From Candidatus Parcubacteria bacterium (lineage in GTDB: Bacteria > Patescibacteriota > Minisyncoccia > Minisyncoccales > JAGMDC01), in NCBI GenBank assembly GCA_023131895.1, contig JAGLYZ010000004.1:29895-93894 (forward strand): a DNA stretch of 64,000 nucleotides, in the 5' to 3' direction. The notes beneath the pieces are model-generated. The model had not been told where the DNA came from and made no database searches. It saw nothing but the letters and a program-made list of their open reading frames with translations. The translations under genes were made by a program, and so were the position numbers. Shown here one piece after another: positions 1 to 64,000 of this stretch. Every line of letters begins with the position of its first letter. The first letter of the stretch is position 1.

Positions 1-8
1 AGCGAAGG

Positions 9-95
9 CGGAGAGGGCGGGATTTGAACCCACAAGCGGCTTTTTACACCGCGAGAGATTAGCAATCTCTTGCCGTACCATTGGGCCACCTCTCC
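9..95 (-). tRNA. tRNA-Ser (anticodon GCU), long variable arm
   Basis: Reverse complement folds as a cloverleaf: acceptor GGAGAGG/CCTCTCC, anticodon stem AGAGA/TCTCT with loop TTGCTAA, variable-arm stem GCGG/CCGC, T-loop TTCAAAT. Confidence 0.9.
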
Positions 96-135
96 TATAC
101 TATAATTCTATCTATAAAATGATGTTTAGTCAATA

Positions 136-804
136 TTATGGTTCTCTTGCCACGGTTATTCCCCAAACCTCTTTGGCGCCAGCAGATTTTAATACTTTAG
201 CGCATTCTTCAAGAGTCGCGCCAGTAGTAAAAACATCGTCAATCAAAAGAATTTTTTTGTTTTTTATTTCTTCAATATTTTTACAAGCAAAAGCGTTTTT
301 AATATTTTCTTTTCTTTGTTTTTTTGACAGTTCTGTTTGTGATTGAGTTTCTTTTATTGTAATTAAACCCTGTCTTGCTAATGGAATTTTTAAAACTTGA
401 GAAAGTTGTTTAGCGATTTCTTCTGATTGGTTAAAGCCGCGCATTTTTATTTTTTTTCTGTCCAAAGGCACTGGCATTAAAACAGGTTCTCCTGATAAAA
501 GAAATCTAATATTGTTTAATAAATAAAAATGAGTTATTATTAAAGAAGCTAATGTTTTTGCTAAGTCCCTGACAAATGGCTTATACTTGAATTGTCTAAT
601 TAGTTTTTTAATAATTTTGTCTTCATAGGAAACAGCGAAAAAGACGCCATTAAGTTTTGCAAGCTTTAAGCAACTGGAATATTCTAAAACATCAATTAAA
701 GATAAGCAATCAGAACAAAGATAATCTCCTTCTTTTCCGCAATTTAAACAAAATTTAGGAAATAGAGCGTCTATTAAAAAACCTTTTATTTTATAAATTT
801 TCAT
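136..804 (-). CDS. comFC: ComF family protein (phosphoribosyltransferase domain, competence-associated)
   Basis: N-terminal double CxxC zinc-finger-like motif (CLNCG...CSDC). C-terminal PRTase signature LLIDDVFTTGATL. Lies beside the type IV pilus genes. Confidence 0.8.
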   Translation of the reverse strand: MKIYKIKGFLIDALFPKFCLNCGKEGDYLCSDCLSLIDVLEYSSCLKLAKLNGVFFAVSYEDKIIKKLIRQFKYKPFVRDLAKTLASLIITHFYLLNNIRFLLSGEPVLMPVPLDRKKIKMRGFNQSEEIAKQLSQVLKIPLARQGLITIKETQSQTELSKKQRKENIKNAFACKNIEEIKNKKILLIDDVFTTGATLEECAKVLKSAGAKEVWGITVAREP

Positions 805-855
805 TTTCTTTTAGATGATGGTATAATAAAAACTGAATTTTAGCAAACTTTGTTT

Positions 856-1965
856 ATGGGTTTATTCAGCGGGAAACAAATTAAAAATTGCCTTGGCGTT
901 GATATTGGAACTAGTTCTATTAAAATCATTGAGCTGTCCAAGCCAAAAGAAAATATAAGATTAGAGAACTACGGCGAAATACCTGTGGAAGGTATTGAAT
1001 TTGATGATTCCAGGATGGATGTCCAAGGCAATAAAAATATTTCTTTTCTTTCTTCTTCAACCAAAGAAGTTTCAAAAGCAATTTCTGTTCTAACAGAAGA
1101 AGCTGGCTTTCGCGCAAAAAAGACTGTATTTTCCATTCCTGATTTTTCTACTTTTTTCACTAGTTTTGATTTGCCGCCCATGAGGGAAAAAGAAATTCCT
1201 GAAGCTATAAAATTTAAAGCAGGAAAATATATTCCTCTACCGCTTTCAGATATGAAAATTGATTGGGCAATTATTGAGGGGACGCCGAGTAAAAAGAAAA
1301 ATCTTTTTAACAAGGAGATAACAGGCACTAAACTGAAAATTCTTTTAGTAACAGTTCCGAATGAAGTAATTTTGAAATATCAAGAGATTGCCAAAATAGC
1401 CGGTTTAGAACTTTTAGCCCTAGAGGCAGAAGTTTTCAGTTTAGTGAGATCATTGATTAAAAAAAATAAAGGAGTTATAATCTTAGTAGATATTGGAGGA
1501 AGAAGCACCACTTGCAGTGTAATTAAGAACGGAGTTTTGCTGTCAAGCCACAGCTTTGATGTTTCCGGCAATGAGCTTACTTATTCTCTTTCCAGATCTT
1601 TGAATATTGATTATAATGAAGCTGAACGGCTTAAGAGAGAAATCGGCATAAGAAAGGGCACCAAAGAGGAAGAGATACTATATCCATTGATTGGTTTAAT
1701 TTTAAAAGAAATTAAAAAACTCTCTGGCTCTTTTTCTCAATCTGGAAATGACAAGGTGTCTAAAATATTTTTAGCTGGCGGAGGAGCTTTAACTCCTGGA
1801 TTGAAAGAATATTTTTCAGAACAGCTGGGGATAAAAACAGTTATTGCCGACCCTTTTGCAAATATTGTCTGCCCTTCTCCATTGACTGAAATTCTTAAAA
1901 AAATGGGGGCGTCTTATGGCATAGCAGTTGGTTCCGCTTTGAAAGGATTAGAAAGTGTTGTATAA
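856..1965 (+). CDS. pilM: Type IV pilus assembly protein PilM (actin-like ATPase fold)
   Basis: GVDIGTSSIKIIEL phosphate-1-like motif, second VDIGGRST motif, FLAGGGA near the C-terminus. First gene of the pil cluster. The ORF track starts at TTG 850; ATG 856 is preferred. Confidence 0.85.
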   Translation: MGLFSGKQIKNCLGVDIGTSSIKIIELSKPKENIRLENYGEIPVEGIEFDDSRMDVQGNKNISFLSSSTKEVSKAISVLTEEAGFRAKKTVFSIPDFSTFFTSFDLPPMREKEIPEAIKFKAGKYIPLPLSDMKIDWAIIEGTPSKKKNLFNKEITGTKLKILLVTVPNEVILKYQEIAKIAGLELLALEAEVFSLVRSLIKKNKGVIILVDIGGRSTTCSVIKNGVLLSSHSFDVSGNELTYSLSRSLNIDYNEAERLKREIGIRKGTKEEEILYPLIGLILKEIKKLSGSFSQSGNDKVSKIFLAGGGALTPGLKEYFSEQLGIKTVIADPFANIVCPSPLTEILKKMGASYGIAVGSALKGLESVV

Positions 1966-2016
1966 TATAGAAGAAAGAGGTAAAATAAAAAAAGAGAAAA
2001 ATTAAAATCAAAAAGC

Positions 2017-2556
2017 ATGGCTTTTAATGTTATTCCAAAAAAAGAAATAGAAAGAAAACCTTGGCTGGATTGGGTTTTTTATTTTTGTTTTATTTTGCTT
2101 ATATTGTCGGTTTTGAGTTATTTTGTTTTGGCATACTCTCTACAAAAAACAGATGAAGCGTTAAACAAAGTAGAAGCAAAAATATCCGAACAGGAGCAAA
2201 GCAAGGAAAACAAAGAGCTTAAAGAAAATCTTCTTGAAAAAGAAAAGAAAATAAATGATTTTTCAAATATACTAAAAGAGCATAGATTATATTCCCAGCT
2301 TTTTAGTTTCATTGAGAGTTTCACCCATCCAGAGGTAGTATTTGCAGGTTTTAATTTTTCCAGCGCAAATTTAATCCTTGCGCTTTCCGGCACAACATCT
2401 AACTTTAAAACATTGGGCGAACAGCTTCTTGTTTTGCAGGCGCAAAGCGATATAAAAAGCGTAGAGCTTTCTAATATATCTTTAATGGAAGACGGAGGCA
2501 TAGATTTTAATTTGGATATTTCTTTAAGTCCTAAAATATTTGATTTGATTAGATAA
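2017..2556 (+). CDS. PilN-like bitopic membrane protein (assignment by position and topology only)
   Basis: Single N-terminal TM helix followed by a coiled-coil-like Lys/Glu-rich segment. Immediately follows pilM. Confidence 0.5.
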   Translation: MAFNVIPKKEIERKPWLDWVFYFCFILLILSVLSYFVLAYSLQKTDEALNKVEAKISEQEQSKENKELKENLLEKEKKINDFSNILKEHRLYSQLFSFIESFTHPEVVFAGFNFSSANLILALSGTTSNFKTLGEQLLVLQAQSDIKSVELSNISLMEDGGIDFNLDISLSPKIFDLIR

Positions 2557-2557
2557 T

Positions 2558-2620
2558 TCACCCTGTTAAATGCTGCTTCGCAGCAATTTTGCCGAAGGCA
2601 AAATTATTTAACAGGGTAAA
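2558..2620 (+). repeat. Palindromic element PE copy 1 (intergenic, pilN-like/pilO-like spacer)
   Basis: TCACCCTGTTAAA ... TTTAACAGGGTA arms enclose hairpins GCTGC-TTC-GCAGC and TTTTGCC-GAA-GGCAAAA. Confidence 0.85.
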
Positions 2621-2625
2621 CAACA

Positions 2626-3204
2626 ATGAAAAGACCTATTATTTTTATAACCATTACATCTTTAATCGTCATTTTACTGGCCTTTTTTGTGCTTTTGCCA
2701 AAATATGAAGAATTAGATGCTAAAGATTATCAACTTGAAGGAAGAAAAGTGGCTCTTGAAAAGATAAATGATTATTTTGAGGATCTTGCTTCTCAAAACA
2801 AAAAATTAGCAGAATACGAAGAATCAATGGCAAAAATTAATTCAGCTTTGCCAGACAAACCTGCCATGCCTTCAGTCCTGAATTTTATTCAAAGGACAGC
2901 TAATGAAAACGGGGTTTCTTTAACATCAGCAGCATTAAGCTCTTCAAGAAAAACAACAAAAACAACAAAGACAGAAGAAACAGGAGCATCAGACATCAAA
3001 GAAAACACATTTTCCATTAGTGTTGCTGGTTCTTATTCTTCTTTTAAAAACTTTCTTTCGGTCTTAGAAAAATCAGCGCGCTTGATTGAGACAGAGACCC
3101 TGACTTTTTTTTCCTTTGGAGGAATGACAATGTATACAGGAATGCCTGATTATTCTTTAGATACTTTTCTTTTTGAGTTACAAATGAAAGTTTATTCTTA
3201 TTAA
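2626..3204 (+). CDS. PilO-like bitopic membrane protein (assignment by position and topology only)
   Basis: N-terminal TM helix, coiled-coil region, position after the pilN-like gene. Confidence 0.45.
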   Translation: MKRPIIFITITSLIVILLAFFVLLPKYEELDAKDYQLEGRKVALEKINDYFEDLASQNKKLAEYEESMAKINSALPDKPAMPSVLNFIQRTANENGVSLTSAALSSSRKTTKTTKTEETGASDIKENTFSISVAGSYSSFKNFLSVLEKSARLIETETLTFFSFGGMTMYTGMPDYSLDTFLFELQMKVYSY

Positions 3205-3212
3205 TTAATATT

Positions 3213-3491
3213 ATGAACCTGAATTTAAACGAAGACAAACAAAAAAGATTAGTGTATTTAATTATAATTCTTATTGTTTTGGTTATAATAGCTTTATTTG
3301 TTTTTAGTAAAAGCTTTTTTGTAAAACAGCCGTCAATCCCTTTAGGTACTAGTTTTGGATTACAAGAAATCAGTATCAATTTTAATATTTTAGAAAATCC
3401 TTTTGTGCAGATGCTTGAACCATTTGAAGAAATTTCTTATCCTTCAGAAGAAATAGAAATAGGCAGAGAAAACCCGTTTATTACATACTAA
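3213..3491 (+). CDS. Small single-pass membrane protein, unknown function
   Basis: ORF with one hydrophobic helix (LVYLIIILIVLVIIALFVF), tightly packed in the pil operon. Confidence 0.35.
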   Translation: MNLNLNEDKQKRLVYLIIILIVLVIIALFVFSKSFFVKQPSIPLGTSFGLQEISINFNILENPFVQMLEPFEEISYPSEEIEIGRENPFITY

Positions 3492-3586
3492 AACATTTTA
3501 ACATTTTAACATTTTAGCATTTAAACATTTCTGATTTCATTTTTTGTTAATATGTTAATATGTTAGTATGTTAATATGTTTAAATG
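3491..3586 (+). repeat. Phased 8-nt repeat array (AACATNNN units, then NNNNATGT units) ending in the pilB start codon
   Basis: Octamers in one register from 3492. ATGs at 3552, 3560, 3568, 3576 and 3584, the last being the pilB start. By-eye alignment shows about 85% identity to the array at 59675-59786. Confidence 0.8.
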
Positions 3587-5311
3587 AGTTTGATAAATCA
3601 GTTAGTAGAAAAAGGTGTCTTAAATAAAAAAGCAGCTGCTTCTTTAAAAAAGGAAATAGAATTATCTGGTAAAAGAGAAGAAGAAATAATTTTACAACAA
3701 GGAATAATTAAGGAAGATGCTTTATTCCAATTAAAAAGCGAGAGTTTGAAGGTTCCTTTAAAAGAAGTTGAGCCATCAGAAGTTCTTTTAGAAGTTTTGA
3801 GATTAATTCCCAGAGATGCTGCTGAGTTTTATCATATGGTTCCTATTAGTAAAAAAGATAGGACATTGGAGATAGGGATGGTTTATCCGGATAATTTAAA
3901 AGCCCAGGAAGCTTTAAAATTTTTAACAAGACGCGAAGGCTATTCTTTCAGAGTTTATCTAATCACTTTATCTAATTTCAGGGAGCTTTTAAAACGATAT
4001 TGGACCCTTAAAAAAGAAGTAAAAAAGGCGCTTACAGAGGTGGAAACAGAAATAGCTGAAGATGAAGTTGAAATTTCTAAGAAAGCGGCTGAATTAGAAA
4101 AGCTGGGAGAAGAGGCTCCTATTTCCAAAATTGTTTCTGTAATTCTAAAACACTCTGTAGACGGGAATGCTTCTGATATCCACATTGAACCAATAAGAGA
4201 ACAGCTGAGAGTAAGGTTTCGTCTTGATGGAATATTGCATTCCTCACTTTTTTTACCTTTAAAAATTCATCCGGCAGTGGTAGCTCGGATTAAGATTTTA
4301 GCAGAGCTAAAAATTGACGAAACTAGGGTTCCTCAAGACGGCAGGATTGGCGCTAAAATTAGCAATAAAGATATTGATTTCAGGGTTTCTACTTTCCCTA
4401 CTATATTGGGCGAGAAAGTAGTGATGAGAGTTCTTGACCCGTCCAAGGGATTAAAAGATTTTAAAAGATTAGGATTAGACGGAAGAAATCTTGAAATTTT
4501 AAACAAAGCAGCTGAAAGACCTTATGGAATGATTTTATCAACTGGGCCTACTGGCTCAGGAAAAAGCACTACATTATATGCTGTTTTACAGATTTTAAAT
4601 AGGGAAGGAGTAAATATTGTTACAATAGAAGATCCAGTGGAGTATTTTATGGAAGGTATTAACCAGTCCCAGACAAAAGAAGAGATTGGCTACGGTTTTG
4701 CTACAGCATTGCGTTCTATTTTAAGGCAGGACCCGGATGTGATTATGGTGGGTGAAATTAGAGATAAAGAGACAGCAGAATTAGCTGTTCATGCTGCTTT
4801 AACCGGGCATATTGTCTTGTCTACCCTTCATACAAATACAGCTGTTGGCGCTATGCCTCGGTTAATTGACTTGGGAATAGAGCCATTTTTACTGCCCCCA
4901 AGCTTAAGCGCAATTTTGGCGCAAAGATTAGTAAGGCGGCTTTGTCCTTTTTGTAAAGAAAAAGTAAAGGCGAATATTAAAGTTAGAGAAAAGATTTTAA
5001 AAGAAATAAATTTTTTGCCAGTTTCTACTAAAGCAGGAATTAAAGTTGATGAACCTATATCTATTTGGCAGGCAAAGGGATGTAAAAAATGCAGGATGCA
5101 GGGATACACTGGAAGGGTTGCTCTTTTTGAAATTTTGGAAATGACTAAAGAGCTTTCAGAAATAGTTTTAAAGGAGCCGTCAGAAAATAATTTCCAAAAA
5201 GAGGCAAAAAGGCAGGGTATGGTTACAATGGCTCAAGACGGCATAATTAAGGTTTTAAATGGAGTTACTTCTATAGAAGAAGTGATTAGGGTTACAAAGG
5301 AAGAAGAATAA
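3584..5311 (+). CDS. pilB: Type IV pilus assembly ATPase PilB (GspE family)
   Basis: Walker A GPTGSGKST, Asp/His boxes, C-terminal tetracysteine (CPFC...CKKC), GSPII_E N-terminal-like domain. Confidence 0.95.
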   Translation: MSLINQLVEKGVLNKKAAASLKKEIELSGKREEEIILQQGIIKEDALFQLKSESLKVPLKEVEPSEVLLEVLRLIPRDAAEFYHMVPISKKDRTLEIGMVYPDNLKAQEALKFLTRREGYSFRVYLITLSNFRELLKRYWTLKKEVKKALTEVETEIAEDEVEISKKAAELEKLGEEAPISKIVSVILKHSVDGNASDIHIEPIREQLRVRFRLDGILHSSLFLPLKIHPAVVARIKILAELKIDETRVPQDGRIGAKISNKDIDFRVSTFPTILGEKVVMRVLDPSKGLKDFKRLGLDGRNLEILNKAAERPYGMILSTGPTGSGKSTTLYAVLQILNREGVNIVTIEDPVEYFMEGINQSQTKEEIGYGFATALRSILRQDPDVIMVGEIRDKETAELAVHAALTGHIVLSTLHTNTAVGAMPRLIDLGIEPFLLPPSLSAILAQRLVRRLCPFCKEKVKANIKVREKILKEINFLPVSTKAGIKVDEPISIWQAKGCKKCRMQGYTGRVALFEILEMTKELSEIVLKEPSENNFQKEAKRQGMVTMAQDGIIKVLNGVTSIEEVIRVTKEEE

Positions 5312-5316
5312 AAATT

Positions 5317-5682
5317 ATGAAAAATATTTTATTAGTTGAAGATGATCCTTTTTTAATAGATATTTATACTACTAAGCTGGAACAGGATGATTTTGCCGTG
5401 CAAGTGGCAAAAAACGGAAAAAAAGCATTTGAATTATTAAAAAAAGAGATTCCAGACATTTTGGTCTTAGACATTGTTTTGCCGCAAGTTGACGGCTGGG
5501 AAGTTTTATCTGAACTTAAAAAAAATGCTCAATGGAAAGCAATACCAGTAATTATTCTTTCTAATCTTGGCCAGAAAGTAGAAGTAAAACGAGGACTGGA
5601 TTTAGGCGTTCAAAAATATCTTATTAAAGCCCATTATACTCCTGCAGAGGTAGTGGAGGAAATTAAAAAAATACTCAAATAA
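5317..5682 (+). CDS. Stand-alone response regulator receiver domain (CheY/PilH-like)
   Basis: 121 aa. ILLVEDD acidic pocket, phospho-acceptor context LVLDIVLP, conserved K in LIKAHY. Confidence 0.85.
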   Translation: MKNILLVEDDPFLIDIYTTKLEQDDFAVQVAKNGKKAFELLKKEIPDILVLDIVLPQVDGWEVLSELKKNAQWKAIPVIILSNLGQKVEVKRGLDLGVQKYLIKAHYTPAEVVEEIKKILK

Positions 5683-5686
5683 AATT

Positions 5687-6754
5687 ATGGCTACTTATCA
5701 AGAACAACTTAATGAACTGCTTCAATTAACGGTTCAAGAACAGGCATCTGACCTCCATCTTTCTGTTGATCACCCTCCAGTTTTAAGAATTAGCGGCCGT
5801 TTAATTCCTTTGACTAAAAAAAGCAAGTTATCAACAACAGATACACAGGGATTGGCTTTAGCTTTAATGACAGAGGAACAGCAGCAAAGATTTTCACAGC
5901 AAAAAGAAATTGATTTTTCCTACCATTTTGAGGATAAAGCCAGATTCAGGGTAAATATCTTTTATCAAAGAGGAAATGTTTCCTGCGCTCTCCGTTTGAT
6001 TCCTTTTAAAATTAGAACTATTGAAGAGCTGGGTTTGCCGCCTATTCTCCATGAATTTACCAAGCAAGTTCAAGGTTTCGTTATTGTTACCGCACCATCA
6101 AGTCATGGCAAGTCCACTACATTAGCTGCTATGATTGACGAAATAAACCATACAAGGACAGACCATATTATTACTATTGAGGATCCTATTGAATATGTTT
6201 TTGATGACGATAAATCAGTGATTGACCAAAGAGAAGTTTATCAAGATACTTTATCATTTGCCAGGGCGCTCCGTTCAACTTTTCGCCAGGATCCGGATGT
6301 GATTATGGTGGGCGAGATGAGGGATCCGGAAACCATAGCTACAGCTATTACTGCTGCAGAAACCGGGCATTTAGTTTTTGCTACTTTGCATACTAATTCT
6401 GCGTCTCAGACAATTCATAGAATTGTTGACAGTTTTACAGCAGAACAACAGGATCAGATTCGAGCCCAGTTATCCGGTTCTTTACTCGGCGTTATCTCGC
6501 AGCGTTTAGTGCCTAGAATTAGAGGCGGTTTGATTCCAGCTTGTGAAATAATGCTTTCCAGCCCGGCAGTGGCTAATTTAATTCGGGAAAACAAAATTCA
6601 TGAACTGCCTTTAGTTATTGAAACAAGCAGAAAGAAAGGAATGGTTTCTTTAAATTACGCTTTAGCCCAATTAGTCCGCAAGAGAGAAGTTGCTTTAAAA
6701 AATGCCTTGACTTATTCTTCAAATCCTGTTGAGCTAAAAAAACTTTTAGACTAA
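5687..6754 (+). CDS. pilT: Twitching-motility / pilus retraction ATPase PilT
   Basis: ASDLHL motif, P-loop APSSHGKST, DPIEY, RQDPDVIMVGEMRD, TGHLVFATLHT. Confidence 0.9.
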   Translation: MATYQEQLNELLQLTVQEQASDLHLSVDHPPVLRISGRLIPLTKKSKLSTTDTQGLALALMTEEQQQRFSQQKEIDFSYHFEDKARFRVNIFYQRGNVSCALRLIPFKIRTIEELGLPPILHEFTKQVQGFVIVTAPSSHGKSTTLAAMIDEINHTRTDHIITIEDPIEYVFDDDKSVIDQREVYQDTLSFARALRSTFRQDPDVIMVGEMRDPETIATAITAAETGHLVFATLHTNSASQTIHRIVDSFTAEQQDQIRAQLSGSLLGVISQRLVPRIRGGLIPACEIMLSSPAVANLIRENKIHELPLVIETSRKKGMVSLNYALAQLVRKREVALKNALTYSSNPVELKKLLD

Positions 6755-6769
6755 ATTAGACATTTTATC

Positions 6770-7984
6770 ATGAAATTTAAATACAAAGCAAGAACAGAAG
6801 AAGGGGAAATGCAAGAGGGTGTTATAGAAGCAAGCTCAAAAGAAAGCGCTTCGGATATCTTAGAAAGCTACAATCTTTTTGTGGTCTCTTTAGTTGAATC
6901 CCAGCTTATTCCTGTTTGGTTAAGGGATATAAAGATTTTTAATATGGTAAGCCAGAAAGATGTAGTGATTTTTTCCAGACAGCTTTCTATGATGTTTGAG
7001 GCAAATGTTCCTTTAATAGAGTCGTTGGAAACATTGGGTTCGCAGCAAAAAAATCCTATTTTTAAAGAAAATGTCTTAGAAATAGCCAAAACAGTAGAGG
7101 GAGGAACATCTTTGTCAGAGGCATTTAGTAAATATCCGGAAGTTTTTTCCCCTTTTTATGTTAATATGATAAAGTCAGGCGAGGCATCAGGAAAGCTTTC
7201 TGAAGTTTTAAAGTATTTAGCAGATCGTTTGGAAAGGCAGTATGAGTTTATGTCAAAAATAAAAGGGGCAATGATTTATCCAATTTTAGTGATATTTGTT
7301 TCTTTTATTGTAATTGGCATAATTGTTTTCTTTGTTATGCCCCAGTTTGCTGGCATATTTGCCGCTTCTGAAAATGAACTGCCTTTATTCACCAAGATAG
7401 TTCTTGGCGCGTCTGAATTTTTAAGGAACTGGATTTTAATCATACTGGTTTTAGTTTTAGGTCTTTTAGGTTTTGCTTTTTTCTATCTCAGGAAAACTAA
7501 GGAAGGCAAGGAGTTTATAGACGAACATATATTAAATATTCCTGTTTTAGGCAATTTTTTGAAAATGTTTTATCTCTCACGTTTTGCCCAGAATCTTTCT
7601 ACTTTAATTGCAGGCGGCCTGCCTATTGCCCAAGCCCTGAGAATCTGCAGTGATATTGTTAATAATAATATCTATAAAGACATTGTTTTAAAGACCCAGG
7701 AAGGAGTTAAGAAAGGAAGAACCATAAACTCTGTTTTAGTCAGGTATCCTGATTATTTTCCGCCTATTTTTACACAGATGGTTGCTACTGGAGAAAAAAC
7801 AGGACAGCTGGAAGACAGCTTGAGCAAGATAGCTATTTTCTTTCAAAAAGAAGTAGAAAGGGCTCTTGATGTTCTTTTAAGCGTTATTGAACCAGTATTG
7901 ATTGTGTTTTTAGCTTTGATCGTAGGAATCATTGCAGCTGCTGTCTTTATCCCTATGTACGACTTCATTGGAACAGCAATGTAA
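6770..7984 (+). CDS. pilC: Type IV pilus platform protein PilC (T2SS F family)
   Basis: Two T2SSF-like repeats, three TM segments, about 400 aa, follows pilB/pilT. Confidence 0.9.
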   Translation: MKFKYKARTEEGEMQEGVIEASSKESASDILESYNLFVVSLVESQLIPVWLRDIKIFNMVSQKDVVIFSRQLSMMFEANVPLIESLETLGSQQKNPIFKENVLEIAKTVEGGTSLSEAFSKYPEVFSPFYVNMIKSGEASGKLSEVLKYLADRLERQYEFMSKIKGAMIYPILVIFVSFIVIGIIVFFVMPQFAGIFAASENELPLFTKIVLGASEFLRNWILIILVLVLGLLGFAFFYLRKTKEGKEFIDEHILNIPVLGNFLKMFYLSRFAQNLSTLIAGGLPIAQALRICSDIVNNNIYKDIVLKTQEGVKKGRTINSVLVRYPDYFPPIFTQMVATGEKTGQLEDSLSKIAIFFQKEVERALDVLLSVIEPVLIVFLALIVGIIAAAVFIPMYDFIGTAM

Positions 7985-8072
7985 AAGTATTTTTTTAAAA
8001 TGCTTTTACCCCCTCAGAGTTTTCCACAGGTACAATTTCCAAAAATGAGTTATAATAAAAAAAGAAAATAAT

Positions 8073-8136
8073 TCACCCTGTTAAATCTTTCCGAAAATTT
8101 CGGAAAGAAAATCAAAGATTTTATTTAACAAGGTAA
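8073..8136 (+). repeat. Palindromic element PE copy 2 (intergenic, upstream of pilin gene; right arm degenerate)
   Basis: TCACCCTGTTAAAT ... ATTTAACAAGGTA with hairpins CTTTCCGAAA-AT-TTCGGAAAG and AAAATC-AAA-GATTTT. Confidence 0.8.
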
Positions 8137-8173
8137 AGGTCGAAAAATTAAAAGCTTTTAATTTAAATTTAAT

Positions 8174-8596
8174 ATGAAAAAATTTACTAAACGAGGTTTT
8201 ACCTTGATTGAACTATTAGTCGTCATCGCTGTTATCGGAATTCTGTCCTCAATCGTGTTGGTCTCCCTATCCGGCGCAAGAGATAAAGGTTATGATGCTC
8301 AAATTAAAGGAGAATTAGGTCAGGTAAGAGCAGATACAGAGATACATTATGATAATGCTGAGAGTTATACAGGATATACAATACCTACAAATTTATTGCC
8401 TCCTGCTTGCAGTGAAGATGGAGCTTATAATGTGGTAGTTTCAGCAGATGGACAGGATTACGCAGCTTGGGGAGATTTATGCTCATCAGCAGTAGATACT
8501 TGTGATTTTTGTATTGATTCTACTGGTGTAGCTTGTACGACTGTTGCAGCATCTCCCCACCCTACTGCTCTAGCTCCTGTTTGTGCTTGTCCATAA
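8174..8596 (+). CDS. Type IV pilin (prepilin-type N-terminal cleavage/methylation domain)
   Basis: Leader MKKFTKRG followed by FTLIELLVVIAVIGIL. C-terminal cysteines. Confidence 0.85.
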   Translation: MKKFTKRGFTLIELLVVIAVIGILSSIVLVSLSGARDKGYDAQIKGELGQVRADTEIHYDNAESYTGYTIPTNLLPPACSEDGAYNVVVSADGQDYAAWGDLCSSAVDTCDFCIDSTGVACTTVAASPHPTALAPVCACP

Positions 8597-8655
8597 TTCA
8601 TAAAGTATTCTTGTTGATTTGTAGAAATTCTTTATTTGTTTTTTGAGATTTATTT

Positions 8656-8698
8656 AAGAAGCTTTACGAAGGACTGTCTTTCGTAAAGCTTCTTTTTT
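8656..8698 (+). terminator. Rho-independent terminator after the first pilin gene
   Basis: 15-bp stem AAGAAGCTTTACGAA/TTCGTAAAGCTTCTT followed by a T-run. Confidence 0.7.
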
Positions 8699-8725
8699 GT
8701 GATATAATTATTAATACTACTACTA

Positions 8726-9190
8726 ATGACAATTAAAAAATACTCTAAACAAGGTTTTACATTGATTGAATTATTAGTAGTTATTGCTGTTATTGGAGTT
8801 CTTACTTCAATGATTTTTTCATTTACCAAGGCAAAAGATAAAGCCAGAAATACAAGAATTGTAATAGCTATCAGAGAAATAAAGCCCATTTTTGAAATGA
8901 TTTATGACGATGATTTTAAATATGATAACATTTGTAATAGTCCTGATATTAGAATAGACATTTCTGGTTATGAGAATGAATTAACCGCTATTAACGATGA
9001 AGTTTCAAAAAATGGTGGTGAAGCAAAATGTTATGCTGATGGAGATAATTACTGCGTATATTCCAAGTTGAATGTTGTAGGCATTGATCCAAGACAATAT
9101 TTTTGTGTTGACAGCACTGGAAATGCAGTCACTACACCTGTTGATCCTGGTATTTTACATTGTAAAGCCGGCAGTTATACCTGTCCGTAA
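8726..9190 (+). CDS. Type IV pilin (second paralog)
   Basis: Leader MTIKKYSKQG followed by FTLIELLVVIAVIGVL. C-terminal Cys pairs. Confidence 0.85.
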   Translation: MTIKKYSKQGFTLIELLVVIAVIGVLTSMIFSFTKAKDKARNTRIVIAIREIKPIFEMIYDDDFKYDNICNSPDIRIDISGYENELTAINDEVSKNGGEAKCYADGDNYCVYSKLNVVGIDPRQYFCVDSTGNAVTTPVDPGILHCKAGSYTCP

Positions 9191-9210
9191 AATTTTTCAG
9201 CAGAAGATCC

Positions 9211-9229
9211 ACGAAGGTCGGGCCTTCGT
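9211..9229. repeat. REP-like hairpin (left of the RAYT gene)
   Basis: ACGAAGG-TCGGG-CCTTCGT, a 7-bp stem. Confidence 0.75.
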
Positions 9230-9238
9230 TTATCTAAA

Positions 9239-9955
9239 ATGCCAACAAGAAAACACAAATTAGCTAATAATGAGATTTATCATATTATTATTAGAGGAGT
9301 AAATGACTCTGAGATTTTTAAAGATATAAATGATTATTATAGAGCAATTTTTTCCATTTACGAATTTAATACTATTAACTCTGTTGATATCAGACAAAAA
9401 AGAGAGCAACGAGCTCTCACAAAGAAAAACATAAACCAAGGTCGGGCCTTCGTTGATAATAGAGACTTGTTAGTAGAGATATTATGTTTTTGTTTTATGC
9501 CGAATCATGTTCATTTATTGCTCAAGCAGATAAAAGATGATGGAATAACTAAATTTATGAGAAAATTGGGTTCAGGTTATGCAAGTTATTTTAACAAAAA
9601 ATACAGTCGAAAAGGTTATCTTTTTCAAGGAAGATTTTTTCCGGTTCATATTAAAACAGACGAACAATTGCAAGTTATTTTTGCTTATATTCACGTTAAT
9701 TCCATATCTTTGATAGAGCCAAAATGGAAAGAAATTGGAATCCAAGATATAGAAAAAGTCATTAGTTTTTTAGAGGATTATAAATGGTCAAGTTATCCTG
9801 ATTATATTGGCAAGAAGAATTTTCCTTCAGTAACCCATAGAAATTTTATGTTAGAAATGATGAATAAAGAAAAAGGTTGCAAAGATTTTATTGAAAATTG
9901 GATTAGGTACAAAAGCAAGATTAAAAAATTGCCAGATATTGTCTTGAAGAGCTAA
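9239..9955 (+). CDS. REP-associated tyrosine transposase-like protein (IS200/IS605 TnpA Y1 family, RAYT-like)
   Basis: HUH motif in MPNHVHLLL. Tyr-containing AYIHVN motif typical of Y1 transposases. Flanked by REP-like hairpins in opposite orientation. Confidence 0.8.
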   Translation: MPTRKHKLANNEIYHIIIRGVNDSEIFKDINDYYRAIFSIYEFNTINSVDIRQKREQRALTKKNINQGRAFVDNRDLLVEILCFCFMPNHVHLLLKQIKDDGITKFMRKLGSGYASYFNKKYSRKGYLFQGRFFPVHIKTDEQLQVIFAYIHVNSISLIEPKWKEIGIQDIEKVISFLEDYKWSSYPDYIGKKNFPSVTHRNFMLEMMNKEKGCKDFIENWIRYKSKIKKLPDIVLKS

Positions 9956-9979
9956 ACGAAGGCCCGACCTTCGTTTAGC
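9951..9979. repeat. REP-like hairpin (right of the RAYT gene, inverted relative to the left copy)
   Basis: GCTAAACGAAGG-CCCGA-CCTTCGTTTAGC, a 12-bp stem overlapping the RAYT stop codon. Confidence 0.75.
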
Positions 9980-10013
9980 TTTGATTTTTAGGATAATTTA
10001 GTATAATAAAATA

Positions 10014-10850
10014 ATGGTAAATATTATTTTTTATATCTTTGTTTTTATTTTTGGTTTAACAGTTGGTTCATTTTTGAATTGTGTTATTTACAGGTTAGAA
10101 AAAAAGGAGAGCGCTTTAAAAGGGCGCTCTTATTGTCCCCATTGCAAGCATCAGCTTGCCTGGTATGATTTAATTCCAGTATTAAGTTTTATAATCCTTA
10201 AAGGCAAATGCCGTTATTGCTATAAAAAGATTTCTCTACAGTATCCATTAGTAGAAATAGCAACAGCAAGTTTATTTACTTTTATTTTTTGGCATTTGAG
10301 CTTTGGATTTGATTTGGAGCAATTTGGAACAATTTGGATTTTGGATTTTCTCGCTCTATTCGCAATTACTAGTTTTTTGATTGTGATTTTCGTCTATGAC
10401 TTAAAGCACTACATTATCCCAGACAAAGTAATTTTTCCTGCTATAGCAATAGTTTTTTTATATAAATTGTTTGAAATTTTGAATTTGGAATTTGTTTCGG
10501 ATTTCGGATTTCGGATTTCGGATTTTAAGCCGTTATTATATTCACTTGGTATAGCATTTGCCGCTTCCGCCTTTTTTTTAACGATTGTCCTTGTCACTCG
10601 CGGCAAGGGTATGGGAATTGGCGATATAAAACTGGCTTTTTTAATGGGTCTTTTGCTCGGCTGGCCAAATATCTTTGTTGCTCTCTTTCTTGCTTTTCTT
10701 ATTGGTGCTATAATAGGGATAGGTTTGATTTTAGCCCGCAAGAAAACTCTGAAATCAGAAGTTCCATTTGGCCCGTTTTTGGTAACTGGGACATTTATAG
10801 CGATGTTCTATGGTAATCAGATAATTGGATGGTATTTGAATTTATTTTAG
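10014..10850 (+). CDS. pilD: Prepilin peptidase / N-methyltransferase PilD (peptidase A24)
   Basis: Zinc-binding CPHC...CRYC, polytopic membrane protein, catalytic Asp contexts (FVYDLKHYIIPD and GMGIGDIKL). Confidence 0.9.
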   Translation: MVNIIFYIFVFIFGLTVGSFLNCVIYRLEKKESALKGRSYCPHCKHQLAWYDLIPVLSFIILKGKCRYCYKKISLQYPLVEIATASLFTFIFWHLSFGFDLEQFGTIWILDFLALFAITSFLIVIFVYDLKHYIIPDKVIFPAIAIVFLYKLFEILNLEFVSDFGFRISDFKPLLYSLGIAFAASAFFLTIVLVTRGKGMGIGDIKLAFLMGLLLGWPNIFVALFLAFLIGAIIGIGLILARKKTLKSEVPFGPFLVTGTFIAMFYGNQIIGWYLNLF

Positions 10851-10928
10851 TAAAATAATAATTTGAAATTTGTCATTTGACATTGATTTGGAATAATTTG
10901 AGATAATTTGAAATAATTTTAAAAGTTT

Positions 10929-11498
10929 ATGTTAAAATGTTATAATGTTAAAATGAATAAGGCAATGACCTTGATTGAAGTTTTGGTTGTTATTGCCATA
11001 ATGCTTATTCTTATGGCAGTAGCAGTATTTGTAAATCCCAGGCCTTCAGTAGAGCTTGATAACGCTGCTCGGCAATTGGTAAGCGACCTCCGCCGCGCCC
11101 AAAACATGGCAATGTCAGCTTCAACTCAAATAGATGGATGGGGTAATGAGATTGTTCCTTGCGGCTATGGAATTTATACTCCAAATACACAGAAATATGT
11201 TATATTTTATAACGAGACAGATTGTTCAAAATTTCAGCACTGGGGAGGACCCAATCCGCCCTGGCAGGGTAGTATAGATTTTGAAACAGTGGATTTTACA
11301 GATGTAGCTCCGGGCATTACAATAACTCAAGGAGTTTCTTTAAGCATTTATTTTATTCCTCCAAGTGGAACTACTTATATTAATGGAGATTATCCACTTA
11401 TTCCTCCTCCACCTTTGCCTTACTTTGAACTTACAGCTTCCGACGGCTCTATTAGAACTGTCACTGTCACTTCAGCCGGGAAGATTGAAATACAGTAA
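10929..11498 (+). CDS. Minor pilin, GspH/FimT-like (start probably ATG 10953)
   Basis: MNKA-MTLIEVLVVIAIM prepilin-type N-terminus. First of four consecutive pilin-like genes. The upstream part of the ORF lies in the 8-nt ATG ladder. Confidence 0.7.
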   Translation: MLKCYNVKMNKAMTLIEVLVVIAIMLILMAVAVFVNPRPSVELDNAARQLVSDLRRAQNMAMSASTQIDGWGNEIVPCGYGIYTPNTQKYVIFYNETDCSKFQHWGGPNPPWQGSIDFETVDFTDVAPGITITQGVSLSIYFIPPSGTTYINGDYPLIPPPPLPYFELTASDGSIRTVTVTSAGKIEIQ

Positions 11499-11536
11499 AT
11501 CATGTTAACATATTAACATACTAATATCTTAATAAT

Positions 11537-11569
11537 ATGCTTAAATGTTTAAATGCTAAAAAGTTAAAA
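11537..11569 (+). repeat. 33-nt direct repeat, left copy (duplicate of the 5' end of the gene at 12232)
   Basis: ATGCTTAAATGTTTAAATGCTAAAAAGTTAAAA versus ATGTTTAAATGTTTAAATGCTAAAAAGTTAAAA at 12232-12264 (one mismatch). Confidence 0.8.
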
Positions 11570-11664
11570 AGGGGACTTGACAAGATTTTTGGATTTGTTA
11601 AGATTAAAGTAGTTAACCCCCCCTGTGCTTATTTTTTATAGGTGCAGGGCTTTTTATTTCTTTT

Positions 11665-12208
11665 ATGGAAAATAGAGTTTTTATTATAATTGACGGAAGT
11701 AATTTCTATCATCGTTTAAAAGAATGAATTAAAACTTACAAATCTTTTAAATTTTGATTATGAAAAATTTACCCAATTTTTAATTAGCAAAAGAAGTTTA
11801 GTTTTAAAGAAATATTATATTGGAGCAATCAAAGAAGAATATAATAATCTCAAAAGTAGAATATTAATGAAAAATCAAAGAAAATTATTAGGCAAGCTCC
11901 AAAAACAAGGATGGGAAATAGGTTTTGGCCATATGTTAAAAACTGATAAATATCACGAAAAAGGAGTTGATGTTTTAATGGCAGTTGACTTATTAGCTGG
12001 GGCATGTGAAAATATATATGATACAGCAATTTTAGTAAGCTCTGACACTGATCTTATCCCAGCAATTGAAAAAGCTCGTTCAATGAAAAAGAAAATAGAA
12101 TATATTGGTTTGTCGCATAAACCTTCTTACGCTTTAATAGCAAATTCAGATATAAGAAAATTACTGATTGAGGACGAGTTGTTAAGGTGTTTCAAAGAAA
12201 CAAAATAA
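11665..12208 (+). pseudogene. NYN/LabA-like (DUF88) domain gene with a +1 frameshift
   Basis: ATG 11665 encodes MENRVFIIIDGSNFYHRLKE then TGA at 11725. Skipping the single T at 11725 continues as ELKLTNLLNFDYEKF...GVDVLMAVDLL...SSDTDLIPAIE into the ORF ending at 12208. Confidence 0.7.
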
Positions 12209-12231
12209 AAATTTAAAAAATAACTGTTTGT

Positions 12232-12879
12232 ATGTTTAAATGTTTAAATGCTAAAAAGTTAAAATGTGAGGGTTTCAGTTTGCTTGAGGTTTTGGTTGCC
12301 ATTACAGTGCTTATTGTTGGCTTGGTTGGTGCCATAGGTTTGATTGTTTATAATGTTTCTATCAGCAGGGCAAGCCCGGAGAAAATTATCGCTGTTAATT
12401 TAGCGCAGGAGGGAATAGAAGTGGTGAGAAACATCCGTGACAGCAACTGGCTGGCAGGTGTGGTTTGGGATCAAGATATTCCTTCTGGCAATTCTATTCC
12501 TATTTTTACAGATAATAATAGAAATGATTGGCCTTCTGACCCAGATAAATGGAGACTTAGTCATATAGGGGCTGCGGAAAGCTGGAAAGAAGATGTTTAC
12601 TATGATGATATTGATAAATTTTATGGCCAGTCAAAAAAGCAAAGCACTAACCCTGCTCAATTTCCAGACGATTGGATTTCAACAATTTTCACTCGTAAGA
12701 TCACTATTACTGAGTTTTTTGTTATTGATGAGAATCCACGTAAGTTCGCTTTTATTAAGATTGTTATGGCTAAGTTTTGGCCAGACCAAGTAAAAGTAAT
12801 TTCCCAAGTTGATTGGACTGACCGCAGCGGGAATTCTCATACCATCATTCTTGAAAACCATTTGTATAATTGGAGATAG
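12232..12879 (+). CDS. Minor pilin, PilV-like
   Basis: ...KLKCEG followed by FSLLEVLVAITVLIVGL. The only in-frame ATG (12232) is the first rung of the 8-nt ATG ladder. Confidence 0.65.
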   Translation: MFKCLNAKKLKCEGFSLLEVLVAITVLIVGLVGAIGLIVYNVSISRASPEKIIAVNLAQEGIEVVRNIRDSNWLAGVVWDQDIPSGNSIPIFTDNNRNDWPSDPDKWRLSHIGAAESWKEDVYYDDIDKFYGQSKKQSTNPAQFPDDWISTIFTRKITITEFFVIDENPRKFAFIKIVMAKFWPDQVKVISQVDWTDRSGNSHTIILENHLYNWR

Positions 12880-12906
12880 TAAATCACATAACACATAACA
12901 CATAAC

Positions 12907-13446
12907 ATGGAACACATAACACATAACAAAAAAGCTTTTACTCTTATTGAAATTCTTGTTGCAGTAACTATTTTTGTATTAGTTGTTGCTGCTGCAATAG
13001 GAATTTTTGTTTCCAGTATGCAAGGCAAGGAGCGAGTTAATCAATTAAAAGAAATAGAAGACAATGCTCGCTATGTAATGGAAATGATGAGCAGGGAAAT
13101 TAGAATGGGTTATGAAATTGCCAGTGATGAAGCAGATACCTTTGATTCAGAAATAGATTTTGTTGATTCTTCAGTTGTTTCAATAAAACTATGCAGAGCA
13201 GACGAAAATGGTAATTGCGATTCAAATGGAGATTATTTAGCAAAAAGAGAAGAAAGCGCTGCTCCTTCAAGTAATCATTTGATCACTTCCAGCAAAGTAA
13301 AAATTACTAATCTTATTTTCTATGTTAATGATTTTGATTTAACTAATAGTCCCCAACCAAGAGTAACTATCTCAATGACTGTTGCTTCAAAAGATGATGC
13401 AGTAAGCATGGATTTCCAGACCACTCTTTCTCCAAGAATATATTAA
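12907..13446 (+). CDS. Minor pilin, PilW-like
   Basis: MEHITHNKKA followed by FTLIEILVAVTIFVLVV. The leader is encoded by CACATAA heptamer repeats. Confidence 0.6.
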   Translation: MEHITHNKKAFTLIEILVAVTIFVLVVAAAIGIFVSSMQGKERVNQLKEIEDNARYVMEMMSREIRMGYEIASDEADTFDSEIDFVDSSVVSIKLCRADENGNCDSNGDYLAKREESAAPSSNHLITSSKVKITNLIFYVNDFDLTNSPQPRVTISMTVASKDDAVSMDFQTTLSPRIY

Positions 13447-13463
13447 TTTTAAACTAATCGCTT

Positions 13464-15137
13464 ATGTATTTTAAAATTTTTCATAATCAAAAAGGACAAA
13501 TCGCCTTATTAATCACCCTCGTCATTTTAGGCGCTATTTTATCCATTGGCGCTGGTTTAACTTTGGTTACTATTAAAGAAATGAGAATGTCAAAGACCAC
13601 AGTAGAATCAATTCAAGCTTTTTTTGTAGCTGATAGCGGAATGGAATATGCTTTGCACGAAACCTATAAAAGAGGAGGCACGCCGCCAACTGGTACTTGT
13701 GATAATATTGGCGAAGGCGAATATTGTCTGGATACTGATGAAGGAATTGAATCTATTGGAACAGTGAAAGGAAAAAGAAGAACTGTTCGGATTATTAATA
13801 ACTGGGCAAAAGTTTATGGAGGGACAGGCGATGATGAGATATCAGAGGCCTTTCGAATTCCTGGTGGAGGATATAGTTTGCTTATGGATACAACATCTTA
13901 TGGACCTCACGCTGCAGCAGGAGATTTTGTTATTGTGGATATAGATGCAGATGGAACACCAGAATTAGGAAAGGCGTTTGGAGGAAATAATAGAGAGACA
14001 ATCTACGAGGCAGTTTCACATAGGTTGCCAAGTGGAGGATATATTATAACCGGCAAAACAAAATCTTATGGTAATGGAGATTATGATATATTTGTACTTA
14101 AATTAGATGCTAATAAAGATCCACTATGGCAAAAGACTTTTGGAGGACCAGATTTTGAGGAAACACTTGACATTAAACTGACTCCGGCCGCTTCAAATGG
14201 AGGGTGTATATTATGGGGTGGAACAAAATCTTATGGCGCCGGAGATGAAGATACTCTTGTCATAAAATTAGATGATAATGGAAACCAGGAATGGGCGTAT
14301 ACTTTTGGAGGAGTAAATTGTGATAGGGGGGGATCAATGGATTTAGCTGGTTCAGGATATATTCTTATGGGCGACACAGAATCATACGGAGAGGGGTATA
14401 AGGATCTTTTTCTTATTAAATTAAATAGTAATGGTATTTTACAATGGGCAAAAACATTTGGATACAGCAACAGAAGTGAATATTGCGCTTCAAATATCAC
14501 AACTTCAGATGGGGGGCAAATAATGAGCACTTATGATATGTATAATCGTGTTGGAGGTTCTTTCAGAAAAATGTGTGGCACTTTAATTAAATTAGATAGT
14601 AGTGGTGATCAAGAGTGGGTAACAAGATGTTTTTCTCCAGGTGGCTGGGGCGGGCTTGGCGGGCCAGAAAAAGCATTAGATGGAGGCTATTTTAGTGTGG
14701 GAAGTTACTACGTAGGTGGTGGCAAATGGCATGGTTTTTTTGTTAAATTTGATGATAATGGAAATGAGCAATGGACAAAATATTTTGCAGGAGGTGGTTC
14801 GGACTCTTTTTCTAATCTTAGTGAAAACTATACTTTAGATAGAGGATATTTTATGGTTGGTAATACCACATCTTGGGGAGCAGGGGGTAAAGATGGCATT
14901 TTTTTGAAGATGTCTAAAGATGGTTTGATATATGATTGTCCGCCTTTTACGAGCGCTGCTGCGCCGATTTGCAGTTCAGTAGGTGCTGTGCCAACCCATG
15001 ACATAACAGGAGACATAATAGTTACTCCCCTTGTTGTTGACGAAACAAACTTTACTTTTGACATAGAAGATGACGTTGTTATAGATTCTTCTAATGTCTG
15101 CACTGGAGCTGGAGCAAAATGGATAGAGATTAGATAA
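13464..15137 (+). CDS. PilX_N-like minor pilin fused to a repeat (beta-propeller-like) domain; candidate pilus tip protein
   Basis: N-terminus GQIALLITLVILGAILSIG resembles the PilX N-terminal domain. Followed by about 8 repeats of about 50 aa (W..tFGG...GGy.l.G.T.SYG.G..D.l.iKld.nG...W). Confidence 0.6.
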   Translation: MYFKIFHNQKGQIALLITLVILGAILSIGAGLTLVTIKEMRMSKTTVESIQAFFVADSGMEYALHETYKRGGTPPTGTCDNIGEGEYCLDTDEGIESIGTVKGKRRTVRIINNWAKVYGGTGDDEISEAFRIPGGGYSLLMDTTSYGPHAAAGDFVIVDIDADGTPELGKAFGGNNRETIYEAVSHRLPSGGYIITGKTKSYGNGDYDIFVLKLDANKDPLWQKTFGGPDFEETLDIKLTPAASNGGCILWGGTKSYGAGDEDTLVIKLDDNGNQEWAYTFGGVNCDRGGSMDLAGSGYILMGDTESYGEGYKDLFLIKLNSNGILQWAKTFGYSNRSEYCASNITTSDGGQIMSTYDMYNRVGGSFRKMCGTLIKLDSSGDQEWVTRCFSPGGWGGLGGPEKALDGGYFSVGSYYVGGGKWHGFFVKFDDNGNEQWTKYFAGGGSDSFSNLSENYTLDRGYFMVGNTTSWGAGGKDGIFLKMSKDGLIYDCPPFTSAAAPICSSVGAVPTHDITGDIIVTPLVVDETNFTFDIEDDVVIDSSNVCTGAGAKWIEIR

Positions 15138-15157
15138 GTAATTGTGCAGAAATTTCA

Positions 15158-15181
15158 CAGGGGCCCGACCCCTGTTTTTTC
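15158..15181 (+). terminator. Rho-independent terminator after the pilus operon
   Basis: CAGGGG-CCCGA-CCCCTG followed by TTTTTT. The loop sequence is the same as in the REP family. Confidence 0.7.
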
Positions 15182-15216
15182 TTTTAAAAAGGGGTTATTT
15201 GAGATATAATTTAATT

Positions 15217-17274
15217 ATGGATAAGAAACAGACAAAAGAAAGAATTGAAAAACTGAAAAAAGTGATACGAGAAGCAAGATATAGCTATCATGTTTTAGAT
15301 AAATCAATAATGTCTGATGCGGCTTTGGATTCTTTAAAGCATGAGCTTTTTGAATTGGAGCAGAAATATCCTGAATTTATTACACAGGATTCTCCAAGCC
15401 AGAGAATAGGCGGGAAGCCATTAGATAAATTTAAAAAAGTGCGTCATACTGTTGCCCAATGGTCTTTTAATGATGTTTTTGATGAAAGCGAACTTAGAAA
15501 TTTTGACAAGAGAATGAAAAAAGAGCTTGGAACGCAAGAAATGAATTATACTGCTGAACTGAAGATTGACGGCATGCATATTATTTTAACTTATGAAAAA
15601 GGCGTTTTGAAAACTGGAGCAACCAGAGGCGACGGCAAAGTCGGTGAGGATGCCACACAAAATCTAAAAACAATTGAATCAATTCCTTTACGGATAAAAG
15701 AAAATATTGATGTGGTTGTTGAAGGAGAGATTTTTATGAGAAAATCAGTTTTTGAAAAGTTGAATAAACAGAGAAAAGAGCGAGGACAGACCTCGTTCGC
15801 TAATCCCAGGAACGCGGCTGCTGGCGCAATTCGCCAGCTTGATTCAAAAATCGTTAAAGAACGCAAGCTTGACTGTTTTATTTACGATTATTCCTGGCCT
15901 GAAAAAGATGTGCCAGAGACCCAAATTCAAGAGCTGAAAAAATTAATGGAGCTTGGTTTTAAGGTAAATAAAAATTTTCATTATTGTAAAAATATAGATG
16001 AAGTAATAAAATTCTGGAAAGATTGGCAGAAAAAAAGAGAATCCAAGGATTTTTGGATAGATGGAATAGTGGTAAAAGTAAATCGCAGGGAATATCAGAA
16101 CAAGCTTGGCTATACAGGCAAGGCGCCTAGATGGGCAATTGCTTTTAAGTGGCCTGGTGAACAGGCAGCAACGATTTTAGAAAAAGTAGTTTTTCAAATT
16201 GGCAGAACAGGCAGGCTTACGCCAGTTGCCTGCCTAAAGCCGGTCAATATTGGCGGAGCCGTTGTTTCCAGGGCAACCCTGCATAATGCTGATGAGATTA
16301 AGCGGCTGGGAGTAAAGACCGGCGATACAGTGATTGTTGAAAAAGCTGGCGATGTTATTCCTCATATTAATAGGTTTTTGCCAGCGCTTAGGCCAAAAGA
16401 TGCTAAAAATATTCAAACTCCGGGTGCCTGCCCTGTTTGCGGTTCAAAAGTAGTTAGGCCGAAAGGAGAGGTAGCGCATTATTGTTCAAACAAAAAATGC
16501 GGAGCCAGGCAAAGAAACAAACTTTCTTGGTTTGCTTCCAAGAAAGCATTTGATATTGAAGGATTAGGGCCAAAAATCATTGACCAGTTAATGGACAAGG
16601 GATTAGTTTCAAACCCTGCTGATTTATTTACATTGAAAAAAGGAGATATAATTCCTTTGGAAAGCTTGCACCGTAAGAAGCCGAAGGCTTTCCTTCGGGG
16701 ATTTGCTGAAAAATCAAGTTCTAATTTAATACAAGCTATTGAGAAAAGCAGGACAATAACTTTGCCAAAGTTTTTGATTTCTCTTGGTATAAAATATATT
16801 GGTGAGGAAACAGCAGAACTTCTTATTCGCAAGATACAAGATACAAGACACAAGATACAAAGCATTAATAATTTAATTGATTTTTTTGAAAGTAAAAATC
16901 AAGAATATTTTGAACAAATTGATGGCATAGGTCCAAAAGCAGCCACAAGTATTAAGAATTGGTTTTCCCAAAAAGAAAACATTCAGCTTTTGCGAGATTT
17001 GTTCAAAGCCGGCGTGAAGATAGAAAAAGAAAAATTAGTAAAAAGCAGTAAATTAACCGGTAGGTCTTTTGTTTTTACCGGAGAATTGAAATCAATGTCC
17101 AGAGACAAAGCAAAAGAAAGAATAAAAGAATCAGGAGGCAAAACGCCTAATTCAATAAGCAGGAATACTGATTTTCTGGTTGTTGGCAAAAGTCCTGGTT
17201 CTAAATATGAAAAAGCAAAAGCATTGGGAATTAATATAATTTTAGAAAAAGAATTTTTAGGAATGATAAAATGA
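15217..17274 (+). CDS. ligA: NAD-dependent DNA ligase LigA
   Basis: Adenylation motif ELKIDG, OB fold, Zn finger CPVCGS...C, HhH repeats, C-terminal BRCT (FVFTGEL). The start is moved to ATG 15217 because the TTG 15142 extension spans the terminator. Confidence 0.95.
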   Translation: MDKKQTKERIEKLKKVIREARYSYHVLDKSIMSDAALDSLKHELFELEQKYPEFITQDSPSQRIGGKPLDKFKKVRHTVAQWSFNDVFDESELRNFDKRMKKELGTQEMNYTAELKIDGMHIILTYEKGVLKTGATRGDGKVGEDATQNLKTIESIPLRIKENIDVVVEGEIFMRKSVFEKLNKQRKERGQTSFANPRNAAAGAIRQLDSKIVKERKLDCFIYDYSWPEKDVPETQIQELKKLMELGFKVNKNFHYCKNIDEVIKFWKDWQKKRESKDFWIDGIVVKVNRREYQNKLGYTGKAPRWAIAFKWPGEQAATILEKVVFQIGRTGRLTPVACLKPVNIGGAVVSRATLHNADEIKRLGVKTGDTVIVEKAGDVIPHINRFLPALRPKDAKNIQTPGACPVCGSKVVRPKGEVAHYCSNKKCGARQRNKLSWFASKKAFDIEGLGPKIIDQLMDKGLVSNPADLFTLKKGDIIPLESLHRKKPKAFLRGFAEKSSSNLIQAIEKSRTITLPKFLISLGIKYIGEETAELLIRKIQDTRHKIQSINNLIDFFESKNQEYFEQIDGIGPKAATSIKNWFSQKENIQLLRDLFKAGVKIEKEKLVKSSKLTGRSFVFTGELKSMSRDKAKERIKESGGKTPNSISRNTDFLVVGKSPGSKYEKAKALGINIILEKEFLGMIK

Positions 17275-18383
17275 CAAAAAGCTTTATTCATCATCTTAAA
17301 AGGTTAGACTGGGTTTTAATTGGCTGTGTTATTCTATTGGTTTTTATCGGGTTTTTGTCTCTTTATAGCTCTTCATTAGGGAAAGATAGCTTTCTTAATT
17401 TCAACAAACAGATTATTTTTTTCAGCATAGGCATACTTTTAATGTTTCTTGTTTCTTTTTTTGATTACAGAGCCATTAAAAACAGCCCTTATTCAATTTT
17501 GATTTTTTATTTCCTATGCTGTTTGGCTTTATTAGGCCTGTTTTTCTTTGCACCGGAAATAAGAGGCAGCAGGGGCTGGTATAAGATTGGAGGAATTTCT
17601 ATTGATCCCATAGAGTTTACCAAGCTTGCTTTAATTATTTTATTGGCAAAGTATTTTTCTATGAGGCATATTGAAATGTATGGCTTGAGGCATATTTTGA
17701 TTTCCAGTGTTTATTTTTTAATTCCATCTGCTTTAATCTTTTTCCAGCCTGATTTGGGATCAATTTTAATTTTGCTTTGTTTATGGGTCGGTGTTTTAGT
17801 TATTTCCGGCATTAAATTAAAACATTTTTTGATTTTAATTTTTTGCGGTATTTTAATTTTTACTTTAAGCTGGTCTTTCTTGCTTAAAGATTATCAAAAG
17901 TCCAGAATTTTAAGCTTTATTCAGCCGCAATTAGAGCCATTAGGTGTTGGCTGGAGCCAGAATCAGTCCAAAATTGCTATTGGCTCTGGCGGTCTTTTTG
18001 GACAGGGCATTGGGCATGGTTCTCAAACCCAATACGGCTTTTTGTCAGAACCGCAAACAGATTTTATTTTTGCTTCTATTGCTGAAGAAATGGGCTTAAT
18101 GGGCGTGGTTACAATATTAATTCTGTTTTTAATAGTTCTTTTTCGTATTTTTAAGATTGCTATAATAAGCTCAAGTAATTTCCAACGGCTTTTTGCTTCA
18201 GGAGTAGGAATTATTTTGATGGCTCAAATTTTTATTAATATTGGCATGAATTTAGGGCTTTTGCCTATTATTGGCATTTCCCTGCCTTTTATTAGTTATG
18301 GCGGCAATAATTTAGTTTTAACTTTTTTAGCTTTAGGAATTCTGCAAAACATATATTCTCAAAGAAAAGAAATGGAGCTTTAA
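17271..18383 (+). CDS. FtsW/RodA/SpoVE family (SEDS) peptidoglycan polymerase
   Basis: About 10 TM helices. Conserved SEPQTDFIFA and LPFISYGG motifs. Overlaps the ligA stop (ATGA). Confidence 0.9.
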   Translation: MTKSFIHHLKRLDWVLIGCVILLVFIGFLSLYSSSLGKDSFLNFNKQIIFFSIGILLMFLVSFFDYRAIKNSPYSILIFYFLCCLALLGLFFFAPEIRGSRGWYKIGGISIDPIEFTKLALIILLAKYFSMRHIEMYGLRHILISSVYFLIPSALIFFQPDLGSILILLCLWVGVLVISGIKLKHFLILIFCGILIFTLSWSFLLKDYQKSRILSFIQPQLEPLGVGWSQNQSKIAIGSGGLFGQGIGHGSQTQYGFLSEPQTDFIFASIAEEMGLMGVVTILILFLIVLFRIFKIAIISSSNFQRLFASGVGIILMAQIFINIGMNLGLLPIIGISLPFISYGGNNLVLTFLALGILQNIYSQRKEMEL

Positions 18384-18413
18384 ATTTTCAAGATAAAATG
18401 ATAAGATAATTAT

Positions 18414-20948
18414 ATGAGTAATAATTCAGAAAAAGAAAAACCAAAAGAAAAAACAGCTGAAATTGGTTATATAAAGCCCAGAGAAATTACTGAAGAAATG
18501 AAGGAATCATATATTGATTATGCTATGTCAGTAATTGTTGCCAGGGCTTTGCCTGATGTTAGAGACGGTTTAAAGCCGGTTCATCGCCGGATTTTGTATG
18601 CAATGTTTGAAGATGGCCTGAAGCATGATGCTAAATTTAGAAAATCAGCTACCGTAGTGGGTTCAGTTTTGGGTCGTTACCATCCTCATGGCGATACTGC
18701 TGTCTATGATTCTTTAGTGCGAATGGCACAGGATTTTTCTTTGAGATATCCTTTGATTAAAGGTCAAGGAAATTTTGGATCAATCGATGGCGATCCAGCG
18801 AGCGCCATGAGATATTCAGAGGCGAAACTTTCCAAAATTGGTGAGGAAACATTAAAAGATATCACTAGAGAGACAGTGGATTTTAGGGATAATTATGACG
18901 GGACCAGGAAAGAACCGACTGTCTTGCCCTCGCCAATGCCCCAGCTTTTATTAAATGGTTCTTTAGGAATCGCAGTTGGCATGATGACTAATATCCCTCC
19001 TCATAATTTGTCAGAAGTGGCAAATGGAGCTATTCATTTAATTGATAATCCAAAGGCAACGACAGAAGACCTTTTTGAATTTATTAAAGGGCCTGATTTT
19101 CCTACTGGCGGCATCATCTATAATAGAAAAGAAATTATCAGCGCTTATTGCCAAGGCAATGGTCCTATAGTAATAAGGGGAAAAACAGAAACATCTGAAG
19201 ATAAAAAAGGCAGGAACAGGATTTTAATTACAGAAATCCCATATCAAGTTCAAAAATCATCTTTGGTAGAACAGTTTGCCAAGCTTGTTCAAGAAAAAAA
19301 AATCACTGGTATTAGAGATATTAGAGACGAATCAGACAGGGAAGGTATGAGAATTGTTATTGAACTTCAGCGCGATGCTTTCCCGCAAAAAATCTTGAAT
19401 CGGCTTTATAAATTTTCCGATCTTCAAAAAACATTTCATCTTAATATGCTTGCTTTGGTAGATGGTATCCAGCCAAAGGTTTTATCACTTTTAGAGGTCT
19501 TAAACTACTTTATAATTCATAGAAAAGAAGTAGTAATCAGAAGAACCAAATATGATTTGCGCAAAGCAGAAGAAAGAGCGCATATTTTGGAAGGCTTGCA
19601 TAAATGTCTGTCAAAGATTGATGAAGTGATTAAGACAATTAAAGCATCGGCTAACCGGGAAGATGCGCTGAAGAATTTAATGAAAAAATTCAAGCTTACT
19701 GAAATTCAGGCAAACGCTATTTTAGAGACAAAGCTTTCTGCCTTAGCAAAGCTGGAAAGAAAGAAAATTGAGGAAGAATTGGCAGAAAAGAAAAGGCTAA
19801 TAAAAGAATTAGAAGCTATTTTAAAAAGCCCGCAAAAAATTAAAGAAGTCATTAAAAAAGAGCTTAGAGAAATTATTGAAAACTTCGGCGATGAAAGAAG
19901 AACCAAGCTTGTTGTCCAGAAAGTCGGCGAAATTGCTGAAGAGGATTTAATTCCGCAGGAAGAAACGATTATTACTTTAACCCAAGGCGGGTATATAAAA
20001 AGAGTGAATCCTAATGTTTATAAGATCCAAAAGAGAGGGGGCAAGGGCATTATGGGGATGAAAACTTTAGGAGAAGATATTGTAGAACATTTCCTTTTTT
20101 GCCAAACCCATGACGAACTTCTTTTCTTTACTGATTCAGGAAAGGTTTTTAAAATTCCTGCTTATGAAGTTCCTGAAGGAACAAGGGTTGCTAAAGGCAG
20201 AGGAATTTTGAATTTTTTAGAGCTTACTCCTCAAGATAAGATATTATCTATTCTTCATTTTAAAAAAAAGGGAGACCAAGAAGATGAAATGAAGTATTTA
20301 GTAATGGCAACGAAAAATGGTATGATAAAGAAAACAGATTTAAGCGAATTTGAAAATGTAAGAAGGTCAGGCTTAATTGCTATTAATCTTAAAAAAGGTG
20401 ATTCGCTTAGAAGTGTAAATAGAACCTCTGGCCATGATGAAATAGCCTTTGTGACCAAAAAAGGACAGTCAATTAGGTTTAAAGAAGATAATGTGCGACC
20501 TATGGGCAGGACAGCTGCTGGGGTGACTGGAATAAGATTAAAGGGGGACGATGAGTTGATTGGAATGGACGTTATTCACCCTGTTAAATTGTCCCGAAAG
20601 TTTTCGGGACACCTCGCAAAGCGAGGATTTAACAGGGTAAAAATTCAAAACTATCTTTTAGTTGTAAGCGAGAACGGATATGGAAAAAGAACTGATTTAA
20701 AAGAATACAGATTACAGACAAGGGGCGGTTCTGGAATAAAGACAGCCAATATTACTGAAAAGACAGGAGATTTGGTTGCCTCTAAGGTTCTTTCTGGAGA
20801 GGAGGAAGATTTAATCGTTATTTCTCGAAAAGGCCAGATTATCAGAACTCCTGTTAATTCTATTTCTATAATCAGCAGGTCAACGCAAGGCGTAAGAATA
20901 ATGCGCTTGGACAAAGGAGATAAGGTGGCATCAGGCGCTTGTATATAA
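18414..20948 (+). CDS. gyrA: DNA gyrase subunit A
   Basis: [16 protein letters not shown], catalytic Tyr context AMRYSEAKL, GyrA-box-like region and C-terminal beta-pinwheel repeats. Confidence 0.97.
20576..20640 (+). repeat. Palindromic element PE copy 3 (in-frame inside the gyrA C-terminal domain)
   Basis: TCACCCTGTTAAAT-GTCCCGAAA-GT-TTTCGGGAC-A-CCTCGC-AAA-GCGAGG-ATTTAACAGGGTAA. Translated as [22 protein letters not shown]. Confidence 0.85.
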
Positions 20949-20966
20949 AATATTTGCTCGGCAATA

Positions 20967-21097
20967 AAGTTTCAAAGTACCGAACCTCAAAATCCCAGCG
21001 AGATTTTGGGTTCTGCGTTCTCGCCTCGCCATTCCGACTCGGTCGGAAACCGTGCTGGCGAGGCTCCGAAAGCTACTTTGAAACCTTATCGCCTCGC
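20967..21097. ncRNA. Candidate structured RNA / cis-regulatory leader (unknown class; strand undetermined)
   Basis: GC-rich island between gyrA and a methyltransferase gene. Closing helix 20967-20979/21074-21087, hairpin 20982-21013, and nested helix 21023-21031/21056-21064 containing hairpin 21032-21048. Confidence 0.4.
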
Positions 21098-21140
21098 TTA
21101 TATTATTAGTATATTCGTAAGCATTCGTAATTCGTAGATT

Positions 21141-21653
21141 ATGAGTTTTCTTAATCCAGAACAAATTATAAAAAATCTTAGATTGCGCAAGGATATGATT
21201 GCCGCGGATTTTGGATGCGGTTCTGGTTCCTGGGTATTGCCTTTAGCTGAAAAACTAGAGGATGGCAAGGTTTATGCCATAGATATATTAGAAGAGCCGT
21301 TATCTGCTCTTCAGAGTAAGGCGAAAGCCAAGAATTTAGATAATATTGAAACAGTTTTAGCTGATATAGAAAAAAACTCTAAACTTGAAGATGGGATTGC
21401 TGATTTGGTTTTGATCACAGACCTTTTATTTGAAGTTGATGATGTTATGGCGGTTTTAGAAGAAGGGAAAAGAGTTCTTAAGAAAGGAGGAAGAATTTTA
21501 GTGGTGGACTGGAAAAAAGATGTTGCTTTAGGTCCAGAACAAGGTCGGGTTTTACCAAGCGAAATTAAAAAAATCGCCAAGGATTTAGGACTGAAATTGG
21601 AGAGGGAATTTGACGCCGGAATTTACCATTTTGCTTTACTATTTGAAAAATAA
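21141..21653 (+). CDS. Class I SAM-dependent methyltransferase
   Basis: Motif I DFGCGSG, acidic motif II YAIDI, motif IV-like LVLITDLL, post-I region. Confidence 0.8.
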   Translation: MSFLNPEQIIKNLRLRKDMIAADFGCGSGSWVLPLAEKLEDGKVYAIDILEEPLSALQSKAKAKNLDNIETVLADIEKNSKLEDGIADLVLITDLLFEVDDVMAVLEEGKRVLKKGGRILVVDWKKDVALGPEQGRVLPSEIKKIAKDLGLKLEREFDAGIYHFALLFEK

Positions 21654-21670
21654 TATAATATTGCTATAAT

Positions 21671-22000
21671 ATGAAAATGAGAAAGTTTCTATTTATGTTA
21701 TCAGTAGGATTAGTTCTTTTTGCGCCAGTAGTGATTCAAGGTATAGAAATAGAAAATCCTTTAGACTGCGCTACTATTGACTGTGTGATTGCTTCTATCG
21801 CTGGTTTTATTTTTATGCTTGCTATAGCGATTGCGCCAATAATGTTTATAATTGCCGGCTTTGCCTTTATCACTGCGGCTGGTGATCCAGTTAAGATTCA
21901 AAAAGCTAAAGATATTGTCCTATGGACAGTTATAGGACTAGCCATTGTTTTAATGGCTTATGGAATAATTAATGTAATTCAGGAGATTTTTATAGAATAA
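21671..22000 (+). CDS. Small secreted two-TM protein, TrbC/VirB2- or T4SS-pilin-like
   Basis: Signal peptide, then two hydrophobic helices around IIAGFAFITAAGDPVKIQKAKD, resembling T4SS pilin families (from memory, not searched). Confidence 0.55.
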   Translation: MKMRKFLFMLSVGLVLFAPVVIQGIEIENPLDCATIDCVIASIAGFIFMLAIAIAPIMFIIAGFAFITAAGDPVKIQKAKDIVLWTVIGLAIVLMAYGIINVIQEIFIE

Positions 22001-22013
22001 TTTTAGCCAATTT

Positions 22014-23084
22014 ATGAAAAAAATATTTATATTAGCGATTATTTTTGTTTTTTTGTTTATTTTTGCAGTATTAATAGAAGCTAAGGATTGTGATTGGAAT
22101 ACTCCTACTTGTGGGGGATGGGCCGGATGTGAAGAAACTAATATTCAAAGCGGGTGTTCAGAGATAGCAGATTGTAGTGTTGGAGAAGGTTTTGGCGGCT
22201 GGGCTTGGCCGAAATGTGATTGTAATCTTAAAACAGAAGGTGAAAGTGATTGTTGGTGCGAGTGTAATGAACAATGCGCAGATGATTGGTGTAAAGGTTT
22301 TGGTAGCGCTAAGGGAATATGCAAAAATGGAATAGGAATTTGTTGTGATGCCACAGAAACAAATTGCGAGATTGATTCAGATGATGAAGATTGTGACGGC
22401 AAATTAAATTGTAACGATAAAGAAGATTGTGAAGGTGAGATTTGTGATACAAATAAAGTATGCAAGAATGGAGCTTGTGTTGAGAGAAAACCAGCTTGTG
22501 GTGTTGATTGCCAGCAGATAACTCAAACTTGTCTTTGCGGCAGTAAAGAAATAAAAGTAGAAAGCGGAGAGTTTTGTTGTATTGCTTTAAGTAAAAAGTA
22601 TGCTTTAAAAACAGATTGCGAGGAACAATGTGAGCCGGTTTGTCCAGAAGATTGTGATAATTTAGCTCCTGCGCCTTGTTATTGCGGTTCAAAATTAATT
22701 GAAGCTGATGAGGAGAAGTATTGTTATAACAACAAAACTTATGCTGATCAAGAAAAGTGTAAAGAAGCTGAGGCAGCGCCGCCAGGACCGCCTCCAGTGG
22801 TAGAACCAGAATGTCCTCCAGGCTCAATTTGCATTGATAATCCTATAACATCAACTAGTTTTGAAGATTTAGTTAATTCTATTGTTAATTTTATTTTTAT
22901 GCTTGCCATAGCGATTGCTCCGATAATGTTTATTATTGCTGGATTTGCTTTTATCACTGCGGCTGGGGACCCAGCAAAAGTCCAGAAAGCAAAAGATATT
23001 GCTTTATGGACAGCAATAGGTTTAATGGTTGTTTTAATGGCTTATGGAATAATCAATGTTATTAAAGAAATTTTCAGCGGATAA
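22014..23084 (+). CDS. Cysteine-rich ectodomain fused to a T4SS-pilin-like C-terminal module
   Basis: Signal peptide, about 250 aa with about 38 Cys, Pro-rich linker APPGPPPVVEPECPPGS, then 62 aa nearly identical to the C-terminus of the 21671 product. Confidence 0.55.
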   Translation: MKKIFILAIIFVFLFIFAVLIEAKDCDWNTPTCGGWAGCEETNIQSGCSEIADCSVGEGFGGWAWPKCDCNLKTEGESDCWCECNEQCADDWCKGFGSAKGICKNGIGICCDATETNCEIDSDDEDCDGKLNCNDKEDCEGEICDTNKVCKNGACVERKPACGVDCQQITQTCLCGSKEIKVESGEFCCIALSKKYALKTDCEEQCEPVCPEDCDNLAPAPCYCGSKLIEADEEKYCYNNKTYADQEKCKEAEAAPPGPPPVVEPECPPGSICIDNPITSTSFEDLVNSIVNFIFMLAIAIAPIMFIIAGFAFITAAGDPAKVQKAKDIALWTAIGLMVVLMAYGIINVIKEIFSG

Positions 23085-23142
23085 AAAAATTAAAAATTTA
23101 CAAAGGTCGAGAATCAAAAATAATCTATAATTAAGAAATTTC

Positions 23143-23469
23143 ATGAAAAAAATCATTTCAGTATTAATTTTAGCAAGTTTGTTAGTTTTACCGTTAGGAA
23201 TTTTGGCGTATACTGAACCAACGCTTCCAAGTACAGAGTTAGATGCTGCTCTTGAAAATATTACGAATTTTCTGTTTTGGCTTTTAATGGCTGTAGCAAT
23301 TATATTTTTAATTGTTGCTGGTATTACTTTTGTTACTGCCCAAGGAGATCCAGAAAAAGTGAAAAAGGCACGCGATTATGTTTTATATGCCTTAATAGGA
23401 GTAGTGATTGGCGTAATGGCTAAAGGACTCACGACTTTTTTATCGAAAATAATTCAGGGAACGGCATAA
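23143..23469 (+). CDS. Small secreted two-TM protein, TrbC/VirB2- or T4SS-pilin-like (third paralog)
   Basis: Signal peptide; IVAGITFVTAQGDPEKVKKARD between two hydrophobic helices. Confidence 0.55.
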   Translation: MKKIISVLILASLLVLPLGILAYTEPTLPSTELDAALENITNFLFWLLMAVAIIFLIVAGITFVTAQGDPEKVKKARDYVLYALIGVVIGVMAKGLTTFLSKIIQGTA

Positions 23470-23485
23470 CTTAAATACTTTATAA

Positions 23486-23528
23486 AATCAACCCATACTG
23501 CTTTTAAAGCAGGAGGGTTGATTTTTTG
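23486..23528 (+). terminator. Rho-independent terminator after the pilin-like trio
   Basis: AATCAACCC ... GGGTTGATT stem with inner CTGCTT/AAGCAG hairpin, followed by a T-run. Confidence 0.6.
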
Positions 23529-23557
23529 TTTAAGTACCGATAGGATAATAAAGAGAT

Positions 23558-23639
23558 GTCCCTGTGACGAAATTGGTATACGTGCAGCGCTTAGGACGCT
23601 GTTCCGAAAGGAGTGCAGGTTCGAGTCCTGCCAGGGACA
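23558..23639 (+). tRNA. tRNA-Leu (anticodon UAG)
   Basis: Acceptor GTCCCTG/CAGGGAC, anticodon stem CAGCG/CGCTG with loop CTTAGGA, long variable arm, T-arm GCAGG-TTCGAGT-CCTGC. Confidence 0.9.
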
Positions 23640-23643
23640 CATC

Positions 23644-23672
23644 AAAAAAAGGAGCTAAGCTCCTTTTTTTTT
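23644..23672. terminator. Bidirectional terminator hairpin (tRNA-Leu / hsp20)
   Basis: A-run, GGAGC-TAA-GCTCC, T-run between convergent genes. Confidence 0.65.
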
Positions 23673-23674
23673 GT

Positions 23675-24214
23675 TTAAGTTTTTATGTTGATTTTTCTTT
23701 TCTTTTTTCTTTGTATTTTTGGTATTCTGATAGTTAAAATTCCTTGTTTCATTACTGCTTCAACATGGGAATTATCCACTTCTTCCTGCAGGATTATTCT
23801 TTTATAAAAAGGTCCCCAATAGCATTCTTGGTAGAAATAGTTTTTTTCTTCATTTTCATCTTCTAGCGGTTTTTCCCTTGTTCCTTCTATGGTTAAAATG
23901 TCATTTTCAATAATAATATCTAAGTTTTCTGGTTTTACGCCGGCAATAGCTGATTGAATCACTAAATCATCTTTAGTTTGAAAAACATCAACTGTTAATT
24001 CGCCTTTTTGTTCAAACCATTTTTCCTTGCTCGCTGAAGCTTTAGCAAGGGAGAGTTTTTCATTTGTTTTTTTATCCTCAACAATGTTTGACTCAATAAC
24101 TTTAATCTTTGATGATTTTTTGGTCTTTATTTTCTTTTTATTCGGCTTTTCTTCTGATTGTTTTTCTGATTCTTCAACTCCAATATTTTGTTTAAGTTTT
24201 TTTAAAAAAGACAT
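23675..24214 (-). CDS. Hsp20/alpha-crystallin family small heat-shock protein with Lys-rich N-terminal extension
   Basis: Alpha-crystallin domain: VDVFQTKDDLVIQSAIAGVKPENLDIIIENDILTIEG...GILTIRIPK. Confidence 0.85.
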   Translation of the reverse strand: MSFLKKLKQNIGVEESEKQSEEKPNKKKIKTKKSSKIKVIESNIVEDKKTNEKLSLAKASASKEKWFEQKGELTVDVFQTKDDLVIQSAIAGVKPENLDIIIENDILTIEGTREKPLEDENEEKNYFYQECYWGPFYKRIILQEEVDNSHVEAVMKQGILTIRIPKIQRKKKRKINIKT

Positions 24215-24218
24215 ATTT

Positions 24219-25010
24219 TTATAATTTACATACGCTTTTCATTTTTTTGAGTTTTTTAAACCCTAAAGAAACAAAAAGAGCAAGCGAAATTAGAATAATA
24301 GTTGGTATTAAAATCTTCAAACTTCCCTCAAACATTATTATAGAATAATTAAATAATCCATGCAATATGCTGGCTATTATCAAGCCGATGAAAAAGAATT
24401 TAAATTTATTTTTTGCTTCATAGATAGATAAGGCTAAGAAATAACCTATTATTCCTGAACACAGGGCATGTAGAAAGACCGGCCCTAAAAATCTAAAAGC
24501 AGTTATTTGCAAGCTTTCTGAAAATTTAATTATTGGAAGCAAATGAGGCTCTAAATACAAAATATTTTCCAAGGCAGCAAAACCCAACCCGGCAATTATC
24601 ATATAAACCATAGCATCTACTGGTTCGTCAAATTCAGGATGATTAAGCACTTTGCATTTTACTACTAAATATTTAAAAAATTCTTCTACAAAACCAATAG
24701 CAATAATATTATATAAAAAGAATATTAAAAGAGCGGAATAGCTTAGGCTTGATGCTTGAAGAAGTCCATATCTAAAAAGGGAGGAAATTTCGCTTGGAGA
24801 CGGAGATGCAGATATTAGCAAGGATATTGAATCAAAACCTTTTTGAAAACAGATTTCTAAACAAACAGCAGGGATAGTAATAAGCGCGCCGTAAATAAAT
24901 ATTTTTAATATCATTCTTTTTGGTTCAGGATGGACATCTTTTCGTAGATAATAAAAAAGCCAGATGATGCTGGGAGCAAGGCCAAAAACTATAAGTAGAA
25001 TATAATTCAT
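24219..25010 (-). CDS. PrsW family intramembrane metalloprotease
   Basis: Polytopic. EExxK motif (VEEFFKYLVV) and H....N motif (LHGLFN). Confidence 0.75.
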   Translation of the reverse strand: MNYILLIVFGLAPSIIWLFYYLRKDVHPEPKRMILKIFIYGALITIPAVCLEICFQKGFDSISLLISASPSPSEISSLFRYGLLQASSLSYSALLIFFLYNIIAIGFVEEFFKYLVVKCKVLNHPEFDEPVDAMVYMIIAGLGFAALENILYLEPHLLPIIKFSESLQITAFRFLGPVFLHALCSGIIGYFLALSIYEAKNKFKFFFIGLIIASILHGLFNYSIIMFEGSLKILIPTIILISLALFVSLGFKKLKKMKSVCKL

Positions 25011-25011
25011 A

Positions 25012-26211
25012 TTAATTTATTCTAAGATTAGCATTAACTTTAATATTTTTCCAATTTTGAGTTTCTTTTTTATGGAAATAAGCAGTTATGCCTATCATCG
25101 CAGCATTGTCAGTGCAGAATTTTTTTGTGGGAGCTAAAAAAACAAATTGGCTGCCAGTCATTGATAATTTCTTTTTAAATTGTTTTTGCAGTTCTTCATT
25201 AGCAGAAACGCCTCCGCCAAGAATAATTGTTCTTACTTTATAATCCTTTGCTGCTTTTATGGTTTTTTTAATTAAAATATCAATTACTGCTTGTTGTATT
25301 TCCTTGCACATTGCTTGAATATATTTTTCTTTTTTTACCCTGTTAAATAAAATCTCTGATTTTCTTTTGCTGGAAGCAAAAGATTTAACAGGGTGAACCG
25401 CATATAAAACAGCGGTTTTTAATCCAGAAAAACTAAAATCATAATCCTTGCTATACATCATCGGTCTAGGTAATTTTACCCTGTTAAATAAAATCTCTGA
25501 TTTTCTTTTGCTGGAAGCAAAAGATTTAACAGGGTGAATTTTAGATTTCCATTGCCGAGCTTGTTCCGCGATGGCTGGACCGCCAGGGTAACTAAGCCCT
25601 AAAATCCGAGCTGTTTTGTCAAAACATTCCCCTGCAGCATCATCTCTTGTTTCTCCGAGAATTTTGTATTTTCCAATATCTTTCATTAAAATCAATTGTG
25701 TATGCCCGCCGCTTACAACTAGGCATATCGCAGGAAATATTTTTTTTGGATTTTGGATTTTGGATTTCTCGCCAATTTGTAGGAGCAAATTGGCGAGAAT
25801 ATGTGCCTCAATATGGTTAACTGGTATAATTTTTAAATTCCATAAACGAGCTAAAGATTTAGCGAAGTTCACACCTGTCCATAAACAAGGTTCCAGGCCA
25901 GGGCCAGTAGTCACAGCAATCAAATCAATTTTCGGTTTTATAAAGTTTTTTATTCCTGCTTTTTTCAAAGCTTTTTTCAACACTGGTAAAAGATTTTTCT
26001 GGTGTTCTCTTTTTGCCATTGCCGGGTACACTCCTCCATATTTTTTGTGAATTTCTATCTGTGATGAAACAAAATTAGAGAGAATTTCTACCCTGTTAAA
26101 TAATTTCGCTTTTGGCGAAATTCCCCGATTTATCGGGGATTTAACAGGGTGAATTTTTAAAATACTAATACAAGTATCATCACAAGATGTTTCAATTGCT
26201 AAGATAATCAT
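25012..26211 (-). CDS. tsaD: tRNA N6-adenosine threonylcarbamoyltransferase TsaD, interrupted in-frame by three palindromic elements
   Basis: IETSCDDT, YGGVYP, HIEAH, VSGGHTQL, DDAAGECFDKTARILGL, PRPM, DFSFSGLKT, GGGVSAN, FCTDNAAMI. Confidence 0.93.
   Translation of the reverse strand: MIILAIETSCDDTCISILKIHPVKSPINRGISPKAKLFNRVEILSNFVSSQIEIHKKYGGVYPAMAKREHQKNLLPVLKKALKKAGIKNFIKPKIDLIAVTTGPGLEPCLWTGVNFAKSLARLWNLKIIPVNHIEAHILANLLLQIGEKSKIQNPKKIFPAICLVVSGGHTQLILMKDIGKYKILGETRDDAAGECFDKTARILGLSYPGGPAIAEQARQWKSKIHPVKSFASSKRKSEILFNRVKLPRPMMYSKDYDFSFSGLKTAVLYAVHPVKSFASSKRKSEILFNRVKKEKYIQAMCKEIQQAVIDILIKKTIKAAKDYKVRTIILGGGVSANEELQKQFKKKLSMTGSQFVFLAPTKKFCTDNAAMIGITAYFHKKETQNWKNIKVNANLRIN
25333..25397 (-). 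repeat. Palindromic element PE copy 4 (in-frame in tsaD)
   Basis: Identical over 65 nt to copy 5. Hairpins AAAATC-TCT-GATTTT and CTTTTGC-TGGAA-GCAAAAG. Read as HPVKSFASSKRKSEILFNRV. Confidence 0.9.
25474..25538 (-). repeat. Palindromic element PE copy 5 (in-frame in tsaD)
   Basis: Identical over 65 nt to copy 4, located 141 nt away. Confidence 0.9.
26088..26153 (-). repeat. Palindromic element PE copy 6 (in-frame in tsaD)
   Basis: Same arms. Hairpins ATTTCGC-TTTTG-GCGAAAT and TCCCCGA-TTTA-TCGGGGA. Read as HPVKSPINRGISPKAKLFNRV. Confidence 0.9.
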
Positions 26212-26270
26212 TACAATATTCTATCATCCGGGTTGATTTTTTACAAATTTTAGGGTAATATTCAAATGAC

Positions 26271-26342
26271 GACCCCATCATCTAGTGGTTAGGATATCAG
26301 GTTTTCATCCTGAAAACCGGAGTTCGACTCTCCGTGGGGTCG
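26271..26342 (+). tRNA. tRNA-Glu (anticodon UUC)
   Basis: Acceptor GACCCCA/TGGGGTC, anticodon stem TCAGG/CCTGA with loop TTTTCAT, T-arm CGGAG-TTCGACT-CTCCG. Confidence 0.9.
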
Positions 26343-26346
26343 CTAT

Positions 26347-28524
26347 TTATTCCAAATGAATTGTTTCTCTGAATTGTTTTAATCGCTCTAATAAAAAGGG
26401 GTAGTTTTTTAATTCTGGGTCTTGCTCTAATAATTCCTTAGCAGTTTGTCTGGTTTTTTCAACTAATGAGATGTCTTTAAAAGAATTCATTATTAAATCT
26501 GGAATTCCCCATTGTCTGGCTCCGGAAAAATTTCCTGGTCCTCTGATTTTTAGATCCTTTTCAGCTAATTCAAAACCATTTTCAGAAGAAATAAGAGCTT
26601 TTAACCGCTGATGTGTTTTTTTAGCAGGGGAATCAGTGAAAAGAAAACAATATGACTGATATTTTGATCTGCCAACTCTTCCTCTAAATTGATGAAGTTG
26701 AGCCAAGCCAAATCTTTCTGCGCCTTCAATAAGCATTACTGTAGCGTTGGGTATATCAATACCTACTTCAATAACTGATGTAGAAACTAAAACATCTGTT
26801 TTTTTATTTTTGAAACCTTGCATAATTCTTTCTTTTTCTTTTGGCGTCATTTTTCCGTGAAGCATTGATAGTTTTAATTTAGGGAAAATCTCTTTTGATA
26901 ATCTTTCATATTCTTCTTTGACAGCTTTCACTTCTGTCCAACCAGAAATCTCATCTTTTGTGATTTCAGTTTTTCCAGATTCAATTCTGGGGTATATTAT
27001 AAAAATCTGCCTTCCTTTTTTAACTTCTTTTTTAATAAAATCGTATGTTTTTTCTCTTTCTGCCGGTGGAATTACTTTTGTAATTATTTTTTTTCTTCCT
27101 TTTGGAAGCTCGTCTATCAAAGACAAGTCAAGATCGCCATAAATAGTTAGTGCTAAACTGCGGGGGATAGGAGTAGCAGTCATAGAAAGAAGATGCGGAA
27201 GAGGGGACTGTCCCTCCACTGTTCCTTTCCTGTCCCTTGTTAATTTAGCGCGTTGTTCTACTCCGAATCTATGCTGTTCATCTAAAATTACAAGCGCTAA
27301 TCCCGATGGGCCGGGACCAAACTTTACTTTATCCTGAATTAAAGCATGAGTGCCAATAAGAATATTTATCTCACCCATAGATGTTTTTTCTAAAAGCTTA
27401 TTGCGGGAAATTTCTATTGTTTCTTCTTTTAGTTTTTTGGAAATAAACTTATCTTCTTTTCCTGTTAAAAGTCCTATATTGATATTGAAATCTTTAAATC
27501 GTGAACTCACTTCTTTAAAATGCTGCTTGGCTAAAATTTCAGTTGGAGCCATGAAAGCAACTTGATAACCGGCTTTGATAATTTCTAATCCAGCTATTAA
27601 AGCAACGATTGTTTTTCCAGAACCAACATCTCCTTCTAAAAGTCGATTCATCGGCCGAGGTTTTTCCAAATCTTTTAAAATCTGCCAAGTAGATTTTTTT
27701 TGGGCATCAGTTAGTTTAAAAGAAAAAGTTTTTACAAATTTCTTCACTAATTCAATATCCATTGGAATAGCAATAGCTTTTTCTTTGTTTAATTTCATTC
27801 TTGCCCGTAAGACAGCTAATTCAATTAGGAATAATTCTTCAAATGAGAATCTCTTTTGAGCTTTTTCTGCCAATGTTATTGAATCAGGAAAGTGAATCTG
27901 CCAGATAGCTTTTTCTATTGATAAAAGTTTTTCTTTCTGGATAATTTCTTTTGGTATAATTTCTGGAATTCTGTTTTTGAAGCTCATCAAAAGAGGTTTT
28001 ATAATATAGCGAAGCCATCTTGAAGAAAGTCCTTCTGTTTCCGGATAAACAGGCACAATTCTTCCAGTATGTATTAAATTCGTTTGGGTTTTGTAATTTG
28101 TGATTTTTTCATATGCAGGATTAGAAAGATGCAGCCCATCGTCTCCAATTGTTATTTTGCCAGCTAAACAAACATTGTCTTTTGGTTTTAAAGTTTTTGT
28201 TAAATATGGCTGGTTGAACCAAACTACTTTTATGGCTCCTGTTTTGTCTTGAACAACAGCTTTGGTTAAAATCATTTTTCTTTTCCATGTTCTACTGTCT
28301 TTTATTTCTAATATTTCGCCCAAGATGCAGCAGTTTTCGTTTGCCTTTACTTTTGAGATAGGAATTATATTAGAAAAATCCTCATAACGGTGAGGAAAAT
28401 GATATAAAATGTCTCGGACGGTTTTAATCCCCAATTTCTTCAGTTTTTTTTGAAAAACCACACCAATCCGCGCAATTTGTTCAATTGGAGTTGATAAATC
28501 CATTGCCATTGCCATTGTCTTCAT
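26347..28524 (-). CDS. recG: ATP-dependent DNA helicase RecG
   Basis: Wedge/OB N-terminal domain, Walker A GDVGSGKT, DEQHRFG, TATPIPRS, helicase C-terminal motifs QLHQFRGRVGR. The exact start among several N-terminal Met codons is uncertain. Confidence 0.92.
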   Translation of the reverse strand: MKTMAMAMDLSTPIEQIARIGVVFQKKLKKLGIKTVRDILYHFPHRYEDFSNIIPISKVKANENCCILGEILEIKDSRTWKRKMILTKAVVQDKTGAIKVVWFNQPYLTKTLKPKDNVCLAGKITIGDDGLHLSNPAYEKITNYKTQTNLIHTGRIVPVYPETEGLSSRWLRYIIKPLLMSFKNRIPEIIPKEIIQKEKLLSIEKAIWQIHFPDSITLAEKAQKRFSFEELFLIELAVLRARMKLNKEKAIAIPMDIELVKKFVKTFSFKLTDAQKKSTWQILKDLEKPRPMNRLLEGDVGSGKTIVALIAGLEIIKAGYQVAFMAPTEILAKQHFKEVSSRFKDFNINIGLLTGKEDKFISKKLKEETIEISRNKLLEKTSMGEINILIGTHALIQDKVKFGPGPSGLALVILDEQHRFGVEQRAKLTRDRKGTVEGQSPLPHLLSMTATPIPRSLALTIYGDLDLSLIDELPKGRKKIITKVIPPAEREKTYDFIKKEVKKGRQIFIIYPRIESGKTEITKDEISGWTEVKAVKEEYERLSKEIFPKLKLSMLHGKMTPKEKERIMQGFKNKKTDVLVSTSVIEVGIDIPNATVMLIEGAERFGLAQLHQFRGRVGRSKYQSYCFLFTDSPAKKTHQRLKALISSENGFELAEKDLKIRGPGNFSGARQWGIPDLIMNSFKDISLVEKTRQTAKELLEQDPELKNYPFLLERLKQFRETIHLE

Positions 28525-28571
28525 CTTATATTATTATAAAGTAATTAACAATAAAAGTTTTATTTAAAAAT

Positions 28572-29282
28572 ATGTTTATAATTTTTACTGATTTGGACGG
28601 GACTTTGCTTGATGATAATTATTCATATAAACCAGCATTCACGGTTTTGAATAGTTTGAAAAAAAGAAAAGTGCCTATAATTTTTTGTTCCGCTAAAACA
28701 AAAGCAGAGCAGATTTTTTTTCAAAAAAAGATGGGAATAAGCCATCCCTTTATTGTTGAAAACGGTTCAGCTATTTATATTCCTAAAGCATATTTTAAAA
28801 AATTTAAGAAAACAAAGATTGTTTTAGATAATAAGTCTGATAAAATAAGAGAAGAGATTAAAAAGCTTCAAAAAAAATATCAGATAAAGTCCTTTTACGA
28901 TATAACTGAAGAAGAGATTTCCAAAATAACAGGGCTTGATTTAAAAAAGGCAAAATTGGCAAAATTGGCAAAGATCAGGGAATTTGGAGAAACAATAATT
29001 GAGGCAGATAAACAAGCTTTAAAAGAATTAAAAAAGAAATTTAATGTTGTGAGCGGAGGCAGATTTATTCAGGTTTTTGGCAAAAAAGCAGATAAAGGAA
29101 AAGCCGTAAGAATGCTCACTAAATTATATAAGGATGAGTTTGATAATGTGATAACCATAGGCATTGGAAATTCAGAAAACGACAAGCCGATGTTAAAAAA
29201 TGTAGATACGCCTGTTTTAGTTAAACATGGCCCTAAGGACTGGGCTGAATTTATTAAAAACTTTGTTTTGAAATATGAATAA
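28572..29282 (+). CDS. HAD-IIB hydrolase, mannosyl-3-phosphoglycerate phosphatase-like
   Basis: FTDLDGTLLD motif I, CSAKT motif II, PFIVENGSAIY, GNSENDKPM motif IV; resembles the YedP/MPGP family. Confidence 0.7.
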   Translation: MFIIFTDLDGTLLDDNYSYKPAFTVLNSLKKRKVPIIFCSAKTKAEQIFFQKKMGISHPFIVENGSAIYIPKAYFKKFKKTKIVLDNKSDKIREEIKKLQKKYQIKSFYDITEEEISKITGLDLKKAKLAKLAKIREFGETIIEADKQALKELKKKFNVVSGGRFIQVFGKKADKGKAVRMLTKLYKDEFDNVITIGIGNSENDKPMLKNVDTPVLVKHGPKDWAEFIKNFVLKYE

Positions 29283-31821
29283 TAAAATTTTTTTAGTTCC
29301 TCATACTCATTACGATGCTGTTTGGGTTTTTACCAGAGAGGATTATTTCCATATCAATATAGATATTATTCTTAAAAAAGTTGTTGAGCTAATCAAAAAA
29401 AAGAAAGATTACAGGTTTTTGATAGAGCAGACATATCTTTTAGAAGAAGTGAAAAAACATTATCCAGAGTTTTTTAGGGAGATTAGAAAATATGTCCAGC
29501 AGGGAAAGATTGAAATTGCAGACGGAGAATATTTAATGGCTGATACAATGCTTCCCCAAGGAGAGACATTGATTAGGGAAATAATGGTTGGCAAACAGTT
29601 TGTTAAAAAGGAATTTGATAAAGATGTGGAAGTAATGTGGCAGGCAGACAGTTTTGGCTTGAATGCCCAGCTTCCTCAAATATACAAAAAGTCTGGTTAT
29701 AAATATTTAGCTTTCAGGCGCGGTTCTTTCAAAAACAAGCCGTCAGAGTTTATCTGGCAGGCATTAGATGGAACAGGAATTATTTCTCATTTTATGCCAT
29801 TAGGTTACAGGGCTGGTCTGAATCTTGTGAATCTTGATAAGAGTTATGAAAAGCTTAAAAAACTATCTGCTACAAACAATATATTAATGCCTTCTGGAAG
29901 CGGGGTGACAATGCCTCAAGAAAAAACAATGAGGGCAGTGAGGAGTTGGAACAAAGACCATAACTCTAAAATGATAATTGCCTTGCCATCAGAATTTTTC
30001 AAAAGTTTAAATAAAGATATTAAAAAATTACCAATTAGAAAAGGGGAAATGTATTCAGGAAGGCATTCTCGTGTTTTCCCGAGCACTTCGTCAAGCAGGA
30101 TATGGCTTAAAATAAATTTAAGAGAATGTGAAAATAAACTAATTGCCTTTGAGAAATTCGATTTAATTAATTCTCTTTTTAGAAATAATTACTTTGAAGA
30201 AATCAATGGTTGCTGGAAAAGGGTTTTATTTTTAGCTTTTCACGATGTTGTTCCTGGGACAGGAATTGATGCTGGATACAATGAGGCAAGAGATGATATT
30301 GAGTTTTTAAATGAGAAACTTCCTAATTTAATTTCTGATGTTCTAGATTCAATTATTGCTAAAGATGCCAATAATGAGGATTACGGTGATATTGCAGTTT
30401 TTAATTCTTTATCCTGGGATGTTTCTAACTGGGCAGAAGTTATTTTAAATTTTAAACAAGGAAAAGTTTTGAAAATAAATGGAGTAAGAAGCGGAAAAGA
30501 GGAAAAGGAAGTTGAAATTATAGAATTATCAAAGCATCAAGATGGATCTTTTAAAAAAGTGAAAATAGGCTTTATCGCTGATGTTCCGGCAACAGGGTAT
30601 AAAGTATATAAGATTATCACAAACAAGCCAAAAACAATTAAAGATTCTTTTTTACAACAGAAAGATGATTCAATTGAAAATAAGTTTTTTAAACTTCAGT
30701 TTTCTAAAGAAAACGGACTTATAAAAGTTTTTAAACAAGGCAAGCAGATATGCCAAGGAAATGAAATAGTTATTGACGATGAAGCAGGGGATTTATACAC
30801 CCATAAAGAAAGTTTTGATTTCCCCCTAAAAACAGAAAGCGGACAAGGATTGAAATACGGCGCTTTTAAGCTCAAAAAGCTTTGGGTTGACAGCTCTTGT
30901 TTAAGAAAAATTATTAATATAGAGACTGATTATTATTCTTTAAAATGGCCATACAGATTAATAGACAGCTTAAAGCCAATAATTTGGAGATATCCTTTTA
31001 TAAAATTCAAAAAACAGATAATTGTCTATAAAGACATTCCAAGAATTGACTTTGCTATCAGGATTGAAAATAATCATCCAAAAATAAGATTAAGAGTAAA
31101 GCTTGACACTGATATAAATAAATCAGATTATACTTGCGACAGCCAATTCGGTATAGTAAAGAGAAAGACAAACCAGTATTTTTTAAAGAAAAAGGGCTGG
31201 TCAGAAAATCCATCAGGTTTGTTCCCTTGTTTGAGATGGTTTGATTATAGTAATAACAAAAAAGGTATAACTATTATAAATAAAGGTAATTCTGAAAGCG
31301 AGATAAGAGATAAAAGCATGTATTTAACATTATTAAGGTCAATAGATATGCTTTCTTGCGATGGCAGGGCAGGCCCTATAATTCCGGTTTCTGACGCTAG
31401 AGAATTAAAACATTATACTTTTCAGTATTCTATTTATCCTCATTCTCAAGACTGGAAAAAAGCAAAATCTTGGAAGCATGGTTATGAATTTAATAATTGT
31501 TTAGTTTCGTTTCAAACAGAAGGAAAGAAAAGATATAGGCCTAAAAATTCATTTTTAAAAATTAAACCTGATAATATTATAGTAAGCGCTTTGAAAAAAG
31601 CAGAAGATGATAAAGATATAATTGTTCGGTTTTATGAGGTATCTGGTAAAAACACAAAAGCATTAATAACTATATTTAAAAAAATAAAAGATGTGAAGGC
31701 AGTTAATTTAATGGAAAAGGAGAAGAAAGAATTGAATAAAAAAATTACTTTCAACGAAGGCAATATCAAGCTTGAAATTAAGCCGTTTGAAATTATCACT
31801 TTAAAAATAACTTTATTTTAA
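29275..31821 (+). CDS. Glycoside hydrolase family 38 alpha-mannosidase (MngB-like)
   Basis: N-terminal VPHTHYDAVW metal-binding motif, WQADSFG, about 850 aa multi-domain architecture typical of GH38. Confidence 0.8.
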   Translation: MNNKIFLVPHTHYDAVWVFTREDYFHINIDIILKKVVELIKKKKDYRFLIEQTYLLEEVKKHYPEFFREIRKYVQQGKIEIADGEYLMADTMLPQGETLIREIMVGKQFVKKEFDKDVEVMWQADSFGLNAQLPQIYKKSGYKYLAFRRGSFKNKPSEFIWQALDGTGIISHFMPLGYRAGLNLVNLDKSYEKLKKLSATNNILMPSGSGVTMPQEKTMRAVRSWNKDHNSKMIIALPSEFFKSLNKDIKKLPIRKGEMYSGRHSRVFPSTSSSRIWLKINLRECENKLIAFEKFDLINSLFRNNYFEEINGCWKRVLFLAFHDVVPGTGIDAGYNEARDDIEFLNEKLPNLISDVLDSIIAKDANNEDYGDIAVFNSLSWDVSNWAEVILNFKQGKVLKINGVRSGKEEKEVEIIELSKHQDGSFKKVKIGFIADVPATGYKVYKIITNKPKTIKDSFLQQKDDSIENKFFKLQFSKENGLIKVFKQGKQICQGNEIVIDDEAGDLYTHKESFDFPLKTESGQGLKYGAFKLKKLWVDSSCLRKIINIETDYYSLKWPYRLIDSLKPIIWRYPFIKFKKQIIVYKDIPRIDFAIRIENNHPKIRLRVKLDTDINKSDYTCDSQFGIVKRKTNQYFLKKKGWSENPSGLFPCLRWFDYSNNKKGITIINKGNSESEIRDKSMYLTLLRSIDMLSCDGRAGPIIPVSDARELKHYTFQYSIYPHSQDWKKAKSWKHGYEFNNCLVSFQTEGKKRYRPKNSFLKIKPDNIIVSALKKAEDDKDIIVRFYEVSGKNTKALITIFKKIKDVKAVNLMEKEKKELNKKITFNEGNIKLEIKPFEIITLKITLF

Positions 31822-31829
31822 GAAAAATT

Positions 31830-32177
31830 ATGGAAAATAAAAACAATAGAAAACCCTGGGGTTCTTTTGAAATCATAAAACAAGGCAAAGGTTATAAAAT
31901 TAAAAAATTGATGGTCCTGTCAGGTAAAAGATTAAGCTTGCAAAAACACAATAAAAGAAAAGAACATTGGGTGGTTGTCAGGGGGACAGCTAAGGTTGTT
32001 GTTGGAGAAAAAGAATTTATTTTAAAGCAAGGCGAGCATTGCTTTATAGATATAAAAGAAAAACATCGTTTGGAAAATCCTGGAGAATCAGTGCTTGAAG
32101 TTATTGAAATTCAAATAGGAGATTATTTAGGAGAAGATGATATAGAACGTCTTGAAGACGACTTCAATAGGGCATAA
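31830..32177 (+). CDS. Cupin domain protein, mannose-6-phosphate isomerase type II C-terminal-like
   Basis: PWGSFE...LSLQKHNKRKEHWVVVRGTAKV...H.LENPG pattern of type II PMI cupins. Confidence 0.7.
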   Translation: MENKNNRKPWGSFEIIKQGKGYKIKKLMVLSGKRLSLQKHNKRKEHWVVVRGTAKVVVGEKEFILKQGEHCFIDIKEKHRLENPGESVLEVIEIQIGDYLGEDDIERLEDDFNRA

Positions 32178-32324
32178 AAATATAATATATTTAAATAAAC
32201 AAAACTGTGAAAAAATTTACAAAAATCTGGAATTTTCCTGCGAAAAATTCCCAAATTCTTTTTTTTTGAAAAAACTTCAGATAAGCACATATGTTAGGCG
32301 ACATATTTTTTAGATATAATTAAA

Positions 32325-32855
32325 ATGAATAAAGAAATAATTTTTTTTGATGGTGATGGCACACTCTAGTATCCAGAATCAACTAAGTATATAGAAAAGC
32401 CACATTGGATATACTTGAAGAGTAAAAATGTAGATGATCATTACAAATATTTAGTTATGATACCAACAGTGATTTCTACTTTGAAAAAACTAAAGAAAGT
32501 GGGGATTCTTATCGTATTACTTTCAACACATCCACACCCACCAAAAGAAGCTGATTCTATAATCAATCATAAGGTAAAGCATTTCAAGTTAGATGAACTT
32601 TTTGATGAGATTCATGCGACCAAAGAATATCATGGTTCAAAAGGAGAATTTATTGTAAAAATATTAAAAGAACGCGGAATATCAAAAAGCAAAGCTCTAA
32701 TGGTTGGTGATCATTATTATTGGGATTATGAACCAGCAAGAAATGTAGGTGTGGATGCATTGCTGATTGAATCAGAATATATGAAGAAGTTTATTCAAAG
32801 TAGAAGAATAAAAAGAACGATCAAAAAATTATCAGATATATTTAATTATATTTAA
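32325..32855 (+). pseudogene. HAD-family hydrolase gene with an in-frame TAG (likely TGG to TAG) in motif I
   Basis: ATG 32325 encodes MNKEIIFFDGDGTL then TAG at 32367, then continues in the same frame (YPESTKYIEKPHWIY...) into ORF 32415-32855 with MVGDHYYWDYEPARNVG. Confidence 0.6.
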
Positions 32856-33277
32856 AAAATACGCTTCGGGGTCGTTGCACTTGATTTTCTTCCGCTATCG
32901 CTACATAACACAAGTATATCTGGCTCGCTCCTGCCGTTGCTCGACCCATATTTGCCTCCATAGATTGAAATGATAATATGGAATGGAGGCAAACATCAGA
33001 TATGCTGATACATTATATATCATAAAGTTTTGATAATTGAGAGAATAGCAAAAAGGTTTTCTTTTACCTTTTAAAAGGTAAAAGAAATGGTGCGCGAAGC
33101 ATGTCGTTAGTTTCGTTCAAAATAAGTTCGGATTTAATTAAACAACCATACCAAAAAATCGCCTTATGGCGATTTTTTTAGTGCACTATATTAAAGATAG
33201 TTAGAACATTTTTCGCTCGCTTCGCTGATGCCTCGGCGAAGCGGGCCGTCTGCGGCGGCGATGAAGCCCCCAAAAAT

Positions 33278-33303
33278 TCAGAGCGGCTTCGCCGCGTTCT
33301 TTA
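33278..33303. repeat. 26-bp inverted repeat, left copy
   Basis: TCAGAGCGGCTTCGCCGCGTTCTTTA is the exact reverse complement of 34137-34162. Contains hairpin GCGGC-TTC-GCCGC. Confidence 0.85.
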
Positions 33304-33372
33304 ACAATTTCAAGTTTTTCTTTGGCGGCAAATTCTAAAAAAGAAAAAAGCGGGCGAGGTTATCGCACCAAA

Positions 33373-34038
33373 TCAATCAATTAATATAAAACATCTACCA
33401 TAGATAGATCTAGTTTCATCTGAAAATGTTAAATTTTTGGGGCAACAAGCAAAATAACATTTTTTCTCTCCAGCAGTTGGTCCCAATTCGCAACCAAGCG
33501 GTCTCCATTCACAATTTGGAGTCTCTTCGCAGGGAAAATGTGAGCGTTCAGATGCTGAAACAATATCCTTTCCCACATTACACTTATCCATAATGGCTTC
33601 TGGCTTTCCTTTTAACTCGCAACAATCAAAATAACAAGTCCAGTTCCATTGTGAAACAAATTTCTCTATTTTCAGTCCTTCTTCTACAGCGGAGGCCTTA
33701 ACAAATTTACAATTGCAATTAGTAAAATCAAAATCTTTATATTTTTGCCATTCCTTGTACCAAATATTTTCTTTTCTCACCTCTTTTGAGATCATTATTT
33801 GAATGAAATCTTTCAATCTGTTTCCGCACAATTTCTTTTGTTCTTCTTGGTTGCCGGGAGGGCCTTCTTCATCACCGGCACCCATTCCAAAGTAAATATT
33901 ATGACAATCTAACTTTTCCACTTGCGAAGATTTAGATATGTCCTCTGGTTCTGTTTCTCTTTTTTCCCCACCGCCAGCGATGACGATAATGGTGATTAGA
34001 ACAATTATTCCACCAATAATTAGAATTACTTTTTTCAT
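33373..34038 (-). CDS. Secreted/membrane-anchored cysteine-rich protein, unknown function
   Basis: N-terminal hydrophobic helix, then a domain with about 16 Cys including CC and CxC pairs. No recognisable family. Confidence 0.6.
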   Translation of the reverse strand: MKKVILIIGGIIVLITIIVIAGGGEKRETEPEDISKSSQVEKLDCHNIYFGMGAGDEEGPPGNQEEQKKLCGNRLKDFIQIMISKEVRKENIWYKEWQKYKDFDFTNCNCKFVKASAVEEGLKIEKFVSQWNWTCYFDCCELKGKPEAIMDKCNVGKDIVSASERSHFPCEETPNCEWRPLGCELGPTAGEKKCYFACCPKNLTFSDETRSIYGRCFILID

Positions 34039-34136
34039 ATTTTTGAAAGTTAAAATGAATAAAACTTATGTAAATTTTCTTTTATTAAAATGTGGTTCGA
34101 GCCGATATTTTTTACAGGTTCTTTAGTAGTTTTTAA

Positions 34137-34162
34137 TAAAGAACGCGGCGAAGCCGCTCTGA
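34137..34162. repeat. 26-bp inverted repeat, right copy
   Basis: TAAAGAACGCGGCGAAGCCGCTCTGA. Lies 11 nt from the 3' end of tRNA-Leu(GAG). Confidence 0.85.
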
Positions 34163-34173
34163 CTTTTTCTCGG

Positions 34174-34262
34174 TGGTGCGGACGAAGGGACTCGAACCCT
34201 TATGGAGAAAAATCTCCCAGGAGCCTCAGTCCTGTGCGTCTAGCCAATTGCGCCACGTCCGC
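34174..34262 (-). tRNA. tRNA-Leu (anticodon GAG), CCA encoded
   Basis: Acceptor GCGGACG/CGTCCGC, anticodon stem CAGGA/TCCTG with loop CTGAGGC, variable-arm stem GGAGA/TCTCC, T-arm AAGGG-TTCGAGT-CCCTT, 3' ACCA. Confidence 0.9.
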
Positions 34263-34883
34263 TTATTTGTTTTCTTTGTCCGTTGGAGTTTCAGAAGAAA
34301 CGGATTTCTTTTCTTCTATTTTTTCTTCATTGCTTTCTGTGGTTTCAGCAACAGCTGGTTTTTTTTCTGTTTCTTTCCCCTCTACTTTTTGTTCTGGTTC
34401 CGGTTTTGATTCTGGTTCAATTTTAGGTTCCAGCCCAGATTCTTCTGGGCGAGGCTCGCTCCCTTCGGGAGCAGCTGGAGTTGCTGTGACATCAGGAAGG
34501 CCTTTTCTTTTTAAACGTGCCTTTCTACCTTTTGCTTCTCTTAAATAAAATAGTTTTGCTCTTCTTACTTTTCCTCTTTTAGTTATCTCTATTTTTTGAA
34601 TAAGAGGTGAATTGATAGGAAGAATTTTTTCTACTCCAATACCAGCAATAATTTTTCTTACAGTTATAGTAGCATTTATCCCTTTTCCATGTTTTCTAGC
34701 TAAGACCAAGCCTTCAAATACTTGAATTTTTTCTTTGTCTTTTTCCGCACTTTTTGTCTTTTTGCTTTTCACGCCAGATATTGCTGGAATTATCTGATGA
34801 ATGCGAACAGTATCACCAGGCCTGATATCTGGCAGGCCCTTTCTTAATTGCGACTTATTAAATTGTTCAACGATATTTGACAT
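34263..34883 (-). CDS. rplS: 50S ribosomal protein L19 with internal insertion and long Glu/Lys/Pro-rich C-terminal tail
   Basis: LPDIRPGDTVRIH, FEGLVLARKHGKG, ATITVRKI, GVEKILPINSP, RAKLFYLR. Confidence 0.9.
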   Translation of the reverse strand: MSNIVEQFNKSQLRKGLPDIRPGDTVRIHQIIPAISGVKSKKTKSAEKDKEKIQVFEGLVLARKHGKGINATITVRKIIAGIGVEKILPINSPLIQKIEITKRGKVRRAKLFYLREAKGRKARLKRKGLPDVTATPAAPEGSEPRPEESGLEPKIEPESKPEPEQKVEGKETEKKPAVAETTESNEEKIEEKKSVSSETPTDKENK

Positions 34884-34893
34884 ACTAATAAAA

Positions 34894-35526
34894 TTATTTT
34901 AACGTTTTTATTACTTTTTTCAAGTCCACTGACAATTCTGAACTAAACTTTTTTCTCTCTCCATTCGGTAATTTTATGGTTAGTTCGTGGGCGTGTAGAA
35001 ATTGTCGTTTTAATCCTTTTGGACAGGGCTGATTTTTAAAACCGTATAATTTATCTCCAGCAATAGGATGTCCTAAAGCTGCAAAATGGCATCTGATTTG
35101 ATGTTTTCTGCCAGTTTTTGGCTCTGCTTCTATTAAAGAATACTCCTTAAATCTCTCTAAAATCCTATATTCTGTTATTGCTTTTCTTAATCCTTTTCTT
35201 TTTGCATCTGGCTCATTTGGTAAATATGTTTTTTGTTTTTTTCTATTTTTTAGAGACCGTCCTATTAAAGTTTCGATTTTACCTTTTACGGAGGACGGGC
35301 CTCCGGAGACTAATGCAAGATATTTTTTAATTACCGTTCTATTCTTAAACTGTTTTTGAAAAAAATCAAGAGCTTTGCTGTTCTTAGCTATTAACAAAAT
35401 TCCAGATGTATCTTTATCTAAACGGTGGATTCTCTTTTCAAAATCGTCAGAATTTATTCCTGCTGGCTTATCAATCACTAATAAATCATCATCTTGATAA
35501 ATAATTTTTAGCTTTTCTTTTTTCAT
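34894..35526 (-). CDS. RluA family pseudouridine synthase
   Basis: VIDKPAG, catalytic HRLDKDTSGILLIAK, KKYLALV, GRKHQIR, FLHAHEL. Confidence 0.85.
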   Translation of the reverse strand: MKKEKLKIIYQDDDLLVIDKPAGINSDDFEKRIHRLDKDTSGILLIAKNSKALDFFQKQFKNRTVIKKYLALVSGGPSSVKGKIETLIGRSLKNRKKQKTYLPNEPDAKRKGLRKAITEYRILERFKEYSLIEAEPKTGRKHQIRCHFAALGHPIAGDKLYGFKNQPCPKGLKRQFLHAHELTIKLPNGERKKFSSELSVDLKKVIKTLK

Positions 35527-35534
35527 CTTTTCTG

Positions 35535-35608
35535 TGGACGATGCAGGACTCGAACCTGCGGCCTTTTCGATGTCACCGAAACGCTCTAGCCAACTGAGCT
35601 AATCGTCC
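35535..35608 (-). tRNA. tRNA-Val (anticodon GAC)
   Basis: Acceptor GGACGAT/ATCGTCC, D-arm GCTC-AGTTGGCTA-GAGC, anticodon stem TTTCG/CGAAA with loop GTGACAT, T-arm GCAGG-TTCGAGT-CCTGC. Confidence 0.9.
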
Positions 35609-35610
35609 AT

Positions 35611-35686
35611 TGGTGGGCGTGGCAGGACTCGAACCTGCGAACCTAACGCTTATAAGACGTTTGCTCTACCACTGAGCTACACGCCC
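35611..35686 (-). tRNA. tRNA-Ile (anticodon UAU), CCA encoded
   Basis: Acceptor GGGCGTG/CACGCCC, D-arm GCTC-AGTGGTA-GAGC, anticodon stem AACGT/GCGTT with loop CTTATAA, T-arm GCAGG-TTCGAGT-CCTGC. The variable region appears to be 6 nt. Confidence 0.75.
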
Positions 35687-35693
35687 AATTTAA

Positions 35694-36368
35694 TTATATA
35701 TTTTTACTTAAATAATAATCACTGATAGATTTCAATCCCATAAGTATTTTTTCCGTCAGCCTCGCATCCCCAATTTTCACATTACAAGTACCATGACCAA
35801 AACTTCCTTTATGATTTATACTCGCCTTATCTGTTTTTTTGATATAGGGTTTATTAAATTGGGAAATGGGAATATTTAAAATTTCTGACCAAAATTTTAT
35901 TTCTTTAGCAATATTCATATCTTTATATAAATGAAGATGAACCTTAAGTTTCTCCTTAGGTACCTTTAAACTTTTTATTAGCCAATCCATAAAAAATTTT
36001 ATAATTGAGGGATCTGTATTTGATACAGAAAGACGACACATACCAACTTTTGCTCCTTCTCCCCAATAAAGAAATAAACCGGCAAGATATAATTCTCGTT
36101 TATCAAAGGGAAAAATAATTCTTTTTTGTTCTTTACAAAATTTATTTAACCTTTCTTCTTTCTTTTTTCTTTTTGTTTCTCGGCATTTTTCAATTCTCTG
36201 CTCATTCCAGTCACGAAGTTCCCTTATTCTTTTTTTAGATAAAGGGTAATCTTTAAGCCAAGCACTCAAAGTACTTTTACTTACTTTTAATATCTTTTTG
36301 ATTTGGCTATAACTCATTCCTTGTTTTCTTAGAGTTAAGGCCATTTGATGATCTTTAAACTTAGCCAT
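35694..36368 (-). CDS. HTH domain protein with a LAGLIDADG-like motif (possible free-standing homing endonuclease)
   Basis: N-terminal HTH-like QGMSYSQIKKILKVSKSTLSAWL. YLAGLFLYWGEGAK resembles the LAGLIDADG/GEG motif. Sits between a tRNA gene and a duplicated tRNA 5' stub. Confidence 0.5.
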   Translation of the reverse strand: MAKFKDHQMALTLRKQGMSYSQIKKILKVSKSTLSAWLKDYPLSKKRIRELRDWNEQRIEKCRETKRKKKEERLNKFCKEQKRIIFPFDKRELYLAGLFLYWGEGAKVGMCRLSVSNTDPSIIKFFMDWLIKSLKVPKEKLKVHLHLYKDMNIAKEIKFWSEILNIPISQFNKPYIKKTDKASINHKGSFGHGTCNVKIGDARLTEKILMGLKSISDYYLSKNI

Positions 36369-36463
36369 AATCGAACCATTAAACTATTTAATATCAATAC
36401 TAATTCATTAGTTCATTTTAACAAAAATATTATTAAAGAGCAAATAGTAAATATATCTTTTTT

Positions 36464-36479
36464 ATTGAGCTATACGCCC
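36464..36479 (-). other. 16-nt tRNA 5' fragment (stub)
   Basis: Minus strand reads GGGCGTATAGCTCAAT versus GGGCGTGTAGCTCAGT at the 5' end of tRNA-Ile(UAU). Similarity stops after about 16 nt. Confidence 0.6.
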
Positions 36480-36481
36480 GG

Positions 36482-38344
36482 TTACTTCTTCTTTTTGGTT
36501 TTTGCTTTCTTGATTTTGACCAAACTTTCAAATTCTTCTCTTTCAATTGTTTCTTTTTTGATTAATGTTTTAGCAATTTTTTCTAAAAGTTTTTTGTTTC
36601 TGCTTAAAAGCTTCTTTGCGGTAGATTCTGCGTCTTTAATAAACTTTGCTATTTCTTTATCAATTTTAGCAGCTATCTTTTCAGAGTAATTTCTTTGTTC
36701 AGAAATTTCTCTTCCTAAAAAGACCAACTCTTCTTTTTCGCCAAAAGAAATAGGTCCCAGAGGCGACATTCCGTATTCTTTTACCAGCTTTCTGGCTAAA
36801 TCTGATGCTCTCTCCAAGTCATTTGCCGCGCCGGTAGACATTTCTTTGAATTTTAATTTTTCTGCGCAATAGCCGCCAAGCAAAACCGCCATTTCAGCCA
36901 AGAATTCTGATTTAGTTTTCAATCGTTTCTCTTCAGCAGGAACTTTTAGGGTATAGCCAGCTGCCATTCCACGAGCCACAATAGAAACCTTTCTCACTGG
37001 TTCAGTGTTAGGGATTAAAGCAGATACAAGCGCGTGTCCGGCTTCGTGATAAGCAGCCATCTTTTTTTCTTTTGCTGATAAAATATGTGATTTTCTTTCC
37101 GGGCCTAACAAAACTTTTTCAATTGAGTCCAAAAATTCTTCTTGGAAAACCTGATGCTTGTTTTTTCGAGCAGCCAAAATAGCTGCTTCATTAACCACAT
37201 TAGCTAAATCAGCGCCAGAAAATCCTGGTGTTCTTTCTGCCACTTCTCGCATGTTTATATTCAAAGCTAATGGCTTGCCTCGACAATGAATTTTTAGAAT
37301 TTCTTCCCGGTCACTGATATCAGGTAAATCTAAAACCACTTTTCTGTCAAATCTACCCGGCCGTAAGAGAGCGGGATCAAGGACATCCCCGCGATTTGTA
37401 GCTGACAGAACTATAGTTTTAGAATCTCTTTCAAATCCGTCCATTTCTACCAGAATTTGGTTCAGGGTTTGTTCTCTTTCGTCATGGCCGCCGCCAATTC
37501 CAGCTCCTCTTACTCTGCCAATAGCATCAAGTTCATCAATAAAAATAATGGATGTACCTGCTTTTTTAGCTGTAGCAAAAAGATCCCTGACTCGCGCTGA
37601 ACCAACACCGACAAACATTTCAACAAATTCTGAGCCAGAGACCGAAAAGAACGGGACATTAGCTTCTCCAGCCACTGCTCTTGCCAAGAGGGTTTTGCCT
37701 ACGCCAGCCGGACCTAAAAGCAGGACTCCTCTGGGTATTCTTGCTCCCATATCTAAATATTTCTTTGGATTTTTTAAAAAACCGACAATTTCCTGCAGTT
37801 CCTGCTTTGCTTCTTTTAAGCCAGCTACATCTTTAAAAGTAATTTTTTCTTTGCCATGGCCTTCAGCTCCGAAAAGCCGGGCTTTAGCTTTTCCAAAATC
37901 AAATGCCTGCATAGCTCCTGTTTTTGCCTGGCGAAAAATCAACCAAAAAAATAAAAGAAAAAACAATAAAGGCAAAATAAGAATAGAAATCGGGCCAAGC
38001 CAAAATAAGAATCCTCCTTCTTTTTTTACTGCAATATTTGCTTTATTAATTTTTTCTTCGCTTAATCCGTAATTTAGTAAAGTATCGCTGAGAGCTATTT
38101 CAGTTTCTTTTCTTGTTTCTGCTTTTGCATTATCGAGATAAGTGATAGAGATTTCGTTTCCAGAAACAATAATTTCTGCGATTTTTTCATCGCCTATGTC
38201 TTTTACTAATTGCGTTAAAGAAATTTCTGTTTTTTCTTCAAACGGCTGGGAGAACAAAGCAAAAATTGCGGAAATAGTCAGAAAAATAAGGAAAATAAAT
38301 AATATATTTTTAGATATATTTTTAATATTTTTAGCTTTTGCCAT
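36482..38344 (-). CDS. ftsH: ATP-dependent zinc metalloprotease FtsH
   Basis: Two N-terminal TM helices, Walker A GPAGVGKT, Walker B IIFIDELD, SRH region, HEAGHA zinc site. Confidence 0.97.
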   Translation of the reverse strand: MAKAKNIKNISKNILFIFLIFLTISAIFALFSQPFEEKTEISLTQLVKDIGDEKIAEIIVSGNEISITYLDNAKAETRKETEIALSDTLLNYGLSEEKINKANIAVKKEGGFLFWLGPISILILPLLFFLLFFWLIFRQAKTGAMQAFDFGKAKARLFGAEGHGKEKITFKDVAGLKEAKQELQEIVGFLKNPKKYLDMGARIPRGVLLLGPAGVGKTLLARAVAGEANVPFFSVSGSEFVEMFVGVGSARVRDLFATAKKAGTSIIFIDELDAIGRVRGAGIGGGHDEREQTLNQILVEMDGFERDSKTIVLSATNRGDVLDPALLRPGRFDRKVVLDLPDISDREEILKIHCRGKPLALNINMREVAERTPGFSGADLANVVNEAAILAARKNKHQVFQEEFLDSIEKVLLGPERKSHILSAKEKKMAAYHEAGHALVSALIPNTEPVRKVSIVARGMAAGYTLKVPAEEKRLKTKSEFLAEMAVLLGGYCAEKLKFKEMSTGAANDLERASDLARKLVKEYGMSPLGPISFGEKEELVFLGREISEQRNYSEKIAAKIDKEIAKFIKDAESTAKKLLSRNKKLLEKIAKTLIKKETIEREEFESLVKIKKAKTKKKK

Positions 38345-38345
38345 G

Positions 38346-39425
38346 TTATTTAATTAAACTTAATGTCATTTTATGCTCTTTTGAATCCAGGGACAGGATT
38401 TTAAATTCATAGTCTTTTCCTATTTTTATTTTCTCTTCCATTTTTTCATTAGTGCCGAATTCAGAGATATGACAGAGACCTTGAATTTTTGTTTTTTCAA
38501 TCTGGACAAAGGCCCCAAAATCATTTAGCTTTGCCACTTTTCCTTTTATCGTATCGCCCTTTTTATATTCTTTTTCAATATCCTGCCACGGATCTTTTTT
38601 TAGGGCTTTCAAAGAAAGAAAAATTTTATTATCAGCAATATTAACAATTTTCGCTTTTATTTTTTCTCCTGTTTTTACTATTTCTGAAGGATGTTTTACT
38701 ATTTGCCAGTCAAGTTCAGAAATATGGCAAAGTCCTTCTAAATATTTTTCCGTTTTATTTTCAACGGCTGGGAATTTAATAAATGCTCCAAAATCAGTAA
38801 TTTTAGTGATTTCTCCTTCAATGATATCTCCAGCCTTATAATTTTTTAAGTATTCCTTAATACTTTCTATTTCGCCGGCTTTTTCAGAAAGAACTAATTT
38901 TTCTCCGCTTAGGTCTAGATTAATTATTTTTACTTCTATTTCTTGGCTGATAAATTTTTGAAGCTCCCTTACTATTTGCGACCTGTCTTCTCCTTCTATA
39001 TGCGGATAGTGCTGTGAAGAAAGCTGGGAGACCGGTAAAAAGGCAGGTATGCCAAAGATATCTGTTAATAACCCTCCTTTATTAGCGCCGGTAATTTTTA
39101 CTTTTATAATTTCTTCTTTTTCTTTTATGTCTCTGAGTTTTTTCCAATTTATTTCTCTGCTGGCTTCAGAGACAGAAAGTTCAATATAGCCGTCTTCGTT
39201 TTCTAACCCAATTATCTTAGCAGAAATATTATCTCCGATTTTTGCATCTTTAAGAATATTTTTAGCTTCTTGGAATTCTTTGCCAAAAATTATTCCTGTT
39301 CCAGTTGGCCCTAAATCAATAAAAATACTGGAACGGTCAATACCGACCACTTTTCCATCAATAATTTCTCCAGTTCTTGGAGGTTTTATTTCATCATCTT
39401 TAGTTGCTAAAAAAGTATTTTTCAT
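38346..39425 (-). CDS. rpsA: 30S ribosomal protein S1 (four S1 domains)
   Basis: Repeated S1/OB motifs (G.i..G.V......g.fi.l...g....G..his.l). Confidence 0.85.
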   Translation of the reverse strand: MKNTFLATKDDEIKPPRTGEIIDGKVVGIDRSSIFIDLGPTGTGIIFGKEFQEAKNILKDAKIGDNISAKIIGLENEDGYIELSVSEASREINWKKLRDIKEKEEIIKVKITGANKGGLLTDIFGIPAFLPVSQLSSQHYPHIEGEDRSQIVRELQKFISQEIEVKIINLDLSGEKLVLSEKAGEIESIKEYLKNYKAGDIIEGEITKITDFGAFIKFPAVENKTEKYLEGLCHISELDWQIVKHPSEIVKTGEKIKAKIVNIADNKIFLSLKALKKDPWQDIEKEYKKGDTIKGKVAKLNDFGAFVQIEKTKIQGLCHISEFGTNEKMEEKIKIGKDYEFKILSLDSKEHKMTLSLIK

Positions 39426-39516
39426 ATTTCAAATTTAATATTACATTATTTTTTTATTTTTTACAAGAGATGGGCTTAATATTGAGTTTCAAATTTGTTT
39501 ATGCTAAACTGAAAAT

Positions 39517-40095
39517 ATGAACATAACTTGGTTTGGACAATCTTGTTTCCAAATAATTACTCAAAAGAATAAGGATAGTTCTGTGAAAATAGTCATTGAT
39601 CCTTTTGGAAAAGATACTGGCTTGACAATGCCTAAATTAGAGGCAGATATTTTGCTGCTTACAAGCAAGGATTATGATTTAGGCAGGATTAAGAACAGCG
39701 ATTATTTTTTAATTAATGAGCCGGGAGAATATGATGTCCAAGATGTTTTTGTCCAAGGAATAGAAATAGAATCAAACATCTTTGTTATTGAAATAGAAGG
39801 AATGCGGCTTTGCCATTTAGGATGTGTTCAGCAAAAAGAGCTGCAAAACGGACAAGTAGAAAAAATTGGCGACATTGATATTTTAATGGTTTCAGTCGGT
39901 GAAGATGTTCAAACCGCTTCAAAAATTATCAGCCAGATAGAGCCGAAGATTATTATTCCTATGCGTTATCATAATAAAATAGATGATTTTTTGAAAATAA
40001 TGGGTGGAAAATCAATTGAACCGCAAGCTAAGCTGTCTATCAAAAAAAAGGATTTGCCAAAACAAGGAAGGGGAATAGTGCTTTTAAAAATATAA
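39517..40095 (+). CDS. MBL-fold metal-dependent hydrolase (UPF0173-like)
   Basis: ITWFGQSCFQI...VIDPF N-terminus and overall size typical of this family. The canonical HxHxDH motif was not clearly seen. Confidence 0.65.
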   Translation: MNITWFGQSCFQIITQKNKDSSVKIVIDPFGKDTGLTMPKLEADILLLTSKDYDLGRIKNSDYFLINEPGEYDVQDVFVQGIEIESNIFVIEIEGMRLCHLGCVQQKELQNGQVEKIGDIDILMVSVGEDVQTASKIISQIEPKIIIPMRYHNKIDDFLKIMGGKSIEPQAKLSIKKKDLPKQGRGIVLLKI

Positions 40096-40280
40096 TGACT
40101 GTTTTTAAAAAAATCAAAGATCAACCAGAATATGTAAGGAAAGCTATCTTCTGGATTGTGATAATGATTTTAGCTATAAGTTTATTTTTCATATGGCTGA
40201 AGATTGCTGATCAAAGAATAGAAAGTTTTAAAAATCAAGGATCCCTGCAAAATGTTGTTGACAAATTTCCAGAGATGTAA
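40095..40280 (+). CDS. Small single-pass membrane protein
   Basis: 61 aa with one TM helix (IFWIVIMILAISLFFIWL). Start overlaps the upstream stop (ATAATG). Confidence 0.35.
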   Translation: MTVFKKIKDQPEYVRKAIFWIVIMILAISLFFIWLKIADQRIESFKNQGSLQNVVDKFPEM

Positions 40281-40420
40281 TATACTACAATTATTCGCAG
40301 TTTAATAATATTTTATTAGAAGTAACTTTTTTACTTTGATTGCTTCTTTTTTTTAAAATTTCAAGATTATTCTCAACCCTAAAAATCTAAGATTAGGGTA
40401 ATTTTTGTTTATAATTTATT

Positions 40421-43400
40421 ATGGAAGAGATAAAAATTAAAAATTTTGGAAAATCAAAAGTTAATCTGCCTCTGTTTTATCTCTTAAATGTCCAAAAAGA
40501 AAATTGGCAGCAATTTTGGGATAATGATTTAAAAGAGCTGTTTTCCGAGATTTCTCCGATTAAAGACCATACTGGCAAAGAATTGGAGCTTTGGTTTTCA
40601 GATTATAAATTGTCAAAATCCAAATACAAAAATGACTTAGAGGCAAAGCAGAATAACGATTCTTATGAAGTTTCTCTTAGGGTAAAGACAAGATTGGTCA
40701 ATCTTAAAACAAAAGAAACTAAGGAGCAAGAGGTCTTTTTAGCTGATTTTCCATTAATGTCAGAAAGAGGAACTTTTATTGTTAATGGGGTTGAAAGAGT
40801 AGTTATTTCACAGCTTATTCGGTCCCCAGGCGCTTTTTTCACCAGTAAGATAGTAAATAGTAAAAACTATTTTGGAGCAAAAATTATTCCTAATAGAGGA
40901 GCCTGGCTTGAGTTTGAAACAGAGTCATCCGGCCTTATAGGCATCAAGATTGACAGGAGAAGAAAAGTGCCAGCCACTACTTTATTAAGAGCGTTTGGTT
41001 TGAGCGAAGATGAAGATATAATAAAGGCGTTTAAAGATATTGATAACGGCAAGATTAAGTATATTGAAAAAACTCTAGCTAAAGACAGCGCTAAAAACCA
41101 AACAGAGGCAATAGTTGAGGTTTATCAAAGATTAAGGCCTGGTGATTTAGCAAGCCCTGATTCAGCAAAAGAATTGATTGAAAATATGTTTTTCAATTTT
41201 GATAGGTATGATTTATCAAAGGTAGGACGTTGGAAAACCTTGGAGCGTCTGCCAGAATTAAAAAAAGAGAAAAACAAGCAGGATATTAAAATAGAAGACA
41301 GAGTTCTTCATCTTGAGGATATTATCGCAGTAATAAGAGAAATTATCCGTTTGAATAATGATCCAGAAGCTCAGCCAGACCAAATTGATCATTTAGGGAA
41401 CAGGAGGGTGCGAACCATAAATGAATTGCTTCAAAACCGTTTAAGGGTTGGCATGATGAGAATGGAAAGAATTATAAAAGACAGGATGTCAACCTTGGAA
41501 ATTTCTGAGATGATGCCTGTACAGCTTATAAATCCAAAGCCTTTTATCGCAGTAGTAAAAGAATTTTTCTCTTCCAGCCAATTTTCCCAATTTATGGACA
41601 ATGAAAATCCTTTAGCTGAACTTGAACATAAACGGACTTTAACTGCCACAGGTCCGGGCGGGCTTACTCGGGAAAGGGCTGGTTTTGATGTTCGGGATGT
41701 TCAGCCGTCCCACTATGGAAGGATTTGCCCTATTCAGACCCCAGAGGGCGCTAACATTGGATTGGTAAGTCATTTGGCCAGTTATGCTAGAATTAATCCT
41801 TATGGTTTTCTTGAGACCCCTTATTATAAAGTAAAGAAAGGCAAGGTTACTTCAGAGCTTCATTATCTTACGGCTTATGAAGAGGAAAAATTTAATATTG
41901 CTCATGCCGGAGTGCCTATTGGCGAAAATGCTATGATTACGTCTCAAGTGGTTGAGGCAAGAATTCTCGGGCTTCCAGGCGAAATACAAAGAGAGAGAAT
42001 TGACTTTATTGATGTTTCTCCTCAGCAGTCTATTTCTATTGCTACTTCTCTTATTCCCTTTTTACAAAATAATGATGCCAATCGAGCCTTAATGGGATCT
42101 AATATGCAGAGGCAGTCAGTCCCTTTAGTCAAGCCGGAAGTGCCTTTGGTGTCCACTGGTATTGAAGAGAAAATAGCTAAAGATTCCGGCCAGGCAGTAG
42201 TCACCAATGAAAAAGGAGTAGTTACAGAAGTAGATTCTGACCATATAATAGTAAAAGAGAAAAACAGAACCAAAAAAGAATATAATCTGCGAACATTTAT
42301 CAGGACTAATCAATATACTTGTTTGCATCAGAAACCAATTGTTAAAAAAGGCCAAACAGTAAAAGCAGGGGATGTTTTAGCTGACGGCGGATCTATTGAT
42401 AGAGGCCATTTAGCATTAGGCCAAAATGTTTTAGTTGCTTTTATGCCATGGAGAGGAGGTAATTATGAGGATGCTATTATTATTTCAGAAAAGTTAGTAA
42501 AAGATGATTGTTATACTTCTATTCATATTGAGAGCTTTACTTGTGATGTAAGAGAAACAAAGCTTGGCCCTGAAATTACTACTTCTGATATTCCTAATGT
42601 CAGCTTGGAGAAATTAAAGGATTTAGACGAAGAAGGAATTATTAGAACCGGGGCTGATGTAGCGCCTAATGATATTTTGGTTGGAAAAATTTCTCCAAAA
42701 GGAGAAGCAGATTTAACGCCGGAAGAAAGATTACTGAGGGCAATTTTTGGAGAAAAAGCAAAAGAAGTGAAAGATAGTTCTTTGCGGATGGAGCATGGCA
42801 AGAAAGGGAGAGTAGTTGGAGTGAAAATTTTTGACAGGGAAAAAGGAGATAAGCTGGAGCCCGGAGTGATAAGGAGAATTCAGGTAGAGGTTGCGGAAAT
42901 TAGAAAGATTGGAGCAGGAGATAAGCTTTCCGGCAGGCATGGAAACAAAGGAGTGATTTCCAAAGTTTTGCCGGAAGAAGAAATGCCTTTTTTAAAAGAT
43001 GGGACTCCTATTGATGTAATTTTAAACCCTTTGGGCGTTGCTTCCAGAAAAAACATCGGACAGATTCTTGAAACCCATTTGGGTTTTGCCGCCAAGAAGC
43101 TGGGTTATGTAGCAGCTACTCCTTCTTTAAGCGGAGCTAATGAACAGGATATTAAGAGAGAGCTTAATAGCGCTGGTCTTTCAGAAGACGGAAAAGTTGA
43201 GTTGTTTGACGGAAGAACAGGCCTTGCTTTTCCAGAAAATATTACTGTTGGATATTCATATTTAATGAAGTTAATTCATATGGTTGAAGATAAAATCCAT
43301 ATGCGTTCTATCGGTCCTTATTCTTTAATCACACAGCAGCCATTAGGGGGAAAGGCCCAGTTTGGCGGACAGAGATTTGGAGAAATGGAAGTTTGGGCGT

Positions 43401-43618
43401 TGGAAGGATTTGGCGCTGCGCATACCCTGCAGGAGATGTTGACTATAAAATCAGATGATGTTATTGGCAGGGCGACTACTTATGAAGCAATTTTAAAAGG
43501 AGAAAAAATTAGAAATCCTAATATTCCTGCTTCTTTTAATCTATTAGTTTTAGAATTGAAATCATTAGGGCTTAACATAGAACAAAAAGAAAAACCACAG
43601 GAAGAAAATAAAAATTAA
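40421..43618 (+). CDS. rpoB: DNA-directed RNA polymerase subunit beta
   Basis: GTFIVNGVERVVISQL, NPLAELEHKRTLTATGPGGL, GRICPIQTPEGANIGL, NRALMGSNMQRQ, GNKGVISKV, GGQRFGEMEVWALE. Confidence 0.98.
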   Translation: MEEIKIKNFGKSKVNLPLFYLLNVQKENWQQFWDNDLKELFSEISPIKDHTGKELELWFSDYKLSKSKYKNDLEAKQNNDSYEVSLRVKTRLVNLKTKETKEQEVFLADFPLMSERGTFIVNGVERVVISQLIRSPGAFFTSKIVNSKNYFGAKIIPNRGAWLEFETESSGLIGIKIDRRRKVPATTLLRAFGLSEDEDIIKAFKDIDNGKIKYIEKTLAKDSAKNQTEAIVEVYQRLRPGDLASPDSAKELIENMFFNFDRYDLSKVGRWKTLERLPELKKEKNKQDIKIEDRVLHLEDIIAVIREIIRLNNDPEAQPDQIDHLGNRRVRTINELLQNRLRVGMMRMERIIKDRMSTLEISEMMPVQLINPKPFIAVVKEFFSSSQFSQFMDNENPLAELEHKRTLTATGPGGLTRERAGFDVRDVQPSHYGRICPIQTPEGANIGLVSHLASYARINPYGFLETPYYKVKKGKVTSELHYLTAYEEEKFNIAHAGVPIGENAMITSQVVEARILGLPGEIQRERIDFIDVSPQQSISIATSLIPFLQNNDANRALMGSNMQRQSVPLVKPEVPLVSTGIEEKIAKDSGQAVVTNEKGVVTEVDSDHIIVKEKNRTKKEYNLRTFIRTNQYTCLHQKPIVKKGQTVKAGDVLADGGSIDRGHLALGQNVLVAFMPWRGGNYEDAIIISEKLVKDDCYTSIHIESFTCDVRETKLGPEITTSDIPNVSLEKLKDLDEEGIIRTGADVAPNDILVGKISPKGEADLTPEERLLRAIFGEKAKEVKDSSLRMEHGKKGRVVGVKIFDREKGDKLEPGVIRRIQVEVAEIRKIGAGDKLSGRHGNKGVISKVLPEEEMPFLKDGTPIDVILNPLGVASRKNIGQILETHLGFAAKKLGYVAATPSLSGANEQDIKRELNSAGLSEDGKVELFDGRTGLAFPENITVGYSYLMKLIHMVEDKIHMRSIGPYSLITQQPLGGKAQFGGQRFGEMEVWALEGFGAAHTLQEMLTIKSDDVIGRATTYEAILKGEKIRNPNIPASFNLLVLELKSLGLNIEQKEKPQEENKN

Positions 43619-43629
43619 ACATTTTATCT

Positions 43630-46600
43630 ATGAGAGTTGCAGATCTTGAATCAATTATAATAAAACTTGCTTCGCCAGAAGATATTTTGAGCTGGTCGCA
43701 TGGCGAAGTAGTTAAACCGGAGACTATTAATTACCGGACACAAAGAGCTGAGAAAGACGGTCTTTTTTGCGAAAAGATTTTTGGTCCGCAAAAAGATTAC
43801 GAATGTTATTGCGGCAAGTATAAAAGAATTCGCTATAAAGGGGTGGTTTGTGATAAATGCGGGGTAGAAGTGACAAAATCGTCAGTTAGAAGAGAGAGAA
43901 TGGGGCATATAAGCTTAGCTTGCCCGGTTTCCCATATTTGGTTTTTAAGAGGAGTTCCTTCTAGAATAGGGGCAGTTTTAGATGTTCCTGTCCAGCAATT
44001 AGAAAAAGTAATTTATTTCGCTTCTTATATTATTACTGAAGTTGACGAGCAGGGCAAAAAGAAAATATTAGAAGAAATTGACAAGGAATACCAGCAAAAG
44101 TTAAAAGTGAAAAGTGAAAAGTTAAAAGTTGACAAAGAGGGATTGAAAGCGTCAAGAAACAAGGCGAGAGAGGAGGTTTTAGGGTTGAAACCATTGAAAA
44201 TTATCTCTGAACTTGATTATCATAGCTTTTCTTTGAAATACGGAGAGATTTTTAAGGCTGGCACTGGCGCGGAAACATTGAGAAAGATTTTTGAAAAGAT
44301 TGATTTAAAGAAAATGGTGAAAGAATTAGAGAAAGAATATAGAGCAGGAGCAAGCAGTTCTAATGAAGAAACGGATAATCCGAAAGAGAAAACAGAAAGT
44401 TCATTAGTTATACGGAGAAAATTTCTAAGGCGGTTAAGAATAATCCAAAAAATGGCGGAGGCGGATGTCCGTCCAGAGTGGATGTTGCTGACTACTATTC
44501 CTGTCTTGCCTCCTGATTTAAGGCCAATGGTTCAATTAGACGGAGGAAGATACGCTTCTTCTGATTTAAACGACCTTTACAGAAGAGTAATCAATAGAAA
44601 TAATCGGTTAAAATATCTTTTAGAAATTAACGCGCCGGAAGTTATTGTTAGGAACGAAAAAAGAATGCTCCAAGAAGCAGTAGACGCTTTGATAGATAAT
44701 ACTATGAGAAAAGGAACAATGACTCAAGCTACTACTGGCGGACAGCGGCTTTTGAAATCATTAGCTGATATGCTTAAAGGAAAGCAGGGCAGATTTAGGC
44801 AGAATCTTTTAGGTAAGAGAGTGGATTATTCCGGCCGGTCAGTGATTGTAGTTGGAGCTGATTTAAAGCTTAATCAATGCGGTCTTCCTAAAAAAATGGC
44901 TTTAGAGCTTTTTAAACCATTTGTTATCAAAGGTATCTTAGACAAGGAATTGGCTTACAATGTGAGAGGCGCTACACGGCTTATTGAAGATGAAATAGAT
45001 GATATTTGGGCTATTTTAGAGGATGTTGTTAAGGGCAAGTTGGTTTTGTTAAACAGGGCGCCTACTCTGCACCGTTTAGGCGTTCAGGCGTTTCAGCCAA
45101 TTCTTATTGAAGGAGATGCAATTAGAGTTCATCCTTTAGTTTGTTCTGCCTTTAACGCTGATTTTGACGGTGATCAAATGGCTGTTCATCTGCCGCTTTC
45201 AGATGAAGCTCAAAAAGAAGCAAAACAGTTAATGCTTTCCACTGTTAATTTATTAAAGCCAGCCACTGGGACTGCGGTTGTCAGTCCAAGCAAGGATATT
45301 GTTTTAGGATGTTACTGGATTACTAGAATAAAAGAAGGCGTTTTAGGCGAGGGTAAAATATTTGGTTCAAAGAATGAAGCAATTTTGGCTAAGGATACAG
45401 GATTAGTGGACTTAAGGGCAAAGATTAAAGTGAGATTCAAAGAAGGAAAAATAGTTGAAACATCAGTAGGAAGAATTCTTTTTAATATAACACTTCCTAA
45501 CAGTTATTCTTTTGTTAATGAGCAAATAAAATCAAAGAAATTGGAAAAAATAGTAAATGAAGTTATTGAAGATTACGATAATGAAGTTGCTTGGCATTGT
45601 CTTGATAAAATCAAGGATTTAGGTTTTGAGTACTCAACTTTATCTGGTATTACTTGGGGGATGGATGATTTAGTTGTTCCAAAAGAAAAGCCAAGGCTAA
45701 TGGAACAAGCGGAAAGAGATGTTGAGGCAATATATAAAAATTATAAAAAAGGATTGTTATCTAAGGAAGAAAAAATATCTAAGACCATTGAGGTTTGGCA
45801 GAAAATTAAATCTCAAATAGAAAAGTTGGTTCCAGATGCCTTGCCTCCTTTAGGTTCGGTTTTCTCTATTGTTGATTCTGGAGCAAGAGGTTCCTGGGCA
45901 CAGCCGGTTCAAATGTCTGGCATGATAGGATTGGTTATTAATCCAGTTGGTCAAATTATTGAATTACCGGTAAAGGGTTCTTATAAGGAAGGACTTAATG
46001 CTTTAGAGTATTTTATTTCTACCCATGGAGCAAGAAAAGGAACTACAGATACTGCTTTACGGACTTCTACTGCTGGTTATCTCACAAGGAGATTAATTGA
46101 TGTGGCGCATGAAATGATTATTACAGAGGAAGATTGCAAGGATAAGACCGGAATTATGGTTTATAAAAAAGACGCTGATGATTCTAGCCAGGATTTCTAT
46201 TTCAAACTTGTAAGCAAAGTAGCCCTGGAAGATGTTAAGAGTAAAAACAAAATTCTTGTGAAAACAGGAGAAATTATTAACCAGGAACAAGCAAGGGCGA
46301 TTGTTGATGCTGACATTCAAGAGTTGAGAGTCCGTTCTCCAATGAGTTGTAATACTAAAAGAGGAATATGCAGGAAATGTTATGGTTGGGAGCTTGGTTC
46401 AAATAAGTTGGTTCAATTAGGTATGGCAGTTGGCATTGTAGCTGCGCAAGCCATTGGAGAACCAGGAACACAGCTTACTTTGAGAACTTTCCATACAGGC
46501 GGAGTAGCAAGCGCTGGTGATATCACTCAAGGTTTGCCAAGAGTAGAAGAAATTTTTGAATGCAGGATTCCGTCAGGAAAAGCAATAATCTCTTCAGTAG

Positions 46601-47226
46601 ATGGGACAATAGAAGCAATTAAAGATGGAGTAATAAAAGTAAAAAGTAAAAATGAAAAAGTAAAAACAAAGAAGAAAGAGATTGTTGAATTTCAAGTTCC
46701 TGAAAAAAGAGCATACTGGGTAAAGGCTGGAGAAGAGATTAAAAAGGGCCAGCAGTTTTGCGAAGGGAATTTAGATTTAAAAGAATTATTTAAATTAATT
46801 GGAACAGAAGAAACCCAACGTTATATTGTGAAAGAAATCCAAAACATTTATGCTTCTCAAGGAGCGGTTATTCATGATAAGCATATTGAGGTAATTGTTC
46901 GCCAGATGTTTTCTAGGGTAAAAATTAAGGACGCGGGAGACAGTTTCTTATTTAAAGGAGAAATTTTAGAGCAGGCAAAGATAACTGAAGAAAATGCCCG
47001 GCTTAAAAAAGAAGGAAAAAAACTAATTAAGACAGAGCAAACCCTATTAGGAATTTCAAAGGTATCTTTGACAACAGATAGTTTCTTGTCTGCCGCTTCT
47101 TTCCAGGAGACATCACGGATTTTGATTAAGGCATCTTTAGAAGGAAAAGAAGATAAATTAAGAGGATTGAAAGAAAATGTCATTATCGGCAAACTCATCC
47201 CAGCCGGCACCGGTTTCAAAAAGTAA
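43630..47226 (+). CDS. rpoC: DNA-directed RNA polymerase subunit beta'
   Basis: Zn finger CYCGKYKR...CDKCG, RFRQNLLGKRVDYSGRSVIVVG, catalytic NADFDGDQMAVH, GEPGTQLTLRTFHTGG. Confidence 0.98.
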   Translation: MRVADLESIIIKLASPEDILSWSHGEVVKPETINYRTQRAEKDGLFCEKIFGPQKDYECYCGKYKRIRYKGVVCDKCGVEVTKSSVRRERMGHISLACPVSHIWFLRGVPSRIGAVLDVPVQQLEKVIYFASYIITEVDEQGKKKILEEIDKEYQQKLKVKSEKLKVDKEGLKASRNKAREEVLGLKPLKIISELDYHSFSLKYGEIFKAGTGAETLRKIFEKIDLKKMVKELEKEYRAGASSSNEETDNPKEKTESSLVIRRKFLRRLRIIQKMAEADVRPEWMLLTTIPVLPPDLRPMVQLDGGRYASSDLNDLYRRVINRNNRLKYLLEINAPEVIVRNEKRMLQEAVDALIDNTMRKGTMTQATTGGQRLLKSLADMLKGKQGRFRQNLLGKRVDYSGRSVIVVGADLKLNQCGLPKKMALELFKPFVIKGILDKELAYNVRGATRLIEDEIDDIWAILEDVVKGKLVLLNRAPTLHRLGVQAFQPILIEGDAIRVHPLVCSAFNADFDGDQMAVHLPLSDEAQKEAKQLMLSTVNLLKPATGTAVVSPSKDIVLGCYWITRIKEGVLGEGKIFGSKNEAILAKDTGLVDLRAKIKVRFKEGKIVETSVGRILFNITLPNSYSFVNEQIKSKKLEKIVNEVIEDYDNEVAWHCLDKIKDLGFEYSTLSGITWGMDDLVVPKEKPRLMEQAERDVEAIYKNYKKGLLSKEEKISKTIEVWQKIKSQIEKLVPDALPPLGSVFSIVDSGARGSWAQPVQMSGMIGLVINPVGQIIELPVKGSYKEGLNALEYFISTHGARKGTTDTALRTSTAGYLTRRLIDVAHEMIITEEDCKDKTGIMVYKKDADDSSQDFYFKLVSKVALEDVKSKNKILVKTGEIINQEQARAIVDADIQELRVRSPMSCNTKRGICRKCYGWELGSNKLVQLGMAVGIVAAQAIGEPGTQLTLRTFHTGGVASAGDITQGLPRVEEIFECRIPSGKAIISSVDGTIEAIKDGVIKVKSKNEKVKTKKKEIVEFQVPEKRAYWVKAGEEIKKGQQFCEGNLDLKELFKLIGTEETQRYIVKEIQNIYASQGAVIHDKHIEVIVRQMFSRVKIKDAGDSFLFKGEILEQAKITEENARLKKEGKKLIKTEQTLLGISKVSLTTDSFLSAASFQETSRILIKASLEGKEDKLRGLKENVIIGKLIPAGTGFKK

Positions 47227-47323
47227 CTGTTTAGTACTACTTTGTTATGGATTTTATTCTTGATAAAAACGGCTATAGATCTGGCTGTTTTTTTGTAGAA
47301 ATCGGGTTTTTGTGATAGAATAA

Positions 47324-47403
47324 AACATATAAACATACTAACATATAAACATACTAACATATAAACGAATGCTTAAATGTTAAAATGTTTGAATGTTTAG
47401 ATG
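47324..47403 (+). repeat. Phased 8-nt repeat array (5 x AACATNNN then 5 x NNNNNATG) ending in the ftsK start codon
   Basis: Ten octamers in a single register. ATGs at 47369, 47377, 47385, 47393 and 47401, the last being the ftsK start. Confidence 0.85.
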
Positions 47404-49620
47404 ATATTGGTGGCTAAGAAAAAGAAAAACAAGAAGAATAAAAAAAATATAACCAGAAAAAAAGAGAGAAAACCTCTTTTTCACCTTGATTTGTTAGAAG
47501 ACACAAAGAGAAAAATTTATGGCGTCTTAATGTTTTTAGGCGCAATTATTATTTCTCTTTCTTTTTTTAACTTATTTGGCAGAGCTGGCCAGATTTTTAT
47601 GGATTTTTCTGACTCGTTGATTGGAAAGGCGCTTTTTATTCTGCCTTTGCTTTTTATTTTAGGAGGAGTAGTTTTCTTTAGCCAGAAATATGAGCCAGAA
47701 ATAAAAAAGAATAAATTAGCTATATTTTTTGGAATTATTGTTTTGGTCTTAGGCGTATCTGGAATTTTAGGCATTACAAGCATAGATGAAGAAATAAAGC
47801 AGGGCGGATGGCTTGGTTATTTAATATCTTTTCCTTTAATCAAGGCATTTGGGACTTTGGGCGCTAGTATTGTGTTTATAACAGTAATTATTATCGGCGG
47901 CTTAATTCTTTGGCAGATTAGCCCAAAGCCGTTGAAAAAAGAAGAACCCGCCTTTGCTAAAGCTCCGGCGGGCAAGGAAAAGCCTTCATTCGCGCCCACC
48001 TTTGCTAAAGCTACGGTGAGTGAAAAAGAAAAACCGATAATTAGCGATATTTTAAAGAAAAAAGAAATTAAACTTGAATCTGCGATAGAGAAAGAAAAAG
48101 AGGAGACATCGTCCATTTTTAAATTAAAAACAAAACCGCTTACTATTTTTTCAGGAGAGGACTATCAGCCGTTGCCATTGGATTTGCTGGCAAAAGATCA
48201 GGGCTCTCCTACTTCTGGAGATACTAAAATAAATGCAGCTATAATTCAGAGAACTCTTCAAAATTTTGATATTCCAGTAGAAATGGCGGAAGTAAATATT
48301 GGACCAACAGTTACACAGTATACTTTTAAGCCCGCAGAAGGAGTAAAACTCTCAAAAATTACTTCTTTGAATAATGATTTATCATTAGCTTTAGCCGCTC
48401 ATCCTATTAGGATTGAAGCCCCTGTTCCTGGCAGGTCATTAGTAGGAGTTGAAATACCTAACAAAGGCAGAGCCAGGGTTGGCTTAAGAAACCTATTAGA
48501 GCAGCCGGAATTCCAGAATTCTCCTTCTAAACTTACTTTTCCTTTAGGAAGAGATGTAGCCGGCAATCCTGTTTTTGGCGATTTAAGCAAAATGCCGCAT
48601 CTTTTAGTGGCTGGAAGCACTGGCAGTGGGAAAACCATTTGTCTTAATAATATTATTGCAAGCTTGCTTTATAGAAATTCTTCAGAGAGTTTAAGATTTA
48701 TTTTAGTTGATCCCAAAAGAGTAGAATTTTCTATTTACAATGGTTTGCCGCATTTACTGTCTTCAGTGATCCTAACCCCGCAGAAAACAATCAATGTTTT
48801 AAAATGGTTGATTACAGAAATGGAAAGAAGATTTGACGTGCTATCTGAAGCCAAGACAAAAAATATAGCCGGCTATAATGAGATTGCAGCTGGAACTCAG
48901 AAAATAAATGGAGAAGCATTAGAGCCATTGCCTTATATTGTTTTGATTATTGATGAATTAGCTGATGTTATGGCTGCTCGCGGCAGAGAGGTTGAGGCAG
49001 GTATTGTCCGCTTGGCGCAGATGTCTCGCGCAGTAGGAATTCATTTAATTCTAGCTACTCAAAGGCCTTCAGTAGAAGTAATTACAGGACTTATCAAAGC
49101 AAATATTACAAGCAGAATCGCTTTTCAGGTTGCTTCTCAGATTGATTCTCGAACTATTTTAGATATGGCTGGCGCAGAAAAGCTTTTAGGTTTGGGAGAT
49201 ATGCTGTTTATTTCTGCAGAAGTTGCGAAACCGAAAAGAATCCAATGCGCTTATGTTTCAGAAAAAGAGATGAAGAATGTAACTAATTGGCTGAAAAAAT
49301 CAGAAGTTCCGTCAAAAGAAATTTCAGAGGAAAAAGAAAAAATAGATAAAGAAATCTCAAATTCAGTCAGTTCCATAGAAGAAGCATTGGAAAAAGAAGA
49401 GAGTTTTTATGATGAAGATCCGCTTTACGAGGAAGCGAAAAGAATCATCATTGAATCAAAAAAAGCGTCTGCTTCTCTGCTGCAAAGAAGATTGCGGCTT
49501 GGATATGCCCGGGCTGCCCGTTTGATAGATACATTAGAGGAAAGAGGAATAGTTGGTCCGTCAGACGGAGCAAAACCAAGAGAAGTTTATATTATTGAAG
49601 AAAACGAAGAAAAGATATAG
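47401..49620 (+). CDS. ftsK: DNA translocase FtsK/SpoIIIE
   Basis: N-terminal TM helices, low-complexity linker, motor domain with Walker A GSTGSGKT, Walker B IVLIIDELAD, C-terminal gamma winged-helix (LLQRRLRLGYARAARLID). Confidence 0.93.
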   Translation: MILVAKKKKNKKNKKNITRKKERKPLFHLDLLEDTKRKIYGVLMFLGAIIISLSFFNLFGRAGQIFMDFSDSLIGKALFILPLLFILGGVVFFSQKYEPEIKKNKLAIFFGIIVLVLGVSGILGITSIDEEIKQGGWLGYLISFPLIKAFGTLGASIVFITVIIIGGLILWQISPKPLKKEEPAFAKAPAGKEKPSFAPTFAKATVSEKEKPIISDILKKKEIKLESAIEKEKEETSSIFKLKTKPLTIFSGEDYQPLPLDLLAKDQGSPTSGDTKINAAIIQRTLQNFDIPVEMAEVNIGPTVTQYTFKPAEGVKLSKITSLNNDLSLALAAHPIRIEAPVPGRSLVGVEIPNKGRARVGLRNLLEQPEFQNSPSKLTFPLGRDVAGNPVFGDLSKMPHLLVAGSTGSGKTICLNNIIASLLYRNSSESLRFILVDPKRVEFSIYNGLPHLLSSVILTPQKTINVLKWLITEMERRFDVLSEAKTKNIAGYNEIAAGTQKINGEALEPLPYIVLIIDELADVMAARGREVEAGIVRLAQMSRAVGIHLILATQRPSVEVITGLIKANITSRIAFQVASQIDSRTILDMAGAEKLLGLGDMLFISAEVAKPKRIQCAYVSEKEMKNVTNWLKKSEVPSKEISEEKEKIDKEISNSVSSIEEALEKEESFYDEDPLYEEAKRIIIESKKASASLLQRRLRLGYARAARLIDTLEERGIVGPSDGAKPREVYIIEENEEKI

Positions 49621-49631
49621 AATAAAAGAAT

Positions 49632-50624
49632 ATGAAGAAAAAAGAAGAAAAAAAACCAAATACTGATTTAACTGAAGCAGTTGATGAGATTAAACAGCGC
49701 TTTGGCGAGGGTGCTATTATGAAATTAAAAGATGTGCAGGCAGTAGATGTAGATGTTATCCCTACTGGTTCAATTTCTGTAGATATGGCTTTAGGTGTAG
49801 GCGGTGTTCCGCGAGGAAGAGTAATTGAAATTTATGGCGGTGAGGCAACTGGGAAAACCACTTTGGCGTTGCATATTTTAGCTGAAGCTCAAAAAAAAGG
49901 AGGGATAGGCGCTTTTATTGATGCTGAACATGCTATGGATCCTGATTATGCTAAAAAAATTGGTGTAAATATTGATGAACTTTTAATTTCCCAGCCTGAT
50001 TCTGGAGAGCAGGCGCTTCAAATTGTAGAAACATTAGTGAGATCAGGAACTGTTGATGTGATTGTTATTGATTCAGTTGCCGCTTTAACTCCCAAAACAG
50101 AAATTGCTGGTGAAATGGGTGAGTTTCAGATTGGTCTTCAAGCCCGTCTGATGTCGCAAGCGCTTCGAAAGTTGTCAGGGATTATTTCCAAAACAAAAAC
50201 TGTTGTTATTTTCTTAAACCAGACCAGAATGAAAATCGGTATCAGCTGGGGCAACCCAGAAACCACGCCGGGCGGTTTGGCTTTGAAGTTTTATTCTTCT
50301 GTAAGAATAAACTTAAAAAGAATTGCCCAGATAAAACAAAAAGATGAAATTGTCGGCTCTCGAATTAGAGCGAAAATAGTTAAAAATAAAGTAGCCGCTC
50401 CATTTAAAACAGTTGAATTTGACATTTATTATGCTGAAGGAATTTCCAGGGCATCAGATTTAATAAACGCTGGCTTAAAAGAAGAAATTATTAAGAAAAG
50501 CGGAAATACTTATAGTTTTGAGAATACTAAACTTGGCGTAGGCACAGAAGCAGTTAGAAATTTTTTAAAGGAAAATTCAGATGTAGCCTCAAAAATAGAA
50601 AAAGCAATTATTAAAAATCAATAA
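49632..50624 (+). CDS. recA: Recombinase RecA
   Basis: [56 protein letters not shown]. Confidence 0.98.
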
Positions 50625-50671
50625 AAAGGTCGGAGCAACATTATTTATATTCTAATCTATATTCTATTTCT

Positions 50672-50767
50672 ATGAACTTAAATAAAACAATATCTACAAG
50701 ATCAGGGTCTGTAATTATTATTTTAGTTTTTCTTATTGCTGTTAGCGTGATTTTATCTTACCAATAA
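50672..50767 (+). CDS. Possible 31-aa membrane peptide (below the ORF-track cutoff)
   Basis: ATG...TAA ORF encoding MNLNKTISTRSGSVIIILVFLIAVSVILSYQ, followed directly by a terminator. No other support. Confidence 0.25.
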   Translation: MNLNKTISTRSGSVIIILVFLIAVSVILSYQ

Positions 50768-50770
50768 ACT

Positions 50771-50803
50771 AAAAAAACTGCGGCTAAGCCGCAGTTTTTT
50801 TTG
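50771..50803. terminator. Bidirectional terminator (recA side / rpsR side)
   Basis: A-run, CTGCGG-CTAAG-CCGCAG, T-run between convergent genes. Confidence 0.7.
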
Positions 50804-50819
50804 CGTGGCGATATAACAA

Positions 50820-51017
50820 TTATTTTTCAGTAGCAGATAATAATCCCAAATGGCGGGCTCTTTTGACTGCTCGTGATAGTTTTCTTTGATGCATGGCGCA
50901 AAGCCCTGTTTTTTTTCGAGGTCTTATTTTGCCCAAACCAGAAATAAACCTACGGAGAATTTCTGTCTCCTTAAAATCTATTTCTTTCCTGTTTTTTTTA
51001 CAAAAATAACAATCCAT
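50820..51017 (-). CDS. rpsR: 30S ribosomal protein S18
   Basis: CYFC...IDFK....LRRFIS..GKI.PR..TG.C..HQRKL..A+KRAR. Confidence 0.9.
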   Translation of the reverse strand: MDCYFCKKNRKEIDFKETEILRRFISGLGKIRPRKKTGLCAMHQRKLSRAVKRARHLGLLSATEK

Positions 51018-51020
51018 GTT

Positions 51021-51952
<932 letters not shown>

Positions 51953-51990
51953 AGTTATAAAACAGGCATATCATATCATTCCAGAGCGAA

Positions 51991-53682
51991 TTAGTCAACT
52001 TCTATAATGACAGGGAGAACCATAGGACGTCTTTGAGTTTTGTGGAATAAAAATTTACCGATTTTATTTCTAACTTCTTCTTTAATGTTGGTCCAGTTGA
52101 TTGTTTTTTCCGAAGCAATAGCTTTGTTTATAATGCCTATGACCTGCTTTCTGGTCGCAGCGAGCAATGGTTTTGATTCCCTTAAATAAACAAAGCCTCT
52201 TGATATAATATCTGGAGAACCTTTAACTTTTCCGGTCTTTTTATCAACTATTGCCACAATAACAAACATTCCGTCTTCAGCTAAAACCCGCCTGTCTCTC
52301 AAAACAATTTCACCTACGTCGCCTACGCCTAAACCGTCAACCATTATGTAATTTGACGGAACAGTTTTTTTCTCAATATAAATTTTTTCCCTGCTTAGGT
52401 TAATTATTTGGCCGTTTTCAGCTATAACTATGTTTTTCTCTGGAATACCCAAAGAATAAGCAATTTGAGCATGATTAACCAGCATTGAGTATTGTCCGTG
52501 GATAGGCATAAAAAACTTTGGCCTCATAATTTCAATCATTTCTTTTAATTCTTCCTGCTGGGCATGGCCTCCTGCATGAATATCCATCATTTTATAATGA
52601 AAGACCTTTACTCCTTGCCTTAGAATATTGTCTTTAATAAATTGAACTGTTCTCTCATTTCCAGGTATAACCGAAGATGAAAGGATTACTGAATCTCCTT
52701 TTTTAAATCTTAAAAATTGATAGTCATTATTGCTTATTCTTGTTAACATTGAGGATTCTTCGCCTTGGGCGCCGGTACAAAGAAAAGTTATTTGAGAATC
52801 ATGCAGGTTTTTCATTTCTTTTGCAGATATAAGAGTTCCTTTTTTTGCTTTAATATATCCTAATATTTTACAAATTTCTACATTAGTTTTCATTGAATAT
52901 CCTTCTACGACCACTTTTCTATTGTATTTTTCTGACAAAGTAATTATTTGCTGGATTCTGTTGATTAAAGACGCAAAAGTAGCAACAATAATTCTTCCTT
53001 TGACCTTAATAAAGATTTTTTCTAAGTTCCTTTGGATGTCTTGCTCTGAAAGAGAATGGTTTTCTTCTTCAGATCCAGTTGAATCAGACATTAATAATAA
53101 AATTTTTCTTTGAGAGAGTTCTTTTAGTTTTCTAAAATCAGTAGGCAGCTCATTTACTGGCGCATTATCAAATTTAAAATCAGAAGTATGCAAGATATTT
53201 CCTACTGGGGTTTGAATAAATAATCCTAAGTTGTCTGGAATATTATGGTTCATTCTAAAAAATTCAATTTTAAAAACACCAAGACTTATTCTTGAACCGT
53301 TTTTTACTTCTTGTATATTTAATCTTGGCTGGCTTGGAAAATCATCCTGTCTTTTTAAAATAATTCCTTTGGTTAAAGCAGAGGCAAACATTGGCGGATT
53401 TCCGATTTTTTCAATAAAATATGGGATAGCGCCAATATGGTCATAATGACCATGAGTGAAGACAACTCCTAAGATATTTTTTTCTTTGCCCTTGAGATAG
53501 CCAATGTTGGGAATAATATAATCAATGCCGTGCATATCTTCTTCCGGCATTCTAAAACCCATATCAATAATCAAAATCTGGTCATTGTATTCCATGACCA
53601 TCATATTTCTTCCAACTTCGCCAAGTCCCCCTAAGGGGATAATGCGAAGATTGTTATATTTTTGTTGTTGAGAATTATACAT
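51991..53682 (-). CDS. rnj: Ribonuclease J (beta-CASP metallo-beta-lactamase RNase)
   Basis: GGLGEVGRNM, THGHYDHIG, beta-CASP region, HGQY..L..HA, C-terminal domain. Confidence 0.9.
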   Translation of the reverse strand: MYNSQQQKYNNLRIIPLGGLGEVGRNMMVMEYNDQILIIDMGFRMPEEDMHGIDYIIPNIGYLKGKEKNILGVVFTHGHYDHIGAIPYFIEKIGNPPMFASALTKGIILKRQDDFPSQPRLNIQEVKNGSRISLGVFKIEFFRMNHNIPDNLGLFIQTPVGNILHTSDFKFDNAPVNELPTDFRKLKELSQRKILLLMSDSTGSEEENHSLSEQDIQRNLEKIFIKVKGRIIVATFASLINRIQQIITLSEKYNRKVVVEGYSMKTNVEICKILGYIKAKKGTLISAKEMKNLHDSQITFLCTGAQGEESSMLTRISNNDYQFLRFKKGDSVILSSSVIPGNERTVQFIKDNILRQGVKVFHYKMMDIHAGGHAQQEELKEMIEIMRPKFFMPIHGQYSMLVNHAQIAYSLGIPEKNIVIAENGQIINLSREKIYIEKKTVPSNYIMVDGLGVGDVGEIVLRDRRVLAEDGMFVIVAIVDKKTGKVKGSPDIISRGFVYLRESKPLLAATRKQVIGIINKAIASEKTINWTNIKEEVRNKIGKFLFHKTQRRPMVLPVIIEVD

Positions 53683-53703
53683 ACTTAAAATTTAGTTTGT
53701 TAG

Positions 53704-53786
53704 TGCGGGCGAGAGGATTTGCACCTCTACAACCTTTCGGATACAACGTTCTGAACGTTGCGCGTCTTCTGTTCCGCCACGCCCGC
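53704..53786 (-). tRNA. tRNA-Leu (anticodon CAG) with non-canonical D- and T-loops
   Basis: Acceptor GCGGGCG/CGCCCGC, anticodon stem CAACG/CGTTG with loop TTCAGAA, long variable region, T-arm AGAGG-TGCAAAT-CCTCT. D-loop GAACAGAAGA lacks GG. Confidence 0.7.
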
Positions 53787-53879
53787 CAATTGACTTTTTT
53801 TATTTTAATGTTAAACTATTATTAGTTCCCGATAAGGAAACAATCTTGTCGGCGTAAAAGTGAATATAGGAGGTATCAA

Positions 53880-54110
53880 ATGATATGGAGAGAGGTTACA
53901 AAAGAGGAATATGAAGAAGCATTTCAGCGAATATATCAGGACGTCAGAGATTTAATAGAGAAGATAGAGCACGATCCTGATTTAGATTACGAGAAAGGAT
54001 TTATTGAGTGGAAACAAGAAATCATAAGATATCAGATACTTCATCCATTAGCGAAGATTGAGGATGTGCTGAATACTGAAATTGAAAAATTAAGAAAGAA
54101 AAAAATTTAG
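53880..54110 (+). CDS. Hypothetical 76-aa acidic protein
   Basis: ORF preceded by a strong Shine-Dalgarno sequence (TAGGAGGT, 6 nt before the ATG). Confidence 0.4.
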   Translation: MIWREVTKEEYEEAFQRIYQDVRDLIEKIEHDPDLDYEKGFIEWKQEIIRYQILHPLAKIEDVLNTEIEKLRKKKI

Positions 54111-54129
54111 GAGGCAAAGTAGAGAAAAA

Positions 54130-54342
54130 ATGGAAATAAAAGAACCATTAAAAGCTGGGTTGATAGGAGTGATAATAGGAGCTGCATTGAGCGGAATGAT
54201 AAATTATTTCGTGATTGGCATGCCAGTGAACCTTTTAGCCACAGGAGTTAACAATGGAATTTCCGGTCTTATCTCTGGCTTTATGGGAGGTTTCATGGGG
54301 GTGATATTTTTTATTAAAAAACTAAATAATACAAATCAGTGA
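54130..54342 (+). CDS. Hypothetical Gly-rich two-TM membrane protein
   Basis: ORF preceded by AGGAGG. Two Gly-rich hydrophobic helices. Confidence 0.4.
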   Translation: MEIKEPLKAGLIGVIIGAALSGMINYFVIGMPVNLLATGVNNGISGLISGFMGGFMGVIFFIKKLNNTNQ

Positions 54343-54415
54343 AATTGAATACACAAACCCAATTTTTTTGATATTCCTACAAAGGAAAATAAACATTTCT
54401 ATGTAGGGATTTTTT

Positions 54416-55042
54416 TTATTCTTCTTTCAAAAAATCTAAATTTTTTGGCATTTTCTTTAAAGGTTTTTCAAAGCGCAGTTTTGGGACTTTTTTATAGTTT
54501 TTGTTTTTTATCCAGCCGGTTTTAGTATAAAAATAACCGGCGCCTCCCATTTTTCCTAATTCATCATAAATATTTTTATTTTTTATAGAAACCCAATTCG
54601 CGATTTTCAACTCTTTTTTTAATGGGTTGATAGTTATGGCAGCATATTTTGGCGGAAAAATTACGCATTCTCCTTTTTTTGCTTCAACAACAACAATGTC
54701 TTCAATAATCTTTCCTTTTGTTTTTTGCATTAAAAAAATTGCTTTTCCATCAAGTACAATATATAACTCTTGGAAATTTTTTGAGTTCATATTGCCTTTA
54801 GTCCTTACAAACTCTTTGCCCAGCATTCTTGCAGGAATAATCGTAATATCATATCTTAACCCTGTTAAATGCCGCTTTGCGGCACCCCGCCTTTTATGTA
54901 AAGGCTGGGTATTTAACAGGGTAAATTCTCCTTTATGTTTTATACCGCGATGCATATAATAAAGCTCAAGATTTGGTGCTGTTTTTACCCATTTCTGGTC
55001 ATAAAGAACTTTTTTCATGTCATTTAAATATCTTATTTCCAT
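54416..55042 (-). CDS. Cupin-type glucose-6-phosphate isomerase-like protein (metal ligands substituted), with in-frame palindromic element
   Basis: LGKEFVRTKGNMNSKNFQELYIVLDGKAIFLMQ and VIFPPKYAAITIN align by eye with the archaeal cupin PGI blocks GKEFFFTKGHFH...EVY and PPYWAHRTVN. Confidence 0.65.
   Translation of the reverse strand: MEIRYLNDMKKVLYDQKWVKTAPNLELYYMHRGIKHKGEFTLLNTQPLHKRRGAAKRHLTGLRYDITIIPARMLGKEFVRTKGNMNSKNFQELYIVLDGKAIFLMQKTKGKIIEDIVVVEAKKGECVIFPPKYAAITINPLKKELKIANWVSIKNKNIYDELGKMGGAGYFYTKTGWIKNKNYKKVPKLRFEKPLKKMPKNLDFLKEE
54857..54925. repeat. Palindromic element PE copy 7 (in-frame in the cupin gene, in a different reading frame of the arms)
   Basis: AACCCTGTTAAAT-GCCGC-TTT-GCGGC-A-CCCGCCTTT-TATGT-AAAGGCTGGG-T-ATTTAACAGGGTAAA. 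Read on the minus strand as TLLNTQPLHKRRGAAKRHLTGL. Confidence 0.85.
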
Positions 55043-57054
55043 GTTTTTTTTGTCTTAATATACCAGTTTTCAACTTCATTAAATCTTTTTGATGGTTCGG
55101 CAATTATGCCTTGCTCAACCCCTTTTATTTCTTTAGAAATAAAATAAAGATAATTCGGGCTGTATAAGAAAACGCATGGAGCGTCGCTGATTAAAATTTC
55201 CTGAAATTTTTCTAACTTTTCTTTTCTTAATTCAAAATCTTGAGTTTGTCTCGCATCTTCTAATAACTTGTCTGTTTTTTTGTTTTCATACATAGCTAAA
55301 TTTAATCCAGGATGTATTTTTTGCAAAGAATGCCAGAAAGGATAAGGGTCAGGAATAATAGCCAATACTTCTCCAAAGAGCAAGGAATCATATTTTCTTG
55401 GTTTTATAAAATTATTTTGAATATCAGAAATAGAATGGCTTTGAATTTCAAGCTCTACTCCGATTTCTCTCCACTGTTCTTTTAATAATTCAGCCACTTT
55501 TTTAAAAACAGGGTTTTCAACTATTGATAAGGAAAATTTTAATTGTATATTTTTATAAGGGTCTCCAAAACAAAGCTCATTAAGCTTGTCTCTTGTTGTT
55601 TTCCCGACTGTTCCAGTCCCTTTAGCATATCCCCAAGGATCAAGGATTTCTTCTTTATATTTTTCTTGAAATCTGATTACTGCCGCTTTTGTTTTTGAAC
55701 CGAAATAACCAGTTATTTTTCCTTCTGGATATATTTCCGGTCCTACAATATCGGGATCAGCCAGGCATTTCTGGAGCTCTTCTACTTCTTTTCCTTTTGA
55801 GCCAGTTGTTAATCTGCTTTTAAATGTGAAAGCCAGTTCTTTTTTAACAGTTTTTTCTCTTAATCCGCTTTCTGTTTCTTTAAAGCTGTTTTTATCTAAT
55901 ATTTCCTTTGCTTTTTCCAAATCATACTCGTATATTTCAGCAGGTAATTCATAATTAAAAATTTCAGAGAGAATAGGCGATGATATTACCTGTCCTTGTC
56001 CCAATAAAGCTTTTTCAATGATTTCTTGCTTATTAGTTCCGTAATTCAGCGCTTTTCTTATATCTTTATCATCTAATATGTCTGATTCATTAGGATTGAA
56101 GAACACAGCAAAATATCTTGGCAGAACAAAGTTGTATTCAGAAAAAGAGCCCTCAAAAAGATTTTTATTTTCAAAAGAAGCTAAAGAAAATCCTTTGATT
56201 TTATTCTGTTTGGCAGCTTTGATAAGCGCTTCTTCGTTCTCAAAGAAATAAAAAATAATTTTAGAAATATAAGGTTTGTTATCAAAATAATCAGGATCTC
56301 TTTCCAATGTTAATGACTTTACAATACTTAGCTTTTTATACGGGTCTATTTCTTTTTGATCCAGCTTTTTTAGTTCATAAGGACCGCAGCTTATTGGATG
56401 AAGATTGTAATAAGTTTGTGAGAAATTTTCAGGAGAAATATCCTGCCAGATATGCGCAGGCAGAATTTTTAAAGTTAACCGTTCTAAAAAGCCGCTGTAT
56501 GGCTTGTTAAGTTTAAATTTAATGGCATTATCTGATATTTTTTCTACTTCTACGCCCAACCAGTTAGTCCGGAGATCGCTTTTGTAATCAGAGTTTTGAA
56601 TTGTTTTGATAGTAAAGACAATATCATCAGCAGAAAATTTTTCTCCATCTGACCAAACAATGTTTTCTTTTAAGTAAAAAATATATGTCCTGCCTTCGTC
56701 TTCTGATTTGTAATCTTTGGCAAAATCTGGAATAATTTCACCTTTATTATTGTATTTCATTAATCCAGAAAACAACAATTCTGTTAAATCCCTGTCCACA
56801 TCATTTGAAGTAGCATAAATAGGATTAATATATCTTGGCTGTCCGACAATTCCTTCAATATAAGTTCCTCCATTTTTAGGAACGATTTCAGTATTTTTGT
56901 AATACGAATTTGTTGCAAGGAATAAAGAAGAGAAAAGGAACAAAACAAAAAAAACAAGAAACCATTTTTTCTCTTTTTTGTTTAAGATTTTAAACAATTG
57001 TTTCCATTGGCCCAATGAAGGCCATTTTTGATTAGAGAGCTTTGGAAAATGCAT
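55033..57054 (-). CDS. ABC transporter substrate-binding protein, family 5 (peptide/nickel type), with embedded peptidoglycan-binding-like module
   Basis: N-terminal TM anchor, SBP_bac_5-like body, and segment GSKGKEVEELQKCL...GYFGSKTKAAVIRFQEKY resembling PG_binding_1. The start is moved to ATG 57054 to avoid overlap with secG. Confidence 0.8.
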   Translation of the reverse strand: MHFPKLSNQKWPSLGQWKQLFKILNKKEKKWFLVFFVLFLFSSLFLATNSYYKNTEIVPKNGGTYIEGIVGQPRYINPIYATSNDVDRDLTELLFSGLMKYNNKGEIIPDFAKDYKSEDEGRTYIFYLKENIVWSDGEKFSADDIVFTIKTIQNSDYKSDLRTNWLGVEVEKISDNAIKFKLNKPYSGFLERLTLKILPAHIWQDISPENFSQTYYNLHPISCGPYELKKLDQKEIDPYKKLSIVKSLTLERDPDYFDNKPYISKIIFYFFENEEALIKAAKQNKIKGFSLASFENKNLFEGSFSEYNFVLPRYFAVFFNPNESDILDDKDIRKALNYGTNKQEIIEKALLGQGQVISSPILSEIFNYELPAEIYEYDLEKAKEILDKNSFKETESGLREKTVKKELAFTFKSRLTTGSKGKEVEELQKCLADPDIVGPEIYPEGKITGYFGSKTKAAVIRFQEKYKEEILDPWGYAKGTGTVGKTTRDKLNELCFGDPYKNIQLKFSLSIVENPVFKKVAELLKEQWREIGVELEIQSHSISDIQNNFIKPRKYDSLLFGEVLAIIPDPYPFWHSLQKIHPGLNLAMYENKKTDKLLEDARQTQDFELRKEKLEKFQEILISDAPCVFLYSPNYLYFISKEIKGVEQGIIAEPSKRFNEVENWYIKTKKTWK

Positions 57055-57056
57055 TA

Positions 57057-57296
57057 TTATTGAAGACCAAGGGTTAAAAGAGATAACCCGATAAAAACTA
57101 TTCCTAAAATGATAGTAGCCCAAAATATTTTTTGCTGTATTCCTCGTCTAGTAGCGTAGAATCCTCCGCCTTCGCCTCCTCCTCCGCCTCCGCCTCCAAA
57201 AGCAGAGCCAAGAGCAGTGCCTCTTTGCTGGAAAAGGATAAGGACAATCAAGAGGACAGCAACAGCGATTTGTATATAAGAAATTAATTCTTGCAT
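57057..57296 (-). CDS. secG: Preprotein translocase subunit SecG
   Basis: 79 aa, two TM helices, LFQQ....LGSAFGGGG motif. Confidence 0.8.
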   Translation of the reverse strand: MQELISYIQIAVAVLLIVLILFQQRGTALGSAFGGGGGGGGEGGGFYATRRGIQQKIFWATIILGIVFIGLSLLTLGLQ

Positions 57297-57301
57297 GTTT
57301 A

Positions 57302-57667
57302 TTATTCTATGATCACTTTCTTTTTAGGAAAGAATTTAGGAATTATAATATTTATTGTCCAGACAATAAGCGTTGTCCAGAAAAGCGGCGCAATGCCTTG
57401 AATATCAATTTCTACAAACAAAACATCTATTACCCAGATAATACCCATATTAATTACCAAGCTAAATAATCCAAGGGTGAGTATCCGCAAAGGCAGAGCA
57501 ATAAGATTTAAAATTGGTTTAATAAAATAATTTATCAGACCTAAGATTAAACCAGCCAAAATAAAAATTTGCCAGGAATCTATAATTTCTACGCCAGAAA
57601 CAAATTGCGCAGCCAGCCAAATTCCTATTATCCCGGCAATAATTTTCAGAACGAGTTCTTTAAACAC
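57302..57667 (-). CDS. Phage holin family 4 / YvlD-like 4-TM membrane protein
   Basis: 121 aa, four TM helices, pattern LINYFIKPIL..IALPLRILTLGLFSLVIN typical of this family. Confidence 0.7.
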   Translation of the reverse strand: MFKELVLKIIAGIIGIWLAAQFVSGVEIIDSWQIFILAGLILGLINYFIKPILNLIALPLRILTLGLFSLVINMGIIWVIDVLFVEIDIQGIAPLFWTTLIVWTINIIIPKFFPKKKVIIE

Positions 57668-57712
57668 TGTAATTATAATATCAGAAAATAATATAAAAGT
57701 AAAGCCTTGTAG

Positions 57713-59119
57713 CTATTCAAGATAATTCTTTTCAAACCACCAGGTTAGGATTTTTTGGACATCATCTTTGAGGTCGTCGGATTTTAAAAGAACAATTATA
57801 ATATTGTGCGAAGTGTTGTCTGGCAATGGCAATTCAAATATAAATATGCCGGTATATTTTGATTCTATAATAAATCCGGTTTTGCCGCCTAAAAAGTCCT
57901 TGCTTTCCGGAAAAATATTTTTGTTATGCAAATCTTCAAAATGAACTGTTCCAAAATCCTCTATTGTTTCTCCTTTGCTGATTTTCAAAAGAGGAGGCCT
58001 GGTATTGAAAATATATTGGCTCAAATAGAAAAGATCTTGTGCAGTAGAAACGTTTTTTTCGCTTAAGCCGCTCGGGTCGTCGTAAAAAGTATTTTTCATG
58101 CCAATCATTTTTGTTTTTTCATTCATTAATCTTATTGTTTTTTCTCTTCCTGAAAAGCGGGTTAAAATTTCAGCAGCGTCATTAGATGATTGAGTTAAAA
58201 GAGGATGAAGGAGTTCAACTAAATTGTATTTTTTTCCAGCTTCTAATCCTGGCGTAGAGCCATATGCTTTTAACATTTCTTTTGTAACCCAGATTGATTT
58301 TCTTAAATCATTATTCTCAATAGCAGCTATGGCAGTCATTAGTTTAGTTAAAGAAGCTATGGGCATTATTTTTTCAGGATTTTTTTCAGCCAAAATATAA
58401 TAATTATCAAGGTCGGCAATTAAATAAGATTCAGCAGATATTTCAGAAATAACGAAGGTCGGGCCTTCGTTGGCTAACGAAGGCCCGACCTTCGTTAGCT
58501 TGTCAATTATTAAAACAGGCATTTCTATCTCTGCAGCATTATAAATGTATTCTGCATCTTCATTAGAGAATCTAACACAACCGCCAGTATAATTGAATTC
58601 AGTTGATTGGCCATTGGAATAATACGGTTCTCCGTGAATATAGTATTTACCGTAAAAATTAATGCTCCATGGCATATAAACATGAGCAATATTGGAAAAA
58701 GCAGTTTTGTGTCCGGAAATCACTTTATAAAGACCCGAAGGAACTCCTCCCCAAAATTCAGGATCTCCTTTGGCTAAAATAGGAAGTTCTTTTTCTAATG
58801 CGCCATTTTTATAAATTTGAGCTTTCATTTCTGAAAGATTAATTTCTAAAAAATCTGTTTTTTTAGAAATAAATTCCTGCCTTTTTTCAAAACCAAAATC
58901 TTTTAATTGTTTTAGTTTTATTTCTTTTTGCTTGAGTCCTTGAAGCGTATCAGCGCTGAGAATAGTCTGATTACTTTTAGTCTCTACAAAAATTTCATTG
59001 CCAGGCATTATAAAAATTAAAAAAGCAAAAAGCCCGATTAAAAGGGCTAAAAAAATAATAGATATGCAGTTTTTTTTCAGTTTAGAACTAATCATCAGTT
59101 TATCCCGCACCTTTTTCAA
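57713..59119 (-). CDS. Fusion of an L,D-transpeptidase (YkuD) domain and a D-alanyl-D-alanine carboxypeptidase (peptidase S11) domain
   Basis: YkuD catalytic block YIHGEP...TGGCVRF. S11 SxxK motif PIASLTKLMT plus SSND (SxN). REP pair in-frame between the domains. Confidence 0.8.
   Translation of the reverse strand: MKKVRDKLMISSKLKKNCISIIFLALLIGLFAFLIFIMPGNEIFVETKSNQTILSADTLQGLKQKEIKLKQLKDFGFEKRQEFISKKTDFLEINLSEMKAQIYKNGALEKELPILAKGDPEFWGGVPSGLYKVISGHKTAFSNIAHVYMPWSINFYGKYYIHGEPYYSNGQSTEFNYTGGCVRFSNEDAEYIYNAAEIEMPVLIIDKLTKVGPSLANEGPTFVISEISAESYLIADLDNYYILAEKNPEKIMPIASLTKLMTAIAAIENNDLRKSIWVTKEMLKAYGSTPGLEAGKKYNLVELLHPLLTQSSNDAAEILTRFSGREKTIRLMNEKTKMIGMKNTFYDDPSGLSEKNVSTAQDLFYLSQYIFNTRPPLLKISKGETIEDFGTVHFEDLHNKNIFPESKDFLGGKTGFIIESKYTGIFIFELPLPDNTSHNIIIVLLKSDDLKDDVQKILTWWFEKNYLE
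58451..58497. repeat. Inverted pair of REP-like hairpins inside a CDS
   Basis: AACGAAGG-TCGGG-CCTTCGTT GGC TAACGAAGG-CCCGA-CCTTCGTTA. Translated (minus strand) within KLTKVGPSLANEGPTFVI. Confidence 0.85.
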
Positions 59120-59135
59120 AGAAAAGGTGCGGGAT

Positions 59136-59594
59136 TTATCCGGCTATTTCTATTGAATCTATGTAATATTTGTCTAATGTTAGAATTTTAGTTATAGTGA
59201 TTATTTCAACTATTTCATAGCCCTCGTTTTCTTCTTGAATTTTTACAGAAGACCTGTAGGCTTTGTCGCTTATTTTTTCAGTTTTTAATATTTCAAAACT
59301 TTTGAAATTATTTATAAGCAGGAATTTTCCCTGGTTTTTTTGCTCAACTGCATTTTCTGTAAGATAAACCATGGCTTGATTTTCATTTTTTTCAATTCTA
59401 TACTGCATAAACTGGTCCACTAAATTTTCTGCCGAGCCTTGTTCTATTGTTTCTTTAAGAGAAGGAATTTCTTTTTCTGATATTTTATGGTACTGCCAGC
59501 TTAGAATTGCAATGCCTGAAAAAGCTACTAAAAAAGCGAAAATTAAAACAAACAAAGAGGAATTTTTTATTTTTTCTAATTTATTGCCTTCCAT
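59136..59594 (-). CDS. Hypothetical membrane-anchored protein
   Basis: N-terminal TM helix; no recognisable motif. Confidence 0.45.
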   Translation of the reverse strand: MEGNKLEKIKNSSLFVLIFAFLVAFSGIAILSWQYHKISEKEIPSLKETIEQGSAENLVDQFMQYRIEKNENQAMVYLTENAVEQKNQGKFLLINNFKSFEILKTEKISDKAYRSSVKIQEENEGYEIVEIITITKILTLDKYYIDSIEIAG

Positions 59595-59674
59595 ATTATA
59601 TTAGAATATCACAATAATTATTTTCTGGCAATGTTGACAAAAATTTTGTTTTGTTTAAGATAGAGAAGTGATTA

Positions 59675-59786
59675 CAACATCTTAACATTTTAACATTCAA
59701 ACATCTTAACATTTCTGATTTTATCTTTTGTTAATATGTTAGCATGTTAGTATGCTTAAATGTTATTATGTTAAAATGATTTTATG
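59675..59786 (+). repeat. Phased 8-nt repeat array ending in the groES start codon (homologous to 3491-3586)
   Basis: AACATNNN x5, conserved core TTCTGATTTTATCTTTTG, then ATGs at 59736, 59744, 59752, 59760, 59768, 59776 and 59784, the last being the groES start. Confidence 0.85.
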
Positions 59787-60077
59787 ACTATCCAGCCATT
59801 AACCGATCATATTCTTATTGAGCCGATGAAAAAGGAAGAAAAAACCAAGGCCGGTATTTTGCTTCCAGAAACAGCAGATAAAGAAAGTCCTGAACAAGGA
59901 AAGGTTATTGCTGTTGGTCCTGGCAAAAAAAACAATTCTGGCAATATAGTTCCCATAACAGGGATTAAGCCAGGAGACAGGGTTTTGTTTACAAAATACG
60001 GACCAAATGAAATAAAAATAGATGACAAAGAATATTTAATCGCTAAAGAAGAAGACATACTTGCAATTTTAGAATAA
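59784..60077 (+). CDS. groES: Co-chaperonin GroES
   Basis: IQPLTDHILIEP, mobile-loop-like TKAGILLPE, GKVIAVGPG, GDRVLFTKY. Confidence 0.95.
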   Translation: MTIQPLTDHILIEPMKKEEKTKAGILLPETADKESPEQGKVIAVGPGKKNNSGNIVPITGIKPGDRVLFTKYGPNEIKIDDKEYLIAKEEDILAILE

Positions 60078-60085
60078 ATTTATAG

Positions 60086-61897
<1,812 letters not shown>

Positions 61898-62050
61898 ATA
61901 ACCTGATTGAGTATTATTAATCCTCAATCAGGAATTTCTAATTTCTAATTTCTAAACAAATCCTCTGGCTTTGCCAAATTTGGCATGGCCAGATAATTTC
62001 TAAACAAATTCTAAAATTCCAAACAAAACCCAAATTACAAAAAAAACTCA

Positions 62051-62075
62051 AAAAACTCGGCATCGCCGAGTTTTT
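62051..62075. terminator. Hairpin with flanking A/T runs (bidirectional terminator-like)
   Basis: AAAAACTCGGC-ATC-GCCGAGTTTTT. Confidence 0.6.
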
Positions 62076-62232
62076 GGGTTATAACACATATACCACGGCC
62101 GTTGTATATGTGTTATGTTTTTAGTAATGTTATTAGCAAGATAACTCGCAGAGCGATTTTTTTTGACAAAAGGGTTAAATTTTAATATAATTAGCTAAGA
62201 AAGGTCGTAATTAACACCTAAAATTTAATACA

Positions 62233-62790
62233 ATGACTACTATTCAAATAATTATTTTAATAGTCGCTGTCGGAATTACTCTTTGGCTGATTATCACTTA
62301 TAATGGTTTGATTAAGTTGAGAACTAGGTCAAAAGAGGCATGGTCAGACATTGATGTTCAGTTAAAAAGAAGATATAATTTAATTCCTAATTTAGTTGAA
62401 ACAGTTAAGGGATATGCAACGCATGAAAGGGAACTTTTTCAAAAGGTTACAGAAGCCAGAACTCAAGCAATGGGCGCTACTGGCATAAAAGAAAAAGGCC
62501 AAGCGGAAAATATGCTTAGCGATACCCTGAAATCACTTTTTGCTGTGGCTGAAAACTATCCGCAATTGCGCGCTTCAGAAAATTTTGTGGAATTACAAAG
62601 AGAACTGCGCGACACTGAAGACAAAATTCAGGCGTCTAGAAGATTTTACAACACCAATGTCCGCGATTTGAATATTAAGATTCAAAGTTTTCCTGTTAAT
62701 CTTATCGCTAAAAAGTTCGGTTTTATCAAAATGGATTTCTTTGAGATAGAGGAAGCTGCTGCTCGCGAACCAGTGAAAGTGAATTTCTAA
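62233..62790 (+). CDS. lemA: LemA family protein
   Basis: N-terminal TM helix, YNGLI.LR, QLKRRYNLIPNLV, AENYPQLRASENF. Confidence 0.9.
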   Translation: MTTIQIIILIVAVGITLWLIITYNGLIKLRTRSKEAWSDIDVQLKRRYNLIPNLVETVKGYATHERELFQKVTEARTQAMGATGIKEKGQAENMLSDTLKSLFAVAENYPQLRASENFVELQRELRDTEDKIQASRRFYNTNVRDLNIKIQSFPVNLIAKKFGFIKMDFFEIEEAAAREPVKVNF

Positions 62791-63692
62791 TGCCAACATT
62801 ATATACTCAAGCCGAATCAAATACTCGGAAAACTTGGCTGTTAATGACAGGATTTTTCATTTTTATCATAGCTGTTGGCTGGTTTTTTAGCTTTTTGCTG
62901 GATACCAGCATCATTTTAATAATCGCTGTTGCTTTAAGCGTCTTAATGAGTTTTGGGTCCTATTGGTATTCTGATAAGCTTGTTTTAAGAATGTGCCGTG
63001 CCAAGCCGATTGAAAAAAGAGATAATCCTGAACTTTTTCGCCTTGTAGAAAATCTTTGCATTACTGCCGGCCTTCCATTGCCTAAAATTTTTATAATTCA
63101 GGAATCCCAGCCAAATGCTTTTGCCACTGGCAGGGATGCTGAACATGCTGTTGTCGCAGTAACTGCAGGACTTTTAGAAAAATTGGAAAGAGCAGAATTA
63201 GAAGGCGTGATTGCGCATGAACTTTCCCATATTGGAAATAAGGATATGCTTTTACAAACAGTGATTGTGGTTTTAGTTGGTGTTGTTGCAATGCTTTCAA
63301 ATATGTTCTTGCGCATTACTTTTTGGGGCGGCGGACGGCGCGATTCCCAAGGTTCTAGCGGCGCAATCCTATTAGTCCTAGGAATTTTAGCAGCGATTTT
63401 AGCGCCTATTGCCGCTTCTTTAATACGGCTGTCAATTTCCAGAAAAAGGGAATTTTTGGCTGATGCCAGCGGCGCTTTGCTCACCCGTTATCCAGAAGGT
63501 TTGGCGCGTGCTTTGGAAAAGATTTCTGCTGACTCAAACCCTATGCGAACAGCTAATAATTCTACTGCTCATCTCTTTATCTCAAATCCTTTTAAGGGAG
63601 AGCAAAGAAAAAGCTGGTTTACTAAATTATTTATGACCCATCCGCCTATGGAGGAACGGATAGCAAACCTCCGCGGAATGAAAATAAAATAA
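62790..63692 (+). CDS. htpX: M48 family zinc metalloprotease HtpX-like
   Basis: HELSHIGNKD (HExxH), four TM helices, REFLADASGA, THPPMEERI. Overlaps the lemA stop by 1 nt. Confidence 0.9.
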   Translation: MPTLYTQAESNTRKTWLLMTGFFIFIIAVGWFFSFLLDTSIILIIAVALSVLMSFGSYWYSDKLVLRMCRAKPIEKRDNPELFRLVENLCITAGLPLPKIFIIQESQPNAFATGRDAEHAVVAVTAGLLEKLERAELEGVIAHELSHIGNKDMLLQTVIVVLVGVVAMLSNMFLRITFWGGGRRDSQGSSGAILLVLGILAAILAPIAASLIRLSISRKREFLADASGALLTRYPEGLARALEKISADSNPMRTANNSTAHLFISNPFKGEQRKSWFTKLFMTHPPMEERIANLRGMKIK

Positions 63693-63729
63693 AGGTCGTT
63701 TGATAATTAAAATTATAAAATTAAGAATT

Positions 63730-64000
63730 ATGGAAAAATTAAATCCTAAAGTAGTTTGGATATTCTTTGTTCGATTTTTGTTTGCAGGATTGTTTATTGC
63801 TATTATTTTTTTCTGGATGTGGATTCCATTGATATTGGCAGGGGGAATACTATCCGGTAAAGTTTTTCTTTTTCCTGTTGCTGTTTTTATGTTCTATGTT
63901 CTTTTCTGCTATGCTTGGGCAAAGCTCACTTATCGTTTCTGGCTTTACGATATTACTGAAGACACGTTTAAAATGGAGCATGGAGTAATCTGGAAAAGAT
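63730..64000 (+). CDS. Membrane protein with bacterial PH (YdbS/YdbT-like) domain; 5' part only, truncated by the window end
   Basis: Two TM helices followed by YRFWLYDITEDTFKMEHGVIWKR, typical of the bPH_2 N-terminus. Confidence 0.55.
   Translation, partial: MEKLNPKVVWIFFVRFLFAGLFIAIIFFWMWIPLILAGGILSGKVFLFPVAVFMFYVLFCYAWAKLTYRFWLYDITEDTFKMEHGVIWKR

Follow-up and report, generated by a model that had tools for sequence, protein, structure and literature searches.

Copies of the element in the window and their host genes

The window, by which we mean the whole stretch of 64 kb analysed in this work, contains exactly seven copies of one element of 60-66 nt. The arms of the element have the consensus [C/T]ACCCTGTTAAAT...ATTTAACAGGGT[A/G], and the interior between them consists of two hairpins whose sequences are unrelated from copy to copy. 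A search for the 13-nt arm with up to two mismatches gave 14 matches forming seven inverted pairs, against a mean of 1.9 in shuffled sequences, where 0 of 100 shuffles reached 14. No arm was found by this search outside the seven copies in the window. Hence the arms cannot be explained as a common k-mer of this genome, the reading which the original prediction had set against its own proposal. A covariance model, as suggested there, was run on the window with filters off and returned the same seven copies at E <= 5e-11; the next match had 16 bits and E = 0.05, and nothing beyond the seven copies rose above noise. Both searches agree with the prediction on the number and places of the copies, the hairpin sequences it quoted are right, and every interior is made of two adjacent stem-loops.

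Only two copies are intergenic. Copy 1 (2559..2618, +; 60 nt, 82.8 bits) has pilus-assembly genes on either side (2017-2556 and a PilO-like gene at 2626-3204) and reads CACCCTGTTAAAT / GCTGC-TTC-GCAGC / AATTTTGCC-GAA-GGCAAAATT / ATTTAACAGGGTA. Copy 2 (8074..8135, +; 62 nt) is located between pilC (6770-7984, T2SSF) and a pilin gene (8174-8596), and has a single substitution in its 3' arm (ATTTAACAAGGTA).

The other five of the seven copies are intragenic and all in frame, one in gyrA, three in tsaD and one in a glucose-6-phosphate isomerase gene. Their lengths are multiples of three and they are missing from the homologues, a location which the original prediction had overlooked. Copy 3 (20577..20639, +; 63 nt) is the single insertion in gyrA (18414..20948, +), where it encodes 21 residues of the C-terminal domain. 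The tsaD gene (25012..26211, -; protein accession MCK4520870.1) encodes 399 aa, compared with approximately 345 aa for TsaD homologues without insertions. At site 1, near residue 21, copy 6 (26089..26151, -; 63 nt) encodes HPVKSPINRGISPKAKLFNRV, and the same site is empty in the orthologue P0003 (ATC^AAAAAGC). Copy 5 (25477..25536, -; 60 nt) occupies site 2, near residue 226; it is 96.7% identical in two orthologues, while the surrounding gene is only 78-87% identical. Copy 4 (25336..25395, -; 60 nt) is found at site 3, near residue 273, encodes HPVKSFASSKRKSEILFNRV and is identical in sequence to copy 5. Here the orthologue P0002 has an element with a different interior and P0003 has no element. 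Copy 7 (54858..54923, strand not assigned; 66 nt) lies in the cupin-type glucose-6-phosphate isomerase gene (54416-55042, -), whose reading frame crosses the copy in its other open frame (..TLLNTQPLHKRRGAAKRHLTGL..). The copy ends atypically in AACCCTG, which on the gene strand is CAGGGTT, so that the TAA/TGA stop usual after L-T-G is gone, and its orientation by end asymmetry is ambiguous.

Judged from the sequence, such in-frame and stop-free copies in essential genes are probably read through and not removed. The original prediction had leaned towards a structured RNA or cruciform role in intergenic DNA, which does not fit a window where most copies are in-frame insertions in essential genes.

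Fold, insertion and orientation of short copies in other genomes

In 1.66 Mb of related loci the element is short, non-coding and multi-copy, with 288 copies. The family ranges over Patescibacteria, Desulfobacterota, Omnitrophota, WOR-3 and others, a breadth that rests on the labels of metagenome-assembled genomes (MAGs), which are possibly contaminated, and repeats of this kind also cause chimeric metagenome assemblies. Some contigs of P0122 (L246 and L248) differ upstream of the element, and chimeric assembly at repeats is likely for these. A search of IMG/VR gave 0 matches; the family is absent from these viral contigs, and a viral origin was ruled out on this basis.

A parse into two perfect hairpins was obtained for 79 of 134 distinct interiors from 120 other genomes and for 21 of 6,700 shuffled interiors. 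In an alignment fitted to the model and comprising 141 distinct copies, compensatory changes were seen at all 14 of the inner-hairpin pairs, and 98.2% of cells were paired, compared with 34-52% when the partners were slid. The three-way junction of the short copies has no unpaired junction bases, and 163 different stem sequences still give exactly two hairpins. Variants of the arms are compensated as well (TGTGAAAT/ATTTCACA, CCCGG/CCGGG and TTAAGT/ACTTAA). No conserved unpaired nucleotides were found in the elements. That the arms are nearly invariant and the interior conserved only as a fold, as originally proposed, is thus borne out by the shuffled and the slid controls, and the same applies to the full-length relatives described below.

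The stems are nearly always perfect Watson-Crick helices, with 3 G.T and 3 A.C among approximately 1,900 pairs. Pairs of the G.U type being as rare as A.C mismatches, this points to a constraint at the level of DNA and not of RNA. The same mismatches were considered for determining the functional strand; 3 against 3 are too few for a decision. Read on the sense strand, most copies have a C.A mismatch as their terminal pair. Using both gathering and E-value thresholds, no Rfam family matched the elements: the window gave tRNAs only, and four element loci gave sub-threshold chance matches.

Hairpin types re-assort among copies, whole elements occupy the hairpin positions of other elements, and at tsaD site 3 a copy of another element in this gene has taken the place of the interior. 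The modular generation of copies considered in the original prediction is supported to the extent of some modularity. The order of the two hairpins in the short copies is uncorrelated with the asymmetry of the ends. Other interiors exist: a WOR-3/Stahlbacteria subfamily keeps the arms around something other than two hairpins, minimal forms have one hairpin (L043 and L174), and intermediate forms have lengths of 124-154 nt.

Insertion was examined at filled and empty sites. The loci L174 and L134, with flanks 97% identical, differ by one 34-nt element, and further pairs are L134 with L152 and the tsaD orthologues. No clear target-site duplication was found at the filled/empty pairs, with ATC^AAAAAGC in tsaD and CTGT^AAAT in L134/L152; the pair L174/L134 has a 6-nt junction ambiguity (GTTTAC), which could be microhomology. 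Insertion sites are T/A-rich (TT^AA-like). The length of copies within open reading frames is a multiple of three in 46 of 54, compared with a distribution over the three length classes of 104:89:41 for intergenic copies. No gene split by a short copy was found; apparent frameshifts at L052 and L056 are intergenic copies overlapping the 3' end of a gene.

The orientation with transcription noted in the original prediction for six of the seven window copies is right, and it recurs in the wider set, where the element follows the host sense strand in 83 of 107 scorable copies (approximately 22% are antisense). Among 10 cases where a local gene opposes the majority of its locus, the element has the orientation of that gene in 8. 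An orientation linked to replication was rejected on the basis of these 8 of 10 discordant cases, and since the GC skew of the window follows the gene strand with no turning point.

Full-length elements encoding a GIY-YIG nuclease

The arms of the window element also flank elements of 281-301 bp (around 285 bp), another feature that the original prediction had overlooked. Their sole gene encodes a GIY-YIG nuclease of 84-85 aa, of the prokaryotic Slx1-like/UPF0213 type (Pfam GIY-YIG, E = 4e-17). Proteins of this type consist of a minimal GIY-YIG domain that stands alone and is related to BH0048 and EF2693, and the element nuclease belongs with them. The nearest solved structures are the UPF0213 proteins 1zg2 (phmmer E = 3e-6) and 1ywl (8.5e-5). 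Homologues numbered more than 6,692 with one query and more than 4,275 with another, and the best 120 of each are nearly all of 84-85 aa. Sources include Gribaldobacteria, Kerfeldbacteria, Paceibacterota, Desulfatiglans and the cultured strain NaphS2. The C-terminus is ..SYLTG or ..SHLTG in 13 of 16 homologues read, and the 3' arm of the element is the end of the nuclease gene, with ..Y-L-T-G-stop encoded by TAT TTA ACA GGG TAA/TGA.

Full-length elements were found at L183/L255, L217/L245, L244, L261, L271, L277 and L283. In their fold, stem A pairs the 5' leader with the codons D/N-L-K-L and stem B pairs the codons R-F-E with L-K-S; together with the arms these stems form a three-way junction without unpaired junction bases. 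Seven diverged full-length elements have 96.2% paired cells, compared with 24-50% in slid controls, and nine pairs are changed on both sides, six of these being among the 11 pairs of stem A.

In short copies the arms and the topology of the full-length element are retained, and two short hairpins replace stems A and B with their long loops. A derivation of the short hairpins by simple collapse of these stems fits the intermediates L052, L214 and L236; it does not fit most 60-nt copies, and the short hairpins are for the most part no simple deletion remnants of the two stems. L183 has both forms on a single contig. In L261 one gene holds a short and a full-length copy 50 nt apart, and in L248 the two forms abut. 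The seven full-length contexts are all different sites, and 7 of 7 checked are co-oriented with the flanking genes. A tblastn search of the window gave no GIY-YIG gene. No transposase-sized element with these arms was found in the 1.66 Mb, where paired arms are at most 286 nt apart.

Interpretation and comparison with known systems

The seven copies are probably MITE-like and non-autonomous. They would belong to a cross-phylum family of miniature, palindromic mobile elements, which also has an autonomous-type form encoding a GIY-YIG nuclease. We regard the short copies as derivatives of this form because both share the arms and the three-way-junction fold. The contrast with 'a simple MITE' drawn in the original prediction is therefore misplaced. 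A matching autonomous copy elsewhere in this genome is assumed.

The fold would be a requirement in cis for mobility. A folded single strand or an extruded cruciform may bring both ends of the element together at the base of the arm stem, where the element-encoded, structure-specific nuclease would cut, and host ligation or repair would rejoin the DNA. The exposed non-template strand may be the preferred target of insertion, and this would give an orientation bias linked to transcription. The arms may also serve as homology for conversion between copies, and such conversion would explain why interiors are swapped and why orthologous copies diverge slowly.

Several points were counted against this explanation. 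They include the lack of a GIY-YIG gene in the window, the hairpins of the short copies, which are mostly no simple deletion remnants and whose order is uncorrelated with the asymmetry of the ends, and the caveats on MAG labels and chimeric assemblies. GIY-YIG enzymes are hydrolytic, and being unable to rejoin DNA they would need a second activity. The C/T asymmetry of the ends and the purine-rich loop of the second hairpin both fall outside its account. Finally, the window encodes a Y1 (IS200-like) transposase.

This last enzyme is central to an unlikely, although the least improbable, competing explanation, in which a host Y1 HUH transposase (RAYT/IS200-like) moves the folded single-stranded DNA in trans as for REP/BIME, and the GIY-YIG gene is a passenger or has another role, e.g. 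homing-type maintenance. HUH transposases of the IS200/IS605 type recognise DNA hairpins, make no target duplication, show a strand and orientation bias and can rejoin DNA, which speaks for this explanation. The Y1_Tnp gene of the window (9239-9955; Pfam E = 8e-11) has, however, a different hairpin repeat of its own on its flanks, ACGAAGGTCGGGCCTTCGT (9213, 9437 and 9958; also 58454 and 58479), and not the present elements. The ends of the element lack a GTAG/CGTC tag, and 5/7 of the window copies are intragenic. A Y1_Tnp-like gene contains or adjoins the element in two of the seven full-length contexts (L245 and L277), but the one in L245 is a target that was disrupted and not a neighbour. 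In the homologues that were read, the last codons of the nuclease gene are formed by the 3' arm, which argues for a long co-evolution of arms and nuclease. Slightly less probable still is that the pairing itself is unselected, so that only the arms matter for mobility and hairpins are kept by intrastrand template switching at quasi-palindromes together with gene conversion. The near-perfect Watson-Crick stems with G.T as rare as A.C, the interior replacement at tsaD site 3, the 96.7% identical copies in a 78-87% identical gene, the WOR-3/Stahlbacteria subfamily and the one-hairpin forms L043 and L174 would all agree with this. Against it, the three-helix topology recurs in the full-length elements, where 6 of the 11 pairs of stem A covary. 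This stem links a non-coding leader to codons, and local self-correction of palindromes cannot produce that over approximately 90 nt. The gap-free junctions, and 163 different stem sequences that still give exactly two hairpins, also speak against it.

Other readings depend on the transcript. One is a structured RNA motif of benefit to the host, such as a stabiliser of mRNA, a processing site or a regulator, under selection in the sense orientation as proposed for REP/ERIC. It would agree with an orientation that follows transcription and with two copies between pil operon genes; stem A, in which the leader with its ribosome-binding region pairs with coding sequence, could moreover limit translation of the nuclease. 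We consider such a motif improbable, given the lack of an Rfam match, of conserved unpaired nucleotides and of G.U enrichment, the C.A mismatch terminating the sense strand in most copies, the antisense fraction of approximately 22%, the location of most window copies inside coding sequence, and presence or absence between close relatives. It is more improbable again that the element is a tiny intron-like intervening sequence, removed after transcription to leave host proteins without an insert. A stable stem does join both ends and copies do lie in essential genes; however, 46 of 54 copies within open reading frames are stop-free multiples of three, no gene is split out of frame, and copy 7 has lost the stop after L-T-G, which is expected only if this copy is translated. 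Last, the arm boxes GTTAAAT and ATTTAAC fit attC R' (GTTRRRY) and R'' (RYYYAAC), and TGTTAAAT matches the outer end of the XerD arm in proteobacterial dif sites. The attC sites too conserve structure and not sequence. A folded attC-like or Xer/dif-like site recognised by a tyrosine recombinase is nevertheless the most remote of the explanations considered: the order of the boxes is reversed (GTTAAAT 5' and ATTTAAC 3', where attC has R'' 5' and R' 3'), the copies lie in housekeeping genes and the pil operon instead of cassette arrays, and the enclosed gene encodes a nuclease and not a recombinase.

Among known systems, the Rickettsia palindromic elements (RPE), ascribed to Ogata et al. in 2000, are reportedly of 100-150 bp, confined to Rickettsia and relatives, with conserved interiors and inserted in frame. 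RPE are not known to have an enzyme. Both are short, palindromic, selfish repeats found in intergenic DNA and in frame within genes, including essential ones, where RPE are read through as an extra peptide and the present elements probably are. By description, the present elements differ in their length of 48-66 nt, a fold-only interior, occurrence in several phyla and an autonomous-type nuclease relative. GIY-YIG homing endonucleases (I-TevI and Seg-type) have DNA-binding domains, one homing site and homologous flanks. Their catalytic domain is shared with the element nuclease, as is that of UPF0213/Slx1-like proteins; in contrast to homing endonucleases, the element nuclease is a minimal domain of 84-85 aa, located between inverted repeats at many unrelated sites, and has non-coding derivatives. 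IS200/IS605 elements use the Y1 HUH transposase TnpA, have subterminal hairpins without terminal inverted repeats, make no duplication, and insert beside a fixed motif of 4-5 nt. The lack of a duplication and the T/A-rich, TT^AA-like target would agree with membership in this group or its PATE derivatives, but the inverted-repeat ends, which pair with each other, and the GIY-YIG gene would not. The attC sites are alike in having short, conserved, pairing terminal boxes, an interior variable in sequence and length with a constant fold, and an unpaired base that marks the strand. They differ by the reversed box order, and the present elements have no cassette arrays and no integrase, and copies inside genes.

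Classical MITEs (Correia/NEMIS, ERIC and others) derive from insertion sequences with DDE transposases, and have target-site duplications and recognisable interiors (PMC10969869). The elements resemble them as small, non-coding, multi-copy sequences whose terminal inverted repeats are common to a longer coding element; unlike MITEs, they have no clear duplication, a coding partner that is an 84-aa GIY-YIG nuclease and not a known transposase, and an interior of two stems only. REP/BIME with their RAYT (Y1 HUH) are hairpin repeats thought to be recognised as folded single-stranded DNA, without target duplications (PMC3733652). Hairpin formation, the lack of duplication and a Y1 transposase gene in the window are common to both, whereas the ends of the present element are TT[C/T]ACCCTG without the GTAG or CGTC that marks one end of the REP palindrome of 20-40 nt, the Y1_Tnp gene is flanked by another hairpin where a RAYT gene would be flanked by its repeats, and the arms belong to the GIY-YIG gene. 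The fungal mitochondrial double-hairpin elements (DHEs; Paquin et al. 2000) are GC-rich and have no known enzyme partner (PMC10085805). DHEs are also short and possibly mobile, with two adjacent hairpins, occurrence in intergenic DNA and within rRNA genes, and near-identical copies across species; by description, their mitochondrial location, GC-richness and lack of a known enzyme partner set them apart. UPF0213/prokaryotic Slx1-like proteins have been treated as vertically inherited repair factors (PMC1564403), and eukaryotic Slx1 cuts branched DNA near the branch point (PMC6902002).

No published description of these elements was found in the literature on MITEs of CPR (Candidate Phyla Radiation, or Patescibacteria), on GIY-YIG with inverted repeats or transposons, on UPF0213/YhbQ/Slx1 or on GIY-YIG in CPR taxa, and a literal text search for the arm sequence in 8 million papers gave chance primer and plasmid matches only. 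Tentatively, and with more doubt than confidence, we suggest that the family may represent a class of prokaryotic transposable element that has gone unrecognised until now, possibly with the smallest autonomous form (approximately 285 bp). As its sole protein it would encode a minimal Slx1-like GIY-YIG nuclease, the gene of which overlaps the terminal repeat of the element; its signal in cis would be a DNA three-way junction instead of a sequence, and it would move as a folded single strand and be joined by host enzymes.

If this is true, the very abundant small proteins annotated as 'GIY-YIG nuclease family', for which 'excinuclease ABC subunit C' is a frequent misnomer, would be tied to selfish mobility, and the large uncharacterised UPF0213/prokaryotic Slx1-like family would gain a selfish function. 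The elements would offer a tractable mobile element recognised by DNA shape, the puzzle also posed by attC and its origin, and thousands of natural variants as covariation data. With an enzyme of 84 aa and a substrate of 60 nt, the mechanism is directly testable in vitro. Annotators and assemblers would be warned of repeats that break up metagenome assemblies and leave core proteins with segments which look spurious. Element insertions would account for part of the length variation of TsaD homologues (344-487 aa). Essential proteins of reduced-genome Patescibacteria, GyrA and TsaD among them, would tolerate and retain element insertions of 20-22 residues, making the elements a source of inserted peptides in the essential proteins of ultra-small bacteria.

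Palindromic copies in the window and their fold

The 13-nt arm, searched in the window with at most two mismatches, gave 14 matches forming seven inverted pairs (mean in shuffled sequence 1.9; 14 reached in 0 of 100 shuffles), and a search with the 10-nt arm core gave no further paired arm. A covariance model was also built and run on the window (G+C 34.5%) with filters off. It recovered the same seven copies at E ≤ 5e-11 and beyond these only noise-level matches. The seven predicted copies are in place, beginning at 2559, 8074, 20577, 25336, 25477, 26089 and 54858. Copy 1 (2559-2618) reads CACCCTGTTAAAT GCTGCTTCGCAGC A ATTTTGCCGAAGGCAAAAT T ATTTAACAGGGTA, and the hairpin sequences quoted earlier were correct. 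Copy 25336 has the same sequence as copy 25477, and hairpin 2 of copy 8074 is similar to theirs.

Interiors were parsed as adjacent perfect hairpins with a stem of at least 4, a loop of at most 8 and linkers of at most 2 nt. Exactly two hairpins were found in 79 of 134 distinct interiors versus 21 of 6,700 shuffled ones. The mean folding energy of interiors is -10.7 kcal/mol versus -4.9 in shuffles. There are 163 different stem sequences among 259 distinct interiors, and triloops are the majority of loops. A model-fitted alignment of 141 distinct copies has all four Watson-Crick types at each of the 14 inner-hairpin pairs; the paired share of cells is 98.2%, compared with 34-52% for slid partners, in this alignment fitted to the structure. 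The claim that the arms are near-invariant while the interior keeps its fold only is thereby upheld.

Among about 1,900 stem pairs G.T and A.C are equally rare (3 each), and almost all others are Watson-Crick; G.U amounts to about 1.5% in the fitted alignment. Neither conserved unpaired bases nor an Rfam match was found, and the terminal pair on the sense strand is in most cases a C.A mismatch. For these reasons we take DNA, not RNA, to be what is constrained, either as both strands or as a single strand that is folded.

Full-length elements and distribution of the family

All collected loci were searched for arms more than 70 nt apart. Forms measuring 124-181 nt were found, together with two that measure about 285 nt. 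The long forms carry an ORF, MF(H)YVY(I/V)LQS...FY(T/V)G(Y/F)T..LKLRFEQH...STK.R.P.KLIY.E.C....A..REKYLKT..GK....RLKSY(F/L)TG*, assigned to GIY-YIG (Pfam, E = 4e-17), and the 3' arm is the last codons of this gene (TAT TTA ACA GGG TAA/TGA). Among solved structures the closest are those of the UPF0213 proteins BH0048 (1zg2) and EF2693 (1ywl), which are prokaryotic Slx1-like minimal nucleases (PMC1564403). Homologues numbered more than 6,692 in one protein search and more than 4,275 in another; nearly all of the best 120 of each are 84-85 aa long, and 13 of 16 sequences inspected end in ..SYLTG or ..SHLTG. Among the sources named are Desulfatiglans, strain NaphS2, Gribaldo-, Kerfeld-, Komeili- and Kuenenbacteria, Paceibacterota and Minisyncoccia. 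Many matches lie on very short contigs, as expected because repeats break assemblies.

Seven nuclease variants with DNA are all bounded by the arms or a compensated arm variant. Full-length elements lie between ftsA and ftsZ (L255, arms CCCTGTGAAAT/ATTTCACAGGG), between two T4SS pilin genes (L271), upstream of a Y1_Tnp-like gene (L277), at the 3' end of an ORF6N gene (L283), inside a RAYT-like gene (L245, ..TLWSERF / KSLIVEDG..) and in strain NaphS2 (L244, arms CCCGGTTAAAT/ATTTAACCGGG). In L261 (271-895) one splits the accessory bAvd gene of a DGR, with a two-hairpin short copy 50 nt downstream in the same gene; a second GIY-YIG element lies directly upstream. Both forms also share a contig in L183. 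All seven of these full-length elements are co-oriented with the flanking host genes and have a leader of only about 30 nt, which suggests that they depend on host transcription.

Small GIY-YIG genes with different inverted repeats were also seen in L155 (2321-2518, CCCCCACACCTAATCAGGA), L096 (7312-7557, TCCCGTTAGGG/CTCTAACGGGA) and L261 (8-268, ..ATCTAACGGGG). The nuclease-between-repeats design may extend past this arm family.

An alignment of seven full-length elements defined three helices: the arm helix (columns 1-13 with 289-301), stem A (14-24 with 111-121; 5' leader against D/N-L-K-L codons) and stem B (122-131 with 279-288; R-F-E against L-K-S codons). They abut with zero unpaired junction bases. 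In these seven elements 96.2% of cells are paired versus 24-50% in slid controls; nine pairs are changed on both sides, and six of these nine belong to stem A, which has 11 pairs (examples AATTTTAAATT/AATTTAAAATT, AGCTTGAGGTC/GACCTCAAGCT and AATTTCAGGT/ACCTGAAATT), and the covariation score was reached by 0 of 500 shuffles. Short copies have the same three-way topology with two small hairpins, and in the intermediates L052 (5169-5322), L214, L236 and L041 stems A and B are recognisable with shortened loops. We read the three-way junction as ancestral. Stem A could additionally limit nuclease translation in the full-length element.

The exact-arm pattern CCCTGTTAAAT N25-55 ATTTAACAGGG matched at least 120 stretches in a species-representative genome collection, where taxa follow the labels of MAGs, some of which may be wrongly binned. 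Among the matches listed are many classes of Patescibacteria (Nealson-, Doudna-, Niyogi-, Nomura-, Moranii-, Kaiser-, Sungii- and Saccharibacteria, Paceibacterota), Desulfobacterota, Omnitrophota and WOR-3/Stahlbacteria, and single MAGs of Armatimonadota, Acidobacteriota and Deferribacteraceae. An oriented pattern gave at least 120 matches in metagenome contigs, and no match was found in IMG/VR. A complete Nealsonbacteria genome (CP179888.1; L053, 1198-1253) has a copy in the rRNA operon spacer, just 5' of the 23S rRNA.

A WOR-3/Stahlbacteria subfamily (L010, L014, L018, L023, L044, L049, L055, L057, L071, L076, L099, L107) is 62 nt long, with the same arms, a distinct end type (gattca...gaacca) and a conserved 40-nt interior, ATTTACAAAATTAAGTACAAGTAATCATCTCTGGTACTTT, that is not two hairpins. 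Desulfobacterota 48-nt forms (L003, L006, L020, L114, L120 and L011, L048, L063, L065, L078, L080) have two 5-bp triloop hairpins, interiors identical across different MAGs, and flanks conserved past the arms (cccccg...caagtc), as if within a larger repeat. One-hairpin minimal forms (L043) and direct tandems were found, as were nested copies in which a whole element sits exactly at one hairpin position of the outer element (nested or tandem: L083 2336-2444, L108 6852-6960, L026 5332-5518, L009 2051-2161).

Copies inside genes, insertion points and orientation

The original prediction overlooked that five of the seven copies are gene-internal. Copy 20577 (63 nt) adds 21 residues to gyrA; copies 26089, 25477 and 25336 (63, 60 and 60 nt; sites 1, 2 and 3) each add HPVK...FNRV to tsaD; and copy 54858 (66 nt), in the gene of a cupin-type glucose-6-phosphate isomerase, uses the other open frame (..TLLN...LTGL..), in which its atypical end CAGGGTT avoids the TAA/TGA stop otherwise following L-T-G. 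Just two copies, 2559 and 8074, lie between genes, both within a type IV pilus operon (PilO-like, PilC, pilins).

For 288 copies in 1.66 Mb, 46 of 54 within long open frames have a length that is a multiple of three; intergenic copies are split 104:89:41. Genes split by out-of-frame copies were sought, and the candidates L052, L056, L084 and L047 were all intergenic copies in which the upstream gene terminates within the element (e.g. ..IIHPVK*). Solved TsaD structures show alignment gaps exactly at two of the window's tsaD insertions and start past the first. By their reading frames, copies in genes appear to be read through, not removed.

TsaD homologues are 344-487 aa long, and many have HPVK/YPVK...FNRV segments at varying sites. 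We aligned tsaD DNA of the window with two orthologues, P0002 and P0003 (protein identity 76% and 72%). All three have an element at site 2; at sites 1 and 3 the window and P0002 each have one, and P0003 is empty. Site 1 reads ATC^AAAAAGC when empty and ATT[CACCCTG..63 nt..CAGGGTA]AAAAAGC when filled, hence without target duplication. Orthologous elements are 96.7-96.8% identical versus 78-87% for the remaining gene. At site 3 the window interior is that of its own site-2 element, and the P0002 interior resembles its own site-1 element, which indicates that copies were converted by one another or that an element inserted at this spot again.

Further filled and empty pairs are L174 versus L134 (97% identical flanks) and L134 versus L152; with the tsaD sites, the insertion points are GAG^TTTAC, CTG^TAAAT and ATA^TCAAAA, with no clear duplication. 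Read inwards, ends are TTCA in 71 cases and TTTA in 73, one of each being commonest (43 elements; TA/TA 6, CA/CA 1). The predicted orientation bias relative to transcription held: the C-bearing strand coincides with the host sense strand in 28 of 38 copies inside ORFs and, for copies between co-directional genes, in 55 of 69. In 10 cases the local gene opposes the locus majority, and in 8 of these the C-bearing strand goes with the local gene. GC skew of the window merely tracks gene strand. The C end lies on either side of the ORF in full-length elements; hairpin order is uncorrelated with it, and the second-hairpin loop is purine-rich (73 versus 23).

Proposed mobility mechanism and relation to known elements

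Both forms share the arms and the conserved junction and occur together, relatives differ in having or lacking copies, insertions bring no clear duplication, gene-internal copies appear to be read through, and orientation is biased. The mechanism that we propose goes beyond these findings. The fold would join both element ends at the arm-stem base, where the Slx1-like nuclease would cleave; its eukaryotic relatives cut branched DNA close to the branch point (PMC6902002). On one possible reading the transferred unit would be 5'-TTYA-CCCTG...CAGGG-3' on one strand, with T(A/G)AA on the other side as target, which would explain the end asymmetry. An exposed non-template strand would be the preferred recipient, host ligase or repair would finish the move, and the arms would enable conversion between copies. 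GIY-YIG enzymes are hydrolytic, and rejoining is therefore the main gap of this mechanism, which we put forward tentatively, at somewhat less than even chances. In the main rival explanation a Y1 HUH transposase would mobilise the elements, and the window has a gene for one at 9239-9955 (Y1_Tnp, IS200-like, Pfam E = 8e-11). However, this gene has its own, different hairpin repeat, ACGAAGG-TCGGG-CCTTCGT, flanking it inverted and once inside (9209-9233, 9433-9457, 9954-9978), with an inverted pair at about 58.45 kb (58450-58474, 58475-58499). The repeat is unrelated to the seven copies; together with the Y1 gene it forms an arrangement of REP/RAYT type inside the cluster of pilus genes.

At 15146-15180, 3' of a gene ending at 15137 and overlapping the next ORF start, ATTTCACAGGGGCCCGACCCCTGTTTTTT looks like a terminator, being a hairpin rich in G+C with a run of T; the likeness of its left part to the variant arm ATTTCACAGGG is probably coincidence.

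Like Rickettsia palindromic elements, the elements insert in frame, and like MITEs they are inverted-repeat elements derived from a coding one. They share definition by fold with attC sites and REPs, and a similar shape with fungal mitochondrial double-hairpin elements. They fail the defining tests of REP/RAYT, attC and homing endonuclease genes, and, having no target duplication, are not classical MITEs. A 2006 GIY-YIG phylogenomic survey treated prokaryotic Slx1-like proteins as vertically inherited repair factors, with repeats or mobility unmentioned. No published description of these elements was found in the literature searched, in which subscription papers were incompletely covered, so an earlier report is possible.

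Many Patescibacteria TsaD proteins (among P0005-P0101) have other low-complexity inserts at the same loop positions (e.g. KFQISDFKFQ, SKIQNPKSKIQN, NYKLQTTNY, FQFSIFNFQ), which suggests that further short insertion elements, of other families, occur in the core proteins of CPR.

The observation of the original prediction was confirmed and extended, and its interpretation, selection on structure or modular generation of copies, is partly supported. We are fairly confident that the family consists of nuclease-linked miniature palindromic mobile elements. On this explanation, which is the best one, all seven copies in the window are non-autonomous, and five are read through within genes of essential or housekeeping function.

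Follow-up and report, generated by a model that had tools for sequence, protein, structure and literature searches.

An octamer-ladder palindrome ending at start codons in a Parcubacteria lineage, and the case for a leader hairpin

The ladder before pilB

Why should the start codon of pilB be the last of five ATG triplets set exactly 8 nt apart? The locus lies in a 64-kb stretch of DNA from a Candidatus Parcubacteria bacterium, the whole of which was analyzed and is here called the window; the ladders, promoter-like sites, pilB, groES and the gene preceding pilB are all on its plus strand. An earlier note on this DNA had described positions 3491-3586 as a run of octamers in a single register with ATGs at 3552, 3560, 3568, 3576 and 3584, and both points held when the sequence was re-read and the positions were checked: the run is exactly as given, and its fifth and last rung, in register, is the start codon of pilB (T2SSE/MshEN ATPase; 3584..5311), opening a 575-aa ORF with T2SSE and MshEN domains. 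The 8-nt arrays comprise five copies of AACATNNN and five of TGTTANNA, and TRF reports two period-8 arrays of 4.9 and 4.5 copies in the module. The left arm (3492..3531) consists of five octamers, three copies of AACATTTT followed by AGCATTTA and AACATTTC; a 13-nt spacer or loop (3532..3544; TGATTTCATTTTT), the same as in the groES copy save for two substitutions, leads to the right arm (3545..3583), with two copies of TGTTAATA, then TGTTAGTA, TGTTAATA and TGTTTAA. Read as whole octamers, 3545-3584 is TGTTAATA, TGTTAATA, TGTTAGTA, TGTTAATA and TGTTTAAA, followed by TG. The words of the left arm had been called the complement of those of the right, and the two arms are 81% complementary over 37 nt, with a predicted fold of -24.9 kcal/mol (z -4.2) in which the pilB AUG falls just outside the stem. 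The rungs open mini-ORFs encoding MLIC, MLVC and MFK and one ORF of 19 codons, which makes the statement that most rungs open ORFs of 2-5 codons right.

The pilB site is intra-operonic and far from any promoter-like site, the gene upstream being a 92-aa member of the pilus operon (3213..3491). In relatives, the stop codon of the upstream gene and the pilB ATG are 2-18 nt apart, and here a 92-nt module sits in that junction; it is missing in all four of the nearest relatives (PilB 74-89% identical), in which the flanks are kept. From this comparison the module is evidently a lineage-specific insertion and not a conserved regulator of pilB, and any role it has there would be dispensable, because the pilB of the relatives does without it. 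A comparison of repeat copy number between strains, which had been suggested as a check, revealed one octamer more at pilB in strain L211 (99% identical): the sole difference is an extra TGTTAATA, three copies against two in the window. This difference of 8 nt, falling before the ATG, alters neither the ORF nor the last rungs.

A dispersed repeat family

Six ladder sites occur in the window, those beyond pilB and groES being at 10929, 11499-11565, 12232 and 47324-47403. With up to 2 mismatches, there are 31 matches to AACATNNNAACATNNNAACAT in the window, where 0.37 would be expected from shuffled sequence, and a screen of periods 6 to 10 across the window found no chains like these except at period 8. 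The groES module (59676..59783) is built of a left arm of five copies of AACATNNN (59676-59715), a spacer (59716-59728) and a right arm (59729-59783) whose ATGs run from 59736 to 59776 in 8-nt steps, and the seventh in-register rung is the ATG of groES (Cpn10; 59784..60077). The two modules, whose identity had been put at about 85% by eye, are colinear and identical at 83 of 96 positions (86.5%) with one 8-nt indel; they have a non-repetitive spacer in common that is unique, occurring only in this species. Upstream lies a promoter-like site, TTGACA-16-TAAGAT (59634..59661), kept in sister species, and the predicted transcript start near 59668 marks the 5' foot of the module, for which the predicted fold is -24.8 kcal/mol (z -2.9 to -3.9).

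The ftsK copy, with a left arm (47324-47363) of five AACATATA/AACATACT units, a right arm (47369-47400) reading ATGCTTAA, ATGTTAAA, ATGTTTGA and ATGTTTAG, and an in-register ATG at 47401, is likewise an insertion by comparison with relatives, with a conserved promoter on one side and the start region on the other. The promoter-like site, TTGTAG-17-(TGa)TAGAAT (47293..47321), is kept in relatives, and the module is inserted immediately 3' of it. The rung may be the wrong start here, because the conserved N-terminus points to GTG 47410, which may be the real start of ftsK. The module has a predicted fold of -16.3 kcal/mol (z -3.1), with the ftsK AUG inside the stem. A solitary ladder with no left arm (10929..10955; ATGTTAAA, ATGTTATA, ATGTTAAA, ATG) stands at the 5' end of a pseudopilin gene and is kept in two sister species, making three species in all. 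Another, at 12232..12266 (two copies of ATGTTTAA, then ATGCTAAA, AAGTTAAA and ATG), belongs to a pseudopilin ORF and is coding, because its first rung is the sole possible start of that ORF. A degenerate two-arm copy (11499..11565) follows the pseudopilin stop codon and precedes a TTGACA-N17-TAAGAT promoter; the right arm of this copy is paralogous to 12232-12263, and the copy has no significant fold.

Similar ladders are found in many Patescibacteria before rpoA, ruvB, ruvC, tsf, tsaE and tRNA genes, and also at glycosyltransferase genes; the contig scan matches listed include many unrelated perfect microsatellites (Bacteroidota, Kiritimatiellia and others) and are unfit for taxon-wide frequencies. 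The earlier note would have been refuted had such arrays not been enriched at start codons, and the Patescibacteria loci do not refute it: of 24 ladders adjacent to a gene, 21 have an in-register start codon as their final rung. Over half of the Patescibacteria ladders lack a left arm, yet 12 out of 15 of these still end on a start codon, and solitary ladders lie sense to genes in 15 cases and antisense in 4. In L036 and L080 the ladders end 4-5 nt before tRNA-Lys and tRNA-Gln, and at six ladders a separate TTGACA-N17 promoter occurs 8-12 nt further on. Modules are 73-108 nt long, with units arranged direct, divergent and convergent; the unit core ATGTT is nearly invariant while spacers vary, A1, T2, G3 and T5 being conserved at about 100% in both arms and positions 6-8 variable. 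GGAG or GAGG is present upstream of none of 54 window genes, and the lineage evidently uses no Shine-Dalgarno sequences.

Turnover is rapid at groES. In three sister species the promoter and the sequence AGAGAAGTRAT are common, unrelated tandem-repeat palindromes come next, and the sequences reconverge at the ATG; the palindromes of the two nearest species use different words and have no ATG ladder, and they occupy the same place behind the same promoter. In relatives further removed, the groES upstream regions number 67 distinct sequences, of which 25 give folds with z < -3; many of the 25 form a long hairpin of other words with its 3' foot 1-8 nt from the AUG, and in two relatives (L137 and L198) the arm order is reversed. 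CIRCE (TTAGCACTC-N9-GAGTGCTAA) is found upstream of groES at the equivalent place in many more distant relatives. In the window it has no match with up to 3 mismatches allowed, and a CIRCE identity for the groES module was rejected on that ground.

A proposed leader hairpin and its alternatives

From these comparisons, the ladder before pilB is evidently one copy of a young, fast-changing palindromic repeat. The reading that we favor, with a probability of roughly 0.45, is that this octamer-ladder palindrome, (AACATNNN)n, spacer, (NNNATGTT)n, is a lineage-specific, dispersed, self-complementary and slippage-prone leader repeat forming an AU-rich hairpin that ends at the AUG, and that the phasing of the ATGs is a by-product of the repeated word. 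Rather than working through its ATGs, the repeat would most likely exert its effect as a hairpin of the mRNA leader. It would spread to, or be rebuilt in, the short non-coding gap just upstream of start codons, where the array would lengthen and shorten in 8-nt steps by slippage, and because size changes come in such steps the register with the start codon would be kept. Once transcribed, the two arms would form a long stem, rich in AU, in which 7-bp helices are broken by one mismatch every 8 nt and whose 3' foot is within 0-5 nt of the AUG. For groES and ftsK, the predicted transcript start coincides with the 5' foot, and the whole leader would therefore be one hairpin. Such a stem beside the AUG, where there is no Shine-Dalgarno sequence, would be expected to set the ease of ribosome loading, an effect that could depend on temperature or on a helicase; it could also shield the 5' end or provide a site for processing. 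We infer that the module is transcribed, folds in vivo and affects translation or stability.

The insertions at pilB and ftsK, the near-identity of the pilB and groES copies, the one-octamer difference between strains, the succession of palindromes at groES, the predicted folds, the want of GGAG or GAGG and the promoter-like sites directly 5' of the groES and ftsK modules argue for this reading. Against it stand the solitary ladders (those at 10929 and 12232 included), which cannot form a hairpin because they have no left arm and yet end on a start codon; the in-register start codon and the gene-facing solitary ladders are both left unexplained. Chimeric hairpins with arms swapped between the three window modules fold as well as the native ones, and arm-specific covariation was accordingly rejected: since the arms are interchangeable in fold tests, these modules give no sign of arm-specific compensatory evolution. 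Two points at pilB also count against the reading, the AUG falling outside the predicted stem and the relatives doing without the module. The invariant core ATGTT amid variable spacers also looks like sequence recognition rather than pairing alone.

A rival reading, which we consider unlikely, is a tandem array of extended -10 elements for leaderless transcripts, in which an octamer plus the AT after it spells TGnTAnnAT, with TG and the T at -7 in every unit. The last good unit would give an mRNA from the start codon or a tRNA from +1: with an 8-nt period, a transcript begun 7 nt past the hexamer has as its first base the A of an ATG two rungs further on, and the mRNA would therefore be leaderless, while the palindrome would let the cassette work either way round. 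Such promoters would suit a genome without Shine-Dalgarno sequences, and units fitting them (TGTTAATAT, TGTTAAAAT and TGTTATAAT among them) precede the ATGs of pilB, groES and the pseudopilin gene by 6 nt. The same 6-nt gap is where TANNNT peaks before the ATGs of 26 non-ladder first genes (6 against a background of about 1.3), and at the tRNA genes of the window a -10 hexamer stands 6-11 nt away from the mature 5' end; the ladders that end just before tRNA-Lys and tRNA-Gln and the gene-facing, in-register solitary ladders also fit. However, at unit position 6, where the model needs the -11 A, just 58% of units have an A, with no enrichment at the critical rung (12/20 against 20/39 at other rungs), which counts against a strict leaderless -10 model. 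Conserved canonical promoters already lie upstream of the whole module at groES and ftsK, and six ladders have the separate TTGACA-N17 promoter described above; the reversed arm order at groES in two relatives and the sister-species groES palindromes without a -10-like ladder fit poorly, and transcription from the left arm would run antisense into pilO-like, rpoC and rpsB genes. A broader version for Patescibacteria without Shine-Dalgarno sequences, to which we attach little credence, has the 8-nt unit ATGTTANN combine an extended -10, a start codon and a stop that closes the rung before it in frame, a promoter and start-codon cassette that would register itself through tandem growth. If true, it would deliver leaderless or hairpin-capped "pseudo-leaderless" transcripts to any gene or tRNA behind it and, being palindromic, would work in either orientation as a new kind of portable expression element.

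Rather improbable, in our estimate, is that the repeat is neutral or selfish, a palindrome prone to slippage or mobility that has lodged in the few dispensable bases before starts with no consistent effect on expression, its register arising because arrays were seeded from, or recombine at, an ATG-containing octamer. The insertion polymorphism at pilB and ftsK, the one-unit change between strains, the fast wholesale turnover at groES and the degenerate 11499-11565 copy that no longer folds are what such DNA would show, and the attributes of a MITE are partly present: terminal inverted repeats in a small element (81% over 37 nt; 73-108 nt), and multiple copies with presence and absence (six sites in 64 kb; pilB and ftsK copies absent in relatives). 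Comparison of filled sites in the window with empty sites (L207-L210, L217 and L218), by contrast, gave no consistent target-site duplication, and no element with AACAT termini was seen within the 64-kb window. A Y1/IS200-like transposase gene does lie in the window (Y1_Tnp ORF, 9239-9955), although it is flanked by a different, GC-rich repeat, ACGAAGGNCNGNCCTTCGT (six copies), and not by AACAT ladders, and a REP/REPIN-RAYT link to it was rejected on this account. Neutrality also sits badly with a core conserved against variable spacers, a groES leader hairpin that persists in three species and many relatives despite sequence turnover, and a pseudopilin ladder conserved in three species.

We hold it distinctly unlikely that the ladders are operator arrays, in which a hypothetical DNA-binding protein would read the 5-bp core AACAT/ATGTT every 8 bp, direct and inverted, and control initiation at many genes, as ribbon-helix-helix (RHH) repressors do on met boxes and omega heptads. 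The conserved core with variable positions 6-8, the direct, divergent and convergent units and the interchangeable arms are all consistent with a protein-binding site, as is the placement of arrays at promoters or transcript starts of diverse genes, tRNAs among them; small RHH proteins are too common for their mere presence to be informative. This reading leaves the in-register start codon unexplained, would need a different protein in each species to account for the unrelated words at the same groES position, and does not suit the pilB site, inside an operon and far from promoter-like sites.

The earlier note had drawn attention to the ATGs and their mini-ORFs, and the idea that these are the functional point found no support in comparison: the pilB and ftsK copies are insertions, the pilB ladder being missing in relatives, ATG-free palindromes replace the groES ladder in the nearest species, and untranslated tRNA genes are preceded by ladders too. 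It is very improbable that phased AUGs recruit ribosomes or serve as decoy mini-ORFs, each rung closed by the TAA or TAG of the next unit and the last (AUG NNN NNA UGA) overlapping the start for termination-reinitiation. The ATG is indeed the most invariant part of the unit, most rungs open ORFs of 3-4 codons, no Shine-Dalgarno sequence guides start choice, and the UGA of the penultimate rung overlaps as AUGA at pilB, groES, ftsK and the pseudopilin gene; yet the left arm has the same core as complement, without ATGs, and ATGA occurs at 14 of 20 ladder genes against 34 of 55 of all genes, an absence of enrichment on which AUGA termination-reinitiation was rejected. A competence or SOS regulon (pilB, pseudopilins, ftsK and ruv genes) was dropped because rpoA, tsf, tsaE, tRNAs and glycosyltransferases carry ladders too; an intrinsic terminator was rejected, there being no GC stem with a T-run at the modules; and Pumilio-like 8-nt RNA sites, MazF sites and anti-Shine-Dalgarno pairing, considered as further candidates, had nothing in their favor. 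Real GC-rich terminators and REPs occur elsewhere in the window.

Implications and known systems

To our knowledge, almost nothing is known of transcription and translation initiation in the Patescibacteria (CPR), and our literature search found nothing relevant on leaderless transcription or promoter mapping in the group. This lineage combines three unusual features: no Shine-Dalgarno sequences, promoters abutting start codons and tRNA 5' ends, and fast-evolving tandem-repeat palindromes that fill the last bases before the starts of pilus, chaperone, recombination and core-expression genes. Should the hairpins adjust translation or the lifetime of mRNAs, they would form a simple, rapidly evolvable layer of control in minimal genomes, and if regulatory they may have replaced the CIRCE/HrcA heat-shock circuit at groES in this sub-clade; if promoters, the ladders would be portable promoters. 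Either way, they offer concrete, testable sites for a first 5'-end mapping in Patescibacteria, and they are a warning to gene callers that start codons in these genomes lie inside ATG-rich repeats.

The earlier note knew of no described element of this form, and the Rfam scans agree: at the gathering score only tRNAs pass, and two permissive scans returned far-sub-threshold matches only, mostly to models of miRNA-precursor hairpins (the best at 24 bits, where the gathering score is 90.8), so that a known RNA family was rejected. Dispersed palindromic repeats (REP/BIME/REPIN, ERIC, Neisseria Correia and pneumococcal RUP/BOX) resemble the ladder in being imperfect palindromes, 70-120 nt long, that lie in transcribed DNA between genes, with many copies per genome, predicted mRNA hairpins, presence or absence between close relatives and copies more than 85% identical at unrelated operons. 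The ladder differs from them in its AT-rich arms of tandem octamers with a 5-nt invariant core, in copies that abut start codons in register instead of following genes, in having no target duplication seen and in words that change between sister species. RNA thermometers and leader hairpins include ROSE, fourU and the cssA thermosensor of Neisseria meningitidis with its 8-bp repeat; the ladder is similar in its predicted AU-rich, regularly mismatched stem by the start codon, in a repeat number that changes in 8-nt steps and in its place in the leader of groES, a heat-shock gene whose CIRCE operator this sub-clade has lost, but it has no Shine-Dalgarno sequence to mask, leaves the pilB AUG just outside the stem and stands as the same module before pilB, ftsK, rpoA, ruvB, tsf and tRNA genes.

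Extended -10 promoters drive leaderless mRNAs in Actinobacteria, Deinococcus and Mycoplasma, and the unit TGnTAnnAT, the want of Shine-Dalgarno sequences and a hexamer-ATG gap of 6 nt as at other genes are held in common, whereas the ladder has its units in tandem and inverted arrays, is missing the -11 A in 42% and has canonical promoters upstream of two modules. In RHH operator arrays, MetJ reads 8-bp met boxes, and omega repressor binds 7-bp heptads set both directly and inverted; the ladder likewise has contiguous units of 7-8 bp in both orientations near promoters, with a period out of helical phase, and departs from these arrays in words that differ between sister species and in one copy inside an operon. 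Like the groES module, the CIRCE/HrcA operator is an inverted repeat located after the promoter of groES and before its start codon, and the module is unrelated to it in sequence, three times longer and repeated at other genes. Finally, unlike simple-sequence contingency loci, the ladder has imperfect units, and an 8-nt change upstream of the ATG keeps the reading frame with no on/off consequence evident; what it shares with those loci is a place at the 5' end of pilus genes and a unit number that varies by one between strains, as between L211 and the window.

The pilB module and its family in the window

The stretch from the stop of the upstream gene to the pilB ATG (3492-3586, + strand) was re-read, and the layout described in the earlier note for 3491-3586 stands. 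A left arm of five octamers at 3492-3531 (AACATTTT / AGCATTTA / AACATTTC) is followed directly by a 13-nt spacer (TGATTTCATTTTT) and, from 3545, by a right arm of five octamers (TGTTAATA / TGTTAGTA / TGTTTAAA) which set the phased ATGs at 3552, 3560, 3568, 3576 and 3584. TRF detects two period-8 arrays at this site, and the arms are 81% complementary across 37 nt. The last ATG, previously taken as the pilB start codon, does open a 575-aa T2SSE/MshEN protein, PilB, encoded in a pilM-pilO-pilB-pilT-pilC cluster that continues into pseudopilin genes. The predicted stem regularly alternates 7-bp helices with single U.U mismatches, one per 8 nt (-24.9 kcal/mol, z -4.2); its foot ends 3 nt short of the pilB AUG. 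The claimed similarity to the groES upstream region was also borne out: the two modules are colinear, with 83/96 positions identical and one 8-nt indel, and have in common a non-repetitive spacer whose sequence was confined to the window species in a sequence search.

The window has 31 occurrences of three phased AACAT words (≤2 mismatches), versus 0.37 expected, and chains of phased ATG or CAT were found at period 8 only. Besides pilB, two-armed modules on the + strand occupy the rpoC / ftsK-recA gap (47324-47403) and the groES leader (59676-59786), and a decayed two-armed copy lies past a pseudopilin stop codon (11499-11565). Solitary ladders, consisting of the right arm only, mark the 5' ends of pseudopilin genes at 10929-10955 and 12232-12266 (both +). 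Every window ladder faces + strand genes, and none was found at the - strand genes of the window. The unit consensus is A1 T2 G3 T4 T5 W6 A7 W8, in which both arms show ~100% conservation of positions 1, 2, 3 and 5; T fills position 4 in 75-90% of units, and position 6 is split between A (58%) and T (42%).

Other repeats and genes lie near these sites. A 33-codon ORF (MLKCLNAKKLKRG..., 11537-11640) begins in the right arm of the degenerate module, and its first 27 nt are those of the pseudopilin at 12232 (MFKCLNAKKLKCEG..., compared over 12232-12300); it looks like a remnant pseudopilin 5' end, duplicated or split by an NYN-domain gene. The latter (11666-12208) is seemingly frameshifted, its N-terminal part opening at 11666 and its Pfam match (profile positions 48-139) lying in the ORF 11867-12208, and has TTGACA-N17-TAAGAT ahead of it and, in its leader, a GC hairpin and then a T-run. 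Just 5' of the ladder at 10929, a 10-nt repeat (ATTTGRAATA x3.8, 10886-10923) overlaps a TTGACA-containing promoter-like region, a second and distinct tandem array at one gene start. The heptamer CACATAA is repeated ~6x at 12885-12928 across the start of another pseudopilin gene (12907-13446), partly inside the ORF; since gain or loss of 7 nt by slippage would put the ORF out of frame, this gene is a candidate phase-variable pilin. A Y1/IS200-like transposase gene (9239-9955; Pfam Y1_Tnp, E 8e-11) has GC-rich palindromes (ACGAAGGNCNGNCCTTCGT) on its flanks, of which the window holds six copies (8666, 9211, 9435, 9956, 58452, 58477), including a tandem doublet at 58450-58500. Gene and palindromes together resemble a REP/RAYT system, here in a member of the Patescibacteria.

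Insertion, turnover and the groES leader

In the four nearest relatives (PilB identity 89, 82, 81 and 74%), the gap from the upstream stop to the pilB ATG is 18, 2, 2 and 4 nt, respectively, and the upstream gene encodes 91-93 aa. Because these relatives lack the module and keep the flanks of the junction (...CATACTAA / ATGAGTTT...), the 92-nt pilB module is an insertion peculiar to the lineage. Any role it may have at pilB is evidently dispensable. Comparison of copy number between strains, as proposed in the earlier note, reveals a one-unit difference at this ladder: in a strain whose PilB is 99% identical the gap measures 100 nt, the sole difference being one additional TGTTAATA. At ftsK, the terminator and the TTGTAG-N17-TAAAAT promoter are shared with two relatives, in which the start follows 7-17 nt later. 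In the window, an insertion of ~73 nt of module separates the -10 hexamer (47316-47321) from AGATGATATT. The conserved FtsK N-terminus, (M/V)AKKK, indicates that the true start may be GTG 47410, 9 nt past rung 47401 (a rung being one ATG-carrying octamer) and in the same frame. A relative without the ftsK module (locus L218, 1484-1503) has ...AGATGATATTATGGCT after the -10 hexamer; where its transcript is predicted to begin, this places two ATGs at an 8-nt spacing, which may represent a two-rung ladder seed. A solitary pseudopilin ladder and the AACAT array past that gene's stop are both kept in two sister species.

Two sister species (GroES 95% and 86% identical) share with the window the TTGACA..TAAGAT promoter of groES and the next 11 nt, past which each has its own, different tandem-repeat palindrome, before homology returns at the ATG. 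One is AATTTTC x4.4 pairing with GAAATT words (-20.5 kcal/mol), and the other is built of CCAATGA/TCATTGG words (-41 kcal/mol, z -3.4); neither sister has an ATG ladder at groES. The window's own groES module has a predicted fold of -24.8 kcal/mol (z -2.9 to -3.9). In a set of 67 distinct groES upstream regions taken from more distant relatives, a CIRCE operator is present in most, and 25 fold with z < -3. Many of these 25 have an additional long hairpin that is made of other words (TACGAAT/ATTCGTA and, in reversed arm order, TGTTAGA/TCTAACA), sits past CIRCE and has its 3' foot 1-8 nt short of the AUG. A CIRCE-like operator (TTAGCACTC-N9-..TGCTAA) lies 3' of the groES promoter in most relatives (loci L127-L206 and L213-L215), and no CIRCE was found within the window; groES of the window species and of its two nearest sisters has a long palindrome alone, which suggests that HrcA control was lost in this sub-clade.

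Gene starts and ladders in other Patescibacteria

The window, assigned to contig DAOVNT010000001.1 of MAG GCA_030630045.1, has a G+C content of 34%, and its nearest relatives are labelled Minisyncoccales, Nealsonbacteria or Parcubacteria, which places the organism in Patescibacteria. GGAG/GAGG at -20 to -5 was found before none of 54 window genes and only 8 of 207 genes of related loci, so this lineage does without Shine-Dalgarno sequences. In 6 of 26 non-ladder first genes, a TANNNT hexamer stands precisely 6 nt upstream of the ATG (versus ~1.3 at other distances), and promoter-like -10 hexamers stand 6-11 nt from the mature 5' ends of the window tRNA genes (7-95, 23558, 26271, 35611; for tRNA-Ile, TATAAT + 6 nt), so that pre-tRNAs would have almost no 5' leader. 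From both patterns, very short or absent leaders seem common in the window. TATAAT-like hexamers 5-6 nt ahead of the ATG in several first genes (10014, 15217, 18414, 25012, 39517, 40421) suggest leaderless mRNAs. ARAGORN calls a tRNA-Ile with anticodon TAT (UAU) at 35611-35686; reading of AUA by such a tRNA is uncommon, a modified CAU tRNA being the normal route.

A scan of one genome per species, whose output also held many unrelated perfect microsatellites, placed imperfect ladders of the window type at no fewer than ~40 Patescibacteria loci among the matches listed, and in-register extension of these matches gave 53 ladders including the window's own. Among the matches listed, 15 of the 31 solitary ladders have a sense gene of ≥90 aa starting at or beside them, 12 in register, and 9 of the 22 two-armed ladders do, all in register; an antisense gene starts near only 4 solitary ladders. 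In-register starts thus come to 21/24 of these listed cases, versus 1/8 by chance. The genes are unrelated housekeeping ones (rpoA, ruvB, ruvC, tsf, tsaE, and those for MBL-fold, LTD and LigB-like proteins), and their assigned starts are supported by Pfam profiles beginning at residues 1-6. Ladders also end 4-5 nt ahead of tRNA-Lys and tRNA-Gln and 15 nt ahead of tRNA-Ser, and six ladders have a separate TTGACA-N17-TAnnnT promoter within 8-12 nt downstream.

Candidate mechanisms and known elements

We hold firmly that the feature is real and is one of a family of tandem-repeat palindromes, dispersed and lineage-specific, that its pilB and ftsK copies are recent insertions, that it changes in 8-nt steps, and that conservation between species at groES is of a hairpin between promoter and AUG, not of sequence or ATGs. 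On these grounds the preferred mechanism, with a probability of roughly 0.45, is a leader hairpin acting on the mRNA. Such a hairpin could alter access to the AUG without a Shine-Dalgarno sequence, shield the 5' end or make a processing site. Phasing of the ATGs would then be a side effect of the word ATGTT combined with growth by 8-nt units. The ftsK module is likewise predicted to fold (-16.3 kcal/mol, z -3.1), and no fold was found for the degenerate copy at 11499-11565. Promoter-like sites adjoin the groES and ftsK modules directly 5', so each whole leader would be one hairpin; none was found 5' of the pilB module, which would thus be transcribed inside the operon. Arm-swapped hairpins of the three window modules are as stable as the native ones, giving no evidence of arm-specific compensation, and arm complementarity is therefore attributed to the shared word.

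The leader hairpin leaves unexplained the solitary ladders, their gene-facing orientation, the in-register start and the near-invariant core. These same features keep in play an unlikely promoter array, in which each unit would be an extended -10-like element starting transcripts at the ATG two rungs down. The unit and the next AT read TGnTAnnAT, the geometry would set the start on the A of that ATG, and in pilB, groES and the pseudopilin gene the critical rung (the unit whose predicted start would be the gene's ATG) has a good hexamer. Overall, however, only 12/20 critical rungs carry the essential -11 A, versus 20/39 others. Neutral or selfish DNA is a somewhat poorer prospect; here too the same features could have a purely mutational origin, with arrays seeded from, or recombining at, the ATG-containing octamer. 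An operator array, which would address the same unexplained features as the promoter array, seems more doubtful still. That the upstream ATGs serve as a translational uORF device is improbable, as ATGA overlap is no commoner at ladder genes than at all genes and tRNAs too carry ladders.

By membership tests the element is neither CIRCE, nor an Rfam family, nor a RAYT-cognate REP, no target-site duplication was found for it, and the searchable literature yielded no description of such elements. For the study of how Patescibacteria express their genes it provides a concrete entry point. In behaviour it is like REP, ERIC and Correia-type intergenic palindromes and simple-sequence repeats, and in position and shape it is like leader hairpins and RNA thermometers.

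What the first reader, a model, noticed from the sequence alone, without database searches (positions are those of the whole stretch)
13464..15137. Last gene of the minor-pilin operon fuses a PilX-type N-terminus to a roughly 8-bladed repeat domain (possible PilY1 substitute)
The 557-aa protein starts with a PilX_N-like hydrophobic segment (GQIALLITLVILGAILSIG) rather than a cleavable G/FTLIE motif. It continues with about eight roughly 50-aa repeats (W.ktFGG ... GGy.i.G.T.SYG.G..D.l.iKLd.nG...W), which suggests a beta-propeller. It ends in a Cys-containing tail. No pilY1 is present in the locus. PilY1 tip adhesins carry a C-terminal propeller, so this may combine the PilX and PilY1 roles in one polypeptide. 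For an organism that probably depends on attachment or DNA uptake, this is the candidate contact surface.
Basis: inference. Interest (0 to 1): 0.6.

Follow-up and report, generated by a model that had tools for sequence, protein, structure and literature searches.

The report
Pilus-tip minor pilin carrying a beta-propeller
The last gene of this ultrasmall bacterium's type IV pilus operon encodes a small pilin-like "carrier" fused to a seven-bladed propeller domain, most likely a pilus-tip binding protein of a kind already described in related bacteria, here with a different propeller family.

Summary
The ORF at 13464..15137 (557 aa) is real. It is the terminal gene of a GspH/I/J/K-ordered minor-pilin operon in a complete type IV pilus locus of a Parcubacteria (CPR) genome. 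It has three parts.

1. Residues 1-113 form a PilX_N-type pilin module. It has a short basic leader, a conserved Gly11, a 60-residue helix and a 4-stranded sheet (AF2 pLDDT above 90).
2. Residues 114-488 hold seven repeats, not eight, of 52-57 aa. They form a seven-bladed SBBP/DUF5122-like beta-propeller (pLDDT about 90). The best PDB match is the CylK propeller, not PilY1.
3. Residues 489-557 form an acidic tail with 3 Cys and no confident predicted structure.

In syntenic relatives the same slot holds a 127-129 aa protein that ends where the propeller begins, so the propeller is an add-on. The closest N-module relatives carry other add-ons: RCC1, FG-GAP, LVIVD, GLUG, Fib_succ_major and an unknown domain. 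Only one other lineage (P0124, 38% identity) has the same architecture.

No PilY1 is encoded in the window, and the propeller is not PilY1-like in sequence. The closest published case is TM7x PilX2, a PilX with an RCC1 propeller that is needed for efficient host binding. I rate this a new variant of a known kind, of moderate interest. Its function is inferred, not shown.

The parts
13464..15137 (+). Whole gene: 557-aa modular PilX-type minor pilin (identical to NCBI MCK4520860.1)
   Evidence: ORF list. Exact match in the protein collection.
13464..13496 (+). Short basic leader MYFKIFHNQKG (residues 1-11) ending in conserved Gly11, the putative prepilin-peptidase -1 residue
   Evidence: G11 is at least 90% conserved in 67 family members. 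Leaders of relatives are listed. Cleavage itself is inferred.
13497..13673 (+). Alpha-1 helix (residues about 12-70). The hydrophobic first half is QIALLITLVILGAILSIGAGLTLV, with no Glu at +5. The PilX_N motif is SIQAFFVADSGMEYAL.
   Evidence: PF14341 matches residues 13-61. AF2 gives a helix at 10-70 with pLDDT 92-98.
13698..13793 (+). Four-stranded antiparallel sheet of the pilin head (residues 79-110), with a Cys79/Cys88 pair
   Evidence: AF2 strands 79-82, 85-90, 95-101 and 104-110, pLDDT above 90. The small syntenic homologues end here.
13803..14927 (+). Seven-bladed SBBP/DUF5122-like beta-propeller (residues 114-488). Blades in nt: 13803-13964, 13965-14126, 14127-14291, 14292-14447, 14448-14615, 14616-14771 and 14772-14927.
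   Evidence: Repeat alignment and HMM. The 96-sequence alignment consensus shows 7 repeats. AF2 gives 28 strands with pLDDT about 90. Foldseek matches CylK at E 1e-18. NF047494 scores E 8e-19.
14928..15134 (+). Acidic C-terminal tail (residues 489-557; pI 4.05; Cys492, Cys503, Cys546; ends CTGAGAKWIEIR). Its structure is unknown.
   Evidence: Conserved only in orthologue P0124. pLDDT is below 50 in both AF2 runs.
15157..15185 (+). Terminator-like hairpin plus T-run closing the operon
10929..11498 (+). Minor pilin 1 (GspH/FimT-like), first gene of the H-I-J-K-ordered set
   Evidence: N_methyl E 3.6e-6. gspH E 3e-7, below the cut-off.
12232..12879 (+). Minor pilin 2 (PilV/GspI-like)
   Evidence: N_methyl hit. 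type_IV_pilV E 4e-9, below the cut-off.
12907..13446 (+). Minor pilin 3 (PilW/GspJ/ComGF-like)
   Evidence: N_methyl E 2.5e-7. ComGE, GspI, ComGF and GspJ hits, all below the cut-offs.
10014..10850 (+). Prepilin peptidase PilD, the candidate processing enzyme
   Evidence: A24_N_bact E 4e-35 and Peptidase_A24 E 1e-15.
850..9190 (+). Remaining pilus machinery: pilM, pilN-like, pilO, pilB, response regulator, pilT, pilC and two major-pilin candidates
   Evidence: Pfam hits. pilN is assigned by position only.

Best explanation
The protein is a modular, tip-located minor pilin of the PilX/GspK class.

Proposed mechanism:
1. Residues 1-113 form a complete, minimal pilin. After membrane insertion, and probably after PilD removes the 11-residue leader at Gly11, its hydrophobic helix joins the three preceding minor pilins (GspH-, GspI/PilV- and GspJ/PilW-like).
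2. Together they form the priming complex that starts pilus assembly. That complex then sits at the distal tip of the filament.
3. Because the protein lacks Glu5, as GspK-type cap subunits do, it is expected to be the topmost subunit.
4. The seven-bladed propeller and the acidic Cys tail (residues 114-557) are grafted onto the C-terminus of this carrier. They are therefore held at the very tip, where they act as the ligand-binding surface, probably for a glycan or protein on a host cell or substrate.
5. PilB extends the pilus and PilT retracts it, which turns tip binding into attachment or pulling.

Shown here: the domain architecture, the operon position, the predicted pilin fold, the propeller fold, the add-on nature of the propeller, and the absence of PilY1.

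Inferred: PilD cleavage, tip location, the adhesin role and the ligand class.
For: - Locus. A complete T4aP-like set is present: pilM, pilN (assigned by position only), pilO, pilB, pilT, pilC, pilD and pilins. The gene order of H-like, I/V-like, J/W-like minor pilins followed by this gene mirrors gspHIJK and fimU-pilVWX. A terminator follows directly.
- Carrier. PilX_N hits the query, with orthologues above the cut-off: P0124 at 31.5 bits, P0129 at 27.5 and P0229 at 27.7. AF2 with family sequences in the alignment gives helix 10-70 plus a 4-stranded sheet at pLDDT 92-98. The N-module family has 676 members at E<=1e-3, mostly 110-150 aa. Gly11 is at least 90% conserved. The best PDB sequence relative of the family profile is the Thermus tip pilin ComZ, though the match is weak (E 0.073, motif SVQAFYAAEAG).
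- Add-on. In L001, L002 and L004 the syntenic gene before ligA is 127-129 aa, aligns to query residues 3-112, and stops where the propeller starts. This is the only PilX_N gene in the 64-kb window, so it must also supply the core PilX role.
- Cargo. The propeller is confidently predicted. Of the 120 best homologues, 119 share only the propeller. By eye, most have Sec-type signal peptides, and several carry T9SS, PKD, dockerin, FN3 or PGF-CTERM modules, so they are extracellular display or binding proteins. Similar propellers occur in phage structural proteins and giant-virus fibre proteins.
- Precedent. TM7x PilX2 has a non-canonical signal peptide and a C-terminal heptabladed propeller, and its deletion lowers host binding from 10.6% to 4.6% (PMC11623550). 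The modular-pilin concept comes from Raynaud et al. 2021 (PMC8179133).
- Conservation. A full-length orthologue, P0124, shares 38% identity end to end. The RCC1-type relative P0123 occupies the same operon position.
Against: - There is no experimental evidence for this protein or this organism.
- PilX_N scores at or below Pfam's cut-off for the query itself: 22.0 and 25.5 bits against a cut-off of 25.5.
- The N-terminus lacks the canonical F+1/E+5 motif, so PilD cleavage is unproven. The authors of the TM7x study found no predicted PilD signal in PilX1 or PilX2.
- The tail (489-557) has no confident structure, and its role is unknown.
- A roughly 45-kDa globular cargo must pass through the cell envelope. 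That is plausible for a secretin-less CPR envelope, but it was not tested.
- No ligand can be inferred. The only characterised close structural relative, CylK, is an enzyme and not an adhesin.
- Near-identical strain variants show no hypervariability: 3 substitutions and one 4-aa indel.
Confidence: 0.68

Rival explanations
1. It is a membrane-anchored cell-surface protein. The PilX_N helix acts only as an uncleaved signal-anchor, so the propeller is displayed on the cell body and never enters a pilus.
For: The N-terminus lacks F+1 and E+5. The TM7x study found no predicted PilD signal for PilX1 or PilX2. Most propeller homologues are ordinary secreted or anchored surface proteins.
Against: The gene occupies the conserved fourth slot of the minor-pilin operon across relatives. 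Its N-module is a complete predicted pilin fold and not just a TM helix. Gly-1 is conserved in at least 90% of the family. It is the only PilX-type gene in the window. GspK-class tip subunits normally lack Glu5 (established knowledge).
Confidence: 0.13
2. It is a DNA receptor of a competence pilus. Like Thermus ComZ, the tip pilin would use its large module to capture extracellular DNA for uptake.
For: The N-module profile's best PDB sequence hit is ComZ, although the match is weak at E 0.073. A ComFC-like gene (Pribosyltran plus a double zinc ribbon) flanks the locus. CPR bacteria are thought to depend on nucleotide scavenging (general knowledge).
Against: The propeller is strongly acidic (pI 4.58, net charge -17), and so is the tail (pI 4.05, net -9). 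Orthologue P0124's propeller has pI 4.23 and net charge -36. No known DNA-binding domain was detected. In TM7x the propeller-bearing PilX2 system did not contribute to competence.
Confidence: 0.06
3. It is a pilus- or surface-displayed enzyme. The propeller would be catalytic (CylK-like alkylation, or a glycoside hydrolase, lyase or sialidase-like activity) and would modify or degrade host surface polymers rather than merely bind them.
For: The best solved relatives are the enzyme CylK (sequence E 1e-9, Foldseek E 1e-18). Weaker matches include PL24 lyases, sialidases and GH43-type hydrolases.
Against: CylK's active site lies between its propeller and an N-terminal Ca-binding domain, and that domain is absent here (own knowledge, not tested). 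Identity to CylK is only about 22%. The other enzyme matches are generic propeller similarity (TM 0.3-0.4, rmsd above 7 A). Homologues are mostly paired with adhesion or display modules.
Confidence: 0.08

Closest known systems
PilX2 of Nanosynbacter lyticus TM7x (Saccharibacteria), ISME J 2025 wraf119 / PMC11623550
   Same: Both are Patescibacterial PilX-named minor pilins with a non-canonical signal peptide, and each is the largest pilin of its locus. [quoted passage not shown] TM7x PilX2 is needed for efficient host binding but not for filament extrusion.
   Different: The TM7x propeller is built of RCC1 repeats, while this one is SBBP/DUF5122-like. This protein has an extra 69-aa acidic Cys tail. 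A close N-module relative found here (P0123) does carry the RCC1 type.
Modular type IV pilins (S. sanguinis PilB with vWA, PilC with lectin; Raynaud et al. 2021, PMC8179133)
   Same: A small pilin module acts as a carrier, and a bulky functional module is grafted on through a short linker. The subunit is predicted to be exposed at the tip and to mediate adhesion. Module architectures are highly diverse, including in CPR phyla.
   Different: Those pilins are defined by a canonical class III signal peptide (IPR012902/N_methyl), which this protein lacks. It uses the PilX_N type instead. That survey would therefore not have captured it.
ComZ of Thermus thermophilus (PDB 6qvi)
   Same: ComZ is a PilX_N-type tip pilin of similar size (534-residue chain) that carries a large non-pilin module. 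It is the best PDB sequence match of the N-module family profile, through the shared motif S-x-Q-A-[FY]-[FY]-x-A-[DE]-x-G.
   Different: The match is weak (E 0.073, 25 residues). ComZ's module is a beta-solenoid inserted into the pilin fold and is implicated in DNA binding. Here a propeller is appended after the pilin fold, and it is acidic.
PilY1/PilC tip adhesins (PF05567/IPR008707)
   Same: Both are tip-associated, have a seven-bladed propeller, and are encoded with the core minor pilins. The window has no PilY1, so this protein is the only large tip candidate.
   Different: PilY1 is not a pilin. Its propeller is the docking and Ca-binding module, and its N-terminal region is the adhesin. 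There is no sequence match to PF05567, and PilY1 is not among the top 50 structural neighbours.
GspK / PilX cap subunit of the GspHIJK-type priming complex
   Same: It is the fourth gene after H-, I- and J-like genes. It lacks Glu5 and is larger than the other minor pilins because of an extra domain.
   Different: GspK's extra domain is an alpha-domain inserted in the sheet. No GspK family model hits the query.
CylK C-terminal propeller and secreted SBBP/DUF5122 propeller proteins (LipL53 family)
   Same: The same repeat family and a seven-bladed fold. The scores are phmmer E 1e-9, Foldseek E 1e-18 with TM 0.59, and NF047494 E 8e-19.
   Different: Those proteins have Sec or lipoprotein signals and other partner domains, and none of the 119 best homologues has the pilin N-module or the tail. 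The NF047494 score of 67.7 bits is far below its 400-bit cut-off.

Membership tests
PilX_N-domain minor pilins (PF14341) | Match to PF14341 at or above the gathering score of 25.5 bits | tested here: inconclusive
   The full protein scores 22.0 bits, E 1.6e-4. The isolated residues 1-113 score 25.5 bits, exactly at the cut-off. Orthologue P0124 scores 31.5 bits. Of 67 small family members, 42 hit PilX_N at E<=0.01.
PilX_N-domain minor pilins (PF14341) | Type IV pilin fold: a long N-terminal helix packed on a 4-stranded antiparallel sheet | tested here: met
   AF2 with family sequences in the alignment gives helix 10-70 and strands 79-82, 85-90, 95-101 and 104-110, with pLDDT 92-98. This is a prediction only.
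GspK/PilX-class cap subunit of the core minor-pilin set | Encoded as the last gene after GspH-, GspI/PilV- and GspJ/PilW-like genes; no Glu at +5 | tested here: met
   Gene order and weak family hits support this. The same order is seen in L001, L002, L004 and L008. The residue at +5 is Leu (sequence).
GspK/PilX-class cap subunit of the core minor-pilin set | Processed by prepilin peptidase and located at the filament tip | not testable with these tools
   The only evidence is the conserved Gly at -1 and a pilD gene in the locus.
Modular type IV pilins sensu Raynaud et al. 2021 | N-terminal IPR012902/N_methyl class III signal peptide | tested here: not met
   No N_methyl or TIGR02532 hit on this protein, while the three upstream pilins do hit.
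Modular type IV pilins sensu Raynaud et al. 2021 | A complete pilin module followed by an independent functional module | tested here: met
   Small syntenic homologues end at query residue 112. The propeller folds independently. The propeller's homologues lack the pilin part.
TM7x PilX2-type propeller pilin | C-terminal heptabladed propeller on a PilX-type pilin | tested here: met
   Seven blades on a PilX_N carrier.
TM7x PilX2-type propeller pilin | Propeller made of RCC1 repeats; sequence homology to TM7x PilX2 | tested here: not met
   No RCC1 hit on the query. The repeats are SBBP/DUF5122-like. Direct comparison with the TM7x sequence was not possible.
PilY1/PilC (PF05567, IPR008707) | Sequence membership of the PilY1 C-terminal propeller family | tested here: not met
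   No PF05567 hit at E<=1. PilY1 is absent from the top 50 Foldseek PDB matches.
PilY1/PilC (PF05567, IPR008707) | Non-pilin protein with a Sec signal peptide | tested here: not met
   The N-terminus is a pilin module.
SBBP / DUF5122-type seven-bladed propeller | Seven tandem repeats of about 52 aa (W-x-K-T-F-GG ... DGGYII-G-T-S-x-G ... D-x-w-L-I-K-x-D-x-x-G) forming a 7-bladed propeller | tested here: met
   CylK propeller match: E 1e-18, TM 0.59.
SBBP / DUF5122-type seven-bladed propeller | Pfam or NCBIfam model hit above the curated cut-off | tested here: not met
   DUF5122 scores E 0.19 (12.5 bits against 27). PF06739 does not hit. NF047494 scores 67.7 bits against a cut-off of 400. Many homologues carry a precomputed PF17164 hit.

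The most novel reading that the evidence does not exclude
The PilX carrier of this Parcubacteria clade may be a cassette system. A conserved pilin module, plus a conserved extreme C-terminal motif, would accept interchangeable ligand-binding modules. That exchange would set which host or surface each ultrasmall episymbiont can attach to.

The C-terminal motif is [FL]-[EDG]-E-x-[RK]-P, and the query ends W-I-E-I-R. The observed modules include four unrelated propeller families (SBBP, RCC1, FG-GAP, LVIVD), plus GLUG, Fib_succ_major, a weak tail-collar-like match and an unknown 200-aa domain.

The SBBP version in this window would be one rare allele of such a host-range determinant. Some genomes carry tandem alternative tip sets (L019).
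Probability: 0.3. Interest if true: 0.6.

Novelty: new variant of a known kind. Interest (0 to 1): 0.4.

Why it matters
CPR/Patescibacteria are thought to live attached to other microbes, and how they recognise their hosts is largely unknown. The only experimental handle so far is TM7x PilX2.

This gene shows that the same design, a PilX-type tip pilin carrying a propeller, also exists in Parcubacteria with a different propeller family. The nearest carrier relatives carry at least five other modules. That makes the fourth minor-pilin slot a concrete and easily found candidate for the host-specificity determinant in uncultivated CPR genomes.

It also supplies a defined soluble domain (residues 114-557) that could be expressed and screened for ligands. 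The protein itself is already annotated in NCBI as a PilX_N protein, so the gain is interpretive, not a new discovery.

Tried and rejected
- A word-index homologue search with residues 1-114 alone returned nothing, not even the query itself. The exhaustive HMMER search was needed instead.
- The closest genome by PilD (Nealsonbacteria L009, 71% identity) could not be used, because its contig ends inside the third minor pilin.
- A metagenome scan with the full protein found 13 loci. All were propeller-only proteins with Sec signals, and none hit the N-module HMM.
- Foldseek with the second model, run to find pilin-fold neighbours, was dominated by propeller matches.
- I tested whether the C-terminal tail docks back onto the pilin module, which would make the propeller an insertion. 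Neither AF2 run gave any confident structure for residues 491-557, so this stays unresolved.
- I looked for hypervariability in near-identical variants. P0270 and P0271 differ by only H65Y, D80N, M302I and one 4-aa loop indel. With two variants there is no sign of diversifying selection.
- PilY1 homology was rejected.
- The DNA-receptor idea was weakened by the charge analysis.
- I considered a gene-fusion artefact from a frameshift or misassembly and rejected it. The same end-to-end architecture occurs in P0124 on five independent contigs and in two further cluster members.
Full report
OBSERVATION. The ORF at 13464..15137 (+) exists and encodes 557 aa. The exact protein is already in NCBI as MCK4520860.1, 'pilus assembly PilX N-terminal domain-containing protein [Candidatus Parcubacteria bacterium]'. 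The window is AT-rich (GC 0.30-0.40).

The gene lies at the end of a complete type IV pilus locus. The locus holds a ComFC-like gene (136-804, minus strand), pilM, a pilN-like gene (assigned by position only), pilO, pilB, a response regulator, pilT and pilC. Two pilins follow, then an IS200/Y1-like ORF, pilD, and three N_methyl minor pilins whose weak best hits are GspH, PilV/GspI and GspJ/ComGF. The target comes last. It starts 17 nt after the previous pilin gene, and a terminator-like hairpin at 15157-15175 follows it. ligA, ftsW/rodA and gyrA lie downstream.

No PilY1 family match was found on the protein. The ten largest other ORFs downstream of gyrA in the window (19-64 kb) are all housekeeping genes.

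ANATOMY. (a) N-module, residues 1-113. PF14341 PilX_N matches residues 13-61. It scores 22.0 bits in the full protein and 25.5 bits, exactly Pfam's cut-off, in the isolated module.

An exhaustive HMMER search with residues 1-113 against 1.84 billion representatives found 676 relatives at E<=1e-3. Of the best 149, 93 are shorter than 160 aa. Of 67 small members, 42 hit PilX_N. The family shares a short basic leader, a Gly at the query's position 11 that is at least 90% conserved, and then a hydrophobic helix without Glu at +5.

The first AF2 run had no alignment coverage here and gave pLDDT below 50 for residues 31-96. A second run included family sequences. It gave a 61-residue helix (10-70) and a four-stranded sheet (79-110) at pLDDT 92-98. 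That is the classical pilin fold. The family profile's best PDB sequence match is the Thermus tip pilin ComZ, through the SxQAFYAAxxG motif. The match is weak at E 0.073.

(b) Propeller, residues 114-488. There are seven repeats of 52-57 aa, 18-41% identical to each other. The consensus of 96 homologues also shows seven repeats. AF2 predicts 28 strands with pLDDT about 90.

The repeats belong to the SBBP/DUF5122 kind. NF047494 scores E 8e-19 but far below its cut-off. DUF5122 scores only E 0.19. Many homologues carry PF17164. The best solved relative is the CylK propeller, with phmmer E 1e-9 and Foldseek E 1e-18 at TM 0.59. PilY1 is not among the top 50.

(c) Tail, residues 489-557. It is acidic (pI 4.05) with Cys492, Cys503 and Cys546. 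Its pLDDT is below 50 in both models.

THE PROPELLER IS AN ADD-ON TO A CONSERVED CARRIER. Of the 120 best full-length hits, 119 share only the propeller. By eye, most have ordinary Sec-type signal peptides, and several carry display modules such as T9SS sorting domains, PKD, dockerin, FN3 or PGF-CTERM. None shares the N-module or the tail.

Conversely, related Parcubacteria loci found through PilD keep the same gene order: pilC, pilins, pilD, three minor pilins, a small PilX_N protein, then ligA. In L001, L002 and L004 that protein is 127-129 aa, and in L008 it is an 84-aa ORF that aligns only to the N-terminal helix. The 127-129 aa proteins align to query residues 3-112 and end exactly where the propeller begins. 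The target is the only PilX_N gene in the window, so it must also perform the core role.

The architecture is not an assembly artefact. P0124 (565 aa, five contigs) is 38% identical from leader to last residue, including the three tail cysteines and the ending RWMEIR against KWIEIR.

MODULE DIVERSITY. The N-module's closest relatives all carry add-ons, and they differ from one another. Most of these relatives score E<1e-10.
- P0123 carries RCC1 repeats (E 2e-60). It sits at the same operon position in L022.
- P0178 carries FG-GAP repeats.
- P0129 carries LVIVD repeats.
- P0229 carries GLUG motifs.
- P0209 carries Fib_succ_major.
- P0140 has a weak phage tail-collar hit, below the cut-off.
- Eleven proteins share an unknown domain of about 200 aa.

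Of the 16 closest long relatives, 14 end in [FL]-[EDG]-E-x-[RK]-P whatever their module. I cannot explain this motif.

On the P0124 contigs, the SBBP-type gene is followed by a second PilV-like, PilW-like and PilX_N set.

MECHANISM. Part of this is shown and part is inferred. Shown: the architecture, the position, the predicted folds and the add-on nature of the propeller.

Inferred from established knowledge of GspHIJK and FimU-PilVWX priming complexes: the N-module inserts into the membrane, is probably cleaved at Gly11 by the locus PilD, and caps a complex with the three upstream minor pilins. That complex primes assembly and ends up at the filament tip. The propeller and tail are thereby presented distally as a ligand-binding surface, and PilB/PilT extension and retraction convert binding into attachment.

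Support by analogy comes from two published cases. TM7x PilX2 is a PilX with a non-canonical signal peptide and a heptabladed RCC1 propeller. Its deletion lowered host binding from 10.6% to 4.6% without abolishing the filaments (PMC11623550; published as ISME J 2025 wraf119). S. sanguinis modular pilins provide the general concept (PMC8179133). Propellers of this fold also sit in phage structural proteins and giant-virus fibre proteins.

RIVALS.
- A membrane-anchored surface protein that never enters a pilus is not excluded, because cleavage is unproven. The complete pilin fold, the conserved Gly-1 and the fixed operon slot argue against it.
- A ComZ-like DNA receptor is disfavoured by the strongly acidic propeller (pI 4.58, net -17; orthologue net -36) and tail. 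In TM7x the PilX2-bearing pilus did not contribute to competence.
- A displayed enzyme is suggested only by CylK and by generic propeller-enzyme matches.

COMPARISON AND NOVELTY. In function the protein resembles PilY1, as a large propeller-bearing tip protein in a locus without PilY1. It fails PilY1 membership on sequence and on being a pilin. In PilY1 the propeller is the docking module and not the cargo.

It fits the 'modular pilin' concept but lacks the N_methyl signature that defines the published set. It matches the TM7x PilX2 design but uses a different propeller family.

I therefore rate it a new variant of a known kind. The SBBP version is rare: two 50%-identity clusters among the best 150 N-module relatives, and none in the metagenome scan.

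Interest is moderate at 0.4. A specialist would not be surprised by the design. The module-swapping pattern on one carrier is a useful, testable lead for CPR host specificity.

LIMITS.
- There is no experimental evidence.
- The tail has no confident predicted structure.
- Only the top 150 of the 676 N-module relatives were seen.
- The strain-level variation sample is tiny.

Noticed in passing
window 11665-12208 (+): The NYN-domain gene inserted between minor pilin 1 and minor pilin 2 is frameshifted. The first 20 aa (MENRVFIIIDGSNFYHRLKE) are in one frame and the rest is in the next. An intact 179-aa orthologue, 86-90% identical, sits after pilD in L022:1589-2128. This is either a pseudogene or an assembly error.
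   Followed up: partly
window 9239-9955 (+): An IS200-like Y1 transposase-domain ORF (Y1_Tnp E 8e-11) lies between the two major-pilin candidates and pilD.
   Followed up: no
L022:1589-5987 and 8134-8861; L009:10981-11286: The pilin operons of relatives are peppered with small, unrelated and possibly selfish or defence-type genes. These include NYN, 23S_rRNA_IVP, PDDEXK_3, and HEPN plus NTP_transf_2. The same kind of insertion occurs at different points in different genomes.
   Followed up: no
L019:1891-3672 (also L020, L021): Directly after the only full-length orthologue (P0124) comes a second PilV-like gene (285 aa), a PilW-like gene (170 aa) and a second PilX_N gene, which the contig end cuts. 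This looks like a tandem alternative minor-pilin (tip) set.
   Followed up: partly
C-termini of P0121-P0134, P0147, P0178; window 15099-15134: A clade-specific extreme C-terminal motif, [FL]-[EDG]-E-x-[RK]-P, is kept in 14 of the 16 closest long relatives whatever module they carry. The query and P0124 end in W-[IM]-E-I-R. It may belong to the carrier or act as a signal. AF2 gives no structure for it.
   Followed up: partly
L022:4140-5987: The PilW/GspJ-like minor pilin upstream of the RCC1-type PilX (P0123) is itself enlarged to 615 aa. More than one tip subunit can therefore carry extra mass in this group.
   Followed up: no
P0121, P0122, P0125-P0128, P0130, P0132-P0134, P0147: Eleven close N-module relatives share an unannotated, Cys-rich C-terminal domain of about 200 aa (motif GQTF..D..G.L..I.VW) with no Pfam hit. 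It may correspond to the unassigned 'beta-jelly-roll-like' domain reported for TM7x PilX1.
   Followed up: no
window 136-804 (-): A ComFC-type gene (double zinc ribbon plus a phosphoribosyltransferase domain) is divergently placed next to pilM. This hints at a link between the locus and DNA uptake.
   Followed up: partly
window 3213-3491 (+): A 92-aa ORF with one predicted hydrophobic segment and no family hit lies between pilO and pilB. It could be a PilP-like or other alignment-complex component.
   Followed up: no
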